A stretch of 64,000 nucleotides of DNA from Candidatus Latescibacterota bacterium (GTDB lineage: Bacteria; Latescibacterota; UBA2968; UBA8231). The notes beneath the pieces were generated by a model. That model did not search any database and was not told the DNA's origin. It saw only the letters and a program-made list of their open reading frames with translations. This document shows positions 1 through 64,000 of the stretch, piece after piece. The first letter of the stretch is position 1. Each line of letters opens with the position of its first letter. The stretch lies in the NCBI GenBank assembly GCA_965204725.1, contig OZ242005.1, positions 1,120,001 through 1,184,000 of the forward strand. The letters are read 5' to 3'. Made by a program: the position numbers and the translations under genes.

Positions 1-3000
1 TACCGAGACAAGAATATTGAGCCTCGCGAGGGCGAAGCAATCGTCTTCGACGCTATCAGCACACAAGACATTGACGATCTATTCAAATCGGCCTGTTCTA
101 GCACCCCCGAGCAATTTGTCGGCATCGTTTCGCCAAGAGTGGTGCCGCAATATGAGATCATCCTTCGTCATTGGCGTCTTGGCGAGGCGCGATTCGTGTT
201 TTCCTGTAGACAGCGGAAGGCTGCTAGAGGCATCGAAATCTTTCGCAGGCGTTGTTCTGTCAGTGGGACCGCATCGTCCCTAGCCTCCAGTGTACAAGAA
301 GAAGCGGTCCGCCGTTTGCTCCCTCTGAGTGGGCACCTAAATCAGCGTATCGCTGATTTTTATCGAAGCCGAAACCGCTTTTTTGTTGAAGTATCTTGGC
401 CGATAGATGGACGCGGTAAACCGAGAACGGGAACCGGAAGATTCCGGTATCCTATTGGCTACCCTGACGGTTTACAGGCGCGAACAGGACACGGCGCATC
501 TTTCAATGCGCCCTTTGTATCGGACACAGAGCGACATGGCTTAGCACGGAATAATGAAACCAATAAGAAACTACGCGAAGACTGCGAGAAACTGCTGGCC
601 GACGTGCTCGCGCGCCATACCATCCCGCGCTGGGGACCTGATGGGCTCAACCCGCTAGTGCCAATCCCGAACTCCGACAATGAAGCTGAGGCAGTGCGAC
701 CGTTGCTAACAGCACTAGCTCGGCGTGGTGCCATGCCGACACTCAGGTGGAGAGCCGCGGCGGTCCGAGTACTTAAGAGCAAGAAACAGAAAGCTAGTGC
801 CAGAGCGGCTACTAAACAAAGGCCTAAGGAACCGCAGCAGTACCGTTTTGTTGTGCCGACTATGAGAAAATCGGAGGTGATTCACGCTTCTCTGTCTGTA
901 ATCTGTCCCCTCTCGGAAAGACAACTTGATCCACGAGTTCATCAGGACATCGTACGGCTTCTATCGGATGGATGTACAGACGGTTTTTGCGAGGACTTCA
1001 AAACTTTCGATGAAAAAGACGCACTAAGCAGGGCTAAGGGCGAAGGCAATAAGTACTTTGCCGTGTCCAATAACCTTGAGCGAGAATTCGCGCAGCCGCT
1101 CATCGCGTACTCCTATTTGGACGTGATTGAGGAGTCGATAGAGGAGGACAAGTGCAATGCGGGGGAAATTTCATCGTTGCAGGAGGCTCTGTTGCTTCCC
1201 GATGTACACGCCAAATCAGCACGATTCAAAGACTTACATGCCAGCGCACCCCTTCCTGCGGATATACCGGGCTTATGCCTGCCACCAATTTTGCATCAGG
1301 ATTTGGCGTCCCATCCGATCTTTCGGCGTACTAAATGGAAAAGGCCAAAGTACACGATGGAGAAGTTTCTAGGAGGTGGGGTGCTTCAGAATGCGGATGA
1401 GCAAATACGTAAACTGTTCTGGAAGTGGTTATGTCGGAACGAACACAGCATTGGGCCACGTGAACGCACCAAACTGGCTGACATAGAAATATGGCCAGAT
1501 GCTGACGGTAAACTCTGCAAGCTTTCGGCCCTCTGCGATGTGCGATCCCAGCGCATTGCAACAATTCTCGGTGATTCAATCCGCAGGCCACATGAGCATG
1601 TACGTCAATTAAGAAGGATAGTTTCTTTTGGTAAAAAACGCCGAACATCTATCCGTTGCTTCCCTTCGCAAGACGAAATTGCTGACTGGATCGAAAGACG
1701 CATAGCACCTCTTGTACCCGACGACACGCCGGACGCAGACACCATTGTCGCTCTACAATGCTTTGAAGCCGACTTGATGATTCTCCTGAAAAACCCAGTC
1801 ATCGCTCGTATGCTCAACGCGGCAGAAATGACTTTGCCGGCACTTGCGCAAGATGGCTCGATCCGACCACGAGAAGGGCTAGTCCTGCCGAGCAAGAATA
1901 TTGAGCGACTTGCATTGAGAAAACGGTTTCTGCTCAAGACCAATCGTCGTACTACCGCACTCAACAAGCTATCGCCGGCCCTGTCCGAGCCAACGGCGGC
2001 AATGCTCATCTGCACGTTAGACGAGGATCGTGAAAACTTCGGTGCCTTGCAGGCACGCCTTCGTCAGTTCATGGCGTTGACCCGACACTCGGATTGCTAT
2101 CGGGACCGACTTTCCAGTATGGAGATCCTCCCGGTTGGTGGCTGTCCTCGGTCTCCGAATGATTTGGCGTTCAAAAGTAAGAAGGGAGACTATTGGGGTA
2201 ACTGGAAAACCCAGATTTGGCCAACGGGTCTATCTCAAGACGATCAGCAACGTTACCGGGAGGCTGGTGTCACGTCAGCTTTCCCGACCAGTGAAACTAG
2301 CCGTGCCTTTTTTCAATGGCTATCGCAGCAGGATGAGGCGGTTCTGAGGAGTCATGTCAGTTGCGTACTTCGCCACATAGTACATCAAAACGGACCTGAG
2401 AGTTGGGCCGAAGTCTTTACGGACATACCATTCATCGTAGTGAAAAATAGCAGGGGCTTGCAGCTCGTACCTTTGCACACGGCGCGTCGCCGCCCGGTCT
2501 ATCTACCCGATGCAGAAAAAGAGATCGCTGACGCAGTGGTTGAGAATGATCCAGGTGTTTTGCTGGTCATAGACCGAGTCAAAGAAGTTTCCGAACCAAT
2601 CTCCGAGCCATTGCGGAGACTGGGTGTAAAATCGCTCCGTGAAAAAATCGGTGAACCTGAGCGAGTTGTCGGAAATGGCAACATCCAACAGGCTCCCCCC
2701 AAGGTCCTTCGCGGGGTTGCCGCTCTACTCCGCCCGAAGTTCCGCTGTACATTCCGCAAGCATATCGTTGAACTTGGCGTTGAATCCGATCTGTTATGGA
2801 ACGACTGGCATGACCGGCTGTCGCGCATTAAAGAGGTACGATTCGCTGACAGTGTTGAAGCGCACTACCGCTTTCGCCGCAAGCCATATCCCATCGCAGT
2901 TGACGCCGGATTTGATCCTGACTCCCGCATATTCTGGATCAAGGAAGGGTACGGACTGCGTAGCCTCTACGAAACCATTGCGAAGCAACTGGTCTTCAAG

Positions 3001-3780
3001 CCGACTGCAAAACCTATACATTTTATGGCTTTGCAGCGGGTACTAGAATTGGAGTCTCACGATCCGAGTTTCGGGTCCCCGGATCCCACGATTCTGGAGA
3101 ATGGGGAAAGCATCTTGGACGAAGAAACTCTCGATACAGATAGTGAATCCAGCGATAACGGCACTGGAGAGGCCAGACTCGGGCACTCTCCTTTTAAGCC
3201 TGATCCCCAGGGGAACGTTCCGAGACCTAGCCCTATCTCATCTACCTCAAGCGTAGCCTCGCCACCGGGCGAACACGGAGCGACTAATGGGAACAGCCCA
3301 AGTAAAGGCGGCAGCAACAACGAATCCGCACCGGAACTTGAGAAGAAGCATATCGGGGAATTGAAGCAGGATCATTATGCGAGTCACTGTCAGATGTGCC
3401 TTTGCAAACGGCCACCTCAAGAGCTTGCCCCGGTCGACAGCTATATTGAGTGGGAGGAAGTACGGCGGCATGTCGTAGAAGCCCATCATGTCGATCTAAA
3501 ATCAGCCGGCGGTGCTCGCCACGCCGGAAATCTAATCTTGTTATGCAAGTTACACCACAATAATTATGGTCGGCGGCTTACACGTATAGCGATAATCGAT
3601 GCTCTTCGGGGCCAGAAAAAAGACAAGGAGATTTGCTTTGGTGTAGGTGTGGTAAAGGGCCAATCCATAAAAATTGAGCTCCCGGATACAGATGAAGTCG
3701 TTGAAGTCTTTTTCACAAACGATCATGCCGATTATTGGCTTTCTGTTGGCGGAGCAGACGGTCTTGGCATCGATTCCTAA
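1..3780 (+). CDS. Partial (5'-truncated) large sacsin/NOV-like protein with C-terminal Zn-binding HNH endonuclease domain
   Basis: Frame 1 is open from base 1 (YRDKNIEPREGE...) into the 1213-aa ORF. 'FNAPFVSDTERHGL..NETN' resembles the segment that follows the GHKL domain in sacsin-like ATPases. C-terminal CQMC...VEAHHVDLKSAGGARHAGNLILLCKLHH is an HNH signature. GC is lower than in flanking metabolic genes. Confidence 0.6.
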   Translation, partial: YRDKNIEPREGEAIVFDAISTQDIDDLFKSACSSTPEQFVGIVSPRVVPQYEIILRHWRLGEARFVFSCRQRKAARGIEIFRRRCSVSGTASSLASSVQEEAVRRLLPLSGHLNQRIADFYRSRNRFFVEVSWPIDGRGKPRTGTGRFRYPIGYPDGLQARTGHGASFNAPFVSDTERHGLARNNETNKKLREDCEKLLADVLARHTIPRWGPDGLNPLVPIPNSDNEAEAVRPLLTALARRGAMPTLRWRAAAVRVLKSKKQKASARAATKQRPKEPQQYRFVVPTMRKSEVIHASLSVICPLSERQLDPRVHQDIVRLLSDGCTDGFCEDFKTFDEKDALSRAKGEGNKYFAVSNNLEREFAQPLIAYSYLDVIEESIEEDKCNAGEISSLQEALLLPDVHAKSARFKDLHASAPLPADIPGLCLPPILHQDLASHPIFRRTKWKRPKYTMEKFLGGGVLQNADEQIRKLFWKWLCRNEHSIGPRERTKLADIEIWPDADGKLCKLSALCDVRSQRIATILGDSIRRPHEHVRQLRRIVSFGKKRRTSIRCFPSQDEIADWIERRIAPLVPDDTPDADTIVALQCFEADLMILLKNPVIARMLNAAEMTLPALAQDGSIRPREGLVLPSKNIERLALRKRFLLKTNRRTTALNKLSPALSEPTAAMLICTLDEDRENFGALQARLRQFMALTRHSDCYRDRLSSMEILPVGGCPRSPNDLAFKSKKGDYWGNWKTQIWPTGLSQDDQQRYREAGVTSAFPTSETSRAFFQWLSQQDEAVLRSHVSCVLRHIVHQNGPESWAEVFTDIPFIVVKNSRGLQLVPLHTARRRPVYLPDAEKEIADAVVENDPGVLLVIDRVKEVSEPISEPLRRLGVKSLREKIGEPERVVGNGNIQQAPPKVLRGVAALLRPKFRCTFRKHIVELGVESDLLWNDWHDRLSRIKEVRFADSVEAHYRFRRKPYPIAVDAGFDPDSRIFWIKEGYGLRSLYETIAKQLVFKPTAKPIHFMALQRVLELESHDPSFGSPDPTILENGESILDEETLDTDSESSDNGTGEARLGHSPFKPDPQGNVPRPSPISSTSSVASPPGEHGATNGNSPSKGGSNNESAPELEKKHIGELKQDHYASHCQMCLCKRPPQELAPVDSYIEWEEVRRHVVEAHHVDLKSAGGARHAGNLILLCKLHHNNYGRRLTRIAIIDALRGQKKDKEICFGVGVVKGQSIKIELPDTDEVVEVFFTNDHADYWLSVGGADGLGIDS

Positions 3781-3800
3781 CGCGCTTGCGGCCCGAGTAG

Positions 3801-5051
3801 CTAGCAGACGAGGGTGTACTTTTTTTTGCCGCGGCGCACGATCCAGTATTTGCCGTGTAGGCCCTCTGGGCGTCGCATGATCCGCGCCAAGTCCGTGCAG
3901 CGCTCGCCGTTGATATAGATGGAGCCGTTTTGCACGTCTTGGCGGGCTTGGCGCTTGGAGGAAGAGACGCCGGCCGCGACGAGCAGATCAATTAGTCCGA
4001 GTTCCTCCCGATCCATCGCGTGCGTTGGCACGTCGCCAAAGCCTTCGAGGATTTCGTCCTCGGATAGGTCCTGAAAAGCCCCGTAAAAGAGTGCGTGCGA
4101 GATGCGTTCGGCGCGGTGTGCGGCGTCGGCTCCATGCACTAAGGTCGTTACTTGGGCTGCGAGGGTGCGCTGGGCTTCGCGCCGCTCGGGCCGGTCGCGG
4201 ACGGTTTCGGCGAGCTGGAGGATCGCGTCTTGCTCCAAGAAGGTGTACGTTTTCAGGTAATCGACGACCTTCAGGTCCTCGGCGTTGATCCAGAACTGGT
4301 AAAACTGATAGGCCGAGGTCTTAGCAGCGTCGAGCCAGATCGTGCCCGCTTCGGTCTTGCCGAATTTAGTGCCGTCTGCTTTGGTCACGAGCGGGCAAGT
4401 CAGGCCAAAGGCCCGGTTGCCGGCGCGGCGGCGGATCAGGTCGGTGCCAGCGGTGATATTGCCCCACTGATCCGAGCCGCCAGTCTGCAACTCGCAGCCG
4501 TATTCTCGATTGAGGACCCAGAAGTCATAAGCCTGTAGCACCATGTAGCTGAACTCGGTGTAGGAAATGCCCGCTTCCAAGCGCGAGGCGACCGAGTCCT
4601 TGGCTAGCATGTAGGATACTGGAAAGTGCTTGCCGACGTCGCGCATAAAGTCGATGGCCGCGAGTTGGCTGAGCCAGTCGTAGTTGTTGACCGCGATGGC
4701 AGGGTTGGGGCCATCGAACTCTAGGAAGCGCGATAGCTGGGCTTTGACCTGCTCAGTCCATGCGGCCACCACGTCGTCGGCATTGAGTTGGCGTTCCTCG
4801 GCCTTGCCGCTTGGATCGCCAATCAGGCCGGTGCCGCCGCCGGCTAGGGCAATGACCTTGTGACCGGCGAGTTGGAAGCGGCGCAGGAGCAGGATCGGCA
4901 CGAGGTTGCCTACCGTCAGGCTGTCAGCGGTTGGGTCGAAGCCGTTGTAGAGCGTGAGCGGACCGGCCGCGAGGCGCTCGGCGAGGCCATCGAGGTCGGT
5001 GGCTTGGTAAATCAAGCCGCGAAATTGCAGATCGGGTATGATGTTCATCAC
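3801..5051 (-). CDS. tyrS: Tyrosine--tRNA ligase
   Basis: YNGFDPTADSLTVGN (HIGH-like), QTGGSDQWGNI, KFGKT (KMSKS-like), C-terminal S4 domain ending RRGKK. Start is GTG 5051 or ATG 5048. Confidence 0.97.
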   Translation of the reverse strand: MMNIIPDLQFRGLIYQATDLDGLAERLAAGPLTLYNGFDPTADSLTVGNLVPILLLRRFQLAGHKVIALAGGGTGLIGDPSGKAEERQLNADDVVAAWTEQVKAQLSRFLEFDGPNPAIAVNNYDWLSQLAAIDFMRDVGKHFPVSYMLAKDSVASRLEAGISYTEFSYMVLQAYDFWVLNREYGCELQTGGSDQWGNITAGTDLIRRRAGNRAFGLTCPLVTKADGTKFGKTEAGTIWLDAAKTSAYQFYQFWINAEDLKVVDYLKTYTFLEQDAILQLAETVRDRPERREAQRTLAAQVTTLVHGADAAHRAERISHALFYGAFQDLSEDEILEGFGDVPTHAMDREELGLIDLLVAAGVSSSKRQARQDVQNGSIYINGERCTDLARIMRRPEGLHGKYWIVRRGKKKYTLVC

Positions 5052-5075
5052 AGGTCCTTAATTCCTTATGGGCAT

Positions 5076-5102
5076 AAAAAAAGCCCCTGTAATCAGGGGC
5101 TT
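5076..5102 (-). terminator. Intrinsic terminator (3:4 hairpin) of the tyrS leader/attenuator
   Basis: Minus strand AAGCCCCTG-ATTA-CAGGGGCTTTTTTT: GC stem with a U-tract, about 25 nt upstream of the tyrS start. Confidence 0.85.
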
Positions 5103-5134
5103 GTAAACGCGGTTGGGACGATAAAACGAGCGCA

Positions 5135-5197
5135 CTACCCCTCTGTGTGACGCGAATAATAGGGGTAGCGGCGATCAGGGCGTACGGTCTGCATCAT
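5135..5197 (-). CDS. Tyr-rich leader peptide of the tyrS attenuator (MMQTVRPDRRYPYYSRHTEG*)
   Basis: 20-codon ORF read directly from the minus strand, preceded by GGAGA (plus-strand 5202-5206). Contains TAC-CCC-TAT-TAT and overlaps alternative hairpin segments. Confidence 0.8.
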   Translation of the reverse strand: MMQTVRPDRRYPYYSRHTEG

Positions 5198-5213
5198 TCA
5201 TTCTCCGCACAAA

Positions 5214-5242
5214 AATATAGCCGCGCCCTCTATCCCAGTCAA
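5214..5242 (-). promoter_or_regulatory. Sigma70-type promoter for the tyrS leader
   Basis: Minus strand TTGACT-17 nt-TATATT immediately upstream of the leader RBS. Confidence 0.7.
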
Positions 5243-6495
5243 TCGCCCCGATAGCCCTGTGCGGCCCAGACTTTTCGGGCCAGCTTTTTCGCCTCGGCCG
5301 AAGGTTCGATTGCGCCCAAAAGACTGCTTGGCGGCTGCCCTTGCTTTTTGCGCTCGGGGTCGGGCGACCAGTCGTCTTGGGCGTATTTTCGGCGCACGGA
5401 CTCGCGGCGGAAATCGGGCACTTCCATCGGTGCCGAGTCGTTGAGCGCGGACCGCCACGCTTGAATCCCGGCGATGCTCATGTCGAGGCCGCGGTACACG
5501 TCGAGATAGGGTGGCTCGCCAGTGCGGATGGCCTCGGCAAAGTGGTAGCTGGTGAAAAAGTCGCCGCCGCCGTGGCCGGTGCGAGTGGCTTGGGCGCGAT
5601 GCACGGGGAAGTCGGGCTTGTACACCGTTTCGACCGGATCGCGCTCGCGCTTTTCCCACGGCTCGTACCACACGCGCAGCCGCTGTTTGTCGCCGTGGCG
5701 GCAGTTTTCCATCACCCCCTTGTTGCCGTGGATGCGGACGTAGTTGCCGTGGCCGCGCAACGCGCCGTGCAGCGACTTCATCACCGCGTCGTTGTCCATC
5801 CGGCAGATGATCACCGCGGCCGTGTCGCTGCGGTTCACGTGCAGCGTTTGGGTGGGATCGGCGAAATCATAAGGGATGACAAAGCCGTTTACTTTTACGG
5901 GCCGGGTGTCGGTGATGTATAGGACCGGGGCGATGGAATGGGTGCAGTAGTATGTGGCGGGGATCCAGTTGCGCCAGTGGTCGCGCCCGCAACTGCGCGC
6001 CAGCTTCACTTCGGCCGGGTCGGGATGGACGTACTCGCCCTCGCCGTATTTGAACTCGCCGACGCGGCCCTTTTGGTAGAGCCGCCTCATCTCCTGATTG
6101 AAGACCATGTAGGGATAGTTCTCGGCGAACATGTAAATCTGGCCGCTTTGCTCGACCGCTCGCGCCAGTGCCACGCCTTCGCCCAAGGTGTGGCAGGCCG
6201 CGGTCTCGCTCATTACGTGTTTGCCGGCGTTGAGTGCTTTGATGGCAAACGGGGCGTGCTGGTGGAAGTAGTTGGCGAGCACGACCGCGTCGAGGTCGCA
6301 GCCGAGAAATTCGTCGTAATCGACGAATGTCGGCACGTTGAGAGCCTTGCCCTCTGCAATGAGGCGTTCTTCCCAGATGTCGCAAATGGCGACTAGCTCC
6401 ATGCTGGTCGCAGCGGCGGCCTGCATGAAGGAGCGACCGCGACCGACGCCGACTACGCCGACTCGGATGGGATGTGGTTTGCCGCGTTTTTTCAT
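5239..6495 (-). CDS. Gfo/Idh/MocA family oxidoreductase
   Basis: N-terminal Rossmann motif VGVVGVGRG, AGKHVMSE, YGEGEY; typical length. Confidence 0.88.
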   Translation of the reverse strand: MKKRGKPHPIRVGVVGVGRGRSFMQAAAATSMELVAICDIWEERLIAEGKALNVPTFVDYDEFLGCDLDAVVLANYFHQHAPFAIKALNAGKHVMSETAACHTLGEGVALARAVEQSGQIYMFAENYPYMVFNQEMRRLYQKGRVGEFKYGEGEYVHPDPAEVKLARSCGRDHWRNWIPATYYCTHSIAPVLYITDTRPVKVNGFVIPYDFADPTQTLHVNRSDTAAVIICRMDNDAVMKSLHGALRGHGNYVRIHGNKGVMENCRHGDKQRLRVWYEPWEKRERDPVETVYKPDFPVHRAQATRTGHGGGDFFTSYHFAEAIRTGEPPYLDVYRGLDMSIAGIQAWRSALNDSAPMEVPDFRRESVRRKYAQDDWSPDPERKKQGQPPSSLLGAIEPSAEAKKLARKVWAAQGYRGD

Positions 6496-6510
6496 GGTTT
6501 AAGCCGATGT

Positions 6511-7149
6511 CTAAGGGGCCGCCTGTTCCTTCCCTGCGGCGGCATCCACGTACTCCTTCACCAAAAGAAGGTCTTCCATGGAGCCGCCCAACAGCAGCTC
6601 CAACGGCTCTCGTTCATCTAGCAAGGGGTGCCGTTCGCGCAGCCATTCGTTTTCAACTTCCAAATCGCGAAAGAGCGAGGACAGCGTCGCTCTGATATGA
6701 AAAAGATGGGCAATTCGATCTCGAATGTCTCGGCCGTGCAGGTCAGCAGCTCCTGCCAAAATCGCTCGCACGAGATTGTTGTCCGTCTGATCGAATCCCA
6801 GCAGGGGGACCGCATCGTCTCTGCTCAAATGCCAGTTCTCAAGCAATTTCAAGACGAACTGAATTGGTCCGCTGACCCGTTTCGGCGCAAAGACACTTAG
6901 TTTCCAACTCACAACGTCGGAACCGACATCTGACGAGTGAACTGCGATAAGTCCCAACGTTGACTTATATGCAGACGAACCGCTAGCGAAGGAAGGAAAG
7001 GCAGGTCTCGGCTTCCACTGATAAAAGTGGCTCGCATGTAAACCAGCCCCGACTTTGGACGGTCCATCATAGCCGGAGTTTCGCATTAAGAGGGAGTCAT
7101 TAGCTCCTTCTCCAAGAGCCGGTCCTAATAGTTCTGTTGCAGTCGTCAT
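6511..7149 (-). CDS. Xre/MbcA/ParS-type antitoxin C-terminal domain protein (no adjacent toxin)
   Basis: C-terminal LSSLF....ENEWLRERHPLLDEREPLELLLGGSMEDLLLVKEYVD matches the MbcA/ParS toxin-binding domain. Probable ATG at 7149 (ORF open to 7194). Confidence 0.65.
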   Translation of the reverse strand: MTTATELLGPALGEGANDSLLMRNSGYDGPSKVGAGLHASHFYQWKPRPAFPSFASGSSAYKSTLGLIAVHSSDVGSDVVSWKLSVFAPKRVSGPIQFVLKLLENWHLSRDDAVPLLGFDQTDNNLVRAILAGAADLHGRDIRDRIAHLFHIRATLSSLFRDLEVENEWLRERHPLLDEREPLELLLGGSMEDLLLVKEYVDAAAGKEQAAP

Positions 7150-7309
7150 GTTAGTTCCACCTGAATCCGCGACAGTATCCCGCCTATCAGACAATACTGT
7201 TCCAACTTCCTAATCGATATACGTCTAATAAGACTGTAATTGATACTCTGTCAATCTACCCCGACCCGCTAACGACGGATCGAGTACGTTCAGGCGGCGA
7301 TAGGGGCAC

Positions 7310-8653
7310 CTAAAACGTCGAGGGTTTGGGCGTTGCTGGGGGCCAGTAGCCGTCGGGATCTTCGTCCCACGCTGCGCCGCACATCCGCGAGATAACCGCC
7401 CATTCCGCTGCGGTCAGGTGGGCGTGGTTGTGGAAGAGGAAGCGTTGCAGCCCGGCCGCTTCCGACGCTTGGAGAATGTGGAAGAGGTCGCCGGCGGTCA
7501 TGGGGTCGCCGCCGTGGGGCATGCGCCCGGTATCGACCCAAGGTAGAATTTTTTGCGGGTCGCCGACCGCGGCCATGGCGCGGCGCGTCTCTTCCTGTAC
7601 CACCTCGTTGAAAAACGCCGGTGGAAACCCCAACTCCAAGTCGGCGAGGCACTCCACCTCGGGCAGGCGGACGCCGAGCCAAGCGCGGACGACGGTCCAG
7701 CACTGGGCCTCGCTCAACGCTGGATTCCATTCCCCAATCTGCCGCACCCAACGGGCGATTGTGCCGTATAGGCCGTCGAAGCCGCGATGCCAGAAGTAGT
7801 GCTTGACCAAGAGCAAATCCACGATTTGGCCCCAAGCGCAGAAGTCGAGTGCGGTCATGCCGGAAAACACGGCCGAGCGCGGGCCGTTGCCCAACAGCAG
7901 GGGGCGCGGCAACTCGTTGAGGGCTTGGCGGAAGGCGCGTCCTTGGCGGATGCTGTCTTCGCGTCGCCAGCGCAGCCAATAGAGCGCGTCCTCGTTGATG
8001 TCGAAAAGGTTCATCTCCGAGAGCACGCCGTAGGCGCCGTAGTAATCTACTTCGGCGGGCGTGAAGGACTGGAAGCGCCGGTGCAAGTGCTGGCGGCCCC
8101 GATCGAGCCGCGCCGCGTCGTAGCCTCTGGCCGTTGCCTCTTGGCGCTGGCCGTCGCTGAGCGGGCGGAAAACCGCATTGCCGTGGTGATACGTTAGCTC
8201 GTAGGCCGACTCGGTCCAGCCATCGACAATGCCGCCATCGGCTTCGGGGAACGCCGCGAAGATGTCCTCCCAAGCCGCAGCGCGTAGCTCGGTGCCGTAG
8301 GGATCGTCCGCCAACGGCAATCCCTCGGCGGCAATGGCGCCAGAGGCCGGCGCGAAGATCATCAGGGTCCAGCCGCGATCTTTGGCGTTGGCCAGCATGG
8401 CATGTAGCCGCTTTTCTTTGGCAGGTTGCAGGGGCACATCGCGCCGGTGGGCTTTGAGGCCGCGCTTTTGGTAGGGCGCGAGATCGCCCTTGAACGCGGG
8501 TATGGTGTACTGGCCCTGCTCGTCGGCAAACAGCAGGCGGCCAAAGACTAGGCCGCGGATGCCGCCTTGTTCCCAAGCGTCGAAGATGCACTCGTAGTCG
8601 GACAGGACCGTCTCTAAGGGCTGGCCGATGCGAATCCAAGGGGTCAGAGCCAT
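7310..8653 (-). CDS. Conserved hypothetical protein (possible TIM-barrel fold)
   Basis: Host-like codon usage; GGAGA RBS before ATG (MALTPW...); no family recognised. Confidence 0.7.
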   Translation of the reverse strand: MALTPWIRIGQPLETVLSDYECIFDAWEQGGIRGLVFGRLLFADEQGQYTIPAFKGDLAPYQKRGLKAHRRDVPLQPAKEKRLHAMLANAKDRGWTLMIFAPASGAIAAEGLPLADDPYGTELRAAAWEDIFAAFPEADGGIVDGWTESAYELTYHHGNAVFRPLSDGQRQEATARGYDAARLDRGRQHLHRRFQSFTPAEVDYYGAYGVLSEMNLFDINEDALYWLRWRREDSIRQGRAFRQALNELPRPLLLGNGPRSAVFSGMTALDFCAWGQIVDLLLVKHYFWHRGFDGLYGTIARWVRQIGEWNPALSEAQCWTVVRAWLGVRLPEVECLADLELGFPPAFFNEVVQEETRRAMAAVGDPQKILPWVDTGRMPHGGDPMTAGDLFHILQASEAAGLQRFLFHNHAHLTAAEWAVISRMCGAAWDEDPDGYWPPATPKPSTF

Positions 8654-8819
8654 GGCGTGTTCTCCCGTTGATGGGCAGGGCAATATATCGCGTGGGTGGG
8701 GCGGCGTCCATTTCCTTGCGGCCTTGTAGCTTTTCGGCTACGCTGTTTCCATGCCGGAGGCGGCCTTCGGTAGCCGCAGTCCGCGATCCCGCAGCCATCT
8801 AAACAAGGAGATAAGCATA

Positions 8820-10565
8820 ATGGACCGCGAAGTGATGACCAACGAAGAGAATTACTGTTTTGACGTGGCCGGGTATTTGCACGTGCCGGGGACATTGACG
8901 CGGCCGGAGGTCGAGCGGCTCAATAGGGAGATTGACGCCGTGGGGGCGACCGAGGGCATGCTGGGCTGGCCGGGATCGGCGCGAGAGCCGTTCCGCGACT
9001 TGCTGGTGCATCCGGCGTTGGTGTGGTATCTCAACCAGATCGTCGGCGCGGGGTTTATCCTCGACCGCGAACCAGAAATCTGGTGTGAGGAGACCGGCGA
9101 CCCGGGTGCGCCGCTCGTCGGCGGCAACGAGCCGCGGGATCCCGCCATTGCGTACTACTTCCAGAACGGGCGGCGCTTCAGCGAGGGGGTGCGGGTGCTG
9201 TGGGCACTGGAGGATGTGGAGGAGGGGGATGGCGGCTTTGTGTTGGTGCCGTGTAGTCACAAGGCCCATTTGGCGACGCCAGCGGCCGTGGCGACCGGGG
9301 CCGACGATATGGGGCTGACCTCGCAGCCGGTGCTCAAAGCGGGGGACTTGCTGATCGTGGCGCTGGCGACCGTGCAGGGAATGCGCCCGTGGCAGGGGCC
9401 GGGGCGTCAGCGGCTGTTGAGTTACGAATTCGTGGGGCGCGGCGTGATTCGCAGCGCGGGGACCGGGCCGCAGACCAAGGCGGAGCCGCGCCCGGAGTGG
9501 CATGCCGAGTTGAGTGCGGTCCAGCGGGCCTCGCTCTACAAACCGGGCTACCAAGCCACGTCGCCGCCGCCGACGATTGCGACCGATGGCAAGACGACGC
9601 GGCTGGAGTCCGGGGGCTTCCATCCGTCGCTTTTGCAGGTGGATCCCGACAGCGGCATCGACTACCGGGAGTTTTACTTTTGGGATCTCAACGGCTATCT
9701 GGTCTTGCGCGGGGTGATGGACGAGGAGTGGTTGGCCGCGGCCAACGAGGCCGTGGACCGCTTTGCGGAGCGGATTGAGGTCGGCGAAGAGCTGGCGCGG
9801 GGATCCAAAAGTCTGGCGGGCACCGGGCGGCCCTTGTTGCCCGGACTGCTCGAACTGCCGCAGCCCTATTGCGAACCGTTCCGGCGCATGGTCGCGCATC
9901 CGGCGGTTGAGCACCGGCTGAACTGGATGGGCGGCAGCGGGGGGCGCATGGGCGGGGCGACGGGTTTTGTCTCGGTCCAAGGAACCAGCGGCCACGCACT
10001 ACACGACGCCAACGAGCCGCTCAACCCCGGGCGCGGCTATGTGTATCACAACGGTCGCAGCTATTGCGAGGCGATCACCGTGACTTGGCAGCTCCGGGAT
10101 GTCCGGGCGGGCGACGGGGGGTTTGCCTGCGTGCCGGGCAGCCACAAGGCATACTACAAAATGCCCCCCGGCGTGCGGACCTGCGACCGCGATATGGGGC
10201 TGGTCAAACACGTTGAGATGAAGGCCGGCGACGTGTTGTTCTTCGGCGACGGCGGCACGACCCACGGGGCGTTGGCTTGGCAGAGCGAACTGGCGCGGCG
10301 GGGGATCTTAATCAAGTATTCGTCGCGCAACTTCAACCGCAGCGGCGGGGCGATGGTCCACCCAGAAAACCGCTGGGGCGAATTGGTCGAGGGGATGAGC
10401 GACGCCCAGTTGGCGGTGATGCGCGGCCCAGACCGCGATGTGTTCCACAACAACGTGCCGCGGCTGGAGGTGGCCCATGGCGAGGTGACCGTGTCGTACG
10501 AGCGCGGATCGTCGCTCTACAGCAAGGAAGCACCGACCGGGCCGTTGGCAGCGGACTCGACCTGA
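8820..10565 (+). CDS. Tandem two-domain PhyH-family Fe(II)/2-oxoglutarate oxygenase
   Basis: Two homologous halves (FDVAGYL...GGFVLVPCSHK...KAGD and WDLNGYL...GGFACVPGSHK...KAGD). AAGGAG RBS before ATG 8820. Confidence 0.85.
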   Translation: MDREVMTNEENYCFDVAGYLHVPGTLTRPEVERLNREIDAVGATEGMLGWPGSAREPFRDLLVHPALVWYLNQIVGAGFILDREPEIWCEETGDPGAPLVGGNEPRDPAIAYYFQNGRRFSEGVRVLWALEDVEEGDGGFVLVPCSHKAHLATPAAVATGADDMGLTSQPVLKAGDLLIVALATVQGMRPWQGPGRQRLLSYEFVGRGVIRSAGTGPQTKAEPRPEWHAELSAVQRASLYKPGYQATSPPPTIATDGKTTRLESGGFHPSLLQVDPDSGIDYREFYFWDLNGYLVLRGVMDEEWLAAANEAVDRFAERIEVGEELARGSKSLAGTGRPLLPGLLELPQPYCEPFRRMVAHPAVEHRLNWMGGSGGRMGGATGFVSVQGTSGHALHDANEPLNPGRGYVYHNGRSYCEAITVTWQLRDVRAGDGGFACVPGSHKAYYKMPPGVRTCDRDMGLVKHVEMKAGDVLFFGDGGTTHGALAWQSELARRGILIKYSSRNFNRSGGAMVHPENRWGELVEGMSDAQLAVMRGPDRDVFHNNVPRLEVAHGEVTVSYERGSSLYSKEAPTGPLAADST

Positions 10566-10577
10566 GCCTCCACGCGC

Positions 10578-11690
10578 CTAGGAGACGACAATTGAGTGAA
10601 TGGTGGTCGCGGCCATGGCCTCCCAGTCCACCGCGAGGCCAAGGCCCGGCCCGGCGGGCGCGTAGGCATAGCCGTCGGGTTGGGCGCGGATGACGTCTTG
10701 CATCCCGTATTCGTAGGGTTCGCAGGGAACCGACTGCTCAAAATAGGAGCAGTTGTCGTAGGCTAGCATCAGGTGCAGGTTGGCGGCCGACACGAGGCTG
10801 TAGCCCCACGACATGATCTCGCATTTCATGCCGGCCGCTTCGGCGAGGGCAATCGCTTTGTTGGCTTGGGTTATCCCGCCCATCATGGCCACATCGGTCC
10901 GGGCGCGTCCCCACGCCTTTGAATGCAGGGCCGCGGCAAAGGAGTGGAGGTCTTGGAACCAGTTGCCGGACGGCAGGATGGGAATGGTCACCCGGCTGGT
11001 CAGATCCCGATAGCCGTCGAGATCCGAGTCGTGCAGCGGCGCTTCAAACCACGTAAAGCCCATCGCTTCGAGTTGTTGGGCGACGCGCAGGGCCCCGTCG
11101 CGGTCGTAGTTGTTTTCCGCGTCGAGCATGAAGGCGATGTCGTGGCCGGGGTACTGCTTGCGGACGGCGCGGGCGAGTTCGAGGTCTAGCTCGGGGATGC
11201 ACCAAGTGTGGAACTTGATGGCCTTGAAGCCTTGGGCGATGAACTCCTCGGCATTCTTGAGATAGGATTCGACATCCGCAAAAAGCGGGGTGCTGGCATA
11301 GGCGGGAATTTTGTCGCGCGCTCCGCCCAACAGCCGGTAGAGCGGCAGCCCCGCGGCCTTGCCGGCCAGATCCCACAGGGCGATGTCGAGGGCCGCCAGC
11401 GCTTGGGGCGGCAGCGGAAAGACGCGCGGCCTGATCTCGTGCCATATACGCTCTCGCAAGAGCGGGTCCTTGCCCAGCAGGATGGGGGCGAGGTGGCGGA
11501 TGGCTTCGGCCGTATAGCGCTCAAAGTCAAAGGAGGTCGCATTCCAGACGCCGGCGACTCCCTCGATGCCCTCGTCCGTATAGAGCCGGACGACCGTGTT
11601 GGTCGAGTACTGGTCCGGCAGATCGTCCGACCAAGTGAAGCGATCGACCGGCGGGGCCACAGTGCGTATTTCGACTTTGGTGATGTGCAT
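10578..11690 (-). CDS. Mandelate racemase/muconate lactonizing enzyme (enolase superfamily)
   Basis: ALDIALWDLAGKAAGLPLYRLLGG, GFKAIKFH, MLDAEN, WFEAP, PGLG. Confidence 0.9.
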   Translation of the reverse strand: MHITKVEIRTVAPPVDRFTWSDDLPDQYSTNTVVRLYTDEGIEGVAGVWNATSFDFERYTAEAIRHLAPILLGKDPLLRERIWHEIRPRVFPLPPQALAALDIALWDLAGKAAGLPLYRLLGGARDKIPAYASTPLFADVESYLKNAEEFIAQGFKAIKFHTWCIPELDLELARAVRKQYPGHDIAFMLDAENNYDRDGALRVAQQLEAMGFTWFEAPLHDSDLDGYRDLTSRVTIPILPSGNWFQDLHSFAAALHSKAWGRARTDVAMMGGITQANKAIALAEAAGMKCEIMSWGYSLVSAANLHLMLAYDNCSYFEQSVPCEPYEYGMQDVIRAQPDGYAYAPAGPGLGLAVDWEAMAATTIHSIVVS

Positions 11691-11883
11691 GGGTATCCCA
11701 CCTTTCAGTTACGGAGCGTTTCGATGCCCCCGGCCGATTTTATAATAGCCCTGTTCTATCGCATTGACAATCAGAGGTTTGACGTGCCGACTTGCGCTGG
11801 CTTACAGCAAACAGGGCCTCGACTTCGAGGCCGGGGCGGCCATGGCTCGGTATGAACAAATCGTCGCGGCGGGTGAGGAGTAA

Positions 11884-11912
11884 TTGCAGGTACGCATCGG
11901 AATGGCTATGCT
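11884..11912 (+). promoter_or_regulatory. Sigma70-type promoter of tRNA-Val
   Basis: TTGCAG-17 nt-TATGCT ending 8 nt before the tRNA. Confidence 0.55.
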
Positions 11913-11920
11913 TAGAGCAT

Positions 11921-11997
11921 GGGCGGTTAGCTCAGTTGGTCAGAGCGCCTGCCTTACAAGCAGGATGTCCCCAGTTCGAGTCTGGGATCGCCCACCA
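11921..11997 (+). tRNA. tRNA-Val (anticodon TAC)
   Basis: Acceptor stem GGGCGGT/ATCGCCC, D-arm AGCTCAGTTGGTCAGAGC, anticodon stem CCTGC/GCAGG around CT-TAC-AA, T-loop GTTCGAG, encoded CCA end. Confidence 0.96.
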
Positions 11998-12008
11998 CTT
12001 TACTTTGC

Positions 12009-12035
12009 AAGCCCCTGAGCAATCAGGGGCTTTTT
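12009..12035 (+). terminator. Intrinsic terminator after tRNA-Val
   Basis: AAGCCCCTGA-GCAA-TCAGGGGCTTTTT. Confidence 0.8.
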
Positions 12036-12058
12036 ATTGGTGACAAGGAGGATTACTC

Positions 12059-12625
12059 ATGCGGCGTTTGGTATGCGCGTTGGGGCTGGTGGCCCTGTTT
12101 TGCAATGCCCGGCCGGCCTTTGCTCAGGACGACATTGTGGCCGAAGACGTGGTCGATCGGGAGACTGTGAAGGCGTTTGTCCTGAGAGCGAAGTCGGTAG
12201 TGGAGGGCTTTGGCTCCCTCGCCGAGGCTTTGGGTTCCTTTGAGACGTTCCGCGCCGAAGGCGAGTGGCGCAAAGGGCCGATCTATCTCTACGTGTACGC
12301 CCTCAACGGGAACTGCATCTTTCACGGGGCCGATCAAAGCCTAGAGGGCCAAAACCGGCTCGACATCGAAGACGTCAACGGCGTCAAAATAATCCAAGAG
12401 CTCCTCGCCGCGGCAGCCGCGGGCGGCGGATATGTGGAGTATTTTCGCGACAATCCGGCCGTAGAGGGCGATGAAGCAATGGGCTCGCCCAAGGTGGGGT
12501 ACGCCGCTCCGCTCGACGTTTTTGGGCAAGAGCTGATGATTGGCTCTGGGTTTTACCCGGTGGACGCTGCCTCGACCGCGGTCGAGCGCATTTCTTGGGG
12601 CCAGCTAAAAGGCGCGCTTCAATAG
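12059..12625 (+). CDS. Secreted single Cache-domain protein with C-terminal 'TAVERISWGQLK' motif
   Basis: Signal peptide (…PAFA/QD); Cache-like YLYVYALNGNCIFHG…LEGQN…DVNG…GGGYVEY…PKVGY…MIGSGFY; AAGGAGG RBS. Confidence 0.8.
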   Translation: MRRLVCALGLVALFCNARPAFAQDDIVAEDVVDRETVKAFVLRAKSVVEGFGSLAEALGSFETFRAEGEWRKGPIYLYVYALNGNCIFHGADQSLEGQNRLDIEDVNGVKIIQELLAAAAAGGGYVEYFRDNPAVEGDEAMGSPKVGYAAPLDVFGQELMIGSGFYPVDAASTAVERISWGQLKGALQ

Positions 12626-14583
12626 ACTACGGCGAGGCTCCGTTCCCGCGCCCATTGCCCGTGGTCGGTTTGGGCGCGCACCTGCACGACGTACAGTCCG
12701 GGCGCGACGAGTTGCTCCTTTTCGTCGCGTCCGTTCCACAAGGCTCGATGGCGGCCGCTGCGTTGTGCGCCGAGGGCCTGCCGCCACGCCGAGCGGCCGT
12801 CGAGCGCGTAGATTTCCAGCTCTACCTCGGCGGTCGCTAGCAAGCGGAACAAGGTGTACTCGATCGTCACGTGGTCGTTGATCCCGTCCCCCTGCGGAGT
12901 GAACGCGGTCGGTTGCACCTCCACATTCCCCAATACCCCCGCCAAGGCCCGCCCGCTGGCGACTAGGCGCAGCTGATCCGTGCCCAAGGCGTCGCTGGCG
13001 TCGCCCCCTTCCACTTGCTGCGGCAGGCTCTGCCCAGAGCGTACGAATACTTCGGCTTGCACCGCGCCCGAAGCCGTGTACAGGCTGGTTTCCAAGCGCA
13101 AGCGCAGCGTTTGCGCGCCCCCGTCGCGGATGGGTTCGGGCAGATAGATCGCTAGGCCCTCGGGTTCGGAGACGACGCTGTCGGCCGCCACCGGCTGCAA
13201 GGGGTGGCCCATTTCCACGCCGAGCAGGGCACCTGCGCCGGGCAGGGTCAGGCGCACCGCGTCAAAACCGGCTTGTCCGGCCGCAAACTCGGCTCGCAGG
13301 TCGCAGACCAACTCGATCGTGTGCCCGGCCGGGACCTCGGCAATGTGACCGGTGGGCTGTAGGTCGCCGGCCGCGGCTACCTCGCCCACCACCCGCTCGG
13401 CCAGCAGCGGAGCATACTCCAGCGCCAGCGAATCCAAGCGGGTAAAATCCCACAGCGTTTCGGTCGTCAAGGTCAGGCGCACCTGCCAGTAGCGGCCGCT
13501 CGGAACTCGGGGCCGCTCGCCGGAATGGCGCAGCGGCGGCGACCAAAAGCTCCAGTGATCCGCGTCGTCGATAATGGGGCCGCGCCAGCCGACGGCCGGG
13601 GGATCCCAAGGCCATATCCGCTGCTTGAGCCGTTCGTATTTGCTTTGCGTTACTTCCACGAGTTGGCCGATGTCGTCGTACCCGTGATAGCCGGTGGGCG
13701 TGGGGTCTAGACCGGACTTGATCTCTACTTGCGCGGAGGTGGGCGCGTTGGGCGCGGCCGCGATGTGGTCGCCTTCGCGCCGCCACCGGCTCGCGCCAAA
13801 GCGCACGCGCCCGATGTTCACCTCTTGCCCCAAATCGATTACTTGCGATGTCCAAGTGGCGTGCGGCGGGAAGCCCCGGCCGGACACTGCTAGTTCGGCC
13901 AAGGCGAATTTGGTGTAGTACCGGCCGTTGTCCGGGAAGAAGTAGATGCGCAGAAAGCGCAGGTATTGCAGGGGAAACTCAATCTGGACGACGGCCTCGG
14001 TATTCAGATCGACGCTGGATAGCAGGACGTCCAAGGGCCGGTAGTGGGTGCCCTCTTCCGAGGCGACGCTGGCCGGGTCGAGGCTGCCGGAGAGTTCGTA
14101 TTTGGCAAAGGCGAAGTTGGGGCGATACGGCTCTTGGGTGAACGCGTCGCGGCCCTCGGGTGGGTAGAAAGCAAAGCGATCGACCGGCGCGGGTGCGCCG
14201 AGGTCAATGGTGTAGAATTCGTGGGGGTCGTAGTAGGAATGCGCCGAGAAGAAGGTCGCGAGGTCGCCGTCGACAAAGTCGCGTGGCTCGGCGCGGGGCC
14301 GGAGGTAATTGATCCCGCGCCAGATGCGGGCATCGCCCAAGCGATATGTGGATTCGCCGGGGGAGCGCCAGCGATACCAAGGCCCTAATTGGGGGAGCAA
14401 GTTTTCCCCGGGTTTGAGCGTGCGCGGCTGGAGGACAGACGGGTCGGTCTCGTCGTCCATCATCCGCAGTTGCCCGGTCCACGTCGCCCACGGCACTGCG
14501 CCGCCGAGGCGAAACTCATCGACCGCCCACGAGTGCGCCGACAGACCGCTGAGCATCAAGGCAAGGGCGAACGCATGTCGCAT
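12619..14583 (-). CDS. Secreted protein with discoidin-like region and C-terminal FlgD-Ig (T9SS CTD-like) domain
   Basis: Signal peptide (…SWA/VD); IDLG motifs; C-terminal FTPQGDGIND…IYALDGR…WNGRDE..LVAPGLYVV…AVVY. Confidence 0.8.
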   Translation of the reverse strand: MRHAFALALMLSGLSAHSWAVDEFRLGGAVPWATWTGQLRMMDDETDPSVLQPRTLKPGENLLPQLGPWYRWRSPGESTYRLGDARIWRGINYLRPRAEPRDFVDGDLATFFSAHSYYDPHEFYTIDLGAPAPVDRFAFYPPEGRDAFTQEPYRPNFAFAKYELSGSLDPASVASEEGTHYRPLDVLLSSVDLNTEAVVQIEFPLQYLRFLRIYFFPDNGRYYTKFALAELAVSGRGFPPHATWTSQVIDLGQEVNIGRVRFGASRWRREGDHIAAAPNAPTSAQVEIKSGLDPTPTGYHGYDDIGQLVEVTQSKYERLKQRIWPWDPPAVGWRGPIIDDADHWSFWSPPLRHSGERPRVPSGRYWQVRLTLTTETLWDFTRLDSLALEYAPLLAERVVGEVAAAGDLQPTGHIAEVPAGHTIELVCDLRAEFAAGQAGFDAVRLTLPGAGALLGVEMGHPLQPVAADSVVSEPEGLAIYLPEPIRDGGAQTLRLRLETSLYTASGAVQAEVFVRSGQSLPQQVEGGDASDALGTDQLRLVASGRALAGVLGNVEVQPTAFTPQGDGINDHVTIEYTLFRLLATAEVELEIYALDGRSAWRQALGAQRSGRHRALWNGRDEKEQLVAPGLYVVQVRAQTDHGQWARERSLAVVY

Positions 14584-14672
14584 GGGGGACCTCTTTACTC
14601 TAGGACTATCATCTTCCGCTCAACCACTATCCGAAGAACGGAGTGCCCGTGTCAATAGGTACTTCGTCGGGG

Positions 14673-15923
14673 TTAGGGAATGCTAGGGGTGCGCGTCGGT
14701 CGTAGCCCGAAGAAGGCTGCCATGATTAGGCCGCTTGCGATCCGCGCCGCGCAGGCCAAGCCGAAGGCGGCCCCGTAGCCATAGTCGAGGATGAGTGTGC
14801 CGCCTAGGAGGCTGCCGAGGAAGTTCAAAAGCTGGAAGCCGCAGACGCGCAGGCCCTGAATCCGCGCCCAGTAGCGCCGGGGTAGCACTTGGGTGGAGAA
14901 GTGCTGGTCGGATGGGTTGTCGATGACTTCGCCGATGCGGACGAGCAGGAACATGGGTACGGCCAACGGCAGGCTGATAAAGGCACCCATAATCCCGAGG
15001 GCGCTGCCGCCCACAGTGCGGGCCGGAAGGATGGTCAGGGTCGGGCCGAAGCGGCGCACTAGCGTTGGCGCGGCAAAGGTCGCGGGCAGGCCGGCGAGTT
15101 GGCTGAGGAAGAAGATCGCGCCGATTGCAACCGGGCCGATGCCCAGCTCGGCCTCGAAGAACACGTTGAAGAATGGATACGTCAGCCCCATGGAGAAGCC
15201 GCGCGTACCGCTCAAGGCGGTAATGGCGGCAAAGACCCGCCACGGGGTGGCCGCCGGCCGGTCCTCGTCCGGTGACCGGCGCGGTGGTGCTCTTTCGCGG
15301 CGGGTTTGGCCGGATGCGTACAACAGCGGCACGACCGCGATGAGCGAGCAAGCCGCGCCGAGAAGCAGGGCGTAGCGGAAGGGCGCGGGGGCCTCGGTGG
15401 AAAGGCCGAGGAAGTAGCCCATGACCCCGGGCATGAAGCCGCCGATTAGGCTCAAGAGCATGCGGACGATGATTTGCAGGGCCGACCATATAGCGAGGGC
15501 TTCGGCGCGTCGGGCCGGATGGGCGTTGTCCGAGAGGAAGGGGACGTGGTTGACCCAGACGAAGGCCATGGCCACGCCGCCGACAAACGAGAACGCCAGC
15601 AGGGACCCCGGCGACGTGGTCCAGCACAGGCCCACCTGAGAAACAGCCAGCAGCAGACCCGAGGCAATGAGGAAGGGCCGGCGGCCGAGGCGGTCGCTGA
15701 GGATGCCGGTGGGCAGCGCGAGCAGGCCGGTCGCCAGCGGTGCCATGCTGGCGACTTGGCCGATGAAGTCCTCTTGGTAGCTCAGGCGCAGTAGATAGAG
15801 GTTGTACAGCAGGGAGAAGAGCGCCATGCCGGCGTTGATCGAAGTGCCAAAAGCGAAAAACAGCCGGACATTGCGGTTGAATTCCCGCAGCCGAAAGCGG
15901 CTTAGGGCAGTGCCGATGGGCAT
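14673..15923 (-). CDS. MFS transporter
   Basis: About 12 hydrophobic segments; motif A GILSDRLGRRP. Confidence 0.9.
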   Translation of the reverse strand: MPIGTALSRFRLREFNRNVRLFFAFGTSINAGMALFSLLYNLYLLRLSYQEDFIGQVASMAPLATGLLALPTGILSDRLGRRPFLIASGLLLAVSQVGLCWTTSPGSLLAFSFVGGVAMAFVWVNHVPFLSDNAHPARRAEALAIWSALQIIVRMLLSLIGGFMPGVMGYFLGLSTEAPAPFRYALLLGAACSLIAVVPLLYASGQTRRERAPPRRSPDEDRPAATPWRVFAAITALSGTRGFSMGLTYPFFNVFFEAELGIGPVAIGAIFFLSQLAGLPATFAAPTLVRRFGPTLTILPARTVGGSALGIMGAFISLPLAVPMFLLVRIGEVIDNPSDQHFSTQVLPRRYWARIQGLRVCGFQLLNFLGSLLGGTLILDYGYGAAFGLACAARIASGLIMAAFFGLRPTRTPSIP

Positions 15924-16930
15924 CCGGCGTGGCGTTTCTCAAAGACCTCGACGGCTTTTTGCACGGCTATCTTTGCGGTTTGGACTCGCTCGGCAAAGGG
16001 CCGCTCCATGCCGGTCTCAATGGTGAAGGCCAAGCCGTAGGTGTGCGCGGCAAAGTCGGCGAGGTTGAGGCCCTCGCCGCGTTGCTGGGGATTGAGCCAG
16101 AAGACGCTGCGCGGCCCTTTGGTAAAAAAGGCCCCGGGCAAATAATCGCTCGGAGCGAGGGCCGCGCCCGAGGCCGCAACCGCCGAGATCATCTCGCCGG
16201 CGAGGGCCTCCTCCCACTGCTGGTCGCTAAGAGTGCGCTGGTGTCGCGCCGAAAACCAGAAGAAGTCGCCTTGGTGCTCGTGGAGGTCCAGCGTCAGGCC
16301 GGGCCTTATGGCGGCCATGAGATCGCGGGTGCAACGCGGCTCGATGGGTGCCCAAGGGGTGTCGTGGAAGCGATTGAGGTGGAGGACTTGGCCGGCCGGG
16401 TCAATCACCAGCGTGTACGCGCGTTCGACGCCGGGATTGCGGGTGGAGAAATAGAGCCGACGGCCCTTGAGGGCTTCGATCCAGTCGCCGACCGGATGGT
16501 TGTACAAATTGCGCGTTGCGTAGCCGGCCTCGCCGATGAGGGCGACCACGGTATCGCCTTCGTCCAAGAGGACTTGGCCGCACTCTTTGAGCAAGGGGGC
16601 TACGTCGTCGAGGCCGCTGAGATCGGGGACGGTCGCTAGGCTCATACCGAGCGCGTAGGCCAGTCCATTCAGGCCGATGGGGTCGCGGGTGGGAATGGTG
16701 TAGAGCGAGTGCTCGGTCTCGATCTCGTTGATGAGGGCGCAGGCCGCGCTGACGCCCGCCTGTTCGGTGGCGTGGCTGCCGGCGCTGATGAAAATGGCCG
16801 GTGCCTTGTTGCCGCCGCTTTTGACCGCGACGATGGGTTGTCCGTCGATTGTGTAGCCGATGGTCTGCGGGGTGTGACCGGCGTCCCGTATGTAGGCGAT
16901 CAGCTCGGGGTAGTGGTTGAATGGCTGCAT
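15902..16930 (-). CDS. M14-family zinc carboxypeptidase/deacylase-like protein
   Basis: SAGSHATE (HxxE), HLNR, LDLHEH, FTIETG. Start MQPFNH at 16930. Confidence 0.75.
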   Translation of the reverse strand: MQPFNHYPELIAYIRDAGHTPQTIGYTIDGQPIVAVKSGGNKAPAIFISAGSHATEQAGVSAACALINEIETEHSLYTIPTRDPIGLNGLAYALGMSLATVPDLSGLDDVAPLLKECGQVLLDEGDTVVALIGEAGYATRNLYNHPVGDWIEALKGRRLYFSTRNPGVERAYTLVIDPAGQVLHLNRFHDTPWAPIEPRCTRDLMAAIRPGLTLDLHEHQGDFFWFSARHQRTLSDQQWEEALAGEMISAVAASGAALAPSDYLPGAFFTKGPRSVFWLNPQQRGEGLNLADFAAHTYGLAFTIETGMERPFAERVQTAKIAVQKAVEVFEKRHAGCPSALP

Positions 16931-16935
16931 GGCGT

Positions 16936-17943
16936 TTAGGCGCACAGGGGATGCGCCATCTGGGCGCGGCGGAAGGGGATGTCGATTTGGTCGCCCTGAT
17001 TGATGGCGGCCATTTTGGCCCGCGCCTCCAGCCACAGCCGGTGCCACTCGGCCGGATCGCGCAATTCGCTGGCTGGGTCGCGGCGGCTGCGGGCGACAAA
17101 CCCGGGGAAGGCGATGCGCCCGGTGGGCTGGTCGGTGGGATTGTAGCGCAGGTCAAAGCTCCAACGAACCTCGTCGCTGAGGTTGGAATACGAGCCGTGG
17201 ACGGTCTGCTTGTGCATGCAGATGACGTCGCCGCGCTCCACCGGCAGGGGGATGGCCCGGTCGGCCGCGAAGAGCTTTTCCGGGACTTGGGCGGCCCCGG
17301 CAAACTGGGGCGCGTTGTCCATGTAGTTGGGGCAGTGCGGCAAGAGGCCGTTTTTGTGCGAGCCGGGCGCGACCATCAGCGGCCCCTTCTCAACGGGGGT
17401 GTCTTGCAGCGGGAACCACACCGTTAGCATCTGGGTGTCGTCGGCTTCTTCGGTTACGACGCCGTGGTCTTGGTGCCATTGGGTGGCCCCGAGGACGGCG
17501 TTGCCGAACTGGTTTTTGGGCAGGTAGCGCTCGGGCGGCTTGATCCGCACGTGCTGGACCGGGTTGGAGTAGATTTCCGGGCCGATTAGCGACTCGACGA
17601 CGTCGAGCAGGTTGGGGTCGGTGAAGGCGCGGAAGACGGCTGGCCCGGCCCAGAAGGGGGTGTCGGCCTGGACGTTCTGAAAGGGCAGCGAGAAGTCGAA
17701 GTACTGGCTGTGGACGCGGCCGGTTTCCACGCAGATTTGGATGTAGCGGTCGCCGAAGCCGAGCTCGTGGTAGCGCGAGGCAATCTCGCCTTGATCGTAG
17801 AGCTCGTCGGCCAAGTGGTCGAGGACGGTGGCATATTCGTCAATGACCGGGTCGAGGGTGTTGACCGGATCGAGGACGCCTTTGACGACGAGGTAGCCTT
17901 CGCTGGCAAAGTGGTCGAGTTGGGCGGGGGTGAGGGCGGGCAT
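16936..17943 (-). CDS. Phytanoyl-CoA dioxygenase (PhyH) family protein
   Basis: WHQD…TVWFPL…PGSH…TVHGS…RWSFDLRY, canonical HxD…H triad. GGAGG RBS before ATG 17943. Confidence 0.9.
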   Translation of the reverse strand: MPALTPAQLDHFASEGYLVVKGVLDPVNTLDPVIDEYATVLDHLADELYDQGEIASRYHELGFGDRYIQICVETGRVHSQYFDFSLPFQNVQADTPFWAGPAVFRAFTDPNLLDVVESLIGPEIYSNPVQHVRIKPPERYLPKNQFGNAVLGATQWHQDHGVVTEEADDTQMLTVWFPLQDTPVEKGPLMVAPGSHKNGLLPHCPNYMDNAPQFAGAAQVPEKLFAADRAIPLPVERGDVICMHKQTVHGSYSNLSDEVRWSFDLRYNPTDQPTGRIAFPGFVARSRRDPASELRDPAEWHRLWLEARAKMAAINQGDQIDIPFRRAQMAHPLCA

Positions 17944-18062
17944 GGGCGTAGCCTCCATTGGGTTCGGGTCAGTGGCTGGCGGTCTCTCTACAATACAGTA
18001 GGTTGCTGCGGTCTGGCAAGGGGCATCATAGCCGTTGCTTTGCGGATGTTTCTCCGATTTCC

Positions 18063-19982
18063 TCAATCGGCCTTTTGTTTTGCCTTTTGCAGTTGGTTAT
18101 AGCGCTCCAGAAATTCGTCGTGTGCTCGTTTTACCATGTCGAGTAGGTCTGTGTACCTTCTGACGTAGATTTGCGAGTTTGCTAAAATGTCTTTTTTTCC
18201 TCTCGCTTGATCAGTATTAACCAAATCTCCGCAAAGGAGATACCCGGTGACTGTCTCATATTGATAATCACTATCCGTCGTCCGGTTAATGTAAGCTCGC
18301 ATAAAGATAACGTACTCTTCAATTTGGTTGAGTTCCTTCACAGAAGCGTTTGACTGTGGGCGTTTGATTTCTACTACGACCAAGTTCGCGCCTTCTCGTA
18401 CACAGAGGAAATCAATGCGTCTGTCTCTTTCCGGGGCGTCGCTGTCTTCTGGGAATTTGTCGCGCAGTAGTTGACTGTATGTTACCTCGTCATCTACCAA
18501 CGACCAACGCGGGTCAATCACCCAAGGGAATTCTTTTAGGAAGTTGTGGAGCGTCGGCACTTCCAACGCATTGTCTTCAATCAGTTTTTGGAGTTTTTCA
18601 ATCGTCGTTATGCGCCCTTGAGTAACTCGCGCCATTTCTTTGGCTTCGACGATTTCCCACTCGCGGAATAGGTTGAGGAGCTTTTCGGTGTCCTCGAACT
18701 CCGTTTCAGTTAGGTCTTCGGCGATTTCCCAAAAGGCATCGAACTCGAGAAAATCGAGGGATGTTTGGATGACGGGTTCGATCTCCTCGACATCGGCGGT
18801 TGGGTTCTTGTCGATCACTTGACGCACCAAGCGGTCGGCGAGCTTCAGGGCGCGGTTATTGCCCGTTTCCTCGGCTTGCTCACGGAACTTAACGTAGAGT
18901 GCATTTTCCTCTAGTTGCTGTTCGTTATCGTCGCGGCGTTTTTTGGCCCACTTACGGGCGATTTTTTTGACCTCTTTTTGGCCCCACTCCTTGAGAGCCG
19001 TATTGGGTTCCGTGTCCCATACTAGCGAGTTTCGCGTCGTCCCGATTGTATCTTCCCCTTCATCGACAAACTCGACGTGGAGTTCGCCAATAAGGTAAGA
19101 GAGGGCGAATTGTTGACCGACAACGGCTTCAAAAACATAAGGCTCTTGTACTAGCTTGCCTCTCGCCATGAGAACGATTCCTCGGTCTATGCCGTCAATG
19201 TCCGGCGTCGTGCGGTTTAATGCACCGATCCAGCCCGATACGGTCCAGCCCGTTTGGGGCTGGATTTCTACGTCGTCGTACTCCCATAAGTACGGCTTGC
19301 CGTCCATGTCTTTGTCGAGTAGGGATTTGAGGTCGCGGTCTTCAGGCGAGATTGGGTCGCCGTTAATGACGACCTCGAAGCCTTGTTGTGCGCCAATGAC
19401 GGAGAATCGTCTGGCGAGTCCTCTACGGATTCTCTGAATCGAAATGCGGCGGCTTTTGAATTTTGTGATATGTCTGAGTATGATTTTCGTTCCTTTGGAG
19501 ACGGTTCCGGTAGGCGGCAGCGGCGGAAACTCGATGGTGCGTTCATCCGCTTTTTCCAACAGTTCGTCGTAGTTCATGCGGAAGTGGCTGCCTTCGCTGT
19601 CTTTCACGCTTTCTATGTCGATCTCTTTGGCGATGCCAAAGGCCGAGAATTTGCCAATGCCTTTTCGGCCCATGATCTTGCGGTTGTGCGGCGAAGGTGT
19701 CAGGTCGGATTGCTCGTTTTCGCGGCGGTCTCGGCCGACGATGAGGTACTTGTTCCGCACGTCCTCGTCGGACATGCCCATTCCGTCGTCGCTGATGATG
19801 ATTTCCGAGTGTTCGTCAATCGGTTTTTCGGGTATCTCAATCTCAACTTTGGTTGCGTTTGCGTCCCAGCCGTTGGCGACGAGTTCGCCGATGACGGGTG
19901 GCAGGGTCGAGTACATCTGCAAGCCGAGGTGTTTGATGGTGCAAACGTCGAACTCCATTCGGTAGGGGTCTCTAGAAGCCAT
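18063..19982 (-). CDS. GHKL (MORC/HATPase_c_3-like) ATPase fused to a C-terminal PD-(D/E)xK nuclease; probable restriction component
   Basis: ELVANGWDA, DDGMGM, GRKGIGK, GTKI; C-terminal RIDFLC…VVEIKR…QIEEY. Directly downstream of a C5 MTase. Confidence 0.8.
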   Translation of the reverse strand: MASRDPYRMEFDVCTIKHLGLQMYSTLPPVIGELVANGWDANATKVEIEIPEKPIDEHSEIIISDDGMGMSDEDVRNKYLIVGRDRRENEQSDLTPSPHNRKIMGRKGIGKFSAFGIAKEIDIESVKDSEGSHFRMNYDELLEKADERTIEFPPLPPTGTVSKGTKIILRHITKFKSRRISIQRIRRGLARRFSVIGAQQGFEVVINGDPISPEDRDLKSLLDKDMDGKPYLWEYDDVEIQPQTGWTVSGWIGALNRTTPDIDGIDRGIVLMARGKLVQEPYVFEAVVGQQFALSYLIGELHVEFVDEGEDTIGTTRNSLVWDTEPNTALKEWGQKEVKKIARKWAKKRRDDNEQQLEENALYVKFREQAEETGNNRALKLADRLVRQVIDKNPTADVEEIEPVIQTSLDFLEFDAFWEIAEDLTETEFEDTEKLLNLFREWEIVEAKEMARVTQGRITTIEKLQKLIEDNALEVPTLHNFLKEFPWVIDPRWSLVDDEVTYSQLLRDKFPEDSDAPERDRRIDFLCVREGANLVVVEIKRPQSNASVKELNQIEEYVIFMRAYINRTTDSDYQYETVTGYLLCGDLVNTDQARGKKDILANSQIYVRRYTDLLDMVKRAHDEFLERYNQLQKAKQKAD

Positions 19983-20003
19983 AACATACCTCCTTATTCA
20001 AGA

Positions 20004-20057
20004 CTGGATTCCCGCCCCGTGTCGGGGCACGGGGTGACGTTCTTTCGCGGGAATGAC
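20004..20057. repeat. REP-like palindromic element
   Basis: CTGGATTCCCGC…GCGGGAATGAC outer arms enclosing an inner CCCCGTG…CACGGGG palindrome, in the intergenic space between the MTase and the ATPase/nuclease. Confidence 0.6.
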
Positions 20058-20098
20058 GCCTTAGTATGAAAAAAAACGGTTCCGATGAACATTCCATG

Positions 20099-21118
20099 TC
20101 AACATGAATCGGCGATTGATTGGCCCAATTGTTCGGCGAGTTTTACCGGGACGGCGTTGCCGATTTGGCCCGATAAAAATAGAAAAGATGGGCCGAAAAA
20201 TTCGTAATCGTCGCCAAAGGTTTGGAGCGCGGCGGCCTCGCGCAATGAGATGCCTCTGTCTTGCTCGGGGTGGATGAAGCGGCCACAATAGACGTCTGTG
20301 CAGCGGCACGTTAGGGTTGGGCTCGGCGCGTCCCATGTCATGCGGCCAAATACGTCTTTGTGGGCGTTCGGCTGCTTTTGGTGGCACTTGAGTAGGATGG
20401 ACGTGTCCGCTACTTCCCGTCGGCTGCCGCCGTTTTTGGGGACGGCCGCGACAATGCGTTTGTGGTGTGGTTGCAGTTTTCTGGCGACGTGATTCGGGTA
20501 TGCCGCTGATGCTTCGCCATCGGCAATAGTCGGGTACTGGCCAATGGCGCGGCGCACGGTTGCATGGGCGGCGGTCTGTGGGCTGGGGAGCGCGGCGGCC
20601 CCGTGTCGGGAGGCCACGACGATGAATCGCTTGCGCGTCTGCGGAACGCCGAAATGTTTTGCGTCGATTAAGTCCGCTGCTTCTGAAAAGCCGCATCTTC
20701 TCAGGACCGACAGAAACTCTCGGTAGATTTCTTTGCCGTAAGCGTTGTTTAGTCCGGGAACGTTTTCTGCTAGGATGAAGTCGGGGGGGCGTTCCGCGAC
20801 GATTTTGGCAAAGTCCAGTAGGAGGGCTTTTCGTTTGTCTTGACCTTTTAGCTTATTGAGGGTGGAGAAGGGTTGGCACGGCGTACAAGCCGCGTAGAGC
20901 GTCAAGTCGTCGTCTTCAATGCCGAGCTCTTGGAGGAGTTTGTGGATTTGAATGTCGTTGATGTCGCTGTTGATGAAGCGGCATGGTTTGTTATTGTGTA
21001 TGTAGGTCTCCCGCAAACGTAGATCATTATCGACGCCGGCCAGCACCGAGATGCCGACATTCAACAGTCCTCTGGTTAGACCGCCCGCTCCGCAGAAGAA
21101 GTCAATGGCTTTAATCAT
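20099..21118 (-). CDS. dcm: DNA (cytosine-5)-methyltransferase
   Basis: DFFCGAGG (motif I), PCQPFS (IV), ENVPG (VI), QTRKR (VIII), QIGNAVP (X). Confidence 0.95.
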   Translation of the reverse strand: MIKAIDFFCGAGGLTRGLLNVGISVLAGVDNDLRLRETYIHNNKPCRFINSDINDIQIHKLLQELGIEDDDLTLYAACTPCQPFSTLNKLKGQDKRKALLLDFAKIVAERPPDFILAENVPGLNNAYGKEIYREFLSVLRRCGFSEAADLIDAKHFGVPQTRKRFIVVASRHGAAALPSPQTAAHATVRRAIGQYPTIADGEASAAYPNHVARKLQPHHKRIVAAVPKNGGSRREVADTSILLKCHQKQPNAHKDVFGRMTWDAPSPTLTCRCTDVYCGRFIHPEQDRGISLREAAALQTFGDDYEFFGPSFLFLSGQIGNAVPVKLAEQLGQSIADSC

Positions 21119-21431
21119 GGGGGGCCTCGTGGTGCTCTAAGGCGGGCAATCCCTTCACGATCTTCACTGTCTCCAAACTCACCGTAATCATCTTGCCGAT
21201 CAACTCGACGATGTATTGCGGCTCGTCCCCTCGATTCGGATCATTGGTGATACCGCTTCGTTTGTCTGTCTTGACGCGGTACTGGTCGATTATCCATTCC
21301 AACGCCGACCGATTCCCGAGTTGATAGTCATAAGTTTCCGGTGGAATCCCGTCGAGTGTTAGGTTATTGCGGTCTGGCAAGGGGGTTATGCGCCGATTGA
21401 GCGGCAAATCTCGGCCTGAGTTAGTGATCAT
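21111..21431 (-). pseudogene. 3' fragment (C-terminal tail) of the single-chain R-M gene
   Basis: LTLDGIPPETYDYQLGNRSALEWIIDQY…VKGLP is nearly identical to the C-terminus of 25573..28662. Its stop overlaps the dcm start. Confidence 0.85.
21145..21359. repeat. Direct repeat copy 1 (215 bp) of the R-M gene 3' end
   Basis: Manual alignment to 25610..25824 is ungapped with about 17 mismatches (~92% identity). Confidence 0.92.
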
Positions 21432-21483
21432 AATCTTTCCGCCTCAAGAGGAACTTAGGTTCTTCGGCGATTGGCCTAAGCTA

Positions 21484-22977
21484 TCACCGTGAGTAGTCCG
21501 ATGGATTTTTCATGTTACCATTGATCACAAATACAAATGCCTTAGATGGAAAATCTTTGGCTGTATCGACTCCCCCATGAGTCTCGACATCAGTGAGAAT
21601 AATATCGTTCCGAATGTCCCCAGGAGGTTTATCTTTAGTCGTCAGGTCGAGCACGAGAAGGATGCTGACTTGTCGGGCTTCGACGCCTGCGTATTGAGTA
21701 GCTTGGGCTGTGTACTTTTTCGAGATGTGCTCTCGGTCACCGTTTTCCTTTTCGACTTTTAGTTCGACAATCACTCCGAGATACCTAATATCTGTGACGC
21801 CTCCTGCTTGGCTTGAGTGTTCTTGTACATCCTGTCCGAGCACATTCCGAAGATCTCGAAGCACTGTTGCTTGGAACTCGGACTCCGATACATCACTCTG
21901 TCCCTTGTAGATTGCTTCTTGAGCATAAGTAGCTAGCAGACGAGTGAGAGCCTGAAGCATCTTTAACAAGTCAGGAAGTTCATCTCGGACCTTGGGACAG
22001 TCTGAAAGCAGACTTGTGGCAAGTTCGTTAATGTGTTGATCCAGCCTCCGGTTGCCTGTCATCAGGGGATGCCTGTCTTCATTAACAACTTTGAGACGCA
22101 GCTCATTGTGCCCAATTACGGGGAGTTCAATGAACTTCCCGTCGGACGTTTCAAATGCACCACGAACTGTAAACACAAGATCATCTAGACCGATACTTTG
22201 CTCTGAATTGAACTTAATTTGTCCTGCTAATTTCCCCCGATATTCGCCGTTTTCAACACTACCCGGTGCGTCCAGCGCAAACTTGGAAACCGAGAACTCG
22301 GTTGAGGGACACGTCGTAAGCAAGTCAAGGTGAAGGCGAACCGCATCATTTGGCCATGTGAGGCCACGCACCCGAAATTCCAAAGGGTACAAAATATTGG
22401 GCTTTAAGAGTTGCGGACTTGCAAGCGGAGCATGATCCAGAAATACAATCACCCTCAACATCGGGCTTAGCGTAGCTACGGGTTCTTCTACCTCATCTTG
22501 ATACGGAAGATCCAATTTGCTTCTATGCCAGTACAATATAGGTAGTGGGACTGCCAATAGGAATGTACGCAGTTCGTCGGAATCGTATTGCCCTGTTTGG
22601 AGCAACGGTTGACGAGTTGAATCCGCGATACCCGGCAGTGTGAGAGTGTCCGCCGAAATCCAACGTCGTAGCTCACCAACTAAGACATCGCATCTTGTAC
22701 GTTCCGCAACCAAGTCACCTTCACTCCCTTGGGCAATTGCTACACAAGTAACTTGACTGACCAAGACACGTAGGCCGGCAACTATGACCTTCCACTCTAT
22801 AGGTACATGTTCATCTGGTGTCTGTTTAATAAGTTTGTCAATCTGATCGACGAAGGTATCAACTTTCTGACGCCATTCTACTTTGTCATAAGTTGTCGAG
22901 TTCAAAATCGTGCGTATATCATGAATGAGTGCTACTGAATTAGAAGCATGGTTAATATCCAACTTGGATTCCCGCAT
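21484..22977 (-). CDS. Hypothetical protein with C-terminal PD-(D/E)xK-like nuclease domain
   Basis: ESEFQ…QEHSSQAGGVTDI…IVELK…QATQY…ILLVLDLT. The ATG overlaps the upstream stop (TGATG). Low GC. Confidence 0.65.
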   Translation of the reverse strand: MRESKLDINHASNSVALIHDIRTILNSTTYDKVEWRQKVDTFVDQIDKLIKQTPDEHVPIEWKVIVAGLRVLVSQVTCVAIAQGSEGDLVAERTRCDVLVGELRRWISADTLTLPGIADSTRQPLLQTGQYDSDELRTFLLAVPLPILYWHRSKLDLPYQDEVEEPVATLSPMLRVIVFLDHAPLASPQLLKPNILYPLEFRVRGLTWPNDAVRLHLDLLTTCPSTEFSVSKFALDAPGSVENGEYRGKLAGQIKFNSEQSIGLDDLVFTVRGAFETSDGKFIELPVIGHNELRLKVVNEDRHPLMTGNRRLDQHINELATSLLSDCPKVRDELPDLLKMLQALTRLLATYAQEAIYKGQSDVSESEFQATVLRDLRNVLGQDVQEHSSQAGGVTDIRYLGVIVELKVEKENGDREHISKKYTAQATQYAGVEARQVSILLVLDLTTKDKPPGDIRNDIILTDVETHGGVDTAKDFPSKAFVFVINGNMKNPSDYSR

Positions 22978-25541
22978 CAAGTTTTATCCTTTCCCTTAGC
23001 AAAATATGCTTCAGCCGCTACTATGTCACCTGTTTGTAGTGATGCGTTTCCTGCGGCGATCATAGCAAGTTGCTTTAATTTTGTGCGAAATGCTTTGTTC
23101 CTTGGTTCTTCAGGGAGAGCGTTGAATGCGGTCTCCAATACTTTTTGCTCATACCGAAATGAACGAAAGTGCGTGAAAAGGCTTGCGAAATGGCATGATT
23201 CCCAAGGGTCGAGTTTGGCCAATTTTTGGGCGGAGACTAAGAGGTCACCTGCTACGTGCTGATACGTCGCTTCCGGTAGTTTATGTAACCACTCGAAGAA
23301 TCGAAGACGTTTTGAATGTCCGTAGTAATTATAGCGATCTCTGCTATGGTGTGCTAGATGCACACCAATGTCCTTGGCAACAAATTTAGCAATTTCTTCG
23401 CTTGGCTCGCAGAACCAAATCAGACTTTCCGCGATCTTGCTATCTACAAGGTCTTCTTTAGTCGGAAAGACAGACTCAACTAGGCGCAACGCTACTGGTT
23501 TGAAGATCGCATCTTGCTGGCCAATTTTCAGGATTGCATCGCAGATACTTTCGAGTTGATATTTATCATTATGGTACACACGAAGGTGTGCTTCAAGACA
23601 ATTAAGAACTTCAAGTAGTTGACTTTTATTAAACCACCTTGAACACCGAGCCACGGCTTGTCGTGCAGCCTGATGAACAATTACTTTCGGGTCTTGTAGG
23701 TGAACGACAATGGTGTCCACAAGATTTTGGGGTGGCATAGTAGTCGAAAAAGAGAACATCTCGACTGTTGCGTTTATTGCTTTAGCCCGCACCCAAGCTG
23801 AATCGTAATCCATCAACGTACGCCAAATCAAAGGCAGTACGCGTGTTTGGAGAGTATAGTTCTTGCCAAGCTCACCGAGCAACGATACACAGCACACCTT
23901 GAATTCGTCCTCAAGATGTACTGGCGGTTGGTTCAAACAGTTGAAGACAGAATCGAATGTCTCTGAAGGATTGGCCTTGCAGAGTTCGTTCAAGCATCCC
24001 TGCAATCGTCCTTTGAATAAATCCCATTCTTGGATGCGCCCTAATTCTTCTAGCTGCTCAAGTTGAGTATCCTGTGCCTGAGTCTGGTTAGGTAACAGAA
24101 TCGTGGGTGGTGGAGAGGGCGGACGTTCCTCGCCACTAATGATGGCAAAATAACCGAGGAGAGAGTCAAAATGATTCAGCATCTCTGCCGAGGCATTCAT
24201 ACAGGCAATTTTCAATGCCTCAAGTGCATAGGATCGAATATCGATCTCGAATCTGTCATCTTTAGTCCATGAAAGTAGTCTTTTAATTGCAATCTTTTCC
24301 TGTTCATCTACTTCAGTTCGGTTTCTATGCTCATGCCGTTCATCCCAGCTTATGGTCTGGTCGAAAAATTGGCCTAGGTACACGAGAACAATATCTTCTT
24401 GCACGGCTGGACGAACGCGGATCATTGACCCGGCAAGAAACTGGTCAACTCTCTCTGAGGAACATCGAAACGCCGATTGCAAAATTTGGATAATCTGCCT
24501 TGATGGCCTCACTTCATGTGACCGTGTATTTTCGTAAAATTCAAGTGATTGAACTAAGTCACCAAGTAGATTCTCGACTATCTGTGGTCGTTCGCACTGA
24601 ATAAGTTTGATTGCTCCACACAATTGGAAGCGTACGGCCACATTCTCGTTTTGTAGTTCACGGCGAATAATGTCTTGCACACTCTCTGGATCAGTGTCAA
24701 AATTTCGTACGATGACTGTGGTACTGTGACAGGAGTGATTCTGTGAAAATATCAAGTGTTTGATACATACTTCACTAAGTGGATACTCAACGGCGTCATC
24801 GAGCGCGTTAATCACCTCAGCAGACAGTTCTGTATATTGTCCTTTCTCAATGTTGTCAAAAGCTACTTGGCTAAAACGAGAGCCTAACTCAGAGCGTCTG
24901 CTGGCGAGTTCTGTGCAGACTGGAAGCATTAGATCAGAAAAATCGTTGGAACCAGCAAGCAGCAAGATCAGATCAATCGCAGCTTCAGGGAAAAGGTCCG
25001 CCCCCAAGCGTGCTGATTGTTGCAAGCGTTCGGCTGCTTCCTTGCGTTCTGCTTCATTTTCTGAGAAAATCGTCTCAAGATACTCAAGTATGCGATAAGA
25101 CTCAGATTCTGATTCCGAACTAATTTCTTTGGATTTTTCACGTAGGTCAGAGCGAAGTTGGGATATTCGCTCCGCTTCTGTTTCGGCTGCTTGAGTACGT
25201 TCTTGGACTTCTATCCGGTGTTTATCGATAATCTCTTGTCCCCACGAGGTATCTCCATTAGGGGTATGATGCGGACAAGTAGCACAATGTTTTACAAGAA
25301 AATTGGAGAAAATACAACGAAGATTCATGGACTCGCGCATGCCCTCTACTTTGGGACAGCCTATGCTATGGCTTGCGATGGGAAGCCCTGTCATCTGTGC
25401 GTAAAGCCCTTCAGTAGTTCGCTCGATCTCTACATATTTGCACCAACTCCGCATTTGGCTTATGCACTCAGCATTGTCCTCACCGAGCTTTATAGCCTGA
25501 TTAAGCTCATTAGCTTGAGATTCGTCAAATCGTCGCATCAT
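22977..25541 (-). CDS. Hypothetical alpha-helical (HEAT/ARM-like) repeat protein with Cys-rich N-terminus
   Basis: 854 aa, Leu/Glu-rich amphipathic repeats (ENVAVRFQLCGAI; DSAWVRAKAINA; DPKVIVHQAARQAV); N-terminal WC…GCP…CATCPH; GAGGA RBS; low GC. Confidence 0.65.
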   Translation of the reverse strand: MMRRFDESQANELNQAIKLGEDNAECISQMRSWCKYVEIERTTEGLYAQMTGLPIASHSIGCPKVEGMRESMNLRCIFSNFLVKHCATCPHHTPNGDTSWGQEIIDKHRIEVQERTQAAETEAERISQLRSDLREKSKEISSESESESYRILEYLETIFSENEAERKEAAERLQQSARLGADLFPEAAIDLILLLAGSNDFSDLMLPVCTELASRRSELGSRFSQVAFDNIEKGQYTELSAEVINALDDAVEYPLSEVCIKHLIFSQNHSCHSTTVIVRNFDTDPESVQDIIRRELQNENVAVRFQLCGAIKLIQCERPQIVENLLGDLVQSLEFYENTRSHEVRPSRQIIQILQSAFRCSSERVDQFLAGSMIRVRPAVQEDIVLVYLGQFFDQTISWDERHEHRNRTEVDEQEKIAIKRLLSWTKDDRFEIDIRSYALEALKIACMNASAEMLNHFDSLLGYFAIISGEERPPSPPPTILLPNQTQAQDTQLEQLEELGRIQEWDLFKGRLQGCLNELCKANPSETFDSVFNCLNQPPVHLEDEFKVCCVSLLGELGKNYTLQTRVLPLIWRTLMDYDSAWVRAKAINATVEMFSFSTTMPPQNLVDTIVVHLQDPKVIVHQAARQAVARCSRWFNKSQLLEVLNCLEAHLRVYHNDKYQLESICDAILKIGQQDAIFKPVALRLVESVFPTKEDLVDSKIAESLIWFCEPSEEIAKFVAKDIGVHLAHHSRDRYNYYGHSKRLRFFEWLHKLPEATYQHVAGDLLVSAQKLAKLDPWESCHFASLFTHFRSFRYEQKVLETAFNALPEEPRNKAFRTKLKQLAMIAAGNASLQTGDIVAAEAYFAKGKDKT

Positions 25542-25572
25542 TTCCTCGATTCTCCCTGTCAGATGTCGCTAT

Positions 25573-28500
25573 CTATATATGTTTTTTGTTTTTCTGCACA
25601 TCCAACTCCGGCAACCCCTTCACGATCTCCACCGTCTCCAAGCTCACCGTAATCACCTTGCCGATTAGTTTGACGATGTATTGCGGCTCGTCCCCTCGAT
25701 TCGGATCATTGATGATGCCGCTTCGTTTGTCTGTCTTGACGCGATACTGGTCAATTACCCATTCCAACGCCGAGCGATTCCCGAGTTGATAATCATAAGT
25801 TTCCGGTGGAATCTCGTCGAGTGTCAAGAAGTCGTTGTACTTGATATGCGTCTTGTCTTTGGATAGGCGCATTTTCTCTACGCGCCAGTCGAGCGGCGCG
25901 TCCGGGTTTTCGATGAAGTTGAGCCGATGTTCGGGTTGGGCTTCATAGCCGACGTGGAGTTCTGCCAAGCGTTGCCCCGCTTTGGCAAAGGCCCAGAAGT
26001 CCGGGGCGTAAGGGATGTGCGGCAAGTCTCGCTTGAGGTTGGCTTGGTATCGCGTCCGGTATTCCGGGTGGTGGAGCAAGCCATAGACGTAGTGGAAGAT
26101 GGCGCATTTGGTGATGGTGTCGTCGCTGTAATGCGAGCGGAATTGGGTCAAGGCCCAGTCGGTGATGTTCTCGCGGCGGTTGCTGCCGTCCTCGTCGTAG
26201 ATGTAGAAGGAGAAGCATTGGGTTTTTTCAAGTATGTCAAGACACGGAATCATAGAAGCCATCAGGGTTTGAAAAGGTTTGTTACTTCCGATGCCACTGA
26301 CACAAATCACTCGATTTTCTTTTTCTGTCTCAGGTATGGGGAAGATGGAGGGGAAAGCGTACACCCTCTCGTTCATCAATCGGTCAAAGTAGAGGTTCGG
26401 TTTCGTGAATGGACGATAGGATGATACCCTTATCTTTTTTTCTGAAAAATTAGCGGTTCTCCCTCTTGCTAAGTTTCGTTTAAGGGCCTCGCTCCACTTG
26501 ATTTTTTGATCATCAGAAGTCACAAAGTCATCGATATTTGCATCTTGATCCGTCCGTTGTTTCCATCTGGATCTCTGCTCGTTGTAGGTATCAATCATCC
26601 GCTTCATGTTACCAGTGAGCACATTTCGATCAAAGTTGTACGCCCAATCATTGCGGCTCGTGTTGACACCAAGGCTATAAATCTTAAATATCACATCCGC
26701 TCCCTCGCCCTTCTTCGCCTTTGCTTCCCGACTTCCCATCGGCACAAAAATTTCAAATCCTGTGTCGAGTCCTTCCGTGAGCCATGTATGTTGTCTGTCT
26801 GGCGTTATTGGTTTCCATTCGACGTTGCGGTAGTGTTCCTTTGAAGCAAGATAGCGATACTTTTCTTCTTTGCGCCAGAACTCGTCAACACGAGCGTAAG
26901 AAATTTTGGTAGGGGAATTTGCACTGTCGTTCTTTTTGATAAAGATGTTAATGCTCACACCGACTTGGATTCCAAAGACGTTGTGCGTCGTGCCGGAGAG
27001 CTTTGGATTTTTGCGAACATTCCCGCTCAAATCGAGAATGTAAATCGCGTCAAAATCATCTGCCAAATGTTTTCGCATTCCGTCAAATGCCACGCCTTCG
27101 AGAAATCCATTGTTCGTTACCAGCGCGATAATGCCTTCATTTCCGATCCGGTCTGATGCCCACCGAATCGCTTTTACATAATGATCGGAGAGTTTACTTT
27201 TATTTGACGCCTTAGAGGCTCGCGAATACGTCTCCGCAACCCGCTTATCCATCGTCTCGTACTTCCGATTTTTGTTATTGTCGTTCTCGTTGACTTGGCC
27301 GACGTTGTAAGGCGGATTGCCGACAATCACAAACATTTCCGTTTCCTTTTGCCGTTCAACCCGCGCCGTGTTCTCCTCAGTAAACAACGCCAACTGATGC
27401 TCCTCGGCCAGTTCAAACGTATCGACCAAGCACAGCCCTTCAAACGGCTGATAACGCCCCGTCGCCTCGTAGAACTCGTGCTCAATGTTCATGGACGCGA
27501 TGTAGTAAGGCAACAGCATCACCTCGTTGCAGTGAAGCTCGGACGAATACTTGGCCTCCAGCGCAGTGCGGCGAATCTCGCGCATCATGCGGACGATGAA
27601 ATTACCCGTGCCGACAAACGGGTCGATGATGTGAACGCCCGCGTCCGAGAGCGAGCGACCAAACTCAGTCTGCAAAATCTGCTCAACACTTCTCGCCATA
27701 AAATCGACAATCGGCTGCGGCGTATAGACAATGCCGTGCGTATCGGCGACTTCCACTGAAAACCCCTGAAAAAACTGCTCATAAACCGTGTTGAGGAAAT
27801 GCTGCTTTTGAGAAAAGTCATGGATGGTTTCCGCTGTTCGCTCAATCGCGACATAGAAGCGGTCGAGGCTCTCGAGAAAATCGCGGCGGCTAAACGACTG
27901 AGACGTAAGCGCGTCAATGACCCGCTCGATCTCGTGGGCAATCACGTTGCGCCGCGTAAAATCGGGATTGCTAAAGACGGTGCGGAAAATCCGCTCGGTC
28001 AACAGATGCTGAACGAGCATCTCCTCAACAGCGGCTTGAGAAAGATTGGGATTGATGGACTGCCGACACTTATCGTAGAAATCCGCAAAGGCCGTGGTGA
28101 AGCGGCGGTTGGTCTGCCGCTCCCGTTGAATCAACGCCGCCAACCCTCGCCCAATGTCGGGAACCTTGTCCTTGAACTGAGCGACCGCCTCGTCCCATTC
28201 GGCAATCGCCGGCGGCCGGTGCGAAAAAAAGGCGTCGAGCGTCTGGACGAGTTGCGCTGGGTCGGTCAGATCAGCGTCGAGAACAAGGGCGTCGTTCTGC
28301 CACAAGATCGCTCGTTGGGGCGTTTGGAACAGGATGTTGTCGCTGGGATACCCAGCCGCAAACTTGCGCTGCACTTCGGCGGGCAAGTCGTCGTCTATGT
28401 CCTTAGCCTCCCAATAGCCATGCGGCAAATTAAACTCGTCGATCAGGGCACCATCGACGCGAATGCGCTTGTTCTGAGGGAGCGCGATAGAATGCTCCGG

Positions 28501-28662
28501 CACAAGCGTCCACCGAAACTGCTTCCCACACGTTTCAAGCAACGATTGAAACGCCGAGCGCACCGCAGTCTCATGCTCGACGCCGATCTGCTTAAAGGCA
28601 TCGAGCGATTCGTAGTACGCCGTAACGGGCTTGTGCGTGGGCTTGAGATTGAGAGTCGGCAT
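25573..28662 (-). CDS. Single-polypeptide N6-adenine restriction-modification enzyme (Type IIG/ISP-like, no helicase domain)
   Basis: N-terminal RVDG…YWEAKD nuclease motif, IIDPFVGTG (motif I), GNPPY (motif IV), C-terminal type ISP-like specificity region. Confidence 0.9.
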   Translation of the reverse strand: MPTLNLKPTHKPVTAYYESLDAFKQIGVEHETAVRSAFQSLLETCGKQFRWTLVPEHSIALPQNKRIRVDGALIDEFNLPHGYWEAKDIDDDLPAEVQRKFAAGYPSDNILFQTPQRAILWQNDALVLDADLTDPAQLVQTLDAFFSHRPPAIAEWDEAVAQFKDKVPDIGRGLAALIQRERQTNRRFTTAFADFYDKCRQSINPNLSQAAVEEMLVQHLLTERIFRTVFSNPDFTRRNVIAHEIERVIDALTSQSFSRRDFLESLDRFYVAIERTAETIHDFSQKQHFLNTVYEQFFQGFSVEVADTHGIVYTPQPIVDFMARSVEQILQTEFGRSLSDAGVHIIDPFVGTGNFIVRMMREIRRTALEAKYSSELHCNEVMLLPYYIASMNIEHEFYEATGRYQPFEGLCLVDTFELAEEHQLALFTEENTARVERQKETEMFVIVGNPPYNVGQVNENDNNKNRKYETMDKRVAETYSRASKASNKSKLSDHYVKAIRWASDRIGNEGIIALVTNNGFLEGVAFDGMRKHLADDFDAIYILDLSGNVRKNPKLSGTTHNVFGIQVGVSINIFIKKNDSANSPTKISYARVDEFWRKEEKYRYLASKEHYRNVEWKPITPDRQHTWLTEGLDTGFEIFVPMGSREAKAKKGEGADVIFKIYSLGVNTSRNDWAYNFDRNVLTGNMKRMIDTYNEQRSRWKQRTDQDANIDDFVTSDDQKIKWSEALKRNLARGRTANFSEKKIRVSSYRPFTKPNLYFDRLMNERVYAFPSIFPIPETEKENRVICVSGIGSNKPFQTLMASMIPCLDILEKTQCFSFYIYDEDGSNRRENITDWALTQFRSHYSDDTITKCAIFHYVYGLLHHPEYRTRYQANLKRDLPHIPYAPDFWAFAKAGQRLAELHVGYEAQPEHRLNFIENPDAPLDWRVEKMRLSKDKTHIKYNDFLTLDEIPPETYDYQLGNRSALEWVIDQYRVKTDKRSGIINDPNRGDEPQYIVKLIGKVITVSLETVEIVKGLPELDVQKNKKHI
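25610..25824. repeat. Direct repeat copy 2 (inside the 3' end of the intact R-M gene)
   Basis: Matches 21145..21359. Confidence 0.92.
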
Positions 28663-28668
28663 TGTATT

Positions 28669-28828
28669 ATGGCTCGGTTGTCGTCGCTACGTCCGGGATC
28701 GAGGGCGTCCCGACGTGCGATCCTTATCTATGGTCGATTGTCCTAGCCGCCCCGATGGCTCGGTTGTCGCCGTTGCGTCCGGGATCGAGGGCGTCCCGCC
28801 CTCGCCGAGGGCAAGATGCCCTCGATCC
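28669..28828. repeat. REP/BIME-like element: two 44-bp direct repeats plus a palindrome
   Basis: 28669-28712 and 28755-28798 differ at 3 positions. GGATCGAGGGC…GCCCTCGATCC inverted arms span 28782-28828. Confidence 0.75.
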
Positions 28829-28930
28829 GTGGAGGCTGGTGTCGCGTAATAAGACTTTCATTATTATAAACACAGAACAACGTCAAGGGCCATCCAACTC
28901 GTCCGCCGCCCATCCTCGGAGGAAGCCGCC

Positions 28931-31248
28931 GTGCCTCCCGCACTCCAAATTCCGCTGTATCCCCGCCTGCTCAAAATCCTGCAAAGCGTCGGCGCGGTCC
29001 TCTCGCTCGCCAGTGCGCTCTCAGCCGAGTCGCTCCGCTTTGACGCGGCCAATGAGTGGCAGACTTGGCCCTTGCCGCTGGGGATTGTCGCGCTCGACGA
29101 CGCCGGAGTCATCCGCCCGGTCGAAATCCGCAAAAACCCCGACCCGGTGCGCGATGCCGCAGCCTTTGGCGGCGGAATTCACGCAGCAGGCTCCAACTCG
29201 CTGGCCGCAGCGCGAGCCATAGACGGAGATCAGCAAACCGGCTGGAGCCCCAACTTGGCCGACGACTTAGACGACTGGTGGATCGAGATCGACTTGGGAC
29301 GAGCCGTGGCCGCGCGGCGAGTAGTGCTGACCTTTTTGGAAACTGCGCCGCCGTGTGCGCTGTTCGACGTGTTGCTTTCCACCGGGGAGCCAGCCATCGA
29401 CGTAGTTGGCAACCCGATTGAAGGCAGCCTCGTGTACCGCGTGCAGGAGCGCTTCAAGGAAAACCAACGGCCGCAGGTCGCGCTAGAGCTAGACCCGGTG
29501 CGCGACCCGTTCGTGCAATTTATCCGCGTCGAAATGCTCGACTGTGGGGCCGACGCCGCACTGGCCGAGGTGGCGGTCGAAGCCATCGGCGACAACCTCG
29601 CCTTGGGGCTGGCGGACAAGGGCGGGGGCTTGGAACTCATCGTGGATATTGACGGCTTTGGCGACGCCGCGTCGTTTGCCAATGTGCTGCCGCTGGCCGA
29701 CGGCCGGTTTTCCCTGTGGACAGAAAACCGCCGCATCAACCGCTCGGTGGATGTAATCTCGCGCATGACGTTGGACTTGGGTGCGGTCTTTTGGGTGGAT
29801 TTAGTCCGCATCGTCGGGACTTTTTGTCGCGCCCGGGGCAATTCCGCTTCAACTTCGACCGCTACGAGGTGCTGACCGCAGATGGGTCGCTGGCACCAGA
29901 CGGCACGCGGATATGGCACCGGCAATTCGCCGGCAAGGCCACCATGTCCAATCGCCAGCTCGGGATCGCCAACCACCACTTCGCGCCGCTTGCGACGCGC
30001 TACGTGCGGGTCGAATGGGTGTTTTGGGACGCGGCCTGCGCGGCCGCTTGCGTGGGGTGCGGCATTGTGCCGCCCTGCCAGTTTTGGGGCGGTACGCGCG
30101 AGTTGCAGGTCTTTGGCGAGGGCTATCCGCAGCGGGTGGTGTTGCCCTCGCCCCTGATCGACTTAGGCGGCGACAAGCAGGTACACGCGATCCGCTGGCA
30201 GGCCGACGCGCCCGCCCAAACGCGGGTGGAAGTCCGCAGCCGCACCGGCAACGACCTGCAAATGGACATCACCTATCACGACAAAAACGGCCGGGTCGTT
30301 TCCGAGCGAAAGTACAACAAGCTCATTCCGTCCTTTAAGGGCCGGATTGACACCGCGCTTTCCCCAGGGGCCGATTGGAGTCCGTGGAGCAAGCTGTATT
30401 TGCAGCCGGGCGAGCCGTTCGCGTCGCCCTCGCCCCGCCGCTACGCCGAGTTGGAGGTCGCCTTGGTGTCCGAGCGGCCGGATGCGGGGGCGGCCTTGGA
30501 TTGGCTAGTGCTTGAGTTCGGCGACCCGGTGGCGCGCACCGTGGTGGGGGAGATTTTTCCGGTCGAGGTGCAGCCGGGGGAGCGGACCGAGTTTGCCTAT
30601 TACATTCGTCCGCAGCAGGTGGCCGGCCGCGGCTTTGACCACTTGGCGGTGGAGACCTCCGCGCCGATTGAGTTTGTCTCGGTGTTGGTTGAGGGCGAGG
30701 TGGTGGAAGCAACGGCGGAGCCAACGGAAGGGGGGCTGGCGGTCGCCTTAGCCGCGCCGGTTAAGAGCCGCCAGTTAGTGGAGCTGCGCTTTGCGGGAAC
30801 CGTGTTTGTCGATGCCACGCGCTTTGACGCCTTTATTGGCCAAGACCAAGTGCGGCAGCGAGTGGAGGCGGGCGATGCGTCCTCAGCAGTCGCCAGCAGT
30901 ACCAATGCCGTGCGCTTGCCCGTGGGAGCGCGGCTGTTGGCCAACGTGTCGATGGGGCCGCTGTGGTTGACTCCCAACGGCGACGGGGTCAACGACGCCC
31001 TACGAGTGGAATTCGACTTGGTCAATATGTTGGCCGCCCGGTCTATCGGCCTGCGGATTTTCGACCTTGCGGGGCGACTGGTGTGGGTGCGGGCAGAGGA
31101 GGGCCGGGCCGGTGGTCGGGCTTGGGTTTGGGACGGCCGGGGGCGTTGGGGGGCGCCGGTGGGGCCGGGGTTGTACATCGTAGAGTTGCGCGTTGAGGGG
31201 GACGAGCAAAGCTACAGTCGGCAGCGCGTGGTCGCCGTGGCGTACTAG
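28931..31248 (+). pseudogene. Frameshifted secreted FlgD-Ig-tail protein (paralog of 12619..14583); single-base deletion near 29816-29825
   Basis: ORF 28931..29875 (signal peptide, discoidin-like) joins ORF 29716..31248 (…TPNGDGVND…IFDLAGR…WDGR…GLYIV…AVAY) by a -1 shift at GTC GGG ACT TTT TGT. Could be an assembly error. Confidence 0.75.
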
Positions 31249-31291
31249 CGCTTGATTACCCAAAACCATCCCCCGCACAGGAGAACCGAAC

Positions 31292-31954
31292 ATGAGATTG
31301 ATCCTCGTAGGTTGCGAATACGCTGGTAAGACGACCTTGGCCAACGCCATCGTCGGTTGGATTGAACGCACCTTTGGCTCGTCGCGCACCTTCCACGACC
31401 ACTTCAGCCTGCCGTGCAACGAGTTTCCCGTAGAGGAACAGGAGCAACTGCTGGCCCTCAGCCCGCGGCTGAAGGAGATGTTCCAGCGCTACATGATGCA
31501 CTATCACTTCCACCCCGCCTTCTACAGCGACCCAGACCACAACTTGGTGGGTTTTCACATTGAAGAGGCCGTGTACGCGCCCCTGTACTACGGCTACGGC
31601 GGCCGAGGCGAGTACGCCGACCGCACCGCGCTGGCGCGTGCCCTTGACGAGGAGGTCATGCAGCACGCGCCCGACACGGTACTCGTGCTGCTGCGGGCGC
31701 GGCCCCAAGTCATTGCCCAGCGCATGCGCGATCAGCCACACAAGCGGCCGGTAGTGCAGGAAAAGGACATCGAACTCGTGTTGCAGCGCTTTGAGGAGGA
31801 ATACCGCGACTCGCTCATCCGCAAGAAGTTCGCCCTCGACACGTCCGACGCCACCGTGGAGCAGACCTTGGCCGAGTTCACAGGACAAATCAAAAAGCAC
31901 CTCAGCGACGCCGACCGCCTGCGCCTTTTGGCCCAGCAGAACTGGCCGACCTAG
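31292..31954 (+). CDS. P-loop nucleoside monophosphate kinase-like protein
   Basis: LILVGCEYAGKTT Walker A; VLLRA…RM lid region; LDTS; AGGAG RBS. Confidence 0.7.
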   Translation: MRLILVGCEYAGKTTLANAIVGWIERTFGSSRTFHDHFSLPCNEFPVEEQEQLLALSPRLKEMFQRYMMHYHFHPAFYSDPDHNLVGFHIEEAVYAPLYYGYGGRGEYADRTALARALDEEVMQHAPDTVLVLLRARPQVIAQRMRDQPHKRPVVQEKDIELVLQRFEEEYRDSLIRKKFALDTSDATVEQTLAEFTGQIKKHLSDADRLRLLAQQNWPT

Positions 31955-31957
31955 GCC

Positions 31958-33424
31958 ATGCCGCAGCCCTTTCTCGACTGGTACGGCGTGTGGCCCGGCC
32001 AAGCCGGCATCGAAGGCGGTCACGCCTGGGTGCAAGACCCGCCGGTCGGCGTGCGCTTGGCCGTGCAAGAGGCGCGTAAATCGCCGGTCTTTATCGAGCC
32101 GGAGCACCCGTGGGAAGCCGGTGGCCTGACGCCGCAAGTTGTGCTCTGCGATGGCGGTGTACTCAAGATGTGGTACATCGCGCGCGGCGCAGGCGATTCC
32201 CCCTTTATTGCGTACGCCGAGAGCGCGGACGGCTTTTGTTGGCAACGCCCGGCCCTGCATTTGCAAGAGTATGGCGGCAGCACGACCAACAACCTGCTCT
32301 TTCCCTTCGGCGACTTTGGGCTGCAATCCGCGTTTGTGGATCCAACAGCCCCGCCAGAGGCTCGGTACAAAGCCATGGCGCGCGATGCTATTGCCTATCA
32401 CGAGGGTGTGCCGGTGCCCGGGATGACGCGGGAGCGCAAGTGGGCCATTCGCCGCGCCATGACAGAAGCGGGCTACACGCCCGAGCAGCGGGCCGAGGCC
32501 CTGTATTTCGTCGGCTTGCTCAAAGGCGCGGTGTCGCCCGACGGCAAGCAGTGGACCTTCTTGGAGGAGCCGCTTTTGAACGTGGGCCGCACCGGACTCG
32601 ACAGCCACAACATCGCCGCGTACGACGCGGAAGCCGGTCGGTATGTCGCCTATTTGCGCGGCCATCAGCAGCGCCGCCGCATCGTGCGCCGCACCGAGGG
32701 GATGGCGTTTGGCCAATGGTCGCAGCCGCGCCCGGTATTCGGCGCGGACCCGCAAGACCCCATCGACGACGATGTGTACGCATCGGGCTATTGCCGCTAT
32801 CCCCACGGCGGCTTCCACCTGATGTTCCCCGCCATGTACCATCGCTGGACGGCCACGGTGGATGTGCAGTTGGCGACTAGCCGCGATGGCTTGCTGTGGA
32901 GCCGCCCCGAGCGCAAGCCCATCATCTCCTCCGAGCCTGAAGGGTACGGCATGATGTTTGCCTTCCCGGAATTGGTCCCGCTCGACCCGGATACGTGGGG
33001 CGTGATGTTCGTCGGCCAGTACGACTTGCACGACTGGGGCGAGCGGCACGACCCGGGCCGCCCGGCCGAATGGCGTTGGGCCACTTGGCAGCGCGACCGG
33101 CTGGTCGCGCTCGAAGTGCCGGTGGAGGGCCGCGTCACGCTGGTTGAACGCGAGTGCGAGGGCCGCGCACTGACGCTCAATTTCCAGACGCAAAAGGAAG
33201 GCGGCTGGATCAAGGCCGAGCTGGTCGAGCCGCCCGCTTCGCCGGCCGCGCCAGTGCAGGCCATAGCGGGCTTTGGGCTCGCGGAGGCAGACGCGCTGGC
33301 AGGCGACGAGTTGGCTGGAGTGGCGACGTGGCGGGGCCGCAGCGATTTGTCGGCCTTGCGCGGCCGACAGGTGGCCGTGTGCCTGCATCTAGCGCGGGCG
33401 AAGGTGTTTGCGGTGGAGATGTAG
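31958..33424 (+). CDS. Beta-propeller glycoside hydrolase-like protein (GH32/43/130 clan-like)
   Basis: Repeated Asp-box-like AESADGFCW, AVSPDGKQW, ATSRDGLLW motifs; C-terminal beta-sandwich. Confidence 0.6.
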   Translation: MPQPFLDWYGVWPGQAGIEGGHAWVQDPPVGVRLAVQEARKSPVFIEPEHPWEAGGLTPQVVLCDGGVLKMWYIARGAGDSPFIAYAESADGFCWQRPALHLQEYGGSTTNNLLFPFGDFGLQSAFVDPTAPPEARYKAMARDAIAYHEGVPVPGMTRERKWAIRRAMTEAGYTPEQRAEALYFVGLLKGAVSPDGKQWTFLEEPLLNVGRTGLDSHNIAAYDAEAGRYVAYLRGHQQRRRIVRRTEGMAFGQWSQPRPVFGADPQDPIDDDVYASGYCRYPHGGFHLMFPAMYHRWTATVDVQLATSRDGLLWSRPERKPIISSEPEGYGMMFAFPELVPLDPDTWGVMFVGQYDLHDWGERHDPGRPAEWRWATWQRDRLVALEVPVEGRVTLVERECEGRALTLNFQTQKEGGWIKAELVEPPASPAAPVQAIAGFGLAEADALAGDELAGVATWRGRSDLSALRGRQVAVCLHLARAKVFAVEM

Positions 33425-33504
33425 GGGGATTCGCTTGAAGTGATGCCGCCAAGGGCGTTTTTTATTGCTTGGAGCATGTAAGTCTCTTTTACTGCGGGAT
33501 GGGT

Positions 33505-35586
33505 ATGTCGCAACTCGAACACATTGAAGCTATTGAAAGACGCCTCTGGAGCGCGGCAGATACGCTCCGTGCCAACACCAGTCACGCCAGCAACGAGTAC
33601 TTTTTGCCGGTGATGGGACTGGTCTTTCTACGCCATGCCTACAGTCGCTATCTGGCCGTCAAGCCCGGCATTGAGGATGGTCTGCCCGATCGCGACGGCA
33701 TAAGGCGGGAACTTACCAAAGGAGATTTCTCGCAAAAGAGTGCTATTTTTCTCCGGCCCGAGGCGCAGTTCGACTACCTCGTCGCCTTGCCTGATGGAGC
33801 GGATCGGGCCGGGGCTATCATCGCGGCCATGGAGTCCATTGAGGAGGATTACGATAACCTGCGCGGCGTTCTACCCAAGAGCGAATACCGGGAATTGGAC
33901 AGTGCCGTCCTCGGCCAACTCCTGCGTACGCTCAACCCGGACGAGTTGAAGCAGGTCTCCGGCGATGTCTTCGGCCGCATCTACGAGTACTTCCTGACGC
34001 AGTTCGCCGATCAGAAGGCCCACGACGGCGGGGAGTTTTTCACGCCCGTGTCGCTGGTGTCGCTGATCGCCCATGTGCTCGATCCGCAGCGCGGCACTGT
34101 GCTGGACCCGGCGTGTGGTTCCGGTGGCATGTTCGTGCAGAGTGCCTGCACCATAGAGGAGCACGGCCAAAGTCCCACCGAGCGGCTCACGTTCCGCGGC
34201 TTGGAGAAAAACGCCACCACCATCCACCTCGCCAAGATGAATCTCGCTGTCCACGGACTCGAAGGCGACATCCAGCAGGCCATCACCTACTATGAGGATC
34301 CGCACGAACTGGTGGGACGGGCCGACTACGTCATGGCCAATCCGCCCTTTAATGTGGACGAGATTGACGCCGACAAGGTGAAGGTTGATCCGCGCTTGCC
34401 GTTTGGCCTGCCTAGTGTCAACAGGCAGGGCAAAGTCAGCAACGGCAACTACGTCTGGATCAGCTACTTCTATAGCTATCTGAATGAGCGAGGACGGGCG
34501 GGCTTTGTGATGTCATCACAGGCGTCTAGTGCTGGTAGTGGCGAGGCGCAGGTGCGGCGGAAGCTGGTGGAGAGCGGCGATGTGGACGCGATGATCGCCA
34601 TCCGTAGCAACTTCTTTTACACCCGCACCGTGCCGTGCGAGCTATGGTTTTTCAACCGCGACAAGCCCGAGGCACACCGCGACAAGGTGCTGATGATCGA
34701 CGCACGCACTGTGTACCGCCAAGTGACGCGCAAAATCTGCGACTTCAGCCCCGAACAGCAGCAGAACTTGCTGGCTATCGTCTGGCTCTACCGGGGCGAG
34801 AGTGAGCGTTTTGTCGAGTTGGTGTCGCGCTATTGCGTTCGCGCTCTCGACGAGGGGAAGCAGTGCTTCAGCGTCGAGGATGGACAAAGCCTGCCGAACT
34901 TTCTAACCTCGATCAACAGCCTACGGGACGTGCTGGTTCCTTTTCTCAATACGCTGGGTGCAGAAGATGCCCATGCCGAGGCGTCCGAGAAATTGGCGAA
35001 AGCCCTGCGTGAGTTTGAGGCTGATGGGGACGCTTTCCAAAAGTCCGTCGCCGCGCAGAGGGAGGCTTGGGCCGGACAGGGCATTGACTGTGGCACGATG
35101 CAAACAAGGGTTGACGGCCTCTCCCCGCTGGCTGAGAGCAGCCGCGATCTTGCCAAGCAGGCTGACCACCTGTACAAGCTGGCTACCCACCTCATTGAGA
35201 TTTGCGAGGAGGAGTGCGACGCCAAGTCCAGTGCCGTCACCCGCGCTCATAAGGCCGCCGACGAGGCCCGCCAGCAATCCGTTGAGCAACTCAAGCAGGT
35301 GCGCTACTTCTATCAGCAAGCCCACTGGCTCTCCGAGCGCTTTCCAGACGCTGAACTGCGCGATGTGGAAGGGCTGGTTAAGCTGGTGGATCGCGCCGAG
35401 ATTAAAGCCAACGACTGGAGCCTGACTCCGGGCCGCTACGTGGGGATCGCGCCCGAAGAAGAGGACGAGGACTTCGACTTTAGGGAGGCTCTGCGAGAGA
35501 TTCACGAGGAATTGGAAGGGCTTAACGCAGAGGCGGCGACGCTGGCAGTGACCATCAAGCATAACTTCAAGGCGTTGGGGATATGA
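33505..35586 (+). CDS. hsdM: Type I restriction-modification methyltransferase subunit
   Basis: LWSAADTLR, GEFFTP, DPACGSGGM, ANPPFN, WSLTPGRYVG. Carries an approximately 200-aa helical insert before the C-terminus. ORF is open from 33469. Confidence 0.95.
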   Translation: MSQLEHIEAIERRLWSAADTLRANTSHASNEYFLPVMGLVFLRHAYSRYLAVKPGIEDGLPDRDGIRRELTKGDFSQKSAIFLRPEAQFDYLVALPDGADRAGAIIAAMESIEEDYDNLRGVLPKSEYRELDSAVLGQLLRTLNPDELKQVSGDVFGRIYEYFLTQFADQKAHDGGEFFTPVSLVSLIAHVLDPQRGTVLDPACGSGGMFVQSACTIEEHGQSPTERLTFRGLEKNATTIHLAKMNLAVHGLEGDIQQAITYYEDPHELVGRADYVMANPPFNVDEIDADKVKVDPRLPFGLPSVNRQGKVSNGNYVWISYFYSYLNERGRAGFVMSSQASSAGSGEAQVRRKLVESGDVDAMIAIRSNFFYTRTVPCELWFFNRDKPEAHRDKVLMIDARTVYRQVTRKICDFSPEQQQNLLAIVWLYRGESERFVELVSRYCVRALDEGKQCFSVEDGQSLPNFLTSINSLRDVLVPFLNTLGAEDAHAEASEKLAKALREFEADGDAFQKSVAAQREAWAGQGIDCGTMQTRVDGLSPLAESSRDLAKQADHLYKLATHLIEICEEECDAKSSAVTRAHKAADEARQQSVEQLKQVRYFYQQAHWLSERFPDAELRDVEGLVKLVDRAEIKANDWSLTPGRYVGIAPEEEDEDFDFREALREIHEELEGLNAEAATLAVTIKHNFKALGI

Positions 35587-35590
35587 GGCG

Positions 35591-36115
35591 ATGGACGCCG
35601 ACCGGAAAATTATTATCATCGCCGGACCCAATGGCGCGGGAAAAACAACCTTTGCACTGGAGCATTTGCCGCACGAGGCTCAATGTCCATCCTTTGTCAA
35701 CGCCGACTTGATCGCAGCGGGTCTGTCCCCCTTTCAGCCGGACGCCGCTCTTTTTCGCGCCGGTCGGCTGATGTTGGAGGAAATCAAAAATCACGTGCAG
35801 CAGCGAAGAAGTTTTGCCTTTGAAACTACTTTGTCCGGTCGCGGCTATGCTAGGATGATCCCGCGCTGGCGTAGCGACGGTTATACGGTCAAGCTGATAT
35901 TTCTGTCGCTGGCAACGCCGGAAGAAGCGATTAAGCGGGTTGAATTGCGCGTAAGGCAAGGCGGCCACTATGTTCCACCGAATGTCATTCGACGCCGCTT
36001 TGCGGGTGGGTTGCAGAATTTTCAGAGTATATATCGCCGCATCGTCGATTATTGGCAGCGGTTTGATAATAGCGGTCGTATTCCTACATTGATTGATAAG
36101 GGAGAAAACCCGTGA
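35591..36115 (+). CDS. Zeta-toxin-like P-loop ATPase/kinase (COG4185-like)
   Basis: IAGPNGAGKTT, FVNAD, FAFETTLSG, RVRQGGH, FDNS. Confidence 0.85.
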   Translation: MDADRKIIIIAGPNGAGKTTFALEHLPHEAQCPSFVNADLIAAGLSPFQPDAALFRAGRLMLEEIKNHVQQRRSFAFETTLSGRGYARMIPRWRSDGYTVKLIFLSLATPEEAIKRVELRVRQGGHYVPPNVIRRRFAGGLQNFQSIYRRIVDYWQRFDNSGRIPTLIDKGENP

Positions 36116-36306
36116 CTGAGAAAAACCGAGATACCCCTGCCTCGAAACATGGCGACAAGGGAACGCAGGATGTCCTTAACGCGCTACACCGGGCCGCTAG
36201 ACGCGCACATAAGGTTGCCCATCAGCACAAGACCGGGGTAGTGGTTATGGAAAAAGGCGAGGTCATTGAGATTGAACCGGATCCCGAGATGTACGAGGAA
36301 GTGTAA
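36112..36306 (+). CDS. Small protein coupled to the zeta-like ATPase (possible antitoxin)
   Basis: GTGA overlap with the upstream stop; ALHRAARRAHKVA…GVVVMEKGEV pattern of the small partners of this ATPase family. Confidence 0.6.
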   Translation: MTEKNRDTPASKHGDKGTQDVLNALHRAARRAHKVAHQHKTGVVVMEKGEVIEIEPDPEMYEEV

Positions 36307-36468
36307 AAAAAATAGTGCAGCAGGTCTGCCACGCAAATTGTGCAAGAGGGGTTTATACAAATTAGGGAATGAACGGCATTTGTTCGCGGACAGGTAGTAC
36401 GGCGAATGAAATACCCGGGCGACTCCCTCGATGGCTGCCACCAACAATAAATTCAAAAAGTTGAGGAG

Positions 36469-37695
36469 ATGAAGACAATATCTCTAGCTGTATCAGAGTT
36501 CGCGGATGTGTATTCGGGTGGTACACCTTCGACCTCGAATCCCAACTGTTGGGATGGTGCAGTAGCATGGATTACACCCAAAGATATGTCTAGCCACTCA
36601 GGTATTTATATCGAGCACGGTGAACGGTCCCTAACTGAACAAGGATTGCGCGAGTCGTCAGCCTGCTTACTTCCGGTCAATACGGTCATTCTATCATCAA
36701 GAGCACCTGTGGGATATGTGGCTGTCTCCGGGGCTCCTCTTGCCACGAATCAAGGTTGCAAGAACCTGATATGTAAAAAAGAAGTGGCTCATCCCGTATT
36801 TATCTATTATCTGCTCAAACTCAACACAACTAAGCTCGAAGCACATGCTACCGGATCCACCTATAAAGAACTCTCGATATCAAGATTAAAGAACATTCCT
36901 TTCGACTTGCCGGAGAATGTGGGTACCCAAAAAAGAATCGCCTCCATCCTCTCCGCCTACGACGACCTGATAGGAAACAATCGGCGGCGAATCCGGTTGC
37001 TGGATCAGGCGGTGCGGCTGCTCTATAAGGAATGGTTTGTTCACCTTCGCTTCCCCGGCCATGAGCACATCAAGATCAAGGACGGTGTGCCGGAGGGGTG
37101 GGTACAGAAAAAAATAGCTGACGTATGTGATACTGTCGGAGGTGGCACTCCATCCACCAAAGTGGCAGAGTATTGGGAAGGCGACATCACTTGGGTCGTT
37201 CCAACAGACGTTACTAGAAACGACTGCTTGGTCTTACTTGAATCGGAACGCAAGATTACCGAGAAAGGACTTCGTGAATCGTCTGCACAACTGGTTCCAG
37301 CTAACACTATCCTGATGACAAGCCGGGCATCCGTGGGGTTTTTCGCGCTTATGGATGTTGAAGCCTGTACTAATCAGGGATTTATCAATATCATTCCTCA
37401 CGATGAGGCGATGAGGATGTTTCTGCTTTTTAACCTGATGAGTCGAGTCTCCGAGATCCGAAGCAACGCGAAGGGTACGACGTATCCCGAAATAAGCAAG
37501 GGAAGATTTCGTCAGATGGATATTATCATCCCATCTGAGTCCTTGGTTTCCGAATTTCGGAGATTAGCCGATGATATTATTCGGCAAGTGCGTTGTTTGA
37601 AGCAGGGAATATTACAACTCACCCAAGCCCGAGATATGCTTCTACCTCGATTGGTAGATGGAAAGATTAGATTATGTGACTTTTCAGGATTTTGA
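36469..37695 (+). CDS. hsdS: Type I R-M specificity subunit
   Basis: Two TRDs (GGTPST…TNQG) separated by QKRIASILSAYDDLI…WF; ends RDMLLPRL. Confidence 0.95.
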   Translation: MKTISLAVSEFADVYSGGTPSTSNPNCWDGAVAWITPKDMSSHSGIYIEHGERSLTEQGLRESSACLLPVNTVILSSRAPVGYVAVSGAPLATNQGCKNLICKKEVAHPVFIYYLLKLNTTKLEAHATGSTYKELSISRLKNIPFDLPENVGTQKRIASILSAYDDLIGNNRRRIRLLDQAVRLLYKEWFVHLRFPGHEHIKIKDGVPEGWVQKKIADVCDTVGGGTPSTKVAEYWEGDITWVVPTDVTRNDCLVLLESERKITEKGLRESSAQLVPANTILMTSRASVGFFALMDVEACTNQGFINIIPHDEAMRMFLLFNLMSRVSEIRSNAKGTTYPEISKGRFRQMDIIIPSESLVSEFRRLADDIIRQVRCLKQGILQLTQARDMLLPRLVDGKIRLCDFSGF

Positions 37696-37698
37696 ATA

Positions 37699-38757
37699 AT
37701 GGCACACGATCCGATTACTCCAATAATTGCTTGTTCCGCCTGCTTTGCTGATCATGGTCTGCGCTTGGATGCCGAGCGACTTGGACTAGAAGAAACGGGT
37801 GCTTGCCCAAATTGTAATACAATAGACGGTAAGAAACTCACAAAAATAATCCTCCTCCAACTAGCACATCGTTTCTTTGTGTGGGGTTCACTGCATCGTT
37901 GTGAGTATGGAGCTGCGCCACAAATCCAATTCAACGAAAGTCAGAAAACATCTATCGACTTATCACCGTGGCTTGTACCTGATGTTGAATTGTTTGAATG
38001 TCTTCTCGGGATAGGTTTTTTCCACTATGGGCCGAGATTCTGGATGATTGGCGAAGTTGAGCCATTGAAGGCACTTCAGAATCGATTCACCCGAAAGGAT
38101 ATTGTCAACCGAGTTTTGCGCGATTACCCAATAAGGAATGTTGGACCAGAGCATCATTTCTATCGGGTTCGCAAAAAACCAAGTAATCCTGCCAAACCTT
38201 CGCAGTACGATAGTCCACCCAACTCTGCTATCGGTAAAGGACGCTTCGATTCGATAGATTTCCCTGTATTATACGCTTCACCGGACTTACAAGTATGTAT
38301 GCATGAATGTCGAGTAACAGCAGAAGATGATCTCTATGTGGCCACCCTGACTCCGAGCACCTCACTGCGCCTTCTTGATCTATCCGCCCTGTTAAGGGAC
38401 GAACATGTGACAGAATTTGAGAGTCTCGATATGGCAGTTCACATGCTTTTCTTGGCAGGAGAACATTCATATGAAATTACCCGCGAGATTGCCATTGCCG
38501 CATGTACTTCGGGATTCGATGGAATTATCTATCCTTCGTACTTTAGCCTTCTTCGGCTTGGTGTTATGCCTTTCGAGACTACGTATGGCATCTCGCATCG
38601 ACTTATCCCTCAGTATCAGGCGTACGAACAGAAAAAAAGTATCCCTAACTTGGCTATTTTCGGGTGGCCAATTAAGCAAGGCAGACTCTCCTTACAATGC
38701 GTCAATAGACTGATCGTGAGTCGAGTAGATTATGATTTTCACTTCGGCCCTGTCTAA
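37699..38757 (+). CDS. RES-domain protein with N-terminal CxxC…CxxC zinc finger
   Basis: FYRVR, GRFD…VLYAS…ECR, FDGIIYPS, NLAIF give the R-E-S signature; N-terminal CSAC and CPNC. Confidence 0.8.
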   Translation: MAHDPITPIIACSACFADHGLRLDAERLGLEETGACPNCNTIDGKKLTKIILLQLAHRFFVWGSLHRCEYGAAPQIQFNESQKTSIDLSPWLVPDVELFECLLGIGFFHYGPRFWMIGEVEPLKALQNRFTRKDIVNRVLRDYPIRNVGPEHHFYRVRKKPSNPAKPSQYDSPPNSAIGKGRFDSIDFPVLYASPDLQVCMHECRVTAEDDLYVATLTPSTSLRLLDLSALLRDEHVTEFESLDMAVHMLFLAGEHSYEITREIAIAACTSGFDGIIYPSYFSLLRLGVMPFETTYGISHRLIPQYQAYEQKKSIPNLAIFGWPIKQGRLSLQCVNRLIVSRVDYDFHFGPV

Positions 38758-38909
38758 GGAACAGCTCCATAACCTTATCGCCCTCTGCGAAGGTTCCACC
38801 CCCGAGTTCAAACGGGCTATGCCCTCCGATCTCGGGCGAAAGATTTGCGCCTTCGTCCCTTTCTATATGCTTATCGTATATCTAAATTAAATCGAAGCGA
38901 GGTTATAGC

Positions 38910-39011
38910 ATGGCAACAGCACACACGAAATTTTTTATGATCAACAAGAGCCAAGGGGTGCGGCTGCCCAAGGTCGTTGAACTGCCAGAGTCAGTGCGAG
39001 AGGTCGATTGA
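38910..39011 (+). pseudogene. vapB: Truncated VapB (AbrB/SpoVT-type) antitoxin remnant
   Basis: MATAHTKFFMINKSQGVRLPKVVELPESVREVD* with a GAGGT RBS matches the VapB N-terminal 'SQAVRLPK' pattern. No vapC follows. Confidence 0.7.
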
Positions 39012-39021
39012 AACCCACCCA

Positions 39022-42000
39022 ATGACCCCCGCGCCCTACACTGAAGACATCCTCGTCCAGCGAACCACTGCTGATTACTTGGAGCACCAACTCGGCTGGG
39101 AATCCATCTCTGCCTATAACGTTGAGGACTTCGGCCCAAACAGCCTGCTGGGCCGCACTTCCGACCGCGAGGTAGTGCTGACGCGCCATCTATACGCTGC
39201 GCTACGCTCGCTAAATCCGGGCCTGCCGGACGCTGCTTATGACGACGCCGTGCAGCAGATTACCGCCACCGCCGCTTCGCAGACCCTCGTCGCCGCCAAC
39301 CGCAAGCAATATGACCTGATGCGCGACGGCGTCCCGGTTACCTTCCACGACGACAAGGGCGAGCGGATGCGGCAGCGGCTAAAGGTCTTCGACTTCGAGA
39401 CACCGGAGAACAACCACTTCCTCTGCGTACGCGAGTTGTGGGTGCGCGGCGACCTCTACCGCCGGCGAGCCGACATCGTGGGCTTCGTCAACGGCCTGCC
39501 CTTGCTGTTTATCGAGTGCAAGAACATCTACCGCAATCTCAAGGCCGCTTTTAAGCAAAACTTCTCGGATTACAAGACCACCATCCCCCATCTCTTTCAG
39601 CACAACGCAGTAGTGATGTTCGGCAACGGCGAGCAGGCGAAGATCGGCTCTATCACCAGCCAGTGGGAGCATTTCCACGAGTGGAAGCGGCTGGCCGAAG
39701 ATGAACCGGGCGTCGTGGATATGGAGACGCTGCTCAAGGGCGTCTGCAACAAGCGCAATTTCATGGATATCGTGGAGAACTTCATTCTCTTCGACGAGTC
39801 GTCCGGTGCGACGAGGAAAATCCTCGCCCGCAACCACCAGTTTTTGGGTGTGAACCGCGCCGTTGAAGCCGTATGCGAGCGCGAAAAGCGGGGGGGCAAA
39901 CTCGGCGTTTTCTGGCACACGCAGGGCGCGGGCAAGAGCTACTCCATGGTGATGTTCGCCCGCAAGGTGCATCGCAAGCTAGGCGGCAGTTTTACCTTTC
40001 TAGTGCTAACCGACCGCGACGACCTCGATAGGCAGATATATAAGACCTTCGCCGGTTGCGGCGTGGTGAATCACGACCGCGATCCTTGCCGAGCGTCCGA
40101 CGGACGACACCTGAGCCAGCTTTTGACCGAGCACAAGGCATACGTCTTTTCGCTGATTCAGAAGTTCAACGTGAACCCCAACACGGCGTACACCGACCGC
40201 GACGACATCATCGTCATCTCCGACGAAGCGCACCGTACTCAGTACGGTACGCTAGCGAGTAACATGCGCAACGCCCTGCCCAACGCCAGCTATATCGGCT
40301 TCACAGGTACGCCGCTGTTCAAGGACGATGAACTCACGCGGCGGGTTTTTGGCGAGTACGTCTCCACCTACGACTTCCAACGCGCAGTAGAAGACGAGGC
40401 CACTGTGCCGCTCTACTACGACGCCCGAGGCGACAAACTGAAGGTGACCATCGGAGACCTGAACGAGCGCATTGCCGCGAAATTAGAGGAGCTTGAAATC
40501 GACGATATTGACGTGCAGCAGCGCTTGGAGCAGGCACTTGCACAAGACTACCATGTCATCACCGCTAAACAGCGGCTCGATCAGATTGCGCGGGATTTTG
40601 TGCGGCATTATTCGACCGCTTGGGAGACCGGCAAGGCCATGCTGGTCTGCATCGACAAGATCACCTGTGTGCGGATGCACCGGCTAATTGAGTTCTATTG
40701 GGACGAGTACGCCAATGAACTGGAAGCCGAGCTTGAGCGGACACAGGACGAACAGACCGAAAAGCAGGTCGCATGGATGCGCGAGACGCGCATGGCCGTT
40801 GTGGTGAGCGAGGAACAGGGCGAAGTGGAGAAGTTCAGTAAGTGGGACTTAGACATTATACCGCATCGTCGGCTCATCAAGGAGGGCATGGAACTGCCCG
40901 CGTCCATGCGCGACAAGCCATCGTTCCGCAACAAGCAGCGCATGGACCTAGACGATGCCTTCAAGGAGTCAGAGCACCCGTTCCGCATCGCCATTGTCTG
41001 CGCCATGTGGCTGACCGGCTTTGACGTGCCCAGTCTCTCCACGCTCTACCTCGACAAGCCGCTCAAGGCACATACGCTGATGCAGGCCATTGCCCGCGCC
41101 AATCGAGTGAACGAGGGCAAAAACAACGGGCTGATCGTGGATTACTGCGGCATTCTCAAGCATCTGCGTCATGCACTGGCGACCTTTGCCGGCGCGGAAC
41201 CGGGCGGTGAAGGCCACGCAATTGACCCCACCAAACCGGAAGAGGACCTGCTTGCCGACTTGGCCGAGGCGATTGCGCTGGTGCGCGATTTTCTCGCCAA
41301 GGGCGGTGCGCCGTTCGACGACGTCATCGGGCGAACCGGCTTTGGGCGCACCGCCGCCATCGTCTCATGCAAGGAGATCGTCAACGAGAACGACGAGACC
41401 CGCCAGCGCTTTGAGGTGATGTGCCACGAGGTGTTCAGGAAGTTCAAGGCGTGCATCAACGCCCCCGCTGTCAACGACCACCGCACAGACCGCGACGCTA
41501 TTGACATCATTTATAAGAGTCTGCAACGGGACCGGGAGCAGGCCGACATCAGCGACATCCTCCGCACGTTAAGCGAGGTAGCCAGTGAAGCGGTCACGGT
41601 GCAGCCGGACACGGCGGTTGATCGGCCCCTCTACGACATCAGCCGCATTGATTTCGAGCGGCTCAAGCAGGAGTTCAAGCGCAGTGCCCGCCAGCGGACC
41701 AGTGTGCAGCGGCTTAAGGAGACTGTGGAGAAGAAGCTCCGGCGCATGTTGGCGAGGAACCCACTGCGTACGAATTTTCAGCGACGCTACGAGGAGATTG
41801 TCGTGGCCTACAACCGCGAGAAAGATCGCCCGACCATTGAACAGACCTTTGAGGAGTTGCTCGATCTGGTTCAGGAGTTGGACCAGGAGGAGAGGCGGGC
41901 GGCTCGCGAGGGCTTGGACGAGGAGTCGCTGGCGATCTTCGACCTGTTGCAGAAATCTAATCTGAGCGCACCTAAGCGCGAGCAGATCAAGCAAGTCGCC

Positions 42001-42240
42001 GTCAAATTGCTAAAAACGCTGAAGGCCGAGAAGCTGTGCGCGAGCCAGTGGCGCGACAAGCAAGCGACCCGAGATGCTGTCCGAGTTGCGATCTACGATT
42101 TCCTATGGGACGACAAGACCGGCTTACCCACAGGTGATTACTCGGAAGCCGAAGTCAAAACCAAGACAGACGATCTATTCCGGCACGTGTTCCGCGCCTA
42201 CCCAAAAGTGCCGTCCCCGTATTACGAAAACGCGGCGTGA
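39022..42240 (+). CDS. hsdR: Type I restriction endonuclease subunit R
   Basis: RADIVGFVNGLPLLFIECK nuclease motif, WHTQGAGKS, DEAHR, FTGTP, MWLTGFD, QAIARANR. Confidence 0.95.
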   Translation: MTPAPYTEDILVQRTTADYLEHQLGWESISAYNVEDFGPNSLLGRTSDREVVLTRHLYAALRSLNPGLPDAAYDDAVQQITATAASQTLVAANRKQYDLMRDGVPVTFHDDKGERMRQRLKVFDFETPENNHFLCVRELWVRGDLYRRRADIVGFVNGLPLLFIECKNIYRNLKAAFKQNFSDYKTTIPHLFQHNAVVMFGNGEQAKIGSITSQWEHFHEWKRLAEDEPGVVDMETLLKGVCNKRNFMDIVENFILFDESSGATRKILARNHQFLGVNRAVEAVCEREKRGGKLGVFWHTQGAGKSYSMVMFARKVHRKLGGSFTFLVLTDRDDLDRQIYKTFAGCGVVNHDRDPCRASDGRHLSQLLTEHKAYVFSLIQKFNVNPNTAYTDRDDIIVISDEAHRTQYGTLASNMRNALPNASYIGFTGTPLFKDDELTRRVFGEYVSTYDFQRAVEDEATVPLYYDARGDKLKVTIGDLNERIAAKLEELEIDDIDVQQRLEQALAQDYHVITAKQRLDQIARDFVRHYSTAWETGKAMLVCIDKITCVRMHRLIEFYWDEYANELEAELERTQDEQTEKQVAWMRETRMAVVVSEEQGEVEKFSKWDLDIIPHRRLIKEGMELPASMRDKPSFRNKQRMDLDDAFKESEHPFRIAIVCAMWLTGFDVPSLSTLYLDKPLKAHTLMQAIARANRVNEGKNNGLIVDYCGILKHLRHALATFAGAEPGGEGHAIDPTKPEEDLLADLAEAIALVRDFLAKGGAPFDDVIGRTGFGRTAAIVSCKEIVNENDETRQRFEVMCHEVFRKFKACINAPAVNDHRTDRDAIDIIYKSLQRDREQADISDILRTLSEVASEAVTVQPDTAVDRPLYDISRIDFERLKQEFKRSARQRTSVQRLKETVEKKLRRMLARNPLRTNFQRRYEEIVVAYNREKDRPTIEQTFEELLDLVQELDQEERRAAREGLDEESLAIFDLLQKSNLSAPKREQIKQVAVKLLKTLKAEKLCASQWRDKQATRDAVRVAIYDFLWDDKTGLPTGDYSEAEVKTKTDDLFRHVFRAYPKVPSPYYENAA

Positions 42241-42279
42241 AGTAGCGATGCGATGTTCCCGCCGCTCCAACCGAGTTTT

Positions 42280-43860
42280 ATGACGACGCGATTTTTCAAC
42301 ACGGCCGGTCCGGTCCGCCCGCAAAAGAACTACTGCATTCCGCCGCTTGACCGCTTGGAGCTCGACGATGTTCTCGCCCTCATCCGGGATGAGAAGTACT
42401 TCGTCTTGCATGCGCCGCGGCAGACGGGCAAGACATCCGCCCTCCTCGCGCTGCGCGATCTGCTGAACAGCAGGGGGACCTATCGCTGCGTGTACGCCAA
42501 CGTCGAGGCCGGCCAAGCGGCGCGGGAAGACATGGAGCGGGCGCTCCGCGCCGTTTTTTCGGAACTGGAGATACAGGCGAGTATAACCCTCGGCGACGAG
42601 TCGCTGGCTAGCTTGTGGCGCGAGGCACTGGACAGCGCCGGCCCGGTCGGTGCATTGCAACAGGTGCTGAGACACTGGGCGGTCGCCGACCCGAAGCCCC
42701 TCGTGCTGATGCTCGACGAAATCGACGCGCTCGTGGGCGACACGCTTTTGTCTGTCCTACGGCAATTGCGCGCGGGGTATCCGCAGCGGCCGACGCACTT
42801 CCCGCAAAGCGTGGTGCTGTGCGGCGTGCGCGATGTGCGCGACTACCGCATTCATTCGGGGGCGGAAAACGCGGTGATCGCCGGCGGCAGCGCGTTCAAC
42901 ATCAAGGCCGAGTCCCTGCGCTTGGGGGACTTCTCGGCCGGAGAAGTGCGGGCGCTGCTCGCCCAGCACACCGCGGCGACCGGACAGGCGTTCACCGCAG
43001 CCGCGGTGGATGCGGTGTGGGCGCGGACTCAAGGCCAGCCGTGGCTCGTCAATGCGCTGGCCTACGAAGCCTGTTTCCGCAATAAGGCAGGCCGCGACCG
43101 CGCTCGCCCGATTGCCGCGGACGACATCCTCGAAGCACAGGAACAACTCATCGCCAACCGCGAGACGCACCTCGACCAACTCGCCGACAAGCTGCAAGAA
43201 GACCGCGTGCGGCGCGTGGTTGAGCCGCTGTTGAGCGGCGGCGACGAGCGCGAGTTCACAATCCGCGACCTCGAATACGTGCGCGACCTAGGGCTAATCG
43301 CCCAAGGCGATCCGCTGCGCATCGCCAACCCCATCTACGCCGAGGTCGTGCCACGCGAACTGACCGCTGCGGCGCAGACCGGCTTGGTGCAGGACGCCGC
43401 TTGGTACATCGACGCCGCGGGCGGCTTAGAGGTCGATAAGCTGCTCGCCGCCTTCCAAGCGTTCTTCCGCGAACACTCGGAGCACTGGATAGCGCGTTTC
43501 GACTACCAAGAAGCGGGGCCGCAACTGCTCTTGCAGGCGTTTCTGCAAAGGATCGTCAACAGCGGCGGGCGCATTGAACGGGAGTACGGCTTGGGCCGGG
43601 GCCGTACCGACCTGCTCATTATCTGGCCGCAGGGTGGGCGGAAGCGCAAGTTCGTGGTCGAGTGCAAAATCCTGCGCCAGAGCTTGGAGCGAACCGTGCG
43701 CGACGGGCTGGCACAGACGGCCGGCTACATGGACCGCTGCGCGGCTGAGTCTGGGCACTTAGTCGTCTTTGACCGCACCGAAGGCCGACGCTGGGAAGAC
43801 AAGGTGTTCCGCCGGGAAGAGCCTGTGGTGGGCGGAACAATTACCGTGTGGGGGATGTAG
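42280..43860 (+). CDS. AAA-like ATPase with C-terminal PD-(D/E)xK nuclease domain
   Basis: FFNTAGP, HAPRQTGKTS, MLDEID, EREYGLGRGRTDL…VVECK. ORF is open from 42253. Confidence 0.85.
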   Translation: MTTRFFNTAGPVRPQKNYCIPPLDRLELDDVLALIRDEKYFVLHAPRQTGKTSALLALRDLLNSRGTYRCVYANVEAGQAAREDMERALRAVFSELEIQASITLGDESLASLWREALDSAGPVGALQQVLRHWAVADPKPLVLMLDEIDALVGDTLLSVLRQLRAGYPQRPTHFPQSVVLCGVRDVRDYRIHSGAENAVIAGGSAFNIKAESLRLGDFSAGEVRALLAQHTAATGQAFTAAAVDAVWARTQGQPWLVNALAYEACFRNKAGRDRARPIAADDILEAQEQLIANRETHLDQLADKLQEDRVRRVVEPLLSGGDEREFTIRDLEYVRDLGLIAQGDPLRIANPIYAEVVPRELTAAAQTGLVQDAAWYIDAAGGLEVDKLLAAFQAFFREHSEHWIARFDYQEAGPQLLLQAFLQRIVNSGGRIEREYGLGRGRTDLLIIWPQGGRKRKFVVECKILRQSLERTVRDGLAQTAGYMDRCAAESGHLVVFDRTEGRRWEDKVFRREEPVVGGTITVWGM

Positions 43861-43901
43861 AGGCGGGTCTAGTGTCGCTGGTAACGGGAAGTAGCGTTAC
43901 A

Positions 43902-43935
43902 GCCAGAGTCGCGGCCAGAGTCGCGGCCAGAGTCG
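43902..43935. repeat. 12-bp tandem repeat (GCCAGAGTCGCG x ~2.8)
   Basis: Seen directly; translates as QPESRPESRPES in one frame. Confidence 0.85.
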
Positions 43936-43966
43936 TAAATTATAACCAGCTAAAGGAGATTTTTCG

Positions 43967-44773
43967 ATGAGCACGAAAACTTTGTTCTTAGCATGGCAAG
44001 ATCAAGACAAAAGAAAGAAGATCCACCCATGGTTTCCGGTGGGCAGGTTGGACGTCGAGCCGTCGCTTTATCGATTCCGCTATATCGGCGGTGCGAAACG
44101 CGCAGAAAGGGAAATTGGATTTTCTCCATTAATCGATTTTCCTTGGTTGAGTAGCGATTATCGTTCCTCAGAGTTGTTTGCGTTGTTCAGGAATCGCGTC
44201 ATGGCGAAGGGAAGGCCAGACCGCATGGATTACCTGCGCTGCCTTGGTCTCTCGGAGGATGCGACCCCTGCTGAAATTCTATCGGTCAATGGCGGTACGC
44301 GCGTCACGGACGCCTACGAGGTATTCCCCAAACTCGAAAAGGACGCCGATGGCTGTTTTGCCTGTCGCTTCTTCCTGCACGGTTGGCAACGTGTCAGTGA
44401 AGCGGCTCAAAAGCGGATTGATGAACTCAAGCCAGAAGACGAACTGTACGTAACCCTCGAATTGACCAATCCGGCGACCAAGCTGGCCGTGCAACTCCAG
44501 ACGACGGACTATTGTATGATCGGCTGGACGCCGCGCTATCTCGTGAACGACTTGGCCCTAGCGATGACCGAAGGCCCCAATGACTACACCGCGAAAGTAG
44601 TGCGCGTTAATCCGATGCCAGCGCCGTCAAGGCAGCGCGTTTTGATTGAGATGCGCGGTTGTTGGAAAAAGCACGAGCCGATGAGCGGCGAAGATTTCCA
44701 GCCTTTGGTCTCTGACCGCATCGCGGTAGATCCAACTGTTGACGATCCAAGACGTTATCGCGTCGCCTTGTAA
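43967..44773 (+). CDS. HIRAN domain-containing protein (HipA-kinase-associated type)
   Basis: LFLAWQD…WFPVGRL…YRFRY…ELFALFRNR…RPD…GG.RVTD; C-terminal LELTNP…AV…IGWTPRYL; AAGGAG RBS. Confidence 0.7.
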   Translation: MSTKTLFLAWQDQDKRKKIHPWFPVGRLDVEPSLYRFRYIGGAKRAEREIGFSPLIDFPWLSSDYRSSELFALFRNRVMAKGRPDRMDYLRCLGLSEDATPAEILSVNGGTRVTDAYEVFPKLEKDADGCFACRFFLHGWQRVSEAAQKRIDELKPEDELYVTLELTNPATKLAVQLQTTDYCMIGWTPRYLVNDLALAMTEGPNDYTAKVVRVNPMPAPSRQRVLIEMRGCWKKHEPMSGEDFQPLVSDRIAVDPTVDDPRRYRVAL

Positions 44774-44984
44774 TTTCCAGCAGCGTTGCGCCATTCGTCG
44801 TCTCCTGTGCATTTTGTACAAGCGGTGCTTGCTTATACTGGTTCGACAATTTCTGTGGTTGCCCGCTCTACGGGGCGATATATTACCCATCGTTCCCACT
44901 GCGCGCCGAGAAAGGAGGGGCTTTAGCACAGGCGAGCGGCAGGCTTTTTGTCGAGTTGTTTTACTCTAAAACGAGGGAAATCGC

Positions 44985-45914
44985 ATGAGAACGCATGCAC
45001 AGATGCTGTTGGGAGGGGCCTTGGCGCTCCTCGTCAGTGCGACCGCTTGGGGGCACGTGGGGGTTGAGTATTTTTATCCGCAAGTGCCCGATCCAGCCGC
45101 TATGGTCATGGACGGCAAAGACGACGACTGGGGCTGGCTCGACCAAGATGAGTTTGCCATTACCACTGAGCAGATGTTTGGCCAGCAAGGCGAGGAGATT
45201 TCGCGCGACGATATCGACGTGGCCTTCTGGATGGCGTGGAGCGCGCCGCCGGACAATCGGCTCTACTTCTATGCGGTGGTGACCGACGACACGCTCAAGT
45301 TGCTCGAATCCGATCAGAAGCGCTGGTGGTCGGACGACATCATCCAGATCACGTTTGATGCCGATCACTCGGGCGGCGACTTCTTAGGCGAAAACTTGGA
45401 CCATGTGCTCAATGGTCAGCGCTACCACCTCCGCATCAATCCAGGACCGGGCCAGCCGGTGGCGTACAACAGCCAACTCGAATACATCGACCTGCCGGAG
45501 ATCGGCTGGAGCTCGGATGTGTTCAACGGCGAGCCAACGCCTTGGTTCGAGGTGGGCTGGACCCTGCTGCCATCGGGGGCCGGGCACGGATCGACCAATG
45601 TCACGTGGACCATGGAGTTCCGCTGCGCTCTGTGGGACAGCTATGCGACGACGCCCGAGGAGAGCGTGCGCCACGTGTTCGAGGAAAATCAGGTGATACA
45701 CATAGGCCCCAAGTTCAACGACCGCGAGCCTGTGGCCTCGGACGAAGCGTCGCCGTTCCGGCACAACTTGCTGCCCTTGGGATCGGCCGCCGCGCAAGAC
45801 CAAAAGGGCGATCAAATGCCCGATTGGATCGGCTTGGGCACCGACGAGCCGACGTCCGTGGCGGACAACTCGTGGGGGCGGATTAAGAGCCACTTGCAAG
45901 GCCAGTTGGATTGA
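44985..45914 (+). CDS. Secreted CBM9/DOMON-like protein with C-terminal 'TSVADNSWGRIK' motif
   Basis: Signal peptide (…AWG/H); MDGKDDDW…AW…LYFYAVVTDD…D.IQITFDAD…WTMEF. Confidence 0.7.
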   Translation: MRTHAQMLLGGALALLVSATAWGHVGVEYFYPQVPDPAAMVMDGKDDDWGWLDQDEFAITTEQMFGQQGEEISRDDIDVAFWMAWSAPPDNRLYFYAVVTDDTLKLLESDQKRWWSDDIIQITFDADHSGGDFLGENLDHVLNGQRYHLRINPGPGQPVAYNSQLEYIDLPEIGWSSDVFNGEPTPWFEVGWTLLPSGAGHGSTNVTWTMEFRCALWDSYATTPEESVRHVFEENQVIHIGPKFNDREPVASDEASPFRHNLLPLGSAAAQDQKGDQMPDWIGLGTDEPTSVADNSWGRIKSHLQGQLD

Positions 45915-45941
45915 GAAGCGAAAACCTCAACCTGCTAACGC

Positions 45942-45975
45942 AAGCGGTGTCGGCCGGAGCATGCCGACACCGCTT
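45942..45975. repeat. Perfect 13-bp inverted repeat (stem-loop; REP-like or terminator)
   Basis: AAGCGGTGTCGGC-8 nt-GCCGACACCGCTT, intergenic. Confidence 0.7.
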
Positions 45976-46008
45976 TGCTGTTGGGTGTCCTTGGAAGGGT
46001 CGGTTCCA

Positions 46009-47640
46009 ATGAACATCTCCGCGCTCGATGGGGCGATCATCGCGGCCTTCCTGATTGGGGTCGTCGGCATCGCGGTTGCGAGCAGCCGCCGGGTCCGCGG
46101 CCCGAGCGACTTCTTCCTCGCTGGGCGCAGTATGCGCTGGCCCTTTGTCGGCGCATCCCTGTTTGCCACCAACATTTCCGCCGAGCAGTTCGTCGGGCAA
46201 GCGGGTTTGGCCTTTGTCGTCGGCTTGGCGGTCGCCAATTACCAGCTTGCCGGCGTCTTGGCCTTCGTGGCGATGGGGGCGGTTTTTCTGCCTATATACA
46301 TGCGGCTGGGGCTGTACACCACACCGGAGTTCTTGGAGCGGCGCTACGGCCCAGAAAGCCGCCGCTTCTTCTCTTTAATCACCCTCGTGACCATTGCCTT
46401 TGCCGGCATCCCCGGGTCCCTGTACGCCGGCGGGCGGGTGATGGAGGTGCTCTTTGGCTTTGAGTCGATTGTGCCGGGGGTGCTAATTTTGGCACTGGCG
46501 GTCGGCCCATACGCCATGGCGGGCGGGTTGCGCACCGTCATCTTGACGGATTTTGTCCAGTGCTTGCTGCTGGTGGTCGGGGGCGCGGCCATGCTCTATG
46601 TGGGCTTGGATTATCTGGGGGGCTGGGGTGCTTTTGCGGCCCGGATGCAGGCGTTGCAGGGGGCCGGCGATTGGGACATGCTGTCGCTGGTGCAGCCGCT
46701 CGATCATCCCAACGTGCCTTGGACCGGCGTGGTGCTGGGCCTGACGGTCCATGCCTTGGCCTTTGGTGCGACGAGTCACGTCATGGTGCAACGCGCCTTG
46801 GCGGCCCGTAGCGTCCACGAGGCGCGCATGGGGGGGCTGCTGGCCGGGCTGCTCAAGGTGGTCGCGGTCTTTATCGTGCTGATTCCCGGGCTGATAGGGT
46901 ATGTCATGGCGCAGGGGCCGCAGCCGCTGCTCGAAGTCGCCAGCCCGGATCAGCTCTATCCGGCGATGGTGCAAACCTTGCTGCCGACCGGCTTGGTGGG
47001 CTTGGTGTTGGCCGGGCTGATCGCGGCCCTGATGAGCTCGTTGGACTCGGAGATTTGCGCGGCCTCGGGCCTGTTTGCCATGGATTGGTATCAGCCGTAT
47101 CGGCCGGCGGCAACGCAGCAGCGCGTGGTGTGGGCGGGGCGCGTCTTGGCGGGCGTCGTGGTCGCCATCGGCGTGGTGTGGGCGATTGTGGTCATTCCGC
47201 AGTTCCGCTTCCTCTACGAGTATCTGGCCAAATTTGCCTCGTACCTACCCGGGGCGGTTGTGGCCTGCTTTTTGTGGGGCATCCTGTCGCAGCGGCCCAC
47301 GCGCAAAGCGGCCTTTGCCACCCTCATCACCGGGTCGCTCTTAGGAGTCTTGTTGTGGCTGGCCCACGACTCGGAGACCGTCCATCGGCTCGTCTGCGGA
47401 GACGCGGGCCTCGGCTGGGCCTTTTTGGATATGCACTTCCTACACGCGGCCTTCGTCGTTTTCGCGGTGTCGAGTGCGTTGCTTTTTGGCTTTAGCTTCG
47501 CGTTTGGTGACGAGGGGTCGGCGCTCTTAGAGCAAGGGGACGCGGCATGGATGCCGAGCCGGAAGCAGGATCGAGTGTATTGGCTGGGCGCGGCGGGGTT
47601 GGTGGTGATCTACGGCGCGGTGTATTGGTACTTTTTTTAG
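46009..47640 (+). CDS. Sodium:solute symporter (SSS/SLC5) family transporter
   Basis: FFLAGRSM, SLFATNIS, TTPEFLERRY, GGLRTVILTD, VQRALAA, AALMSSLDS. Confidence 0.93.
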   Translation: MNISALDGAIIAAFLIGVVGIAVASSRRVRGPSDFFLAGRSMRWPFVGASLFATNISAEQFVGQAGLAFVVGLAVANYQLAGVLAFVAMGAVFLPIYMRLGLYTTPEFLERRYGPESRRFFSLITLVTIAFAGIPGSLYAGGRVMEVLFGFESIVPGVLILALAVGPYAMAGGLRTVILTDFVQCLLLVVGGAAMLYVGLDYLGGWGAFAARMQALQGAGDWDMLSLVQPLDHPNVPWTGVVLGLTVHALAFGATSHVMVQRALAARSVHEARMGGLLAGLLKVVAVFIVLIPGLIGYVMAQGPQPLLEVASPDQLYPAMVQTLLPTGLVGLVLAGLIAALMSSLDSEICAASGLFAMDWYQPYRPAATQQRVVWAGRVLAGVVVAIGVVWAIVVIPQFRFLYEYLAKFASYLPGAVVACFLWGILSQRPTRKAAFATLITGSLLGVLLWLAHDSETVHRLVCGDAGLGWAFLDMHFLHAAFVVFAVSSALLFGFSFAFGDEGSALLEQGDAAWMPSRKQDRVYWLGAAGLVVIYGAVYWYFF

Positions 47641-47673
47641 ATTTTTGGCTGTCATCAACCCAAGGAGAAATCA

Positions 47674-48726
47674 ATGGAAAATCGTCCGCAAGTACTCATC
47701 GCTTGTAGCGAGCGGGTGCGCCATGGCTACCTGCCGCCCGAGGAACTGACGCGCCTAGGGCAGGTTGCCGACTGGGCGTGGTTTGCCTGCGAAGGCGGCA
47801 ACATTTACCGCGCCAGCGAAGACGCCGCGGCCACCGCGCAGTTGGCAGGGGAAATGGCGGCCGTAGATGCGCTCGTGGTCTGCCACGGTGCCCCGAGGAT
47901 TGGGGCCGCCGTGTTGGCAGCGGCCCCTCGGCTGCGCTTCATCGGCGAACTGGAAGGCGACCGCTTTGCCACCCGCATTGACTTAGACGCGGCGTGGGCG
48001 CGGGACATCCGCACGGTGGATACGACGAATGGCTCGTCCTATCCGGTGGCCGAGTGGGCCTTGGCGCTGACGCTGATTGCCATGCGCAACGCCGGTGCGC
48101 TCTTCCGCCGCATCCTCGCGGGGAATACCCAAAACCGCTCCACCCTTGAGCCGATGGCCGGCATGCTCACCGGCAAGCGGGTGGGGTTGATCGGCGGCGG
48201 CCATCTAGGGCGGCGGCTGATGAAACTGTTGCGGCCCTTTGAGGTCGAGCTGTGGGTCTGCGATCCGTACTTGCCGCAGGAGCTGGCCGAGGCGTTGGGC
48301 TTTTTGCAAACGTCGCTGGACAACGTGCTGTCGCAATGCGATGCCATTGTCTGCGTCGCGCCCCTGACGCCGCAGACTAAGGGCCTGATTGGCCGCCGCG
48401 AGTTGGAGCTCATTCCGGCGGGAGCGGCTTTGGTCAACGTGTCGCGCGGCCCCATTTTCGACTCCGCCGCCCTGATTGAGCGGCTCAAGCGCGGCGACAT
48501 TGCCGCCGGCTTGGATGTATTCGACCCGGAGCCGATCCCGGCCGATAGCGAGATTATCAGCCTGCCCAACGTGTTTTTGACTCCGCACTTTTCCGGGCGC
48601 ACCGGCGACGAATACCCGCACTTCTTCCGCCTCATGGTCGATGAATTAGAGCGTTTTTTCGCGGGCCACGAGACCTACTTCGACCTGACGCCGCGCTCGC
48701 GTGCCAACCGCGAGGGACGCCCGTGA
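47674..48726 (+). CDS. D-isomer-specific 2-hydroxyacid dehydrogenase
   Basis: VGLIGGGHLG, LVNVSRG, AGLDVFDPEP, LTPH. Confidence 0.9.
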   Translation: MENRPQVLIACSERVRHGYLPPEELTRLGQVADWAWFACEGGNIYRASEDAAATAQLAGEMAAVDALVVCHGAPRIGAAVLAAAPRLRFIGELEGDRFATRIDLDAAWARDIRTVDTTNGSSYPVAEWALALTLIAMRNAGALFRRILAGNTQNRSTLEPMAGMLTGKRVGLIGGGHLGRRLMKLLRPFEVELWVCDPYLPQELAEALGFLQTSLDNVLSQCDAIVCVAPLTPQTKGLIGRRELELIPAGAALVNVSRGPIFDSAALIERLKRGDIAAGLDVFDPEPIPADSEIISLPNVFLTPHFSGRTGDEYPHFFRLMVDELERFFAGHETYFDLTPRSRANREGRP

Positions 48727-50168
48727 AACGCCCCAACGTCCTCTACATCTTCACGGATCAGCAGCGCGTGGATACGCTGCGCTGCTACGGCAACACCCAG
48801 ATCGAGACCCCGGCCCTCGACTCGCTAGCCGCCAGCGGCTTTGTCTTTGAAAACGCCTATGTGAGCCAGCCGGTGTGCAGCCCGGCGCGGGCCACCATGC
48901 TGACCGGGCTGTGGCCACACGCGGCCGGTGTGCCGGCGTGCAATGTGCCGCTGGCCGCGGAGGTGCCGACCTTTGCCGAGATGCTGCCGCCGGACTACCA
49001 GACGGCCTTTATGGGCAAATGGCACTTGGGGGATGAGATTTTTCCCCAGCACGGCTTTACCACGTGGGTCGGCAGCGAAGACTCGTACCGGCGTTCCTAC
49101 TCCGCGCCGGAGCGGCTAGCGGTGCTCAGCCCGTATCACCACTTCTTGGTTGAGCAGGGGTTCGCGCCCGATGCGGAAAGCCTCGGCCAGCGCGTGTTCT
49201 CGCGCCACGCCCAAGCGTCCATGCCGGAGGAATACACCAAGGCGGTGTTTTTGGGCGAGCAGGCCGCCGAGTACATCCGCCAGAGCGGCGACGCGCCGTT
49301 CGCGCTGTGCGTCAGCTATCTGGAGCCGCATCCGCCGCACACTGGGCCGCTCAACGACTATTACGCCCCAGCGGTGCTGCCGACCGGGCCGAGCTTTCGG
49401 CAGCCTCCGCCGGCCGACGCGCCTTTGATCGTGCGGCTGATGGCGTCCTTTTACTCGGCCTCGGAAAACTACGGGTTGGACTTGCAGACGGAGGCTGGCT
49501 GGCGCGGGCTGATGGCCCGCTATTGGGGCAATGTGACGCTGGTAGATCGCTCGGTAGCCCGGATCCTCGCGGCTTTGGACGACAGCGGCAAGGCCGACGA
49601 TACCGTGGTGATTTTTACGTCGGATCACGGCGAACTCATGGGCGATCACGGCATTTTGGGCAAGACCCTGATGTACGAGGAGTCGATCAAGGTGCCGCTG
49701 CTGCTGCGTGCGCCCATGCTCGGCGTGGGGCATCGGCGCATCGGCGGCCGGTTCAGCCACATCGACTTGGTGCCCACGCTGCTCGACTTGCTGGGGATAG
49801 AAGCACCGGACCATTTGCAGGGGCAGAGCCGGGTGCCGGTGCTGCGCGGCCGCTCGGACTTGGCGGCCAACGACGTGTTTGTCGAGTGGAGCGGCACCGA
49901 CGGCCACCCGCCGGCCTCGATTGGCGAAGCCGAGCCGAACCGCAGCTTCGTCCATCCCCTCCGCACCCTTGTCGCAGCCGATGGCTGGAAGCTCAATCTG
50001 TACGGCGAGGGCCAAGGCGAGCTATACGACCTGAACGCCGACCCCCACGAGTTGGAGAATCTATACTACCGGCCCGAGCAGCGAGCGCGGATCGGCGAAT
50101 TGAGCGAGCGGATTCGCGCTTGGCAGGCGCAGACTGGGGACGAGGTAGCGCTGCCCGGCCTCGATTGA
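48723..50168 (+). CDS. Formylglycine-dependent sulfatase
   Basis: PNVLYIFTDQ, CSPARATMLTG (CxPxR), GKWHLG, FTSDHG, ELYDL..DPHE. Confidence 0.95.
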   Translation: MKRPNVLYIFTDQQRVDTLRCYGNTQIETPALDSLAASGFVFENAYVSQPVCSPARATMLTGLWPHAAGVPACNVPLAAEVPTFAEMLPPDYQTAFMGKWHLGDEIFPQHGFTTWVGSEDSYRRSYSAPERLAVLSPYHHFLVEQGFAPDAESLGQRVFSRHAQASMPEEYTKAVFLGEQAAEYIRQSGDAPFALCVSYLEPHPPHTGPLNDYYAPAVLPTGPSFRQPPPADAPLIVRLMASFYSASENYGLDLQTEAGWRGLMARYWGNVTLVDRSVARILAALDDSGKADDTVVIFTSDHGELMGDHGILGKTLMYEESIKVPLLLRAPMLGVGHRRIGGRFSHIDLVPTLLDLLGIEAPDHLQGQSRVPVLRGRSDLAANDVFVEWSGTDGHPPASIGEAEPNRSFVHPLRTLVAADGWKLNLYGEGQGELYDLNADPHELENLYYRPEQRARIGELSERIRAWQAQTGDEVALPGLD

Positions 50169-50182
50169 AGGAAACAGTGGGG

Positions 50183-50671
50183 CTAACTACAGCCGGCGTA
50201 CAAACTCTTCAATACGTCTTTGAACCCTTCCATTTCTTCGTGGAATTTTTCCCAGACGTCCTCCATCTCGGTGGCCAATCCGCGGCACAACTCCCAGCGC
50301 AATTGTGTACCGTATATATTCCTAAAAAGATGGCGGAAGCGCAGATAGGGGCGCAGTGCGTCTGCGAGGTCTGGGCTAAGGACGGCCGGGCGCACCGACT
50401 CTATTTCGCTCGTCATCCGGCCTAAAAGTTGCGTGTGCCAATAGGCACCGACAGGTAGTTCGCCATCGAGCTCGCTGGCGATGTGCTCTAGGAGCTGTTC
50501 CATGCCGGTATAGAAGTCGTGGAGGATGCTGCCAATGCCGCGCAGTTCCAGAGTGGTGGGCGATCCGTTGATTTTTTTGAGGGTCTCCCGACCTTCCGCC
50601 ACCACGGCGGCGAGCTGTTCTAGTGCGCGGTCAATGTCGGCCCGCAGCAGCAGGAACTTCTGTGCGCTCAT
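50183..50671 (-). CDS. HEPN (HepT-like) ribonuclease toxin
   Basis: LHDFYTGME…WHTQLL…RPAV…RFRHLFRNIYG; overlaps the upstream MNT gene. Confidence 0.8.
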   Translation of the reverse strand: MSAQKFLLLRADIDRALEQLAAVVAEGRETLKKINGSPTTLELRGIGSILHDFYTGMEQLLEHIASELDGELPVGAYWHTQLLGRMTSEIESVRPAVLSPDLADALRPYLRFRHLFRNIYGTQLRWELCRGLATEMEDVWEKFHEEMEGFKDVLKSLYAGCS

Positions 50672-51023
50672 GCAGTAGCACTCCCTCGTTGGCAACGCAC
50701 TTGAGCAGGGCTGGCGTCGCTGACTCAAGTAGAATCAAATCGACCTCGCGGCCTGCTAGCTCGGCGACTTCTGCTAACACCGCAAAGTAGCGTTCCGGTG
50801 CCAAGCCCGCGACGACCAAGTCGATATCCGAACGCGAGTGAAAACCGCGACCTCTGGCCAGCGAGCCGATTAGATACACGCGCTCGGCCCCGTACTCCTC
50901 GACTAAGGCTGTGGCGCAGACCTGCGCTTGCGCCCGCGCTTGGCGTGCGGCTTGGTCGAGTGCTTCCCGCTCTTGGCGCAGACGCTTTTGCCAAGCCTCG
51001 ATATACGATCTGTCGGTGTGCAT
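50631..51023 (-). CDS. Minimal nucleotidyltransferase (MNT/MntA-like) antitoxin
   Basis: YLIGSLARG…SDIDL…VDL; 130 aa; paired with the HEPN gene. Confidence 0.85.
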   Translation of the reverse strand: MHTDRSYIEAWQKRLRQEREALDQAARQARAQAQVCATALVEEYGAERVYLIGSLARGRGFHSRSDIDLVVAGLAPERYFAVLAEVAELAGREVDLILLESATPALLKCVANEGVLLHERTEVPAAAGRH

Positions 51024-51071
51024 ACGTCGAAGTATAACAGAAGCCGGGGCCGGAATCCACTGTACGCACGG

Positions 51072-52145
51072 CTAAGGAAAAAGCGTCCCTTCGAGCGCCT
51101 CGGCGTAGGTTTGTGGACGCCCGGAGTGGTCGCCGCCGAGCCAGCGATAGGCGCGCGGGTAGAGCGCGAGTGAGCGGTCGGCGAGCGGCAGGTTGAGCGG
51201 CACATTGCCCCACAGGGCCGAGTACTTGGCGGCGATGGCGACTTCGAGGGCTTGGCGCAGGTCGTGGCCGGAGATGGAGAGTGTGCCGCCGTTTCTTACG
51301 ACATCCAAAAACGACAGCACCGAAGTCCCTAGGTAGGAGAAGCGGGGGTATGCGAGCGGAGTATAGGGGCGGTTGCTCTTTGTGCGGATGCCCTGCGCGT
51401 TGCGGCCTTGGAAAATTTCGGGGGGTCCCCAATCCCAGCGGACGAGCGCGTCGTCGGTCCACACCGCTACGCCGCGGCCGGGTGTCGGTTGGCCAAAAAC
51501 CGGACAGGCGAGGCCGTTGCTGAGCAGAAATTGCCCGTTGATGATCAAGCCCTCGTCGTCGGCGCGTGCGAGGGCCTCCGGTGGGGTGCCCCAAGCGATG
51601 ACTTGGGTGATCTCGGCTTGGGTGAAAAGCCGCAAAACCGCGATGTGCTGGCAGCCCCCCCCGGAAATCTCGCCGCCCCAGCCGTGGACGCTGGCCCCGC
51701 GCAACGGGCCGTACTCGCCAGCGCGCAGCCAGCCGGCTGCTTCTTGCACCTCGCCCATAGCCCGTTGCAGGTTGCCGCCGGCAAAGACTACGCCGCGCCT
51801 TTCGCATTCCTCGATCATGGCATCTACATCTGACAGGCGGGCCTCAATGGGCTTGTCCGTGGAGACGCCCTTGACGCCCGCTTGCGCGGCGGCGATGACG
51901 GCCTCCTTGATATACTGGCCGGGCAGCACGACGACCGCGATGTCCGGGACGATGTGCTGGAAGAGGTCTTGCGCGTCCCGATAGAGTGCGCGGATGCCGA
52001 AGCGCTCGCCGACAGCTTGACGTCGCTCGGGGTTGTACTCGGCGATGGCGACTAGCTCGGTGTGAGGCAAGGTTTGATAGACTTCGGCGTAGTGCTGGCC
52101 GAGGCGACCGCAGCCAATGATGGCGACTGTGTATTTTTCGTCCAT
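51072..52145 (-). CDS. Gfo/Idh/MocA family oxidoreductase
   Basis: VAIIGCGRLG Rossmann motif; TDKP at the EKP-equivalent position. Confidence 0.88.
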   Translation of the reverse strand: MDEKYTVAIIGCGRLGQHYAEVYQTLPHTELVAIAEYNPERRQAVGERFGIRALYRDAQDLFQHIVPDIAVVVLPGQYIKEAVIAAAQAGVKGVSTDKPIEARLSDVDAMIEECERRGVVFAGGNLQRAMGEVQEAAGWLRAGEYGPLRGASVHGWGGEISGGGCQHIAVLRLFTQAEITQVIAWGTPPEALARADDEGLIINGQFLLSNGLACPVFGQPTPGRGVAVWTDDALVRWDWGPPEIFQGRNAQGIRTKSNRPYTPLAYPRFSYLGTSVLSFLDVVRNGGTLSISGHDLRQALEVAIAAKYSALWGNVPLNLPLADRSLALYPRAYRWLGGDHSGRPQTYAEALEGTLFP

Positions 52146-52160
52146 GGATGGGGTGCTCCT

Positions 52161-53849
52161 TTAGGTGGGTGGGCCGGCGTGGTAGGTTGCTGCGACCCAA
52201 GCGGCACTTTGGGCTACCGGCGATAGATACACCTCGGCGATGGTGCCTTGGAAGCGGGCGCTGCCGCCGGCGATGTGGCCGATGGTCAGGGGGATGGTCG
52301 TCTGTTGCAACGGGCGGCCCCCGGCCGAGCGCGAGGCCGCGAGTGTGCCGTCGATGTAGAGCTGGATGCGCACGCCGTCGTACACGCCGGCGAGGTGATG
52401 GACGCCGGGGGCGAGGGTTTGGTGCGCGGCCACGCTGACCGCGCCGGCCGTGGTGTTGACGATGAAGCAGGGGCCGGGCACGGCCGCGCACAGCCCGCCG
52501 TTGTGCCCCACATCGCCGTAGCGCAGGGAGAACGCGCCATCGGTCCCGAGCGTGTCGTAGCGGAGGACCCGGCCATGGGCGTGGTCGCCGTCGCGGTCGC
52601 CGCGCCAAGGAGCGGTGTAGAAATAGCGACCGTCGAACGCGCCGGCGTTGTACGCGGTGGTGTGCAGGCCGTCGGTATAGCTGGCGTCGTGGGTTTGCCA
52701 CGCGGCAGGGTCGTCAAACGGCGCGGCCGTGTCGTAGCGCAGCCAAGAGCCGTGGAAGACGCTCTCGCCAGCCGCCGCGGCGCGGGTGAAGGGCACGTAG
52801 TATATATAGCGTCCGTCGAAGAAGCCGCCGTCAAAGCCGCTGTTCGCCACGGGAACGTGGGTTTGCCACGCGGCGGGGTCGTCAAACGGGGCGGCCGTGT
52901 CGTAGCGCACCATCGAGCTGTTGCCGTACGCGCAAAAATAGAGGTGCCGCCCGTCGAACACGGCCCCGACGTTCATCTGCATCCCCAAAGGACGGGCGTC
53001 GTATAGGTCCCAGCTTTGCGGGTCGGCGAAATCCTCGGCGACTGCGTAGCGGAGGACGTGGCCGCTGGTCAGGGGCGCGAAATAGATGTGGCGTCCGTCG
53101 AACGCAGCGCCGTCGAAACAGGCCGCCTCCGGGCTGAGTTTTTGGGCGTTGAAGACGGCATAGCTCGCGGGGTCCTTCAGGGGCGCGGTCGTGTCGTAGC
53201 GGAGGATATGCCCGCTGGGCTCGTCGTCCAAACCGCCGGTCGCCGACCGCGTGTATCCCGGGCAGCAGTAGAGGTAGCGACCGTCCGAAGCGAGTCCCTG
53301 TCCCGAGTGGGGCACTTGGGCGTCGTGAGCGGCCCAAGCGGCCGGGTCTTTGAAGTCGGCGTGGGTGTCGTAGCGCAAGAGCCGCGTGTGATGGACAATG
53401 CCGTCGTCGTGCGGGTTGAAGTACACGTAGCGGCCGTCAAAGGCCCCGCCGTAGAAGCCCGCGGTGTGCAAGCCGTCGGTCTGGCTGGCGTCGTAGGCGG
53501 CCCAAGCGGCTGGGTCTTTGAATTCGGCGTGGGTGTCGAGGCGGAGGACGCGACCGTGGACGGAAGTGCGGTCATTCCGGTCGCGGATGGGGCAGAAGTA
53601 CGCGTAGCGGCCGTCGAACACTGCGCCGAAGTAGCCTTGGGTCACCAAGCCGTCTGTGTGGCCGGCGTCATAGGCGTCAAACGCATCAAAGGCGGCGCGG
53701 GGCCGCCACTGCGAGACGAGCGGCTGCATGGCTTCGGCGCGGGCCGTGGAGCTTTCGACCCAAGCGGCGACCGTCAGCGCGTTGTCAAAGGGGCGATCGA
53801 GCGCGAAGGGGGCGTTGGCCCGGATGCGGTATTCGGGGGTTTCGGACAT
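52161..53849 (-). CDS. LamG/ConA-like domain protein with seven inserted 'FDGR[Y/H]xYF' beta-propeller repeats
   Basis: N-terminal LTVAAWV and C-terminal HHLAGVYDG…LYIDG…LTIG…FQGTIAEV flank 7 repeats. A 54-bp internal DNA repeat lies at 52688-52741 and 52856-52909. Confidence 0.7.
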   Translation of the reverse strand: MSETPEYRIRANAPFALDRPFDNALTVAAWVESSTARAEAMQPLVSQWRPRAAFDAFDAYDAGHTDGLVTQGYFGAVFDGRYAYFCPIRDRNDRTSVHGRVLRLDTHAEFKDPAAWAAYDASQTDGLHTAGFYGGAFDGRYVYFNPHDDGIVHHTRLLRYDTHADFKDPAAWAAHDAQVPHSGQGLASDGRYLYCCPGYTRSATGGLDDEPSGHILRYDTTAPLKDPASYAVFNAQKLSPEAACFDGAAFDGRHIYFAPLTSGHVLRYAVAEDFADPQSWDLYDARPLGMQMNVGAVFDGRHLYFCAYGNSSMVRYDTAAPFDDPAAWQTHVPVANSGFDGGFFDGRYIYYVPFTRAAAAGESVFHGSWLRYDTAAPFDDPAAWQTHDASYTDGLHTTAYNAGAFDGRYFYTAPWRGDRDGDHAHGRVLRYDTLGTDGAFSLRYGDVGHNGGLCAAVPGPCFIVNTTAGAVSVAAHQTLAPGVHHLAGVYDGVRIQLYIDGTLAASRSAGGRPLQQTTIPLTIGHIAGGSARFQGTIAEVYLSPVAQSAAWVAATYHAGPPT

Positions 53850-53930
53850 AGCATGAGAATCCTAAGAGAAAATCCTGCATGGCGAAAGCTAATGAAGGCG
53901 GCGGTCGAAAACCACGAGATGTCGGCTGTA

Positions 53931-55946
53931 TCACCGGCCCGGCGAAAACTCCGCTTTCCAGAGGGTGCGGTTCTCTTTGGAAATCCACTGGCCGGTATGG
54001 ATGCGGTCGATGGCGTAGGTGGGGAGATGGGCGATCTTGATGCACTGATCGCCCAGCCGGAAGCTAGGGGATTTCCGCCGATAGTCCCTGAAATAGAAGT
54101 CGAGATTCTCCGAACCGTACTGTTGGCGGTGGGCGGGCAGGTCGGCCGGGTCGGCGGGGACGATGTGTAAAACGAACTTCGCCTGCACGTCGGCGGGAGC
54201 GCATGGCTCTTTGCGGTAAATCAGCTTGCGTCCGGTGCGGTACACGGTCCAGCCGGCGCGAACCACTTGCTCGCTGGCCTGTTGGATGAGTTGGTCCACG
54301 TAGCGTTGTTTCCGGGCGCGATGCCCGCCTTCGTCGAGGGGTTCGGACGCTGTGCGGCGGAGTACGAGGCCGTCGGCCAATTCGGCCACGATTTCTATGC
54401 CGGGCAAGAGACGGAGGTCCAAGTCGTCGTAGCCGAGACGTTCTCGACTCTCATAATAGAACTCATCAAGCCAAACGATATGCGCCCCAGCCTCGATCTC
54501 GGCCCACCCCATCTTGTGCGGGATCATTCGGTGGGTTCTCAACTTAGCGGCGGTCCGATCCCCAAGCAAAGCAAACGTTGCCTTGTTGCTGTAAACCCTG
54601 CCGACGATATGGCTGTCCCGGATGTACTTCAGGGTCGCGGAATGTTGCCAGCGGACGCACTTTCTCGGCGTATTTCCGTACCCGGCGACATAAGCTTGGG
54701 TGGTACGGAGGTTTTCTCGCGCCGAGAAGCCGACGTGGGCGAGAAAACCCAGCCCGACGAGGGACGCTACAACGTACCGGACAGCAGCCACCCGACTCGC
54801 CGCCTCGATGGACAGGAAGCGATCGAGCAAAAACGCCCCAACCAACAGCAGCGGCACGTATATCGGCAGCAGGTAGCGGCTGTCGATTTTCTGACCAACC
54901 GTGAAGGGCACGACGACGATGAGGAATACGAGGTAGATCACGGAGAACGTCCCGAATGGGATCGCCAGCCCCAAGCGGACATACACCGGCGCGGTCTCTG
55001 AGTCAGGCCGGCGACTGCGAAGGCCGACCGCGCCGGCGGCGAGGCTGACCGCCACGACCGTCAGGCACAGCAGATACGCCAACCCATCCGGCGTTGGGGG
55101 ACGACCCCACTCGCGGAACACTTCGATGGCTTGGCTCATCCCATCGGATAGAGACTGCCCCCTAGGATTATCCCTGTTTCCTGTTGCCCGGGTCAGGTTG
55201 CCGGTGACCGCCCAATTGTGCGCCAATACGGCCAGCAAGGGCAGAGACGAGACCGCGCCAAAGACGAGGGTCTGTCTTAGCCGAGCGAGGGGGAGCAGCA
55301 GCAGGACGCCGGTGCCGATCAGGGCCACGCCCGGATAGCGGGTTATCGCGGCCAACGCGGTGAACACCGCCGCCCACCACAGGGGCGCGGCCGTCCGCCA
55401 GTTGAGGAAGGCCCCCAACTGCATCAAGGCGAGGAGCGTAAACAAGACGAAGAGGGCGTCGGTCATGAAGTGTGACGCCCAACGGCTCAAGGGCAGGGAG
55501 GCCGCGAGGGTCGCGGTGGCCGCCAGTGCCAGCCACTGCGACCGGAGATTGGAGCGCAGCCAACACCCGGCGGCGAGGATAGTCAGCCCGAAGGCGGTGG
55601 CGTTGATCCACCGACCCGCGGCCAGCGGGTCGATGCCAACCCAACCGCTGGCCGCCAACAACAGGGGGAACAAGGGCGGCCATAATACCAGCGGATCGCC
55701 CTTGAAATCCCGCCAGCCCTCTCCGGCGAGGAAGTTCAGGGCCGTAGAAAGGTAAAATACGGAGTCCGGGCCGACCGCGGCGCCGCAGGGGGCGGTGCGG
55801 ACGAGGATGTGCGCGGTGCCCAGCCCGGCGAGGACGACGATGAGCAGCGCGATGCGGTCGCGCCAGAACCGGGCGAGCCACGCGAATGGGGTAGTTCCCC
55901 CCCCCTCCCCCCCCCCCATCTTCATAAGTATATTAAAAACAATCAC
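53931..55946 (-). CDS. GT-C (ArnT/PMT-like) membrane glycosyltransferase, paralog 1
   Basis: Polytopic; PDSVFY, WPPLFP, TDALF, TRYPG, RYLLP. Start uncertain (GTG 55946, ATG 55925 or ATG 55919). Confidence 0.75.
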   Translation of the reverse strand: MIVFNILMKMGGGEGGGTTPFAWLARFWRDRIALLIVVLAGLGTAHILVRTAPCGAAVGPDSVFYLSTALNFLAGEGWRDFKGDPLVLWPPLFPLLLAASGWVGIDPLAAGRWINATAFGLTILAAGCWLRSNLRSQWLALAATATLAASLPLSRWASHFMTDALFVLFTLLALMQLGAFLNWRTAAPLWWAAVFTALAAITRYPGVALIGTGVLLLLPLARLRQTLVFGAVSSLPLLAVLAHNWAVTGNLTRATGNRDNPRGQSLSDGMSQAIEVFREWGRPPTPDGLAYLLCLTVVAVSLAAGAVGLRSRRPDSETAPVYVRLGLAIPFGTFSVIYLVFLIVVVPFTVGQKIDSRYLLPIYVPLLLVGAFLLDRFLSIEAASRVAAVRYVVASLVGLGFLAHVGFSARENLRTTQAYVAGYGNTPRKCVRWQHSATLKYIRDSHIVGRVYSNKATFALLGDRTAAKLRTHRMIPHKMGWAEIEAGAHIVWLDEFYYESRERLGYDDLDLRLLPGIEIVAELADGLVLRRTASEPLDEGGHRARKQRYVDQLIQQASEQVVRAGWTVYRTGRKLIYRKEPCAPADVQAKFVLHIVPADPADLPAHRQQYGSENLDFYFRDYRRKSPSFRLGDQCIKIAHLPTYAIDRIHTGQWISKENRTLWKAEFSPGR
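55897..55917 (-). repeat. Homopolymeric G11-A-G9 tract at the 5' end of GT paralog 1
   Basis: Plus strand C9-T-C11, adjoining ATG 55919 on the minus strand. Confidence 0.9.
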
Positions 55947-55977
55947 TTATGTATTTATCATTTTGGATCGCCGGTGA

Positions 55978-57999
55978 TCACCGGCCCGGCGAAAACTCCG
56001 CTTCCCAGAGGGTGCGGTTCTCTTTGGCAATCCACTGGCCGACATGGATGCGGTCGATGGCGTAGGCGGGGAGATGGGCGATCGCGACACACTGGTCGTC
56101 CAGCCGGAAGCTAGGGGATTTCCGACGATAGTCCCTGAAATAGAAGTCGAGATTCTCCGAACCGTACTGTTGGCGGTGGGCGGGCAGGTCGGCTAGATCA
56201 GCCGGGACGACGTGCAAGACGAACTTCGCCTGCACGTCGGCGGAAGTGCATGGCTCTTTGCGGTAGATCAGCTTGCGTCCGGTGTGGTACACGGTCCAGC
56301 CGGCGCGGCGTACTTGCTCGCTGGCCTGTTGGATGAGTTGGTCCACGTAGCGTTGTTTGCGGGCGCGATGCCTCGACGCATCGAAGGGTTCGGCAGCCGT
56401 GCGGCGGAACACGACGCCGTCGGCCAATTCGGCCACGACTTCTATGCCGGGCAGGACCCGGAGGTCCAAGTCGTGGAAGCCGAGATGTTCTCGATCATAG
56501 GGCCTATCAAACCAAACGATATGCGCCCCGACCTCGATCTCGGCCCACCCCATCTTGTTTGCGATTTCTCGGTACTTTCTCTGCTTTCTTAGGGCGGCGG
56601 TCCGATCCCAAAACCAAGCAAGACCTCCATAGTCGCTGTAAATCCTGCCCTCGATATGGTTGTCCCGGATATAATTCAGGGTCTCGGACTGTTGCCAGCG
56701 GGCGGCATTGTACGACCCGTATCTGACATGAGCTTGGTCGGTACGACGGAGGTTTTCTCGTGCCGAGAAGCCGATGTGGGCGAGAGCGCCTAGCACGACG
56801 AGGGACGCCAACCCGTAGCGGGCGGCTACCGTCCAGCCCGCCGCCTCAACGGACAGGAACCGATCCAGCAGCAGCACCGCCACCAACAGCAACGGCACAT
56901 ACACCGGCAGCAGGAATCGGAGGGGCATTCCACTTTCATAAGGAGGAATCGTGAAGGGCACGATGGCGACGATGAATACGAGGTAGCCAACGGCGAACAC
57001 CCCGAATGGGAGAGCCGGCCCCAACCCGAAGGAGGGCGACGCCGTCCGATCCGTTCCCTTATTTCCGCCCCTTCGTCCTGCCCGTCCATGCCTAACGACG
57101 ACTGCCCCCGCTGCTAGAACTAGCCCGGCCGCCATCCACAGGAGGTAACCCAACCCGTCCGGTGCATTCGGGGGAATCATCCACCCCCGGAATCCATCCG
57201 CCATTCGGCTCAGCAAATCGGACAGAGACTCCCCCGACCCGCTTCTCGGCCCGGTCAGGGTCCCGGAGACGACCCAGTTGCGCGTCAGCACCCCCGCGAG
57301 GGGCATGGATGAGACCGCACCAAATACGATGGCGTCTTTCAACCGGGCGGCCAGCGGTCGGGCGCGACGCACCAGCAGCACGAGGACGCCGACGCCGATC
57401 AGGACCACGCCCGGATAGCGGGTTAGCACGGCCAACGCGGTGAAAACCGCCGCCCACCACAGGGGCGCGTCCGTCTTGCGGTGGAGGAAGGCCGCCAACT
57501 GGATCAAGGCGAGGAGCGCAAGCAGGACGAAGAGGGGCTCGGTCATGAAGTGGGCTGCCCAATGGCTCAAGGGCAAGGAGGCCACGAGGGTCGCGGTGGC
57601 CGCCAGTGCCAGCAGCCGCGACCGGAGATGGGAGCGCAGCCAGCCGCCGGCGGCAAGGATGGTCAGCCCGAAGGCGGTGGCGTTGACCCACCGACCCGCT
57701 TCTAGCGGCTCGATGCCGACCCAACCGAAGGCTGCCAGCAACAGGGGGAACAAGGGCGGCCATAACGTCAGCGGGCTGCCCTCGAAATTCCGCCAGCCCT
57801 CTCCGGCGAGGAAGTTCAGGGCCGTAGAAAGGAAATTTACGGAGTCCGCGGTAACTGCGGTGCCGTAGGTGGCGGTGCGGACGAGGATGTGCGCGGTGCC
57901 CAGCCCGGCGAGGACGACGATGAGCAGGGTGGTGCGGGCGCGCCCAAACCGGGCGAGCCACGCGATGGCGCCGCGGCCATATCGGGCGTCTGGTATCAC
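55978..57999 (-). CDS. GT-C membrane glycosyltransferase, paralog 2
   Basis: Same motifs as paralog 1. The probable GTG start overlaps the paralog 3 stop (GTGA). Confidence 0.75.
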   Translation of the reverse strand: MIPDARYGRGAIAWLARFGRARTTLLIVVLAGLGTAHILVRTATYGTAVTADSVNFLSTALNFLAGEGWRNFEGSPLTLWPPLFPLLLAAFGWVGIEPLEAGRWVNATAFGLTILAAGGWLRSHLRSRLLALAATATLVASLPLSHWAAHFMTEPLFVLLALLALIQLAAFLHRKTDAPLWWAAVFTALAVLTRYPGVVLIGVGVLVLLVRRARPLAARLKDAIVFGAVSSMPLAGVLTRNWVVSGTLTGPRSGSGESLSDLLSRMADGFRGWMIPPNAPDGLGYLLWMAAGLVLAAGAVVVRHGRAGRRGGNKGTDRTASPSFGLGPALPFGVFAVGYLVFIVAIVPFTIPPYESGMPLRFLLPVYVPLLLVAVLLLDRFLSVEAAGWTVAARYGLASLVVLGALAHIGFSARENLRRTDQAHVRYGSYNAARWQQSETLNYIRDNHIEGRIYSDYGGLAWFWDRTAALRKQRKYREIANKMGWAEIEVGAHIVWFDRPYDREHLGFHDLDLRVLPGIEVVAELADGVVFRRTAAEPFDASRHRARKQRYVDQLIQQASEQVRRAGWTVYHTGRKLIYRKEPCTSADVQAKFVLHVVPADLADLPAHRQQYGSENLDFYFRDYRRKSPSFRLDDQCVAIAHLPAYAIDRIHVGQWIAKENRTLWEAEFSPGR

Positions 58000-59936
58000 C
58001 GGCTGGCCGAAAGCTCCGCATCCCAGAGGGTGCGGTTGTCTTTGGAAATCCACTGGCCGACCCGGATGCGGTCAATGGTGTAGGCGGGAAGTTGGGCGAT
58101 CGCGATGCACTGGTCGCCGACCCGGAAGCCGCGGAAGTAGAAATAGAAGCCGAGGCTGTCAAAGCCGTGCCGCTGGCGGTGAGCTGGCAGGTCGGCCGGA
58201 TTGGCGGGGGTGACTTGCAAAACAAACTTCGCCTGCACGTCGGCGGGGACGCACGGCTCTTTGCGGTAAATTAGCGTGCGTCCGGTGCGATGCACGCCCC
58301 AGCCAGCGCGGACCACTCGCTCGCTGGCCTGTTGGATGAGTTGGTCTATGTAGCGTTGTTTCTGGGCGCGATGCCTTTCCGCATCGAAGGGTTCGGCGGC
58401 CGTGCGGCGGAACACGACGCCGTCGGCTAGTTCGGCCACGATTTCCATACCGGGCAGGACCCGGAGGTCAAGGTCGTCGAAGCCATACCAAGATCGATTA
58501 TAGTACCTATAAAACCAAACGATACGCGCCCCGGCCTCGAGCTCGGCCCACCCCATCTTGTGCGGGACTAATCGGTACTTTCCCAACTTATCTTGGGCGG
58601 CGGCCCGATCCGCAAACCAAGCAAGGTTTCTCTTGTTGCTGTAAATCCTGCCCTCAATAGGGTTGTCTCGGATATAGTTCAGGAGCTCGGAATGTTGCCA
58701 ACGGGCGGTATTGTACGACCAGTATCTGTATCCGGCGACATGAGCTTGGGTGGTAAGACGGAGGTTTTCTCGCGCCGAGAAGCCGACGTGGGTGAGGGTG
58801 CCCAGCAAGACGAGGGACGCTACAACGTACCGGACGGCAACTACCCGACTCGCCGCCTCGCTGGACAGGAACCGATCCAGCAGCAACACCGCCGCCAACA
58901 GCAACGGCACGTATATCGGCAGCAGGTAGCGGCTGTCGATTATCTGACCAACCGTGAGGGGCACGACGGCGACCAAGAATGCGATATAGCCCACGGTGAA
59001 CGCCCCGAATGGGATAGCCCCTTCTGGGCCATGCCTGCGACCGCGAAGGATGATCGCTGCGCCGGCTAGCCCGATCGCCGCGACTGCCAACCACAGCAGA
59101 TACGCAAGTCCATCCGGCGTTTTCGGGGGAACGACCCACTTGCAGAACACCTCGACGATCTGGTTTAGCCCACCGGATAGGGACTGTCCCGAAGGCTCTC
59201 TGTTTCCTGTCGCCCGGGCCAGGTTGCCGGTGACCACCCAATTACGCGCCAATACTGCCAGCAAGGGCAGGGACGAGACCGCGCCAAAGACGAGGGTGTG
59301 CTTCAGTCGGGCGAGAGGCAGCAGAATGAGGATGCCGACGCCGATTAAGACCACGCCCGGATAGCGGGTTAGCGCGGCCAACGCGGTGAAAACCGTCGCC
59401 CACCACAGGGGTGCGTCCGTCCGCCGGTTGAGGAAGGTCGCTAACTGGATCAAGGCGAGGAGCGCAAGCAGGACGAAGAGGGGCTCGGTCAAGAAGTGGG
59501 CTGCCCAATGGCTCAAGGGCAAGGAGGCCACGAGGGTCGCGGTGGCCGCTAGTGCCAGCAGCCGCGACCGGAGATTCGAGCGCAGCCAGCACCCGGCGGC
59601 GAGAATGGTCAGCCCGAAGGCGGTGGCGTTGATCCACCGACCCGCTTCTAGCGGCTCGATACCGACCCAACCGAAGGCCGTCAGCAACAGGGGGAACAAG
59701 GGCGGCCATAACGTCAGCGGACTGCCCTCGAAATCTCGCCAGCCCTCTCCGGCGAGGAAGTTCAGGGCCGTAGAAAGGAAAATTACGGAGTCGTAGTTGA
59801 CCGCGGCACCGTAGGTGGCGGTGCGGACGAGGATGTGGGCGGTGCCCAGCCCGGCGAGGACGACGATGAGCAGCGTGAAGCGGTCGCGCCAGAACCGGGC
59901 GAGCCACTCAAATGCGGAGCGGTTCACATCCCCCAT
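57996..59936 (-). CDS. GT-C membrane glycosyltransferase, paralog 3
   Basis: Same motifs; its start overlaps the end of the AAA gene. Confidence 0.75.
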   Translation of the reverse strand: MGDVNRSAFEWLARFWRDRFTLLIVVLAGLGTAHILVRTATYGAAVNYDSVIFLSTALNFLAGEGWRDFEGSPLTLWPPLFPLLLTAFGWVGIEPLEAGRWINATAFGLTILAAGCWLRSNLRSRLLALAATATLVASLPLSHWAAHFLTEPLFVLLALLALIQLATFLNRRTDAPLWWATVFTALAALTRYPGVVLIGVGILILLPLARLKHTLVFGAVSSLPLLAVLARNWVVTGNLARATGNREPSGQSLSGGLNQIVEVFCKWVVPPKTPDGLAYLLWLAVAAIGLAGAAIILRGRRHGPEGAIPFGAFTVGYIAFLVAVVPLTVGQIIDSRYLLPIYVPLLLAAVLLLDRFLSSEAASRVVAVRYVVASLVLLGTLTHVGFSARENLRLTTQAHVAGYRYWSYNTARWQHSELLNYIRDNPIEGRIYSNKRNLAWFADRAAAQDKLGKYRLVPHKMGWAELEAGARIVWFYRYYNRSWYGFDDLDLRVLPGMEIVAELADGVVFRRTAAEPFDAERHRAQKQRYIDQLIQQASERVVRAGWGVHRTGRTLIYRKEPCVPADVQAKFVLQVTPANPADLPAHRQRHGFDSLGFYFYFRGFRVGDQCIAIAQLPAYTIDRIRVGQWISKDNRTLWDAELSASR

Positions 59937-61501
59937 ACGTCAATCTCCATTCCGCCGTCCGCCACCCGACGGTCGTGAAACACTTTGTCCGCCCAACGCC
60001 GACCTTCGCCCCGGTCGAAAACCACCAGATGACCGGCGTTTGCCCCGCACCGATCCATGTACTCGGCCGTCTGTTCCACCCCCTCGGCGAGGGTCTGCTC
60101 CAAGCTCTTGTGCAGCATTTTACACTCGACCACTACCTTGCGCGTCTGCTCGCCCTGCGGCCACAAAATCAGCAGATCCGTGCGCATCCGCCCGAGGCCA
60201 TATTCGCGCTCGATCCGCCCGCCGCTGTTGACGATCCGCTGTAAGAAAGCCTGCAATAGCAACTGCGGCCCCGCTTCTTTGTACGCGAACCGCTCGACCC
60301 AGTGCTCGGAATGCGCGCGAAAGAATGCTTGGAACGCCGTTAGCAGTTTGTCCATCTCCAAATGGCCTTCGTCGTCCACGTACCACGCGGTCTCCTGCTC
60401 GAACTCCTCTTGCACCACCCAGGTCAGTTCGCGCGGCACCACCTCGGCGTAGATTGGATTGGCTAGGCGCAACGGGCGACTTTGAGCGACCAAACCCAAA
60501 TCCCGCACATACTCCAAGTCGCGGTCGGCAAAGTGGCGCACCTCGCTTCCGCTCAACAGCGGCTCGACCACCCGGCGCACCCGCTCTTCCTTGAGCTTGT
60601 CGGCCAACTGGTCCAGATGCGTCTCGCGCCGCAGGATGAGTTGCTCTTGCGCGGCGAGGATCGCCTCGGCGGTGACGGGGCGATGCCACGCTTCGGCCAA
60701 CGCACCGGCAAAGCAGGTTTCGTAGGCCAGCGCATTGACCAGCCACGGTTGCCCTTGCGTCTGTCGCCAGATCGTCGCTAAGGTGTCGCCGGTAAAGGTC
60801 TGTCCGGTCGCCGCGGTGTGCTGCTCCAGCAGTGCCGTGACCTCGGCCTGAGAAAAGTCGCCCAGACGCAGCGACCGCGCCTTGATGTTGAACGCGCTGC
60901 CCCCGGCGATAATCGCCTGCTCCGCAGCAGATTGAATCCGGTAATCGCGCACATCCCGCACCCCGCACAGCACCACGCTCTGCGGAAACCCCGCTGGCCG
61001 CAAATCGTAGCCGGCGCGCAACTGCCGCAGCACCGACAGCAGCGCGTCGCCCATCAGCGCGTCGATTTCGTCGATCAGCAGGACCAAGGGCTTGGGATTG
61101 GCCGCGGCCCAGCGCGTCAGGGCGACTTGCAGAGCCGCGTGCGGCCCGAACTCGGCCAAGATGCCCGACCAGACCTCGAGCAGAAATTCGTCGTCCAGCG
61201 TCGCGCTCGCCCGCAACGCCAAGGTTCCCAAAAGGGTGCGTACCACCTGTTGGGCATCCTCGCGCCCGGCCTGCCCGCCTTCCACGTTGACATAGACGCA
61301 GCGATAATCCCCTTCGGCGTTGAGCAGGTCGCGCAGCGTCAGCAAGACCGATGTCTTGCCGGTCTGTCGCGGCGCGTGTAGGACAAAGTAGCGTTTTTCG
61401 CGGACGAACCGGCGCACCGCGGAAAGGTTCAGTCGGTCCAAGGGCGGAATGCAGTAGTGATCGTCGGCGACCACCGGACCGCTCGTATTAAAAAACCGCA
61501 T
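59924..61501 (-). CDS. AAA-like ATPase with C-terminal PD-(D/E)xK domain (paralog of 42280..43860)
   Basis: FFNTSGP, HAPRQTGKTS, LIDEID, EREYGLGRMRTDL…VVECK, ends VWGM. Alternative GTG start at 61519. Confidence 0.85.
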   Translation of the reverse strand: MRFFNTSGPVVADDHYCIPPLDRLNLSAVRRFVREKRYFVLHAPRQTGKTSVLLTLRDLLNAEGDYRCVYVNVEGGQAGREDAQQVVRTLLGTLALRASATLDDEFLLEVWSGILAEFGPHAALQVALTRWAAANPKPLVLLIDEIDALMGDALLSVLRQLRAGYDLRPAGFPQSVVLCGVRDVRDYRIQSAAEQAIIAGGSAFNIKARSLRLGDFSQAEVTALLEQHTAATGQTFTGDTLATIWRQTQGQPWLVNALAYETCFAGALAEAWHRPVTAEAILAAQEQLILRRETHLDQLADKLKEERVRRVVEPLLSGSEVRHFADRDLEYVRDLGLVAQSRPLRLANPIYAEVVPRELTWVVQEEFEQETAWYVDDEGHLEMDKLLTAFQAFFRAHSEHWVERFAYKEAGPQLLLQAFLQRIVNSGGRIEREYGLGRMRTDLLILWPQGEQTRKVVVECKMLHKSLEQTLAEGVEQTAEYMDRCGANAGHLVVFDRGEGRRWADKVFHDRRVADGGMEIDVWGM

Positions 61502-61515
61502 GGCGGAAGCGCCGC

Positions 61516-62778
61516 TCACTCCGCGCGCCAGACGGGCCAGTCGCGTTCTTGGAGGGTGCGCCAGAGCCGATCGAAGTCTGCGCTGCCGTCGTCTTCGCGC
61601 TCGGTGAGGCGGACGCCGGGAGCGAAGGCTTCGTCAACGCCTTGTTTCATAAGGCGCTCGGCTTGGCGCAGGTCGCGGTAGTAGTGTTTGAGACCGCCGG
61701 GTAGGGTTACGACCGAGAAATGGCGCGGCCAAGGCGGCGCGGGCATGTCGCGGTAGCGTGCGATGGCGTCCTCGTTGAGTTCCACCCCCAAGCCTCGGCC
61801 GGTGGGCACCTGCATAAAGCCGCGCTGGACCGGATGCGGCTCGACGATCAGGTCGTCGGCGTAGGTGTGATGGGCCGTTACGCCCGGCAGGGTGGCCGTG
61901 TGCATGACCGCGCCGAGGTGGCCGGCGAAGGCCGCGGTGATGCCGGTGCCGACGTATTGCAAGAGGATCGGGGTATTGGCCGCGGCAAAGGCCCAAGAAG
62001 CGGCCAGCGCGTTGCGGACGGTCTCGTGGCTACAGAGGGCGCCGTCGAAATCGCCGGCGCGCAGCCCGAGCCACGGGCCAGAAGGCTGGCGCGAAGGGCC
62101 GTCGAAGATCGTGCTGACGCCGTGGAGATAGAAGGGAATGCGGATCTGTTGGTGTAGGCGTCGCCAGCCCTCGATGTCGTAGGCGAAGATCGGCTCTTCA
62201 ATGCCTTTGACTATTGGGATCTGCTCTAGCTGGCGCAGGATGGGCAAGGCTCTTTCGACGTTGACGAGCGCGCCGTTGAAGTCGAATTCAATGCGGAAGT
62301 CGGGCGGGGCCGCCTCCTGCATCGCTTGGGCTTGCTCGACCACGTCGTAGAAGGCGCGGGCCTTGCACTTCAGGCCGCGATAGCCGCGAGACGCCGCTTC
62401 GCGCACCTCGGCGGCCGAGTCCGCGGGCGACATGCTGGGCATCCACCACCCCATGCTCACCCACTCCCGCCGCTGTTGGCCCATCAGCTTGTGGGCCGGC
62501 AGCCCGAGGTGTTTGCCCATCAGGTCGTAACAGGCCATGTCGAGGTTGAAGCGGCCAGTGCCCATGACGTGGTCGAAAGGATTGGTGCCGAGATAGGCGT
62601 CGAGCACGCCCTGCTCAAAGGGCGGGCCGGGGTTTTCGCCCAAGCCGACCAGCCCGGTATCGGTGTGCAACTTGTACACGGTCAGCTCTTCGGTCATGCC
62701 GAAGTGGTAGAACGCTTTGCGGATGCGATCTTCGTAGGGAAGGCGCAGGGGAATGACTTCAATGGCGGTGATTTTCAC
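61516..62778 (-). CDS. Mandelate racemase/muconate lactonizing enzyme family protein
   Basis: DMACYDLMGKHLGLP, LKCKAR (KxK), FDFNG, IEEP, GLGVEL. GTG start at 62778 with a GGAG RBS. Confidence 0.85.
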   Translation of the reverse strand: MKITAIEVIPLRLPYEDRIRKAFYHFGMTEELTVYKLHTDTGLVGLGENPGPPFEQGVLDAYLGTNPFDHVMGTGRFNLDMACYDLMGKHLGLPAHKLMGQQRREWVSMGWWMPSMSPADSAAEVREAASRGYRGLKCKARAFYDVVEQAQAMQEAAPPDFRIEFDFNGALVNVERALPILRQLEQIPIVKGIEEPIFAYDIEGWRRLHQQIRIPFYLHGVSTIFDGPSRQPSGPWLGLRAGDFDGALCSHETVRNALAASWAFAAANTPILLQYVGTGITAAFAGHLGAVMHTATLPGVTAHHTYADDLIVEPHPVQRGFMQVPTGRGLGVELNEDAIARYRDMPAPPWPRHFSVVTLPGGLKHYYRDLRQAERLMKQGVDEAFAPGVRLTEREDDGSADFDRLWRTLQERDWPVWRAE

Positions 62779-62889
62779 GACGTGGCTCCTGTCTGCAATG
62801 GCCCCATCCTCGGTGGCGGCAAAGGTCGGGGGAAGGTACGATTCCTTGACTTTGGATGCAAAAAAGCGATGATAGAGAAAGGGCTTAAA

Positions 62890-64000
62890 ATGCGAAAAAT
62901 TTGTCTCATGCTTTTGTGGTGGCCGGTCGCGGCATGGGGGGCCGAAGTGCCGTTTAGCCGGGGCGTCAACCTGACCAATTGGCTGCAAGCGTCGAGGGCG
63001 CAGAGCGTACACTTTGCCAAGTTTAGCCGGGCCGACTTCGCGCAAATCCAACAACTCGGTTGCGACGTGGTGCGCCTGCCGATCAATCTACACGCCATGA
63101 CCAACGGCCCGCCAGACTACCGCATAGACCCCTTGCTCTACGTTTTTCTCGATCAAATCGCAGATTGGGCCGACGAGTTGGGGCTGCATCTTATTTTGGA
63201 CAACCACTCGTTTGACCCGGCGGTGAGCACCTCCCCGGAGATCGGCGCGGTACTGGTGCCGATGTGGACCCAACTCGCCGCCCACTTTGCCGCGCATCCA
63301 GCCCGGCTCTACTACGAGATACTCAACGAGCCGCACGGCCTCAGCGACGCGGCTTGGAACGCGATTCAGCAGCAGGTGATTGACGCGATCCGGCAGGTGG
63401 ATCAGCACCACGCGATTGTCGTCGGCCCGGCCAACTGGAACAGCTTCCGCAACCTGCACCAGATGCCGGTCTTTGCCGACGACAACCTCGTGTACACGTT
63501 TCACTTCTACGAGCCTTTCGTCTTTACCCACCAAGGCGCTAGCTGGGTCAATCCCTCCCTGGTCCCGTTGCGCGGCGTGCCCTTTCCCTACGAGCGGGCG
63601 CGCATGCCGGCGTTGCCCTCGTCCTTGCTGGGCACTTGGGTCGAGCGGGCACTGGGCAACTACAGCCAAGAGGGCTCCATCGCGCAGGTGCGCCTGCTGC
63701 TTGACGAGGCCGCGGCCTTTCGGAAGGATCGCGGTGTGCCGCTGTTTTGTGGGGAATTTGGGGTGTACAGCCCCAACAGCGACCCCCGCGACCGCGTCTT
63801 GTGGTACGAGGTGGTGCGGCAGCACTTGGAGGACCGCGGCATCGCGTGGACCACTTGGGATTACCGCGGCGGTTTTGGGCTGTTTGAGCACGGGTCGAGC
63901 GAGTTATTCGAGTTTGACCTGAACGTGCCGCTGTTGGAGGCGTTGGGGCTGACCGTGCCGCAGCAACGGGATTTTGTCGCCGCGCCCGCCCCGCAGGGGT
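62890..64000 (+). CDS. Secreted glycoside hydrolase family 5 (cellulase-like), 3'-truncated by the window; absent from the ORF track
   Basis: MRKICLMLLWWPVAAWG signal, RGVNLTNW, VRLP, ILDNH, YEILNEP (acid/base), FHFY, CGEFG (nucleophile), TWD; NEP and GEFG checked to be in frame with ATG 62890. Confidence 0.9.
   Translation, partial: MRKICLMLLWWPVAAWGAEVPFSRGVNLTNWLQASRAQSVHFAKFSRADFAQIQQLGCDVVRLPINLHAMTNGPPDYRIDPLLYVFLDQIADWADELGLHLILDNHSFDPAVSTSPEIGAVLVPMWTQLAAHFAAHPARLYYEILNEPHGLSDAAWNAIQQQVIDAIRQVDQHHAIVVGPANWNSFRNLHQMPVFADDNLVYTFHFYEPFVFTHQGASWVNPSLVPLRGVPFPYERARMPALPSSLLGTWVERALGNYSQEGSIAQVRLLLDEAAAFRKDRGVPLFCGEFGVYSPNSDPRDRVLWYEVVRQHLEDRGIAWTTWDYRGGFGLFEHGSSELFEFDLNVPLLEALGLTVPQQRDFVAAPAPQG

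Follow-up and report, generated by a model that had tools for sequence, protein, structure and literature searches.

The tyrS locus and its leader

The window, by which we mean the whole analysed stretch of 64,000 nucleotides from Candidatus Latescibacterota bacterium (an assembly of 5.4 Mb), carries on its minus strand the gene for tyrosine--tRNA ligase, tyrS. Its product matches the NCBIfam model TIGR00234 with 404.5 bits against a cut-off of 113.8 and contains the Pfam domains tRNA-synt_1b, SYY C-terminal and S4, and the TyrS proteins of relatives align with it from residue 2 onward; the controlled gene is tyrS. The nearest TyrS proteins outside the phylum are those of Firmicutes, and the tRNA genes close to the examined loci are tRNA-Val, not tRNA-Tyr. 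On the other side of tyrS and convergent with it, a 1213-residue ORF on the plus strand (139-3780) matched nothing in Pfam with E up to 0.001, and farther off, at 6511-7194 on the minus strand, a 227-residue ORF bears the C-terminal toxin-binding domain of Xre/MbcA/ParS antitoxins (PF09722, E 5.2e-07). The region in front of tyrS consists of the following elements, in the order of transcription.

5242-5237, minus strand: -35 hexamer TTGACT, sharing bases with the stop codon at the end of the GFO/IDH/MocA-type gene upstream
5219-5214, minus strand: -10 hexamer TATATT, 17 nt from the -35 hexamer
5206-5202, minus strand: Shine-Dalgarno sequence GGAGA of the leader ORF, kept in the genus alignment
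5197-5135, minus strand: leader ORF, peptide MMQTVRPDRRYPYYSRHTEG followed by a stop, 19-20 codons, three of them Tyr
5170-5161, minus strand: segment 1, CGCTACCCCT, 5' arm of the 1:2 hairpin
5167-5165, 5161-5159 and 5158-5156, minus strand: Tyr codons TAC, TAT and TAT, with one Pro codon as separator
5142-5133, minus strand: segment 2, AGGGGTAGTG, with the TAG stop of the leader ORF inside it
5102-5076, minus strand: intrinsic terminator AAGCCCCTG-ATTA-CAGGGGCTT-T7, nine pairs, six of them G-C, loop of 4
5102-5094, minus strand: segment 3, AAGCCCCTG, 5' arm of the terminator
5089-5081, with a T-run to 5076, minus strand: segment 4, CAGGGGCTT plus T-tract, 3' arm of the terminator
3801-5051, minus strand: tyrS, likely start ATG 5048 after AAGGA, 415-416 residues

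The promoter, the GGAGA, the ORF and the four segments had been proposed in a sequence-only reading of the window, and all of them are correct in coordinates and sequence on the minus strand; the three clustered Tyr codons are likewise present. The same reading placed the start of the leader peptide at 5197. The ORF stands, and conservation points to the second ATG, at 5194, as its start: it is the only leader start universal in relatives and has GGAG 8 nt away in the genus alignment, and the peptide is therefore probably the 19-residue form beginning with MQTV. The whole leader is about 130 nt long, 13 nt separate the last Tyr codon from segment 2, and the 1:2 hairpin comprises 10-12 bp between CGCTACCCCT and AGGGGTAGTG. 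Three features of classical attenuators are thus present, i.e. a translatable upstream ORF with its own start signal, enrichment in the cognate codon and an intrinsic terminator. From the position of the hexamers, transcription would start at about 5209-5207, which leaves just a few bases 5' of the Shine-Dalgarno sequence, a point that we counted against reading the leader as an attenuator. A search of sequencing data for the interval 4300-5700 turned up six contigs and no RNA run. The promoter match is by itself not significant, because the interval 3500-6800 holds one such site (TTGACT-17-TATATT) and 1.1 are expected from shuffled sequences. An upstream ORF with at least three Tyr codons was also found in 6 of the 139 terminator-plus-gene contexts of the genome (about 4%, in five distinct places including tyrS). 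Single arrangements of this kind are therefore not rare by chance, and the weight of the finding rests on conservation and not on the single sequence.

Conservation of the leader and of its reading frame

We scored a leader as complete when an upstream ORF with at least one Tyr codon, followed by a terminator of the GGGG..T-run type, preceded tyrS. All of the first 23 same-genus tyrS loci possess an upstream ORF with two to six Tyr codons and the same terminator (an example of such a leader is MQTLRADRYYYYYYTSRPKGG), and six further genomes of the genus agree with them, so that the leader is complete in 28 of the 29 genomes of the genus and partial, with masked bases, in the remaining one. A class-wide search located tyrS in 120 of 132 genomes, and the upstream DNA was then compared for the other genera of the family, where the leader is complete in 32 of 39 genomes from 14 genera. 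Two cases outside the genus are partial, one with the contig cut 101 nt upstream and one with a Tyr-containing frame that has no canonical start. The leader is lacking in five genomes of the family: two of one genus, one with a short contig and two others, in one of which tyrS contains in-frame stops and in the other of which a two-Tyr ORF occurs without such a terminator. The conservation that an attenuator proposed from one genome would lead one to expect is consequently found in relatives' tyrS upstream regions, where Tyr-containing ORF and terminator are complete in 60 of the 68 family genomes with readable upstream DNA (60 distinct leaders), partial in three and lacking in five. In one family genome the tyrS match at G089:C18:16967-18211 (locus L141) bears two TGA stops and one TAG stop and has no leader, perhaps because the copy is broken or the assembly faulty.

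Beyond the family the picture is different. A Tyr-containing upstream ORF with terminator precedes tyrS in none of 29 genomes from other families of the phylum, where the gene lies directly after a trpF-like gene or behind a plain promoter, and no such leader occurs at those of the 80 compared loci that encode TyrS relatives of other phyla. Within the family, a promoter of the form TTGACN-16..18-TANNNT lies at most 75 nt from the leader start in 49 of the 60 distinct leaders, and a Shine-Dalgarno-like motif is present in 35 of the 60.

The leader ORFs bear the signature of coding sequences that retain Tyr. Tyr accounts for 180 of 1201 leader codons (15%) in the 60 distinct leaders as against 3.1% in the genome's ORFs of at least 400 aa, with one to six Tyr per leader and three in the 19 codons of the window's leader. 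Both codons are used, TAT 113 times and TAC 67 times, and they interchange at homologous sites. In the genus alignment all gaps inside the leader ORF are of 3 or 6 nt and keep the frame. The peptides, 13-27 residues long, diverge between genera, and what is kept is the Tyr codons, an Arg or His codon preceding them and a Gly-rich end, which falls on the G-run of segment 2. Across the 60 leaders, the codon right before a Tyr run is CGA 21 times, CAC 16 times and CGC 14 times. In the window this Arg/His-Tyr context lies at 5173-5165 and is retained while the rest of the peptide drifts.

The leaders of one genus (L126-L128, L131, L132, L134-L136 and L138) contain one or two Tyr codons in the motif (D/H)RRYR. 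These nine one- or two-Tyr leaders, all from a single genus, were counted against the attenuator reading. In nine family leaders, mostly of the same (D/H)RRYR genus, the ATG lies 7 nt beyond the end of the -10 box, and because this distance is so short the leader ORFs in question are predicted to be translated from leaderless mRNA.

RNA pairings, the proposed mechanism and its rivals

The minimum-free-energy fold of the leader (-50.9 kcal/mol, z -2.5, with 2 of 200 shuffles as good) includes the 1:2 hairpin, and the terminator is detected at 5102-5076, both as anticipated before folding. The sequence-only reading had regarded all three pairings as possible, and the sub-fold energies in the window are favourable for each, -16.2 kcal/mol for 1:2, -13.3 kcal/mol for 2:3 and -15.5 kcal/mol for 3:4, whereas covariation supports 3:4 but neither 1:2 nor 2:3. 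For the terminator helix, measured on a cross-genus alignment of 28 sequences, 94.1% of 239 cells are paired and compensatory changes occur at two of the nine pairs (GC/AU in 7 sequences, UA/CG in 9), with a covariation score reached by none of 500 shuffles. As judged from this alignment, the terminator helix covaries across genera.

Within the genus, 92.3% of 168 cells of the 1:2 helix are paired, and we found no compensatory changes there and solely one-sided, wobble-compatible changes from C to U. Modelling further suggests that many relatives outside the genus do not form a strong 1:2 hairpin, since segment 3 seems highly sequestered in them without a ribosome. For 2:3, the MAFFT alignment that was used for covariation put the G-run of two genera in the wrong place, and in a fixed-register alignment no covariation was found: pairs form in 69.1% of 194 cells, and the observed values are reached by 171 and 240 of 500 shuffles. 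When segments were swapped between leaders, one leader being taken per genus, own partners gave -16.2 kcal/mol versus -15.4 kcal/mol for swapped ones, a difference that is not significant (2052 of 20000 permutations); the test is significant solely with 24 representatives that are not independent of one another (20 of 20000 permutations). In the window the 2:3 duplex does not outperform shuffled ones (p 0.11), and p is at most 0.05 in 31 of the 60 family leaders. What chiefly supports the pairing is an invariant G-run at the end of the ORF, which recurs in the family, and an invariant C-run in the terminator. For the antiterminator, then, geometry and energies fit, and no compensatory changes were found; as modelled, the 2:3 and 1:2 pairings have plausible energies and lie where the trpL/pheM model demands.

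To relate these pairings to the position of the ribosome, we modelled the transcript as cut just before segment 4 and masked all RNA 5' of the leading edge of the ribosome. For segment 3 in the window, this predicts a sequestration of 0.24 in the absence of a ribosome, 0.69 when the A site is at any of the Tyr codons and 0.29 when the ribosome is at the stop, which agrees with the three-state logic suggested earlier for this leader. The genus medians are 0.21, 0.76 and 0.38, respectively, and in 40 of the 60 leaders sequestration at the first Tyr codon is at least 0.3 above the value at the stop. In the equilibrium fold of the full-length leader the probability of the terminator is about 1.0 at every position of a moving 28-nt footprint. 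Because the terminator dominates the full leader at equilibrium, antitermination would have to be kinetic; in classical attenuators the terminator is likewise dominant at equilibrium and antitermination kinetic. With a single 28-nt footprint and a stall at the second or third Tyr codon, RNA upstream of the ribosome is predicted to pair with segment 2, although such a helix across the ribosome seems sterically unlikely. RNAalifold applied to the genus alignment gave a consensus that is weak (-8.45 kcal/mol) and departs from the four-segment model. Between segments 2 and 3 lies a spacer (5103-5132, minus strand, alignment columns 101-135, consensus ...CGTCCGCTTTATCGTCTCAACCGCGTTTACA) that in the genus is better conserved than the leader ORF, and part of it pairs weakly with the Shine-Dalgarno region in the RNAalifold consensus.

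We consider it likely, with good though not full confidence, that the tyrS leader is a ribosome-mediated (leader-peptide) transcription attenuator that senses the supply of Tyr-tRNA(Tyr). The layout of the leader, its conservation and the identity of tyrS are established; we infer ribosome stalling, a switch to 2:3 and a Tyr response, which would proceed as follows. Transcription would begin at the leader's own promoter and a ribosome would translate the 19-codon leader. With charged tRNA(Tyr) plentiful, the ribosome would reach the TAG stop and cover segment 2, so that the 3:4 terminator could form and transcription would stop at about 5076. With charged tRNA(Tyr) scarce, through low Tyr or low TyrRS activity, the ribosome would stall at the Tyr codons and cover segment 1; segment 2 could then pair with segment 3, which would block the terminator, and RNA polymerase would enter tyrS. 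Without translation the 1:2 hairpin would form, and the terminator with it.

Several other explanations can be set against these data. The upstream ORF and the terminator could be a general translation-coupled or constitutive damper of tyrS with no specificity for Tyr, which would be in accordance with the dominance of the terminator at equilibrium, with a 2:3 pairing that lacks covariation support and with the single Tyr codon of some relatives; we nevertheless hold this for unlikely, as it leaves unexplained the fivefold enrichment in Tyr over at least 14 genera, the turnover between TAT and TAC and the runs of up to six Tyr, and equally the Thr-rich and Asn-rich leaders at thrS and aspS of the same genome. 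It is still less probable that the leader is an untranslated structured RNA, T-box-like or an operator, that senses tRNA(Tyr) or TyrRS directly and in which the Tyr triplets are recognition elements. Such a sensor would fit the classical T-box control of tyrS in Firmicutes, from which the closest TyrS outside the phylum comes, and the high conservation, in the genus, of the spacer between segments 2 and 3, but T-box (RF00230) is not among 13 Rfam matches of the leader at E up to 10, and the same model finds two Paenibacillus tyrS loci, used as positive control, at 122 and 94 bits. The leader is also just about 130 nt long and its overall consensus fold is weak. Its frame, its start codon and the position of its stop are retained, indels preserve the frame, and leaders differ in how many Tyr triplets they carry. 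The choice of the trpL/pheM logic over the T-box, already made from the sequence, is thus supported.

A functional Tyr-rich micropeptide unrelated to the control of tyrS would account for the conservation of an ORF with a Shine-Dalgarno sequence, but hardly for a peptide that, the Tyr codons, the Arg/His codon and the Gly-rich end apart, changes in sequence and length from genus to genus, and we find this highly improbable. Finally, the hairpin might simply terminate the GFO/IDH/MocA-type gene upstream, the small ORF being a chance frame, given that this gene is on the same strand and stops 137 nt before the terminator hairpin, and that an ORF with three or more Tyr precedes about one in 25 terminator contexts of the genome. 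In one same-genus relative, however, the upstream gene is divergent according to the ORF listing, yet promoter, leader and terminator persist, and therefore the hairpin is not the terminator of a co-directional neighbour there; moreover, the leader unit accompanies tyrS across genera despite differing neighbour genes. This explanation is contradicted by the comparative data and is the least credible of all. Every one of these alternatives is weakened because conserved, synonymously varying, in-frame Tyr codons stay unexplained by it, and attenuation by the leader peptide is the reading that we retain.

Other synthetase leaders and comparison with known systems

Of the 21 synthetase-family Pfam matches in the genome three have leaders of this kind, namely tyrS, thrS and aspS, the last of which were missed by a genome-wide scan for leader-like ORFs whose output was for the most part noise. 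Both additional loci lie outside the window.

G000:C1:11628-13800 (L151:2040-2330), minus strand: thrS leader with TTGACA-type promoter, ORF and terminator
G000:C1:4788310-4788645 (L197:60-395), plus strand: two tandem Asn-rich leaders before aspS

The thrS leader ORF, MISAMRTVAFTAYPSGFPSGPMASPTTTTCICAG, ends in PTTTTCICAG before its stop, its four Thr being encoded by four different codons, and is followed by the terminator CCCGCTGTCG-GCTGCAA-TGACAGCGGG-T6. By rule, a Thr-rich upstream ORF is present at 23 of 30 thrS loci of the family; by eye, 21 contain at least three consecutive Thr, and the run reaches 11 consecutive Thr in relatives. At aspS the two leader ORFs, MMTRQNNRTPNNNPLAPLRVF and MTFQHPARALSHNNNDNNPAIRARWRWP, each end in a stop and are each followed by their own terminator. 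The gene is of the bacterial type (NF001750, 787.5 bits), and Asn codons in front of an Asp synthetase gene suggest that the aspS product also serves tRNA-Asn. An apparent upstream ORF before an asnS-like gene was rejected, as it is the 3' end of the upstream gene followed by that gene's terminator.

A broader interpretation can be offered tentatively, and we would not yet bet on it: the family may use cognate-codon leader peptides in place of T-boxes to run a synthetase regulon that includes at least tyrS, thrS and aspS, in which the Arg CGA/CGC or His CAC codon before Tyr in the tyrS leader would serve to tune stalling and one genus would make do with a leaderless mRNA and a single Tyr (DRRYRR). 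If this is true, a single codon in a slow-decoding context would be enough to sense charged tRNA, and an uncultured phylum would have settled on ribosome stalling as its sensing solution at several synthetase genes at once. The 60 diverged variants, with one to six Tyr, with or without the 1:2 hairpin and with a Shine-Dalgarno sequence or leaderless, form a natural series on the number of codons and the geometry that attenuators need. The upstream ORF and the attenuator also deserve to be marked in the annotation of these genomes.

The textbook view of the control of synthetase genes is one of T-boxes in Firmicutes and of a few proteobacterial cases, e.g. pheM and the thrS operator. In the Rfam scan no family matched the leader at threshold. 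The best match was Phe_leader (RF01859) with 24.4 bits against a gathering score of 55, in an alignment carried by the terminator, and Trp_leader (RF00513) reached 15 bits against 41. No published Tyr leader for tyrS was found in the full-text literature, whose coverage excludes a 2010 survey by Lopatovskaya et al. that reportedly deals with attenuation of aminoacyl-tRNA synthetase operons. A Tyr-codon leader at tyrS would accordingly add an amino acid for which we found no published leader-peptide attenuator, and the suggestion that the element is undescribed is consistent with the literature.

The closest parallel is E. coli pheM-pheST, where a short ORF rich in the cognate codon and an intrinsic terminator also stand before the cognate synthetase gene. 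The pheM leader reads charged tRNA, which gives feedback on synthetase activity as well as on the supply of the amino acid. The tyrS leader differs from it in having Tyr and not Phe codons, in preceding a monocistronic tyrS, in belonging to another phylum and in showing no sequence relationship. With E. coli trpL it shares the four-segment 1:2/2:3/3:4 design proposed for it, in which the regulatory codons fall at segment 1 and the stop codon near segment 2, whereas the gene controlled here encodes a synthetase and trpL controls a biosynthetic operon.

Leader-peptide attenuation of pheST is known in gamma-proteobacteria, and for trpS and leuS of Streptomyces classical attenuators have been predicted (Seliverstov et al. 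2005, PMC1262725); as far as the available part of that paper extends, no conserved RNA structure is reported for tyrosine genes, and a tyrS leader peptide is unmentioned in the available parts of PMC4833913 and PMC12612679. Judged by the same part of PMC1262725, the Streptomyces attenuators resemble ours as leader peptides at synthetase genes outside Proteobacteria that were recognized by comparative genomics, and differ from it in amino acid and phylum. The T-box of tyrS in Bacillus and other Firmicutes acts on the same gene, responds to the same signal (uncharged versus charged tRNA-Tyr) and has the same terminator/antiterminator output, but there the RNA reads the tRNA directly without translation, and the T-box is absent from the Latescibacterota leader. 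Taken together, these comparisons support placing the tyrS leader, although it falls outside every Rfam leader family, in the classical class of leader-peptide attenuators, with pheM-pheST as its nearest counterpart.

Follow-up and report, generated by a model that had tools for sequence, protein, structure and literature searches.

Olokun is a two-gene anti-phage system in which oloA is followed by an adjacent, co-oriented oloB, the latter encoding a protein with a helical domain at its N terminus and a nuclease of the PD-(D/E)xK type. Where a review (PMC12926258) names the system, it credits it to Millman et al. 2022; the name Olokun was not found in the text of the Millman preprint. The passages on Olokun in a preprint (Ragucci et al., bioRxiv 10.1101/2025.07.10.664194) portray OloA as a protein of adaptin/HEAT-like helical repeats that has no P-loop and contacts the helical domain of OloB, and Olokun does not appear in the list given there of systems whose accessory proteins show P-loop homology. 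PfOlokun is described in the same passages as a 2:2 OloA-OloB complex of ~278 kDa, which degrades T7, SEC 17, and SPO1 DNA and spares E. coli genomic DNA. Two further kinds of system offer partial comparisons, namely Lamassu, with its LmuA nuclease and SMC-like LmuB, and Avs/STAND proteins, which couple helical repeats to an effector and have a central STAND NTPase domain. A precedent for a HEAT-like sensor is provided by DSR2 (PMC11263360).

The window examined here is a 64,000-nucleotide stretch of a Candidatus Latescibacterota contig. It carries two minus-strand ORFs with ATG starts, the oloA-like gene A (22977..25541; 854 aa, 97.8 kDa) and the oloB-like gene B (21484..22977; 497 aa, 55.7 kDa), in the same order as the Olokun genes. 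Reading the junction directly (...ACTTGATGCGG...) confirmed the overlap reported in the initial annotation, a TGATG in which the final A of gene A's TGA is the first base of gene B's ATG. An alternative TTG start for B is available (21484..22980, 498 aa); in a 34-sequence comparison, the B homologues begin at the residue aligned with the window's ATG. As a search of the protein collection returned 116 sequences related to A and 222 related to B, the two genes are not chance ORFs. The pair is also more AT-rich than its host, as first noted, with 45.8% GC against flanks of 64.5% (8001-18000) and 62.6% (29001-36000); the island as a whole (18063-28662) has 49.7% GC.

The pair does lie, as had been observed, between two R-M modules. 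Upstream, separated from A by 31 nt, is a minus-strand gene for a Type IIG/ISP-like R-M enzyme (25573..28662; 1029 aa), which matched Type_ISP_C (2.7e-106), ISP_coupler, and N6_Mtase, as well as the PADLOC model REase_MTase_IIG (2.8e-248). Downstream is a Type II module (18063..21118) with a minus-strand C5 methylase (20099..21118) and a minus-strand endonuclease of the BbrUII/HgiDII family (18063..19982), common to the window and to the Latescibacterota locus L001 at 77-82% nucleotide identity. The pair is bracketed by direct repeats that are 92.1% identical over 215 nt by blastn. One copy (25610..25824) falls within the 3'-terminal stretch of the Type IIG gene. The other (21145-21359) is inside a 106-aa remnant ORF (21111-21431, minus strand) that codes for no more than the final portion of a Type_ISP_C domain and is missing from L001.

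The AlphaFold2 model of A (pLDDT 88.9, pTM 0.71) begins with a small alpha/beta domain (residues 1-98; 25248..25541, minus strand) that contains the cysteine cluster seen in the initial annotation. Four cysteines, C34, C62, C86, and C89, are invariant across 39 homologues, together with W33 and P63, and H92 is nearly so. A regular expression for this motif was present in 72 of 75 A representatives sized 800-950 aa. The domain is probably a Zn-binding site, judging from these conserved cysteines. A long helix leads from here into an alpha-solenoid (residues 146-851; 22989..25106, minus strand), for which Foldseek returned the HEAT solenoids SF3B1 (5ife_C, E 3.7e-7), Kap121p, CAND1, and transportin, in keeping with the HEAT/ARM-like repeats proposed from sequence. 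Weak Adaptin_N matches were found on two A homologues (P0023, 1.1e-6; P0106, 4.7e-6). The absence of a P-loop also held across the family, with a Walker A motif in 0 of 39 members, and Pfam and PADLOC profile scans gave no NTPase match on either A or B.

Gene B was modeled with a pLDDT of 79.2 and has three parts, all encoded on the minus strand: an N-terminal helical bundle (residues 1-145; 22543..22977), an Ig-like beta-sandwich (residues 170-300; 22078..22470), and a C-terminal nuclease-type domain (residues 310-497; 21487..22050). The terminal motif that had been read as PD-(D/E)xK proved to be strictly conserved, as D396, E405-L-K407, Q425, and Q428-Y429 are invariant in all 34 homologues and E354 is nearly invariant. 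Along the modeled domain, the secondary-structure elements (H328-358, E384-386, E397-399, E402-409, H415-429, E437-444, where H is helix and E is strand) fit the alpha-beta-beta-beta-alpha-beta order of the PD-(D/E)xK core, which bears its D and (D/E)xK motifs on strands 2 and 3; D396 and E405-x-K407 are the invariant residues here. Fold searches with the B model gave no match extending to residues 310-497, and Pfam yielded a single weak PDDEXK_9 match (1 of 34 members, E 0.064). HMM matches in the B family do cover the nuclease regions of both LmuA and OloB.

The best PADLOC match of B was to LmuA. Residues 300-497 of the window's B matched PDLC03853 at 1.8e-20 (model positions 445-653), the model matched 34/34 B-family members, and residues 78-252 of A matched the LmuB model PDLC03863 at 4.6e-4, which could suggest a Lamassu-like or other SMC/NTPase-driven system. 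We regard this as very improbable. Of the 655 LmuA model positions, the match spans the final 210, corresponding to the ~200-residue nuclease domain alone and leaving the remainder of LmuA unmatched. The LmuB match is limited to 2 of 39 A members and falls on the long helix and first repeats; A lacks Walker A throughout the family and is a HEAT solenoid rather than an SMC/ABC head with coiled coil. The pair is accompanied by neither an SMC-like LmuB nor LmuC, and no third gene is conserved beside it. Membership of Lamassu is ruled out by this anatomy, as no SMC-like ATPase LmuB is encoded beside B. Genuine PDLC03853 proteins were not found in the 401 genomes searched.

The same nuclease domain also occurs on P0239, a distant relative annotated by JGI as a NACHT family NTPase (62% identity across 193 aa), and joined to TPR repeats (L022:8846-10576, 54%). 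From its sequence relationships, the C-terminal nuclease of B is a modular effector found on other partner architectures. The comparison with Avs made in the initial annotation shares the coupling of helical repeats to an effector but, as the pair lacks an NTPase, survives only as an analogy. The window's pair is in addition split over two chains, with sensing by the repeats of A a presumed role. A central STAND NTPase domain was sought in the pair and was absent, with no Pfam or PADLOC NTPase match and no Walker A in A.

The initial annotation could not match the pair to a named system, and this part of it did not hold. It had listed resemblance to a known system as a refuting result, and such a match, albeit a weak one, was obtained. 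With the PADLOC Olokun models PDLC03925 (OloA) and PDLC03926 (OloB) at E ≤ 0.01, OloB matched 34/34 B-family members (best 1.3e-11) and OloA matched 5/39 A-family members (best 3.9e-9), so that both models detect members of the window's family. The fused protein P0090 matched OloA at 5.7e-9 and OloB at 3e-7, and a second fusion, P0240, also matched both. For the window itself the matches are weak: B aligned to OloB at 1.6e-5 (22 bits; profile positions 214-455 of 556), a score probably below the annotation cut-off, and A had no match to the OloA profile at E ≤ 0.01. PADLOC would probably not call Olokun at this locus.

The connection is made instead through the pair at L037 (851 and 481 aa), which matched OloA at 3.4e-45 and OloB at 7.9e-51 and resembled the window's proteins by BLASTP (A 3e-22, Cys motif included; B 1e-21). 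When the alignment of the window's A family was compared with a long OloA-type alignment by hhalign, the probability was 100% (E 5.3e-63, 806 columns). The window's A is thus probably homologous to OloA by transitivity, through the OloA match of the L037 protein and this profile comparison. Identity to the nearest clearly recognized Olokun pair is just 24-26%.

The three strongest OloA/OloB matches fetched were all of a short type (521-580 aa and 564-578 aa) that lacks the Cys4 domain and is seemingly unrelated in sequence to the window's pair. No similarity was found between the short type and either the window's family or the L037 type, with probabilities of 0.1-1.4% in hhalign and no significant BLASTP match. 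As the short and long types are mutually dissimilar, the PADLOC Olokun models span two sequence types. The mass expected of a 2:2 complex is ~266 kDa for the short type and ~292-307 kDa for the long type, and the 278 kDa measured for PfOlokun falls between these. We assign the A+B pair, through the PADLOC models and the L037-type pair, as a divergent, long-form member of Olokun (OloA + OloB), with a probability of roughly 0.72. The pair shares with Olokun its gene order, a helical-repeat A protein without a P-loop, a B protein with a helical domain and a PD-(D/E)xK-type nuclease, and a predicted contact between A and the helical domain of B; it differs from the short-type pairs in its Cys4 domain, and in its subclade it is accompanied by a Type IIG R-M gene.

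The two genes are closely linked across the family. A immediately precedes B, in the same orientation, in 18/23 genome loci, the other five comprising three with B at a contig edge and two of different architecture, and in 12/20 metagenome loci, the other eight being B fragments or having too little upstream DNA. A fused form of ~1350 aa had been proposed to exist elsewhere, and at least four such A-B fusions were found: P0090 (1394 aa; B part at residues 898-1394, 52% identity), P0288 (1357 aa), P0308 (1355 aa), and P0240 (1345 aa). A model of the complex, suggested as a check in the initial annotation, was built from A residues 430-854 and B residues 1-305. It scored 0.73 against 0.00 for the best of three controls; the mark used for this score was attained by 116/157 solved complexes and 2/215 mismatched pairs, rates that are approximate here as our own alignments were used. 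At least 90% of contacts agreed between runs, and partner pLDDT was at least 77. The predicted interface joins A residues 562-607 and 740-851, in particular the C-terminal helices at about 562-607, 740-746, and 780-851 (within 22989..25106, minus strand), to B residues 5-22, 57-59, 113-118, and 141-150 and part of the sandwich. A sequence search of the PDB gave no similar complex. From this model, we infer that the A and B products form a stable complex, its binding and stoichiometry alike being predicted. The Integrator subunits INTS7/INTS4 also combine HEAT repeats, a helical bundle, and a beta-sandwich in scaffolding a nuclease, but TM-scores were low (0.19-0.21) and rmsd was high, and the resemblance probably reflects widespread domains arranged alike, not kinship.

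Among related genomes, 4/81 had a match, in one case no more than a remnant. Given this patchy occurrence and the low GC content, the pair is accessory and foreign. Its homologues are often associated with defense islands, as had been anticipated. In L003 and L004, the pair lies between hsdS and hsdR, starting 35-53 nt after hsdS inside the Type I operon, with a ThsB-like TIR protein, an AAA_15 ATPase, and DarG (L003) or DarTG (L004). Elsewhere it adjoins an Eco57I/MmeI-like enzyme and an HKD-Snf2 helicase (L016), a Type III methylase and an AbiEii/Gabija-like ATPase (L006), or toxin-antitoxin genes (L007, L012), and a Type ISP enzyme is nearby in L015. The pair is on integrase or transposase islands in L009-L011, L018, and L020, and has housekeeping neighbors in L019 and L013.

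Such mobile, patchy spread, including loci on integrase, Replic_Relax, or Mu-like transposase islands, would also suit an addiction or inter-element competition module, in which a B nuclease toxin is restrained by A and stabilizes the island or excludes plasmids, without being dedicated to phage defense. The 215-nt direct repeats flanking the window's pair would be able to delete it, and active-site mutations in the PfOlokun nuclease disrupted the complex, according to the Olokun passages of the preprint (bioRxiv 10.1101/2025.07.10.664194). The same passages state that every operon tested, Olokun included, defended against at least one phage. Natural A-B fusions are ill-suited to a labile antitoxin, the proteins are much larger than classical toxin-antitoxin pairs, and the same nuclease domain is carried by the NACHT-annotated and TPR proteins. 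We therefore consider a role of this kind improbable and favor the assignment to Olokun.

The Type IIG gene raises a further question, since the 7.2-kb Type IIG-A-B block (window 21484-28662) aligns uninterrupted, beginning at the start of the Type IIG gene and running through the stop of B, with L001 (84.8% over 7247 nt) and with L007 from a Caldilineaceae genome of a different phylum (68.4% over 7300 nt), thus extending from Latescibacterota to Chloroflexota. The three genes might therefore form one unit, in which an Olokun-like complex works with or guards the upstream enzyme. The complex may read the Type IIG methylation mark or R-M methylation state to separate self from non-self, so sparing host DNA, or it may be a guard whose nuclease is released once restriction has been disabled by a phage, the invariant Cys4 domain of A then serving as the reader. 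PrrC, inside a Type I locus, fires in this way on inhibited restriction. The short distance from the Type IIG gene to A (31 nt), the absence of any minus-strand terminator-like site between these two genes, and the position of the pair just after hsdS in L003 and L004 all point in this direction. However, the Type IIG gene is present in only 3/18 genome loci with A upstream, and its linkage does not track A/B similarity, being absent from L004 (A 65% identical to the window's) and present in L007 (A 59%). The metagenome loci, with their short flanks, gave no match to the reference R-M proteins used here, including 0/4 among those with at least 2.4 kb upstream. The pair elsewhere adjoins housekeeping genes or sits on integrase islands, and R-M neighbors are normal for defense-island cargo. 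A three-gene unit is thus unlikely, and we retain the reading of a two-gene Olokun-like pair.

What the analysis establishes is the pair's anatomy, conservation, homology, and genomic context. A is a 98-kDa scaffold without an NTPase motif, and B a 56-kDa protein with a helical bundle, an Ig-like sandwich, and a nuclease domain. The two would be produced by coupled translation, the C-terminal end of the A solenoid would grip the helical domain of B, and two nuclease domains may be set side by side, as the 2:2 architecture published for OloA-OloB would suggest. The complex would be kept inactive on host DNA and would cut phage or other incoming DNA once a DNA feature or phage product is recognized by the A solenoid and/or the Cys4 domain. 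A role for A as sensor is conjectural, and metal binding, DNA cleavage, the trigger, and protection are likewise predicted.

Collectively, the initial observation is confirmed and its interpretation partly supported. On this assignment, the pair is a distant branch of an already named system and not a new kind of immunity. Its remaining, modest novelty is the 7.2-kb Type IIG-A-B block kept across two phyla.

The two genes under study lie next to each other on the reverse strand of the window. Gene A (22977..25541, −) is an 854-aa ORF, and gene B (21484..22977, −) encodes 497 aa when read from its ATG, or 498 aa from a TTG one codon upstream; the first residue of B homologues aligns with the ATG of the window's B. 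The junction between the genes reads TTGATG, and therefore the TGA stop of A and the ATG of B have one base in common. Upstream of A is a gene for a 1029-aa Type IIG/ISP-like restriction-modification (R-M) enzyme (25573..28662, −), with matches to Type_ISP_C (2.7e-106), ISP_coupler, N6_Mtase, and the PADLOC model REase_MTase_IIG (2.8e-248). Downstream of the pair are a C5 methylase (20099..21118) and a BbrUII/HgiDII-family endonuclease (18063..19982). GC content is 45.8% for the pair, 49.7% for the whole island (18063-28662), and 64.5% and 62.6% for the flanks. The ORFs, junction, GC content, and neighbors thus bear out the initial annotation, which had described two coupled genes of low GC between two R-M modules. 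A promoter and terminator scan of the locus was uninformative.

The N-terminal cysteine cluster that had been noted in A is present and conserved. Across 39 homologues (40-89% identity), W33-C34, C62, C86, and C89 never vary and H92 almost never does; among the representatives listed for an A profile, 72 of the 75 that are 800-950 aa long have the motif. For A, AlphaFold2 (AF2) gives a confident model (pLDDT 88.9, pTM 0.71), with a small α/β N-domain carrying the four cysteines (residues 1-98), a long helix (99-143), and an α-solenoid from there to the C-terminus. Foldseek against the PDB matched HEAT solenoids only, in a generic manner and with low TM-scores (0.18-0.35); these included SF3B1 (5ife_C, E 3.7e-7), Kap121p, CAND1, and transportin. 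Weak matches to Adaptin_N were seen on A homologues, and the ESM Atlas linked A at 0.89 to a cluster auto-named “DUF4062 domain-containing protein,” which we take as a lead only. No Walker A motif was found in any of the 39 A sequences, in agreement with the earlier reading of A as a helical-repeat protein without a P-loop. Sequence searches of Pfam, NCBIfam, PHROGs, and PDB with A and B, singly and as profiles, returned nothing useful.

In its AF2 model (pLDDT 79.2), B is divided into a helical bundle (residues 1-145), a β-sandwich (170-300), and an α/β domain (310-497). The elements of the last of these (H328-358, E384-386, E397-399, E402-409, H415-429, and E437-444) follow the α-β-β-β-α-β order of PD-(D/E)xK enzymes, with D396 just ahead of the second strand and E405-x-K407 on the third. 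A PD-(D/E)xK-type motif had been proposed for B, and across 34 homologues D396, E405-L-K407, Q425, and Q428-Y429 are invariant and E354 nearly invariant. Foldseek and VIA-wide searches with the whole B model turned up Integrator INTS7/INTS4, STAT proteins, and Ig-like modules, all matched through the bundle and the sandwich, and did not reach the nuclease domain, so the assignment rests on the invariant motif, the model topology, and HMM matches; on this basis, the C-terminal domain of B is a predicted PD-(D/E)xK nuclease. The ESM Atlas placed B with PDDEXK_9/DUF8371 at 0.78-0.80, again as a lead only.

The same domain was found on proteins of other architectures. In two Pelosinus loci, only the nuclease domain of B is represented (54% identity), on proteins of 573-576 aa (L022:8846-10576 and L023:8855-10576), the first of which also has TPR repeats. 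A 1210-aa protein with the JGI name NACHT NTPase (P0239) ends in the B nuclease domain (62% identity over 193 aa), and the domain also matches the C-terminal third of the PADLOC LmuA model PDLC03853 (1.8e-20, confined to the final 210 of the model's 655 positions). From these sequence matches, the domain has the look of an immune effector module subject to shuffling. As a separate observation, the best matches of the helical and sandwich parts of B (1-300) were Integrator INTS7/INTS4 chains, and one A homologue, P0106, had a weak INTS7_N match; this likeness, to a nuclease scaffold of eukaryotes that combines HEAT repeats with a sandwich, is probably convergent.

A physical association between the two proteins is also predicted. 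The model of A 430-854 with B 1-305 passed our complex-score mark with 0.73, the best of three controls scoring 0.00; among solved complexes, 116 of 157 attain this mark, as do 2 of 215 mismatched pairs, counts that are valid only roughly here because custom alignments were used. At least 90% of contacts agreed between runs, and the pLDDT of the partner was at least 77. The predicted interface comprises, on A, the last helices (780-851) plus 562-607 and 740-746 and, on B, the helical domain (5-22, 57-59, 113-118, and 141-150) plus part of the sandwich. A sequence search of the PDB did not find a similar complex.

The pair had initially been reported as unmatched to any named system, but PADLOC points to Olokun, a two-gene anti-phage system comprising OloA and OloB. 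The window's B matches the OloB model PDLC03926 (1.6e-5), and all 34 members of the B family match both OloB (best 1.3e-11) and LmuA PDLC03853; the OloA model PDLC03925 is matched by 5 of 39 A family members (best 3.9e-9). Two natural A-B fusions match both Olokun models, P0090 at 5.7e-9 (OloA) and 3e-7 (OloB), and P0240. Searching 401 genomes with the OloB model yielded four loci. Three hold a short pair with very strong scores (OloA of 521-580 aa and OloB of 564-578 aa), and the fourth, L037, encodes proteins of 851 and 481 aa, sizes like those in the window, scoring 3.4e-45 for OloA and 7.9e-51 for OloB. The alignment of the L037 A protein with the window's A (3e-22) covers 704 residues and takes in the W-C...C...C..C.H motif, and that of the L037 B protein with the window's B (1e-21) runs from the sandwich through the nuclease as far as the final residue. 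When L037-type A proteins were built into a profile, it aligned with the window's A family over 806 columns at a probability of 100% (E 5.3e-63). Given this homology and the PADLOC matches, we read the window pair, with a probability of roughly 0.7, as a divergent long-form member of what PADLOC files under Olokun. The claim of novelty therefore fails, while the coupling of a helical-repeat partner to a nuclease, the existence of a fusion elsewhere, and the defense context all stand. Lamassu and Avs identities were ruled out on anatomy, and a search of the 401 genomes for genuine PDLC03853 LmuA proteins returned nothing but the pair's own B family.

The short pairs have the highest PADLOC OloA and OloB scores, and they lack the cysteine motif. 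Comparison by hhalign of the window families and the L037 type with the three short-type pairs gave no detectable similarity (probabilities of 0.1-1.4%), no significant BLASTP match linked L037 to the short type, and PDB profile searches with the short type were empty. As both types are scored by PADLOC and show no detectable resemblance to each other, its OloA and OloB models seem to span two sequence types, and may be composites. The short OloB proteins (L034, L035, and L036) have a D...S-x-K-like stretch at their start, which might be an N-terminal nuclease.

Biochemistry is available for PfOlokun, described in a preprint by Ragucci et al. as a 2:2 OloA-OloB complex of ~278 kDa with its PD-(D/E)xK domains side by side (bioRxiv 10.1101/2025.07.10.664194). 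According to the same source, PfOlokun degrades the DNA of T7, SEC 17, and SPO1 while sparing E. coli genomic DNA, nicks plasmid, and shows activity only at 1 µM; mutations in the OloB active site disrupt the complex; and Olokun is not among the systems listed there as having P-loop homology in accessory proteins. The Millman preprint text makes no mention of Olokun or adaptin. The PfOlokun anatomy given by Ragucci et al. fits the window's A, its B, and the predicted interface. Its Olokun passages make no mention of the invariant Cys4 N-domain of the long form. The mass of ~278 kDa falls between those expected for 2:2 complexes of the short type (~266 kDa) and the long type (~292-307 kDa). From the terms “adaptin-like” and “N-terminal helical domain” used for PfOlokun, we favor, as a judgement, the long type as the one tested. 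By homology and by analogy with PfOlokun, A would hold two copies of B through the B helical domains, and the paired PD-(D/E)xK domains would cut incoming DNA selectively, with recognition supplied by the A solenoid, the Cys4 domain, or both.

Relatives in a large protein collection numbered 116 for A and 222 for B, and those carrying a name are called “hypothetical.” We located 23 genome loci, spanning Latescibacterota, Planctomycetota, Chloroflexota, Cyanobacteria, Gammaproteobacteria/Pseudomonadota, and Pelosinus. In 18 of these, B is directly preceded by a co-oriented A homologue; the other five are three with B at a contig edge and the two Pelosinus loci with the nuclease domain only. The A-then-B order also holds in 12 of 20 metagenome loci, the remaining eight being B fragments or having too little upstream DNA. 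The suggestion that a single-chain form exists elsewhere proved correct: P0090 (1394 aa) is a fusion of A then B, with B at 898-1394 (52% identity), and three other fusions are P0288 (1357 aa), P0308 (1355 aa), and P0240 (1345 aa), the last of these being more distant. Against 1.84 billion proteins, the A profile matched 785 cluster representatives at E ≤ 0.001, 606 at 1e-10, and 266 at 1e-30. Among 81 related genomes, a B match was present in four (the window's own counted, and one being a 100-aa remnant with a stop codon), which marks the pair as accessory and as having moved horizontally. The remnant, in a genome of the window's genus (G412:C1:1065468-1065770), covers only B residues 397-497 and has an in-frame TAA, which suggests that the system has decayed there. 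In a Latescibacterota locus, L003 (5370-9625), the A gene is split into 5370-6563 and 8393-9625 by an insertion of ~1.7 kb holding a 559-aa ORF (6506-8185) without a Pfam or PADLOC match; the insertion may be an unclassified mobile element.

Together with the Type IIG gene, the pair (window 21484-28662) aligns as one unbroken collinear block with another Latescibacterota genome (L001:4278-11494, a block of ~7.2 kb; 84.8% over 7247 nt) and with a Caldilineaceae genome of Chloroflexota (L007:4268-11500; 68.4% over 7300 nt), and so the three genes travel together in the window's subclade. Such co-movement might be read as a functional three-gene unit, yet only 3 of the 18 genome loci with A upstream show the Type IIG linkage, and we consider this reading improbable for that reason. 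In the window, a 106-aa ORF (21111-21431, −) comes after the block and holds just the C-terminal portion of a Type_ISP_C domain. Direct repeats of 215 nt (21145-21359 and 25610-25824, 92% identical) bracket A and B, the first lying within the 106-aa ORF and the second inside the intact Type IIG gene, at its 3′ end; recombination between them would therefore delete the pair cleanly and leave the Type IIG gene intact. A Type IIG remnant is absent from L001. A likely history is that a cassette of Type IIG, A, and B entered a Type IIG gene already in place by recombination.

More broadly, A-B homologues are frequent defense-island cargo, and the defense context first proposed for the pair extends to many homologue loci with defense or mobile-element neighbors. 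In L003 and L004, the pair sits inside Type I operons, with hsdS on one side and hsdR on the other, along with DarG, a ThsB-like TIR protein, and other cargo in L003 and DarT plus DarG, an AAA_15 ATPase, and other cargo in L004. Elsewhere, it adjoins an Eco57I/MmeI-like enzyme and an HKD-Snf2 helicase (L016), a Type III methylase and an AbiEii/Gabija-like ATPase (L006), Nmad2, Nmad3, and HNH genes (L021), or toxin-antitoxin genes (L007 and L012), and a Type ISP enzyme lies 4 kb away in L015. Five loci (L009-L011, L018, and L020) are on integrase, Replic_Relax, or Mu-transposase islands, and two (L019 and L013) have housekeeping neighbors. BLAST with reference R-M proteins found no R-M neighbors at the metagenome loci, where the flanks are short.

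The window itself has a third R-M system ~8 kb from the pair (33469-42240, +), consisting of an HsdM-like gene (33469-35586, +), an HsdS gene (36469-37695, +; PDB 1yf2_A, 3.1e-58), and an HsdR-like gene (38977-42240, +). A 174-aa ORF (35591-36115) follows hsdM, and a 352-aa gene without assignment (37699-38757, ~46-47% GC) lies between hsdS and hsdR, so that cargo follows hsdS here in the same layout that L003 and L004 show with the A-B pair.

Olokun has been named yet is little studied; among 11 papers surveyed that mention it alongside phage, a single preprint provides biochemistry. The natural fusions and the confident interface model offer ready constructs for structural work, and profile comparison with Olokun is advisable before HEAT-plus-nuclease pairs are called new. 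The Olokun-type family is much wider than current models show, and many of the 785 A-profile representatives would escape annotation.
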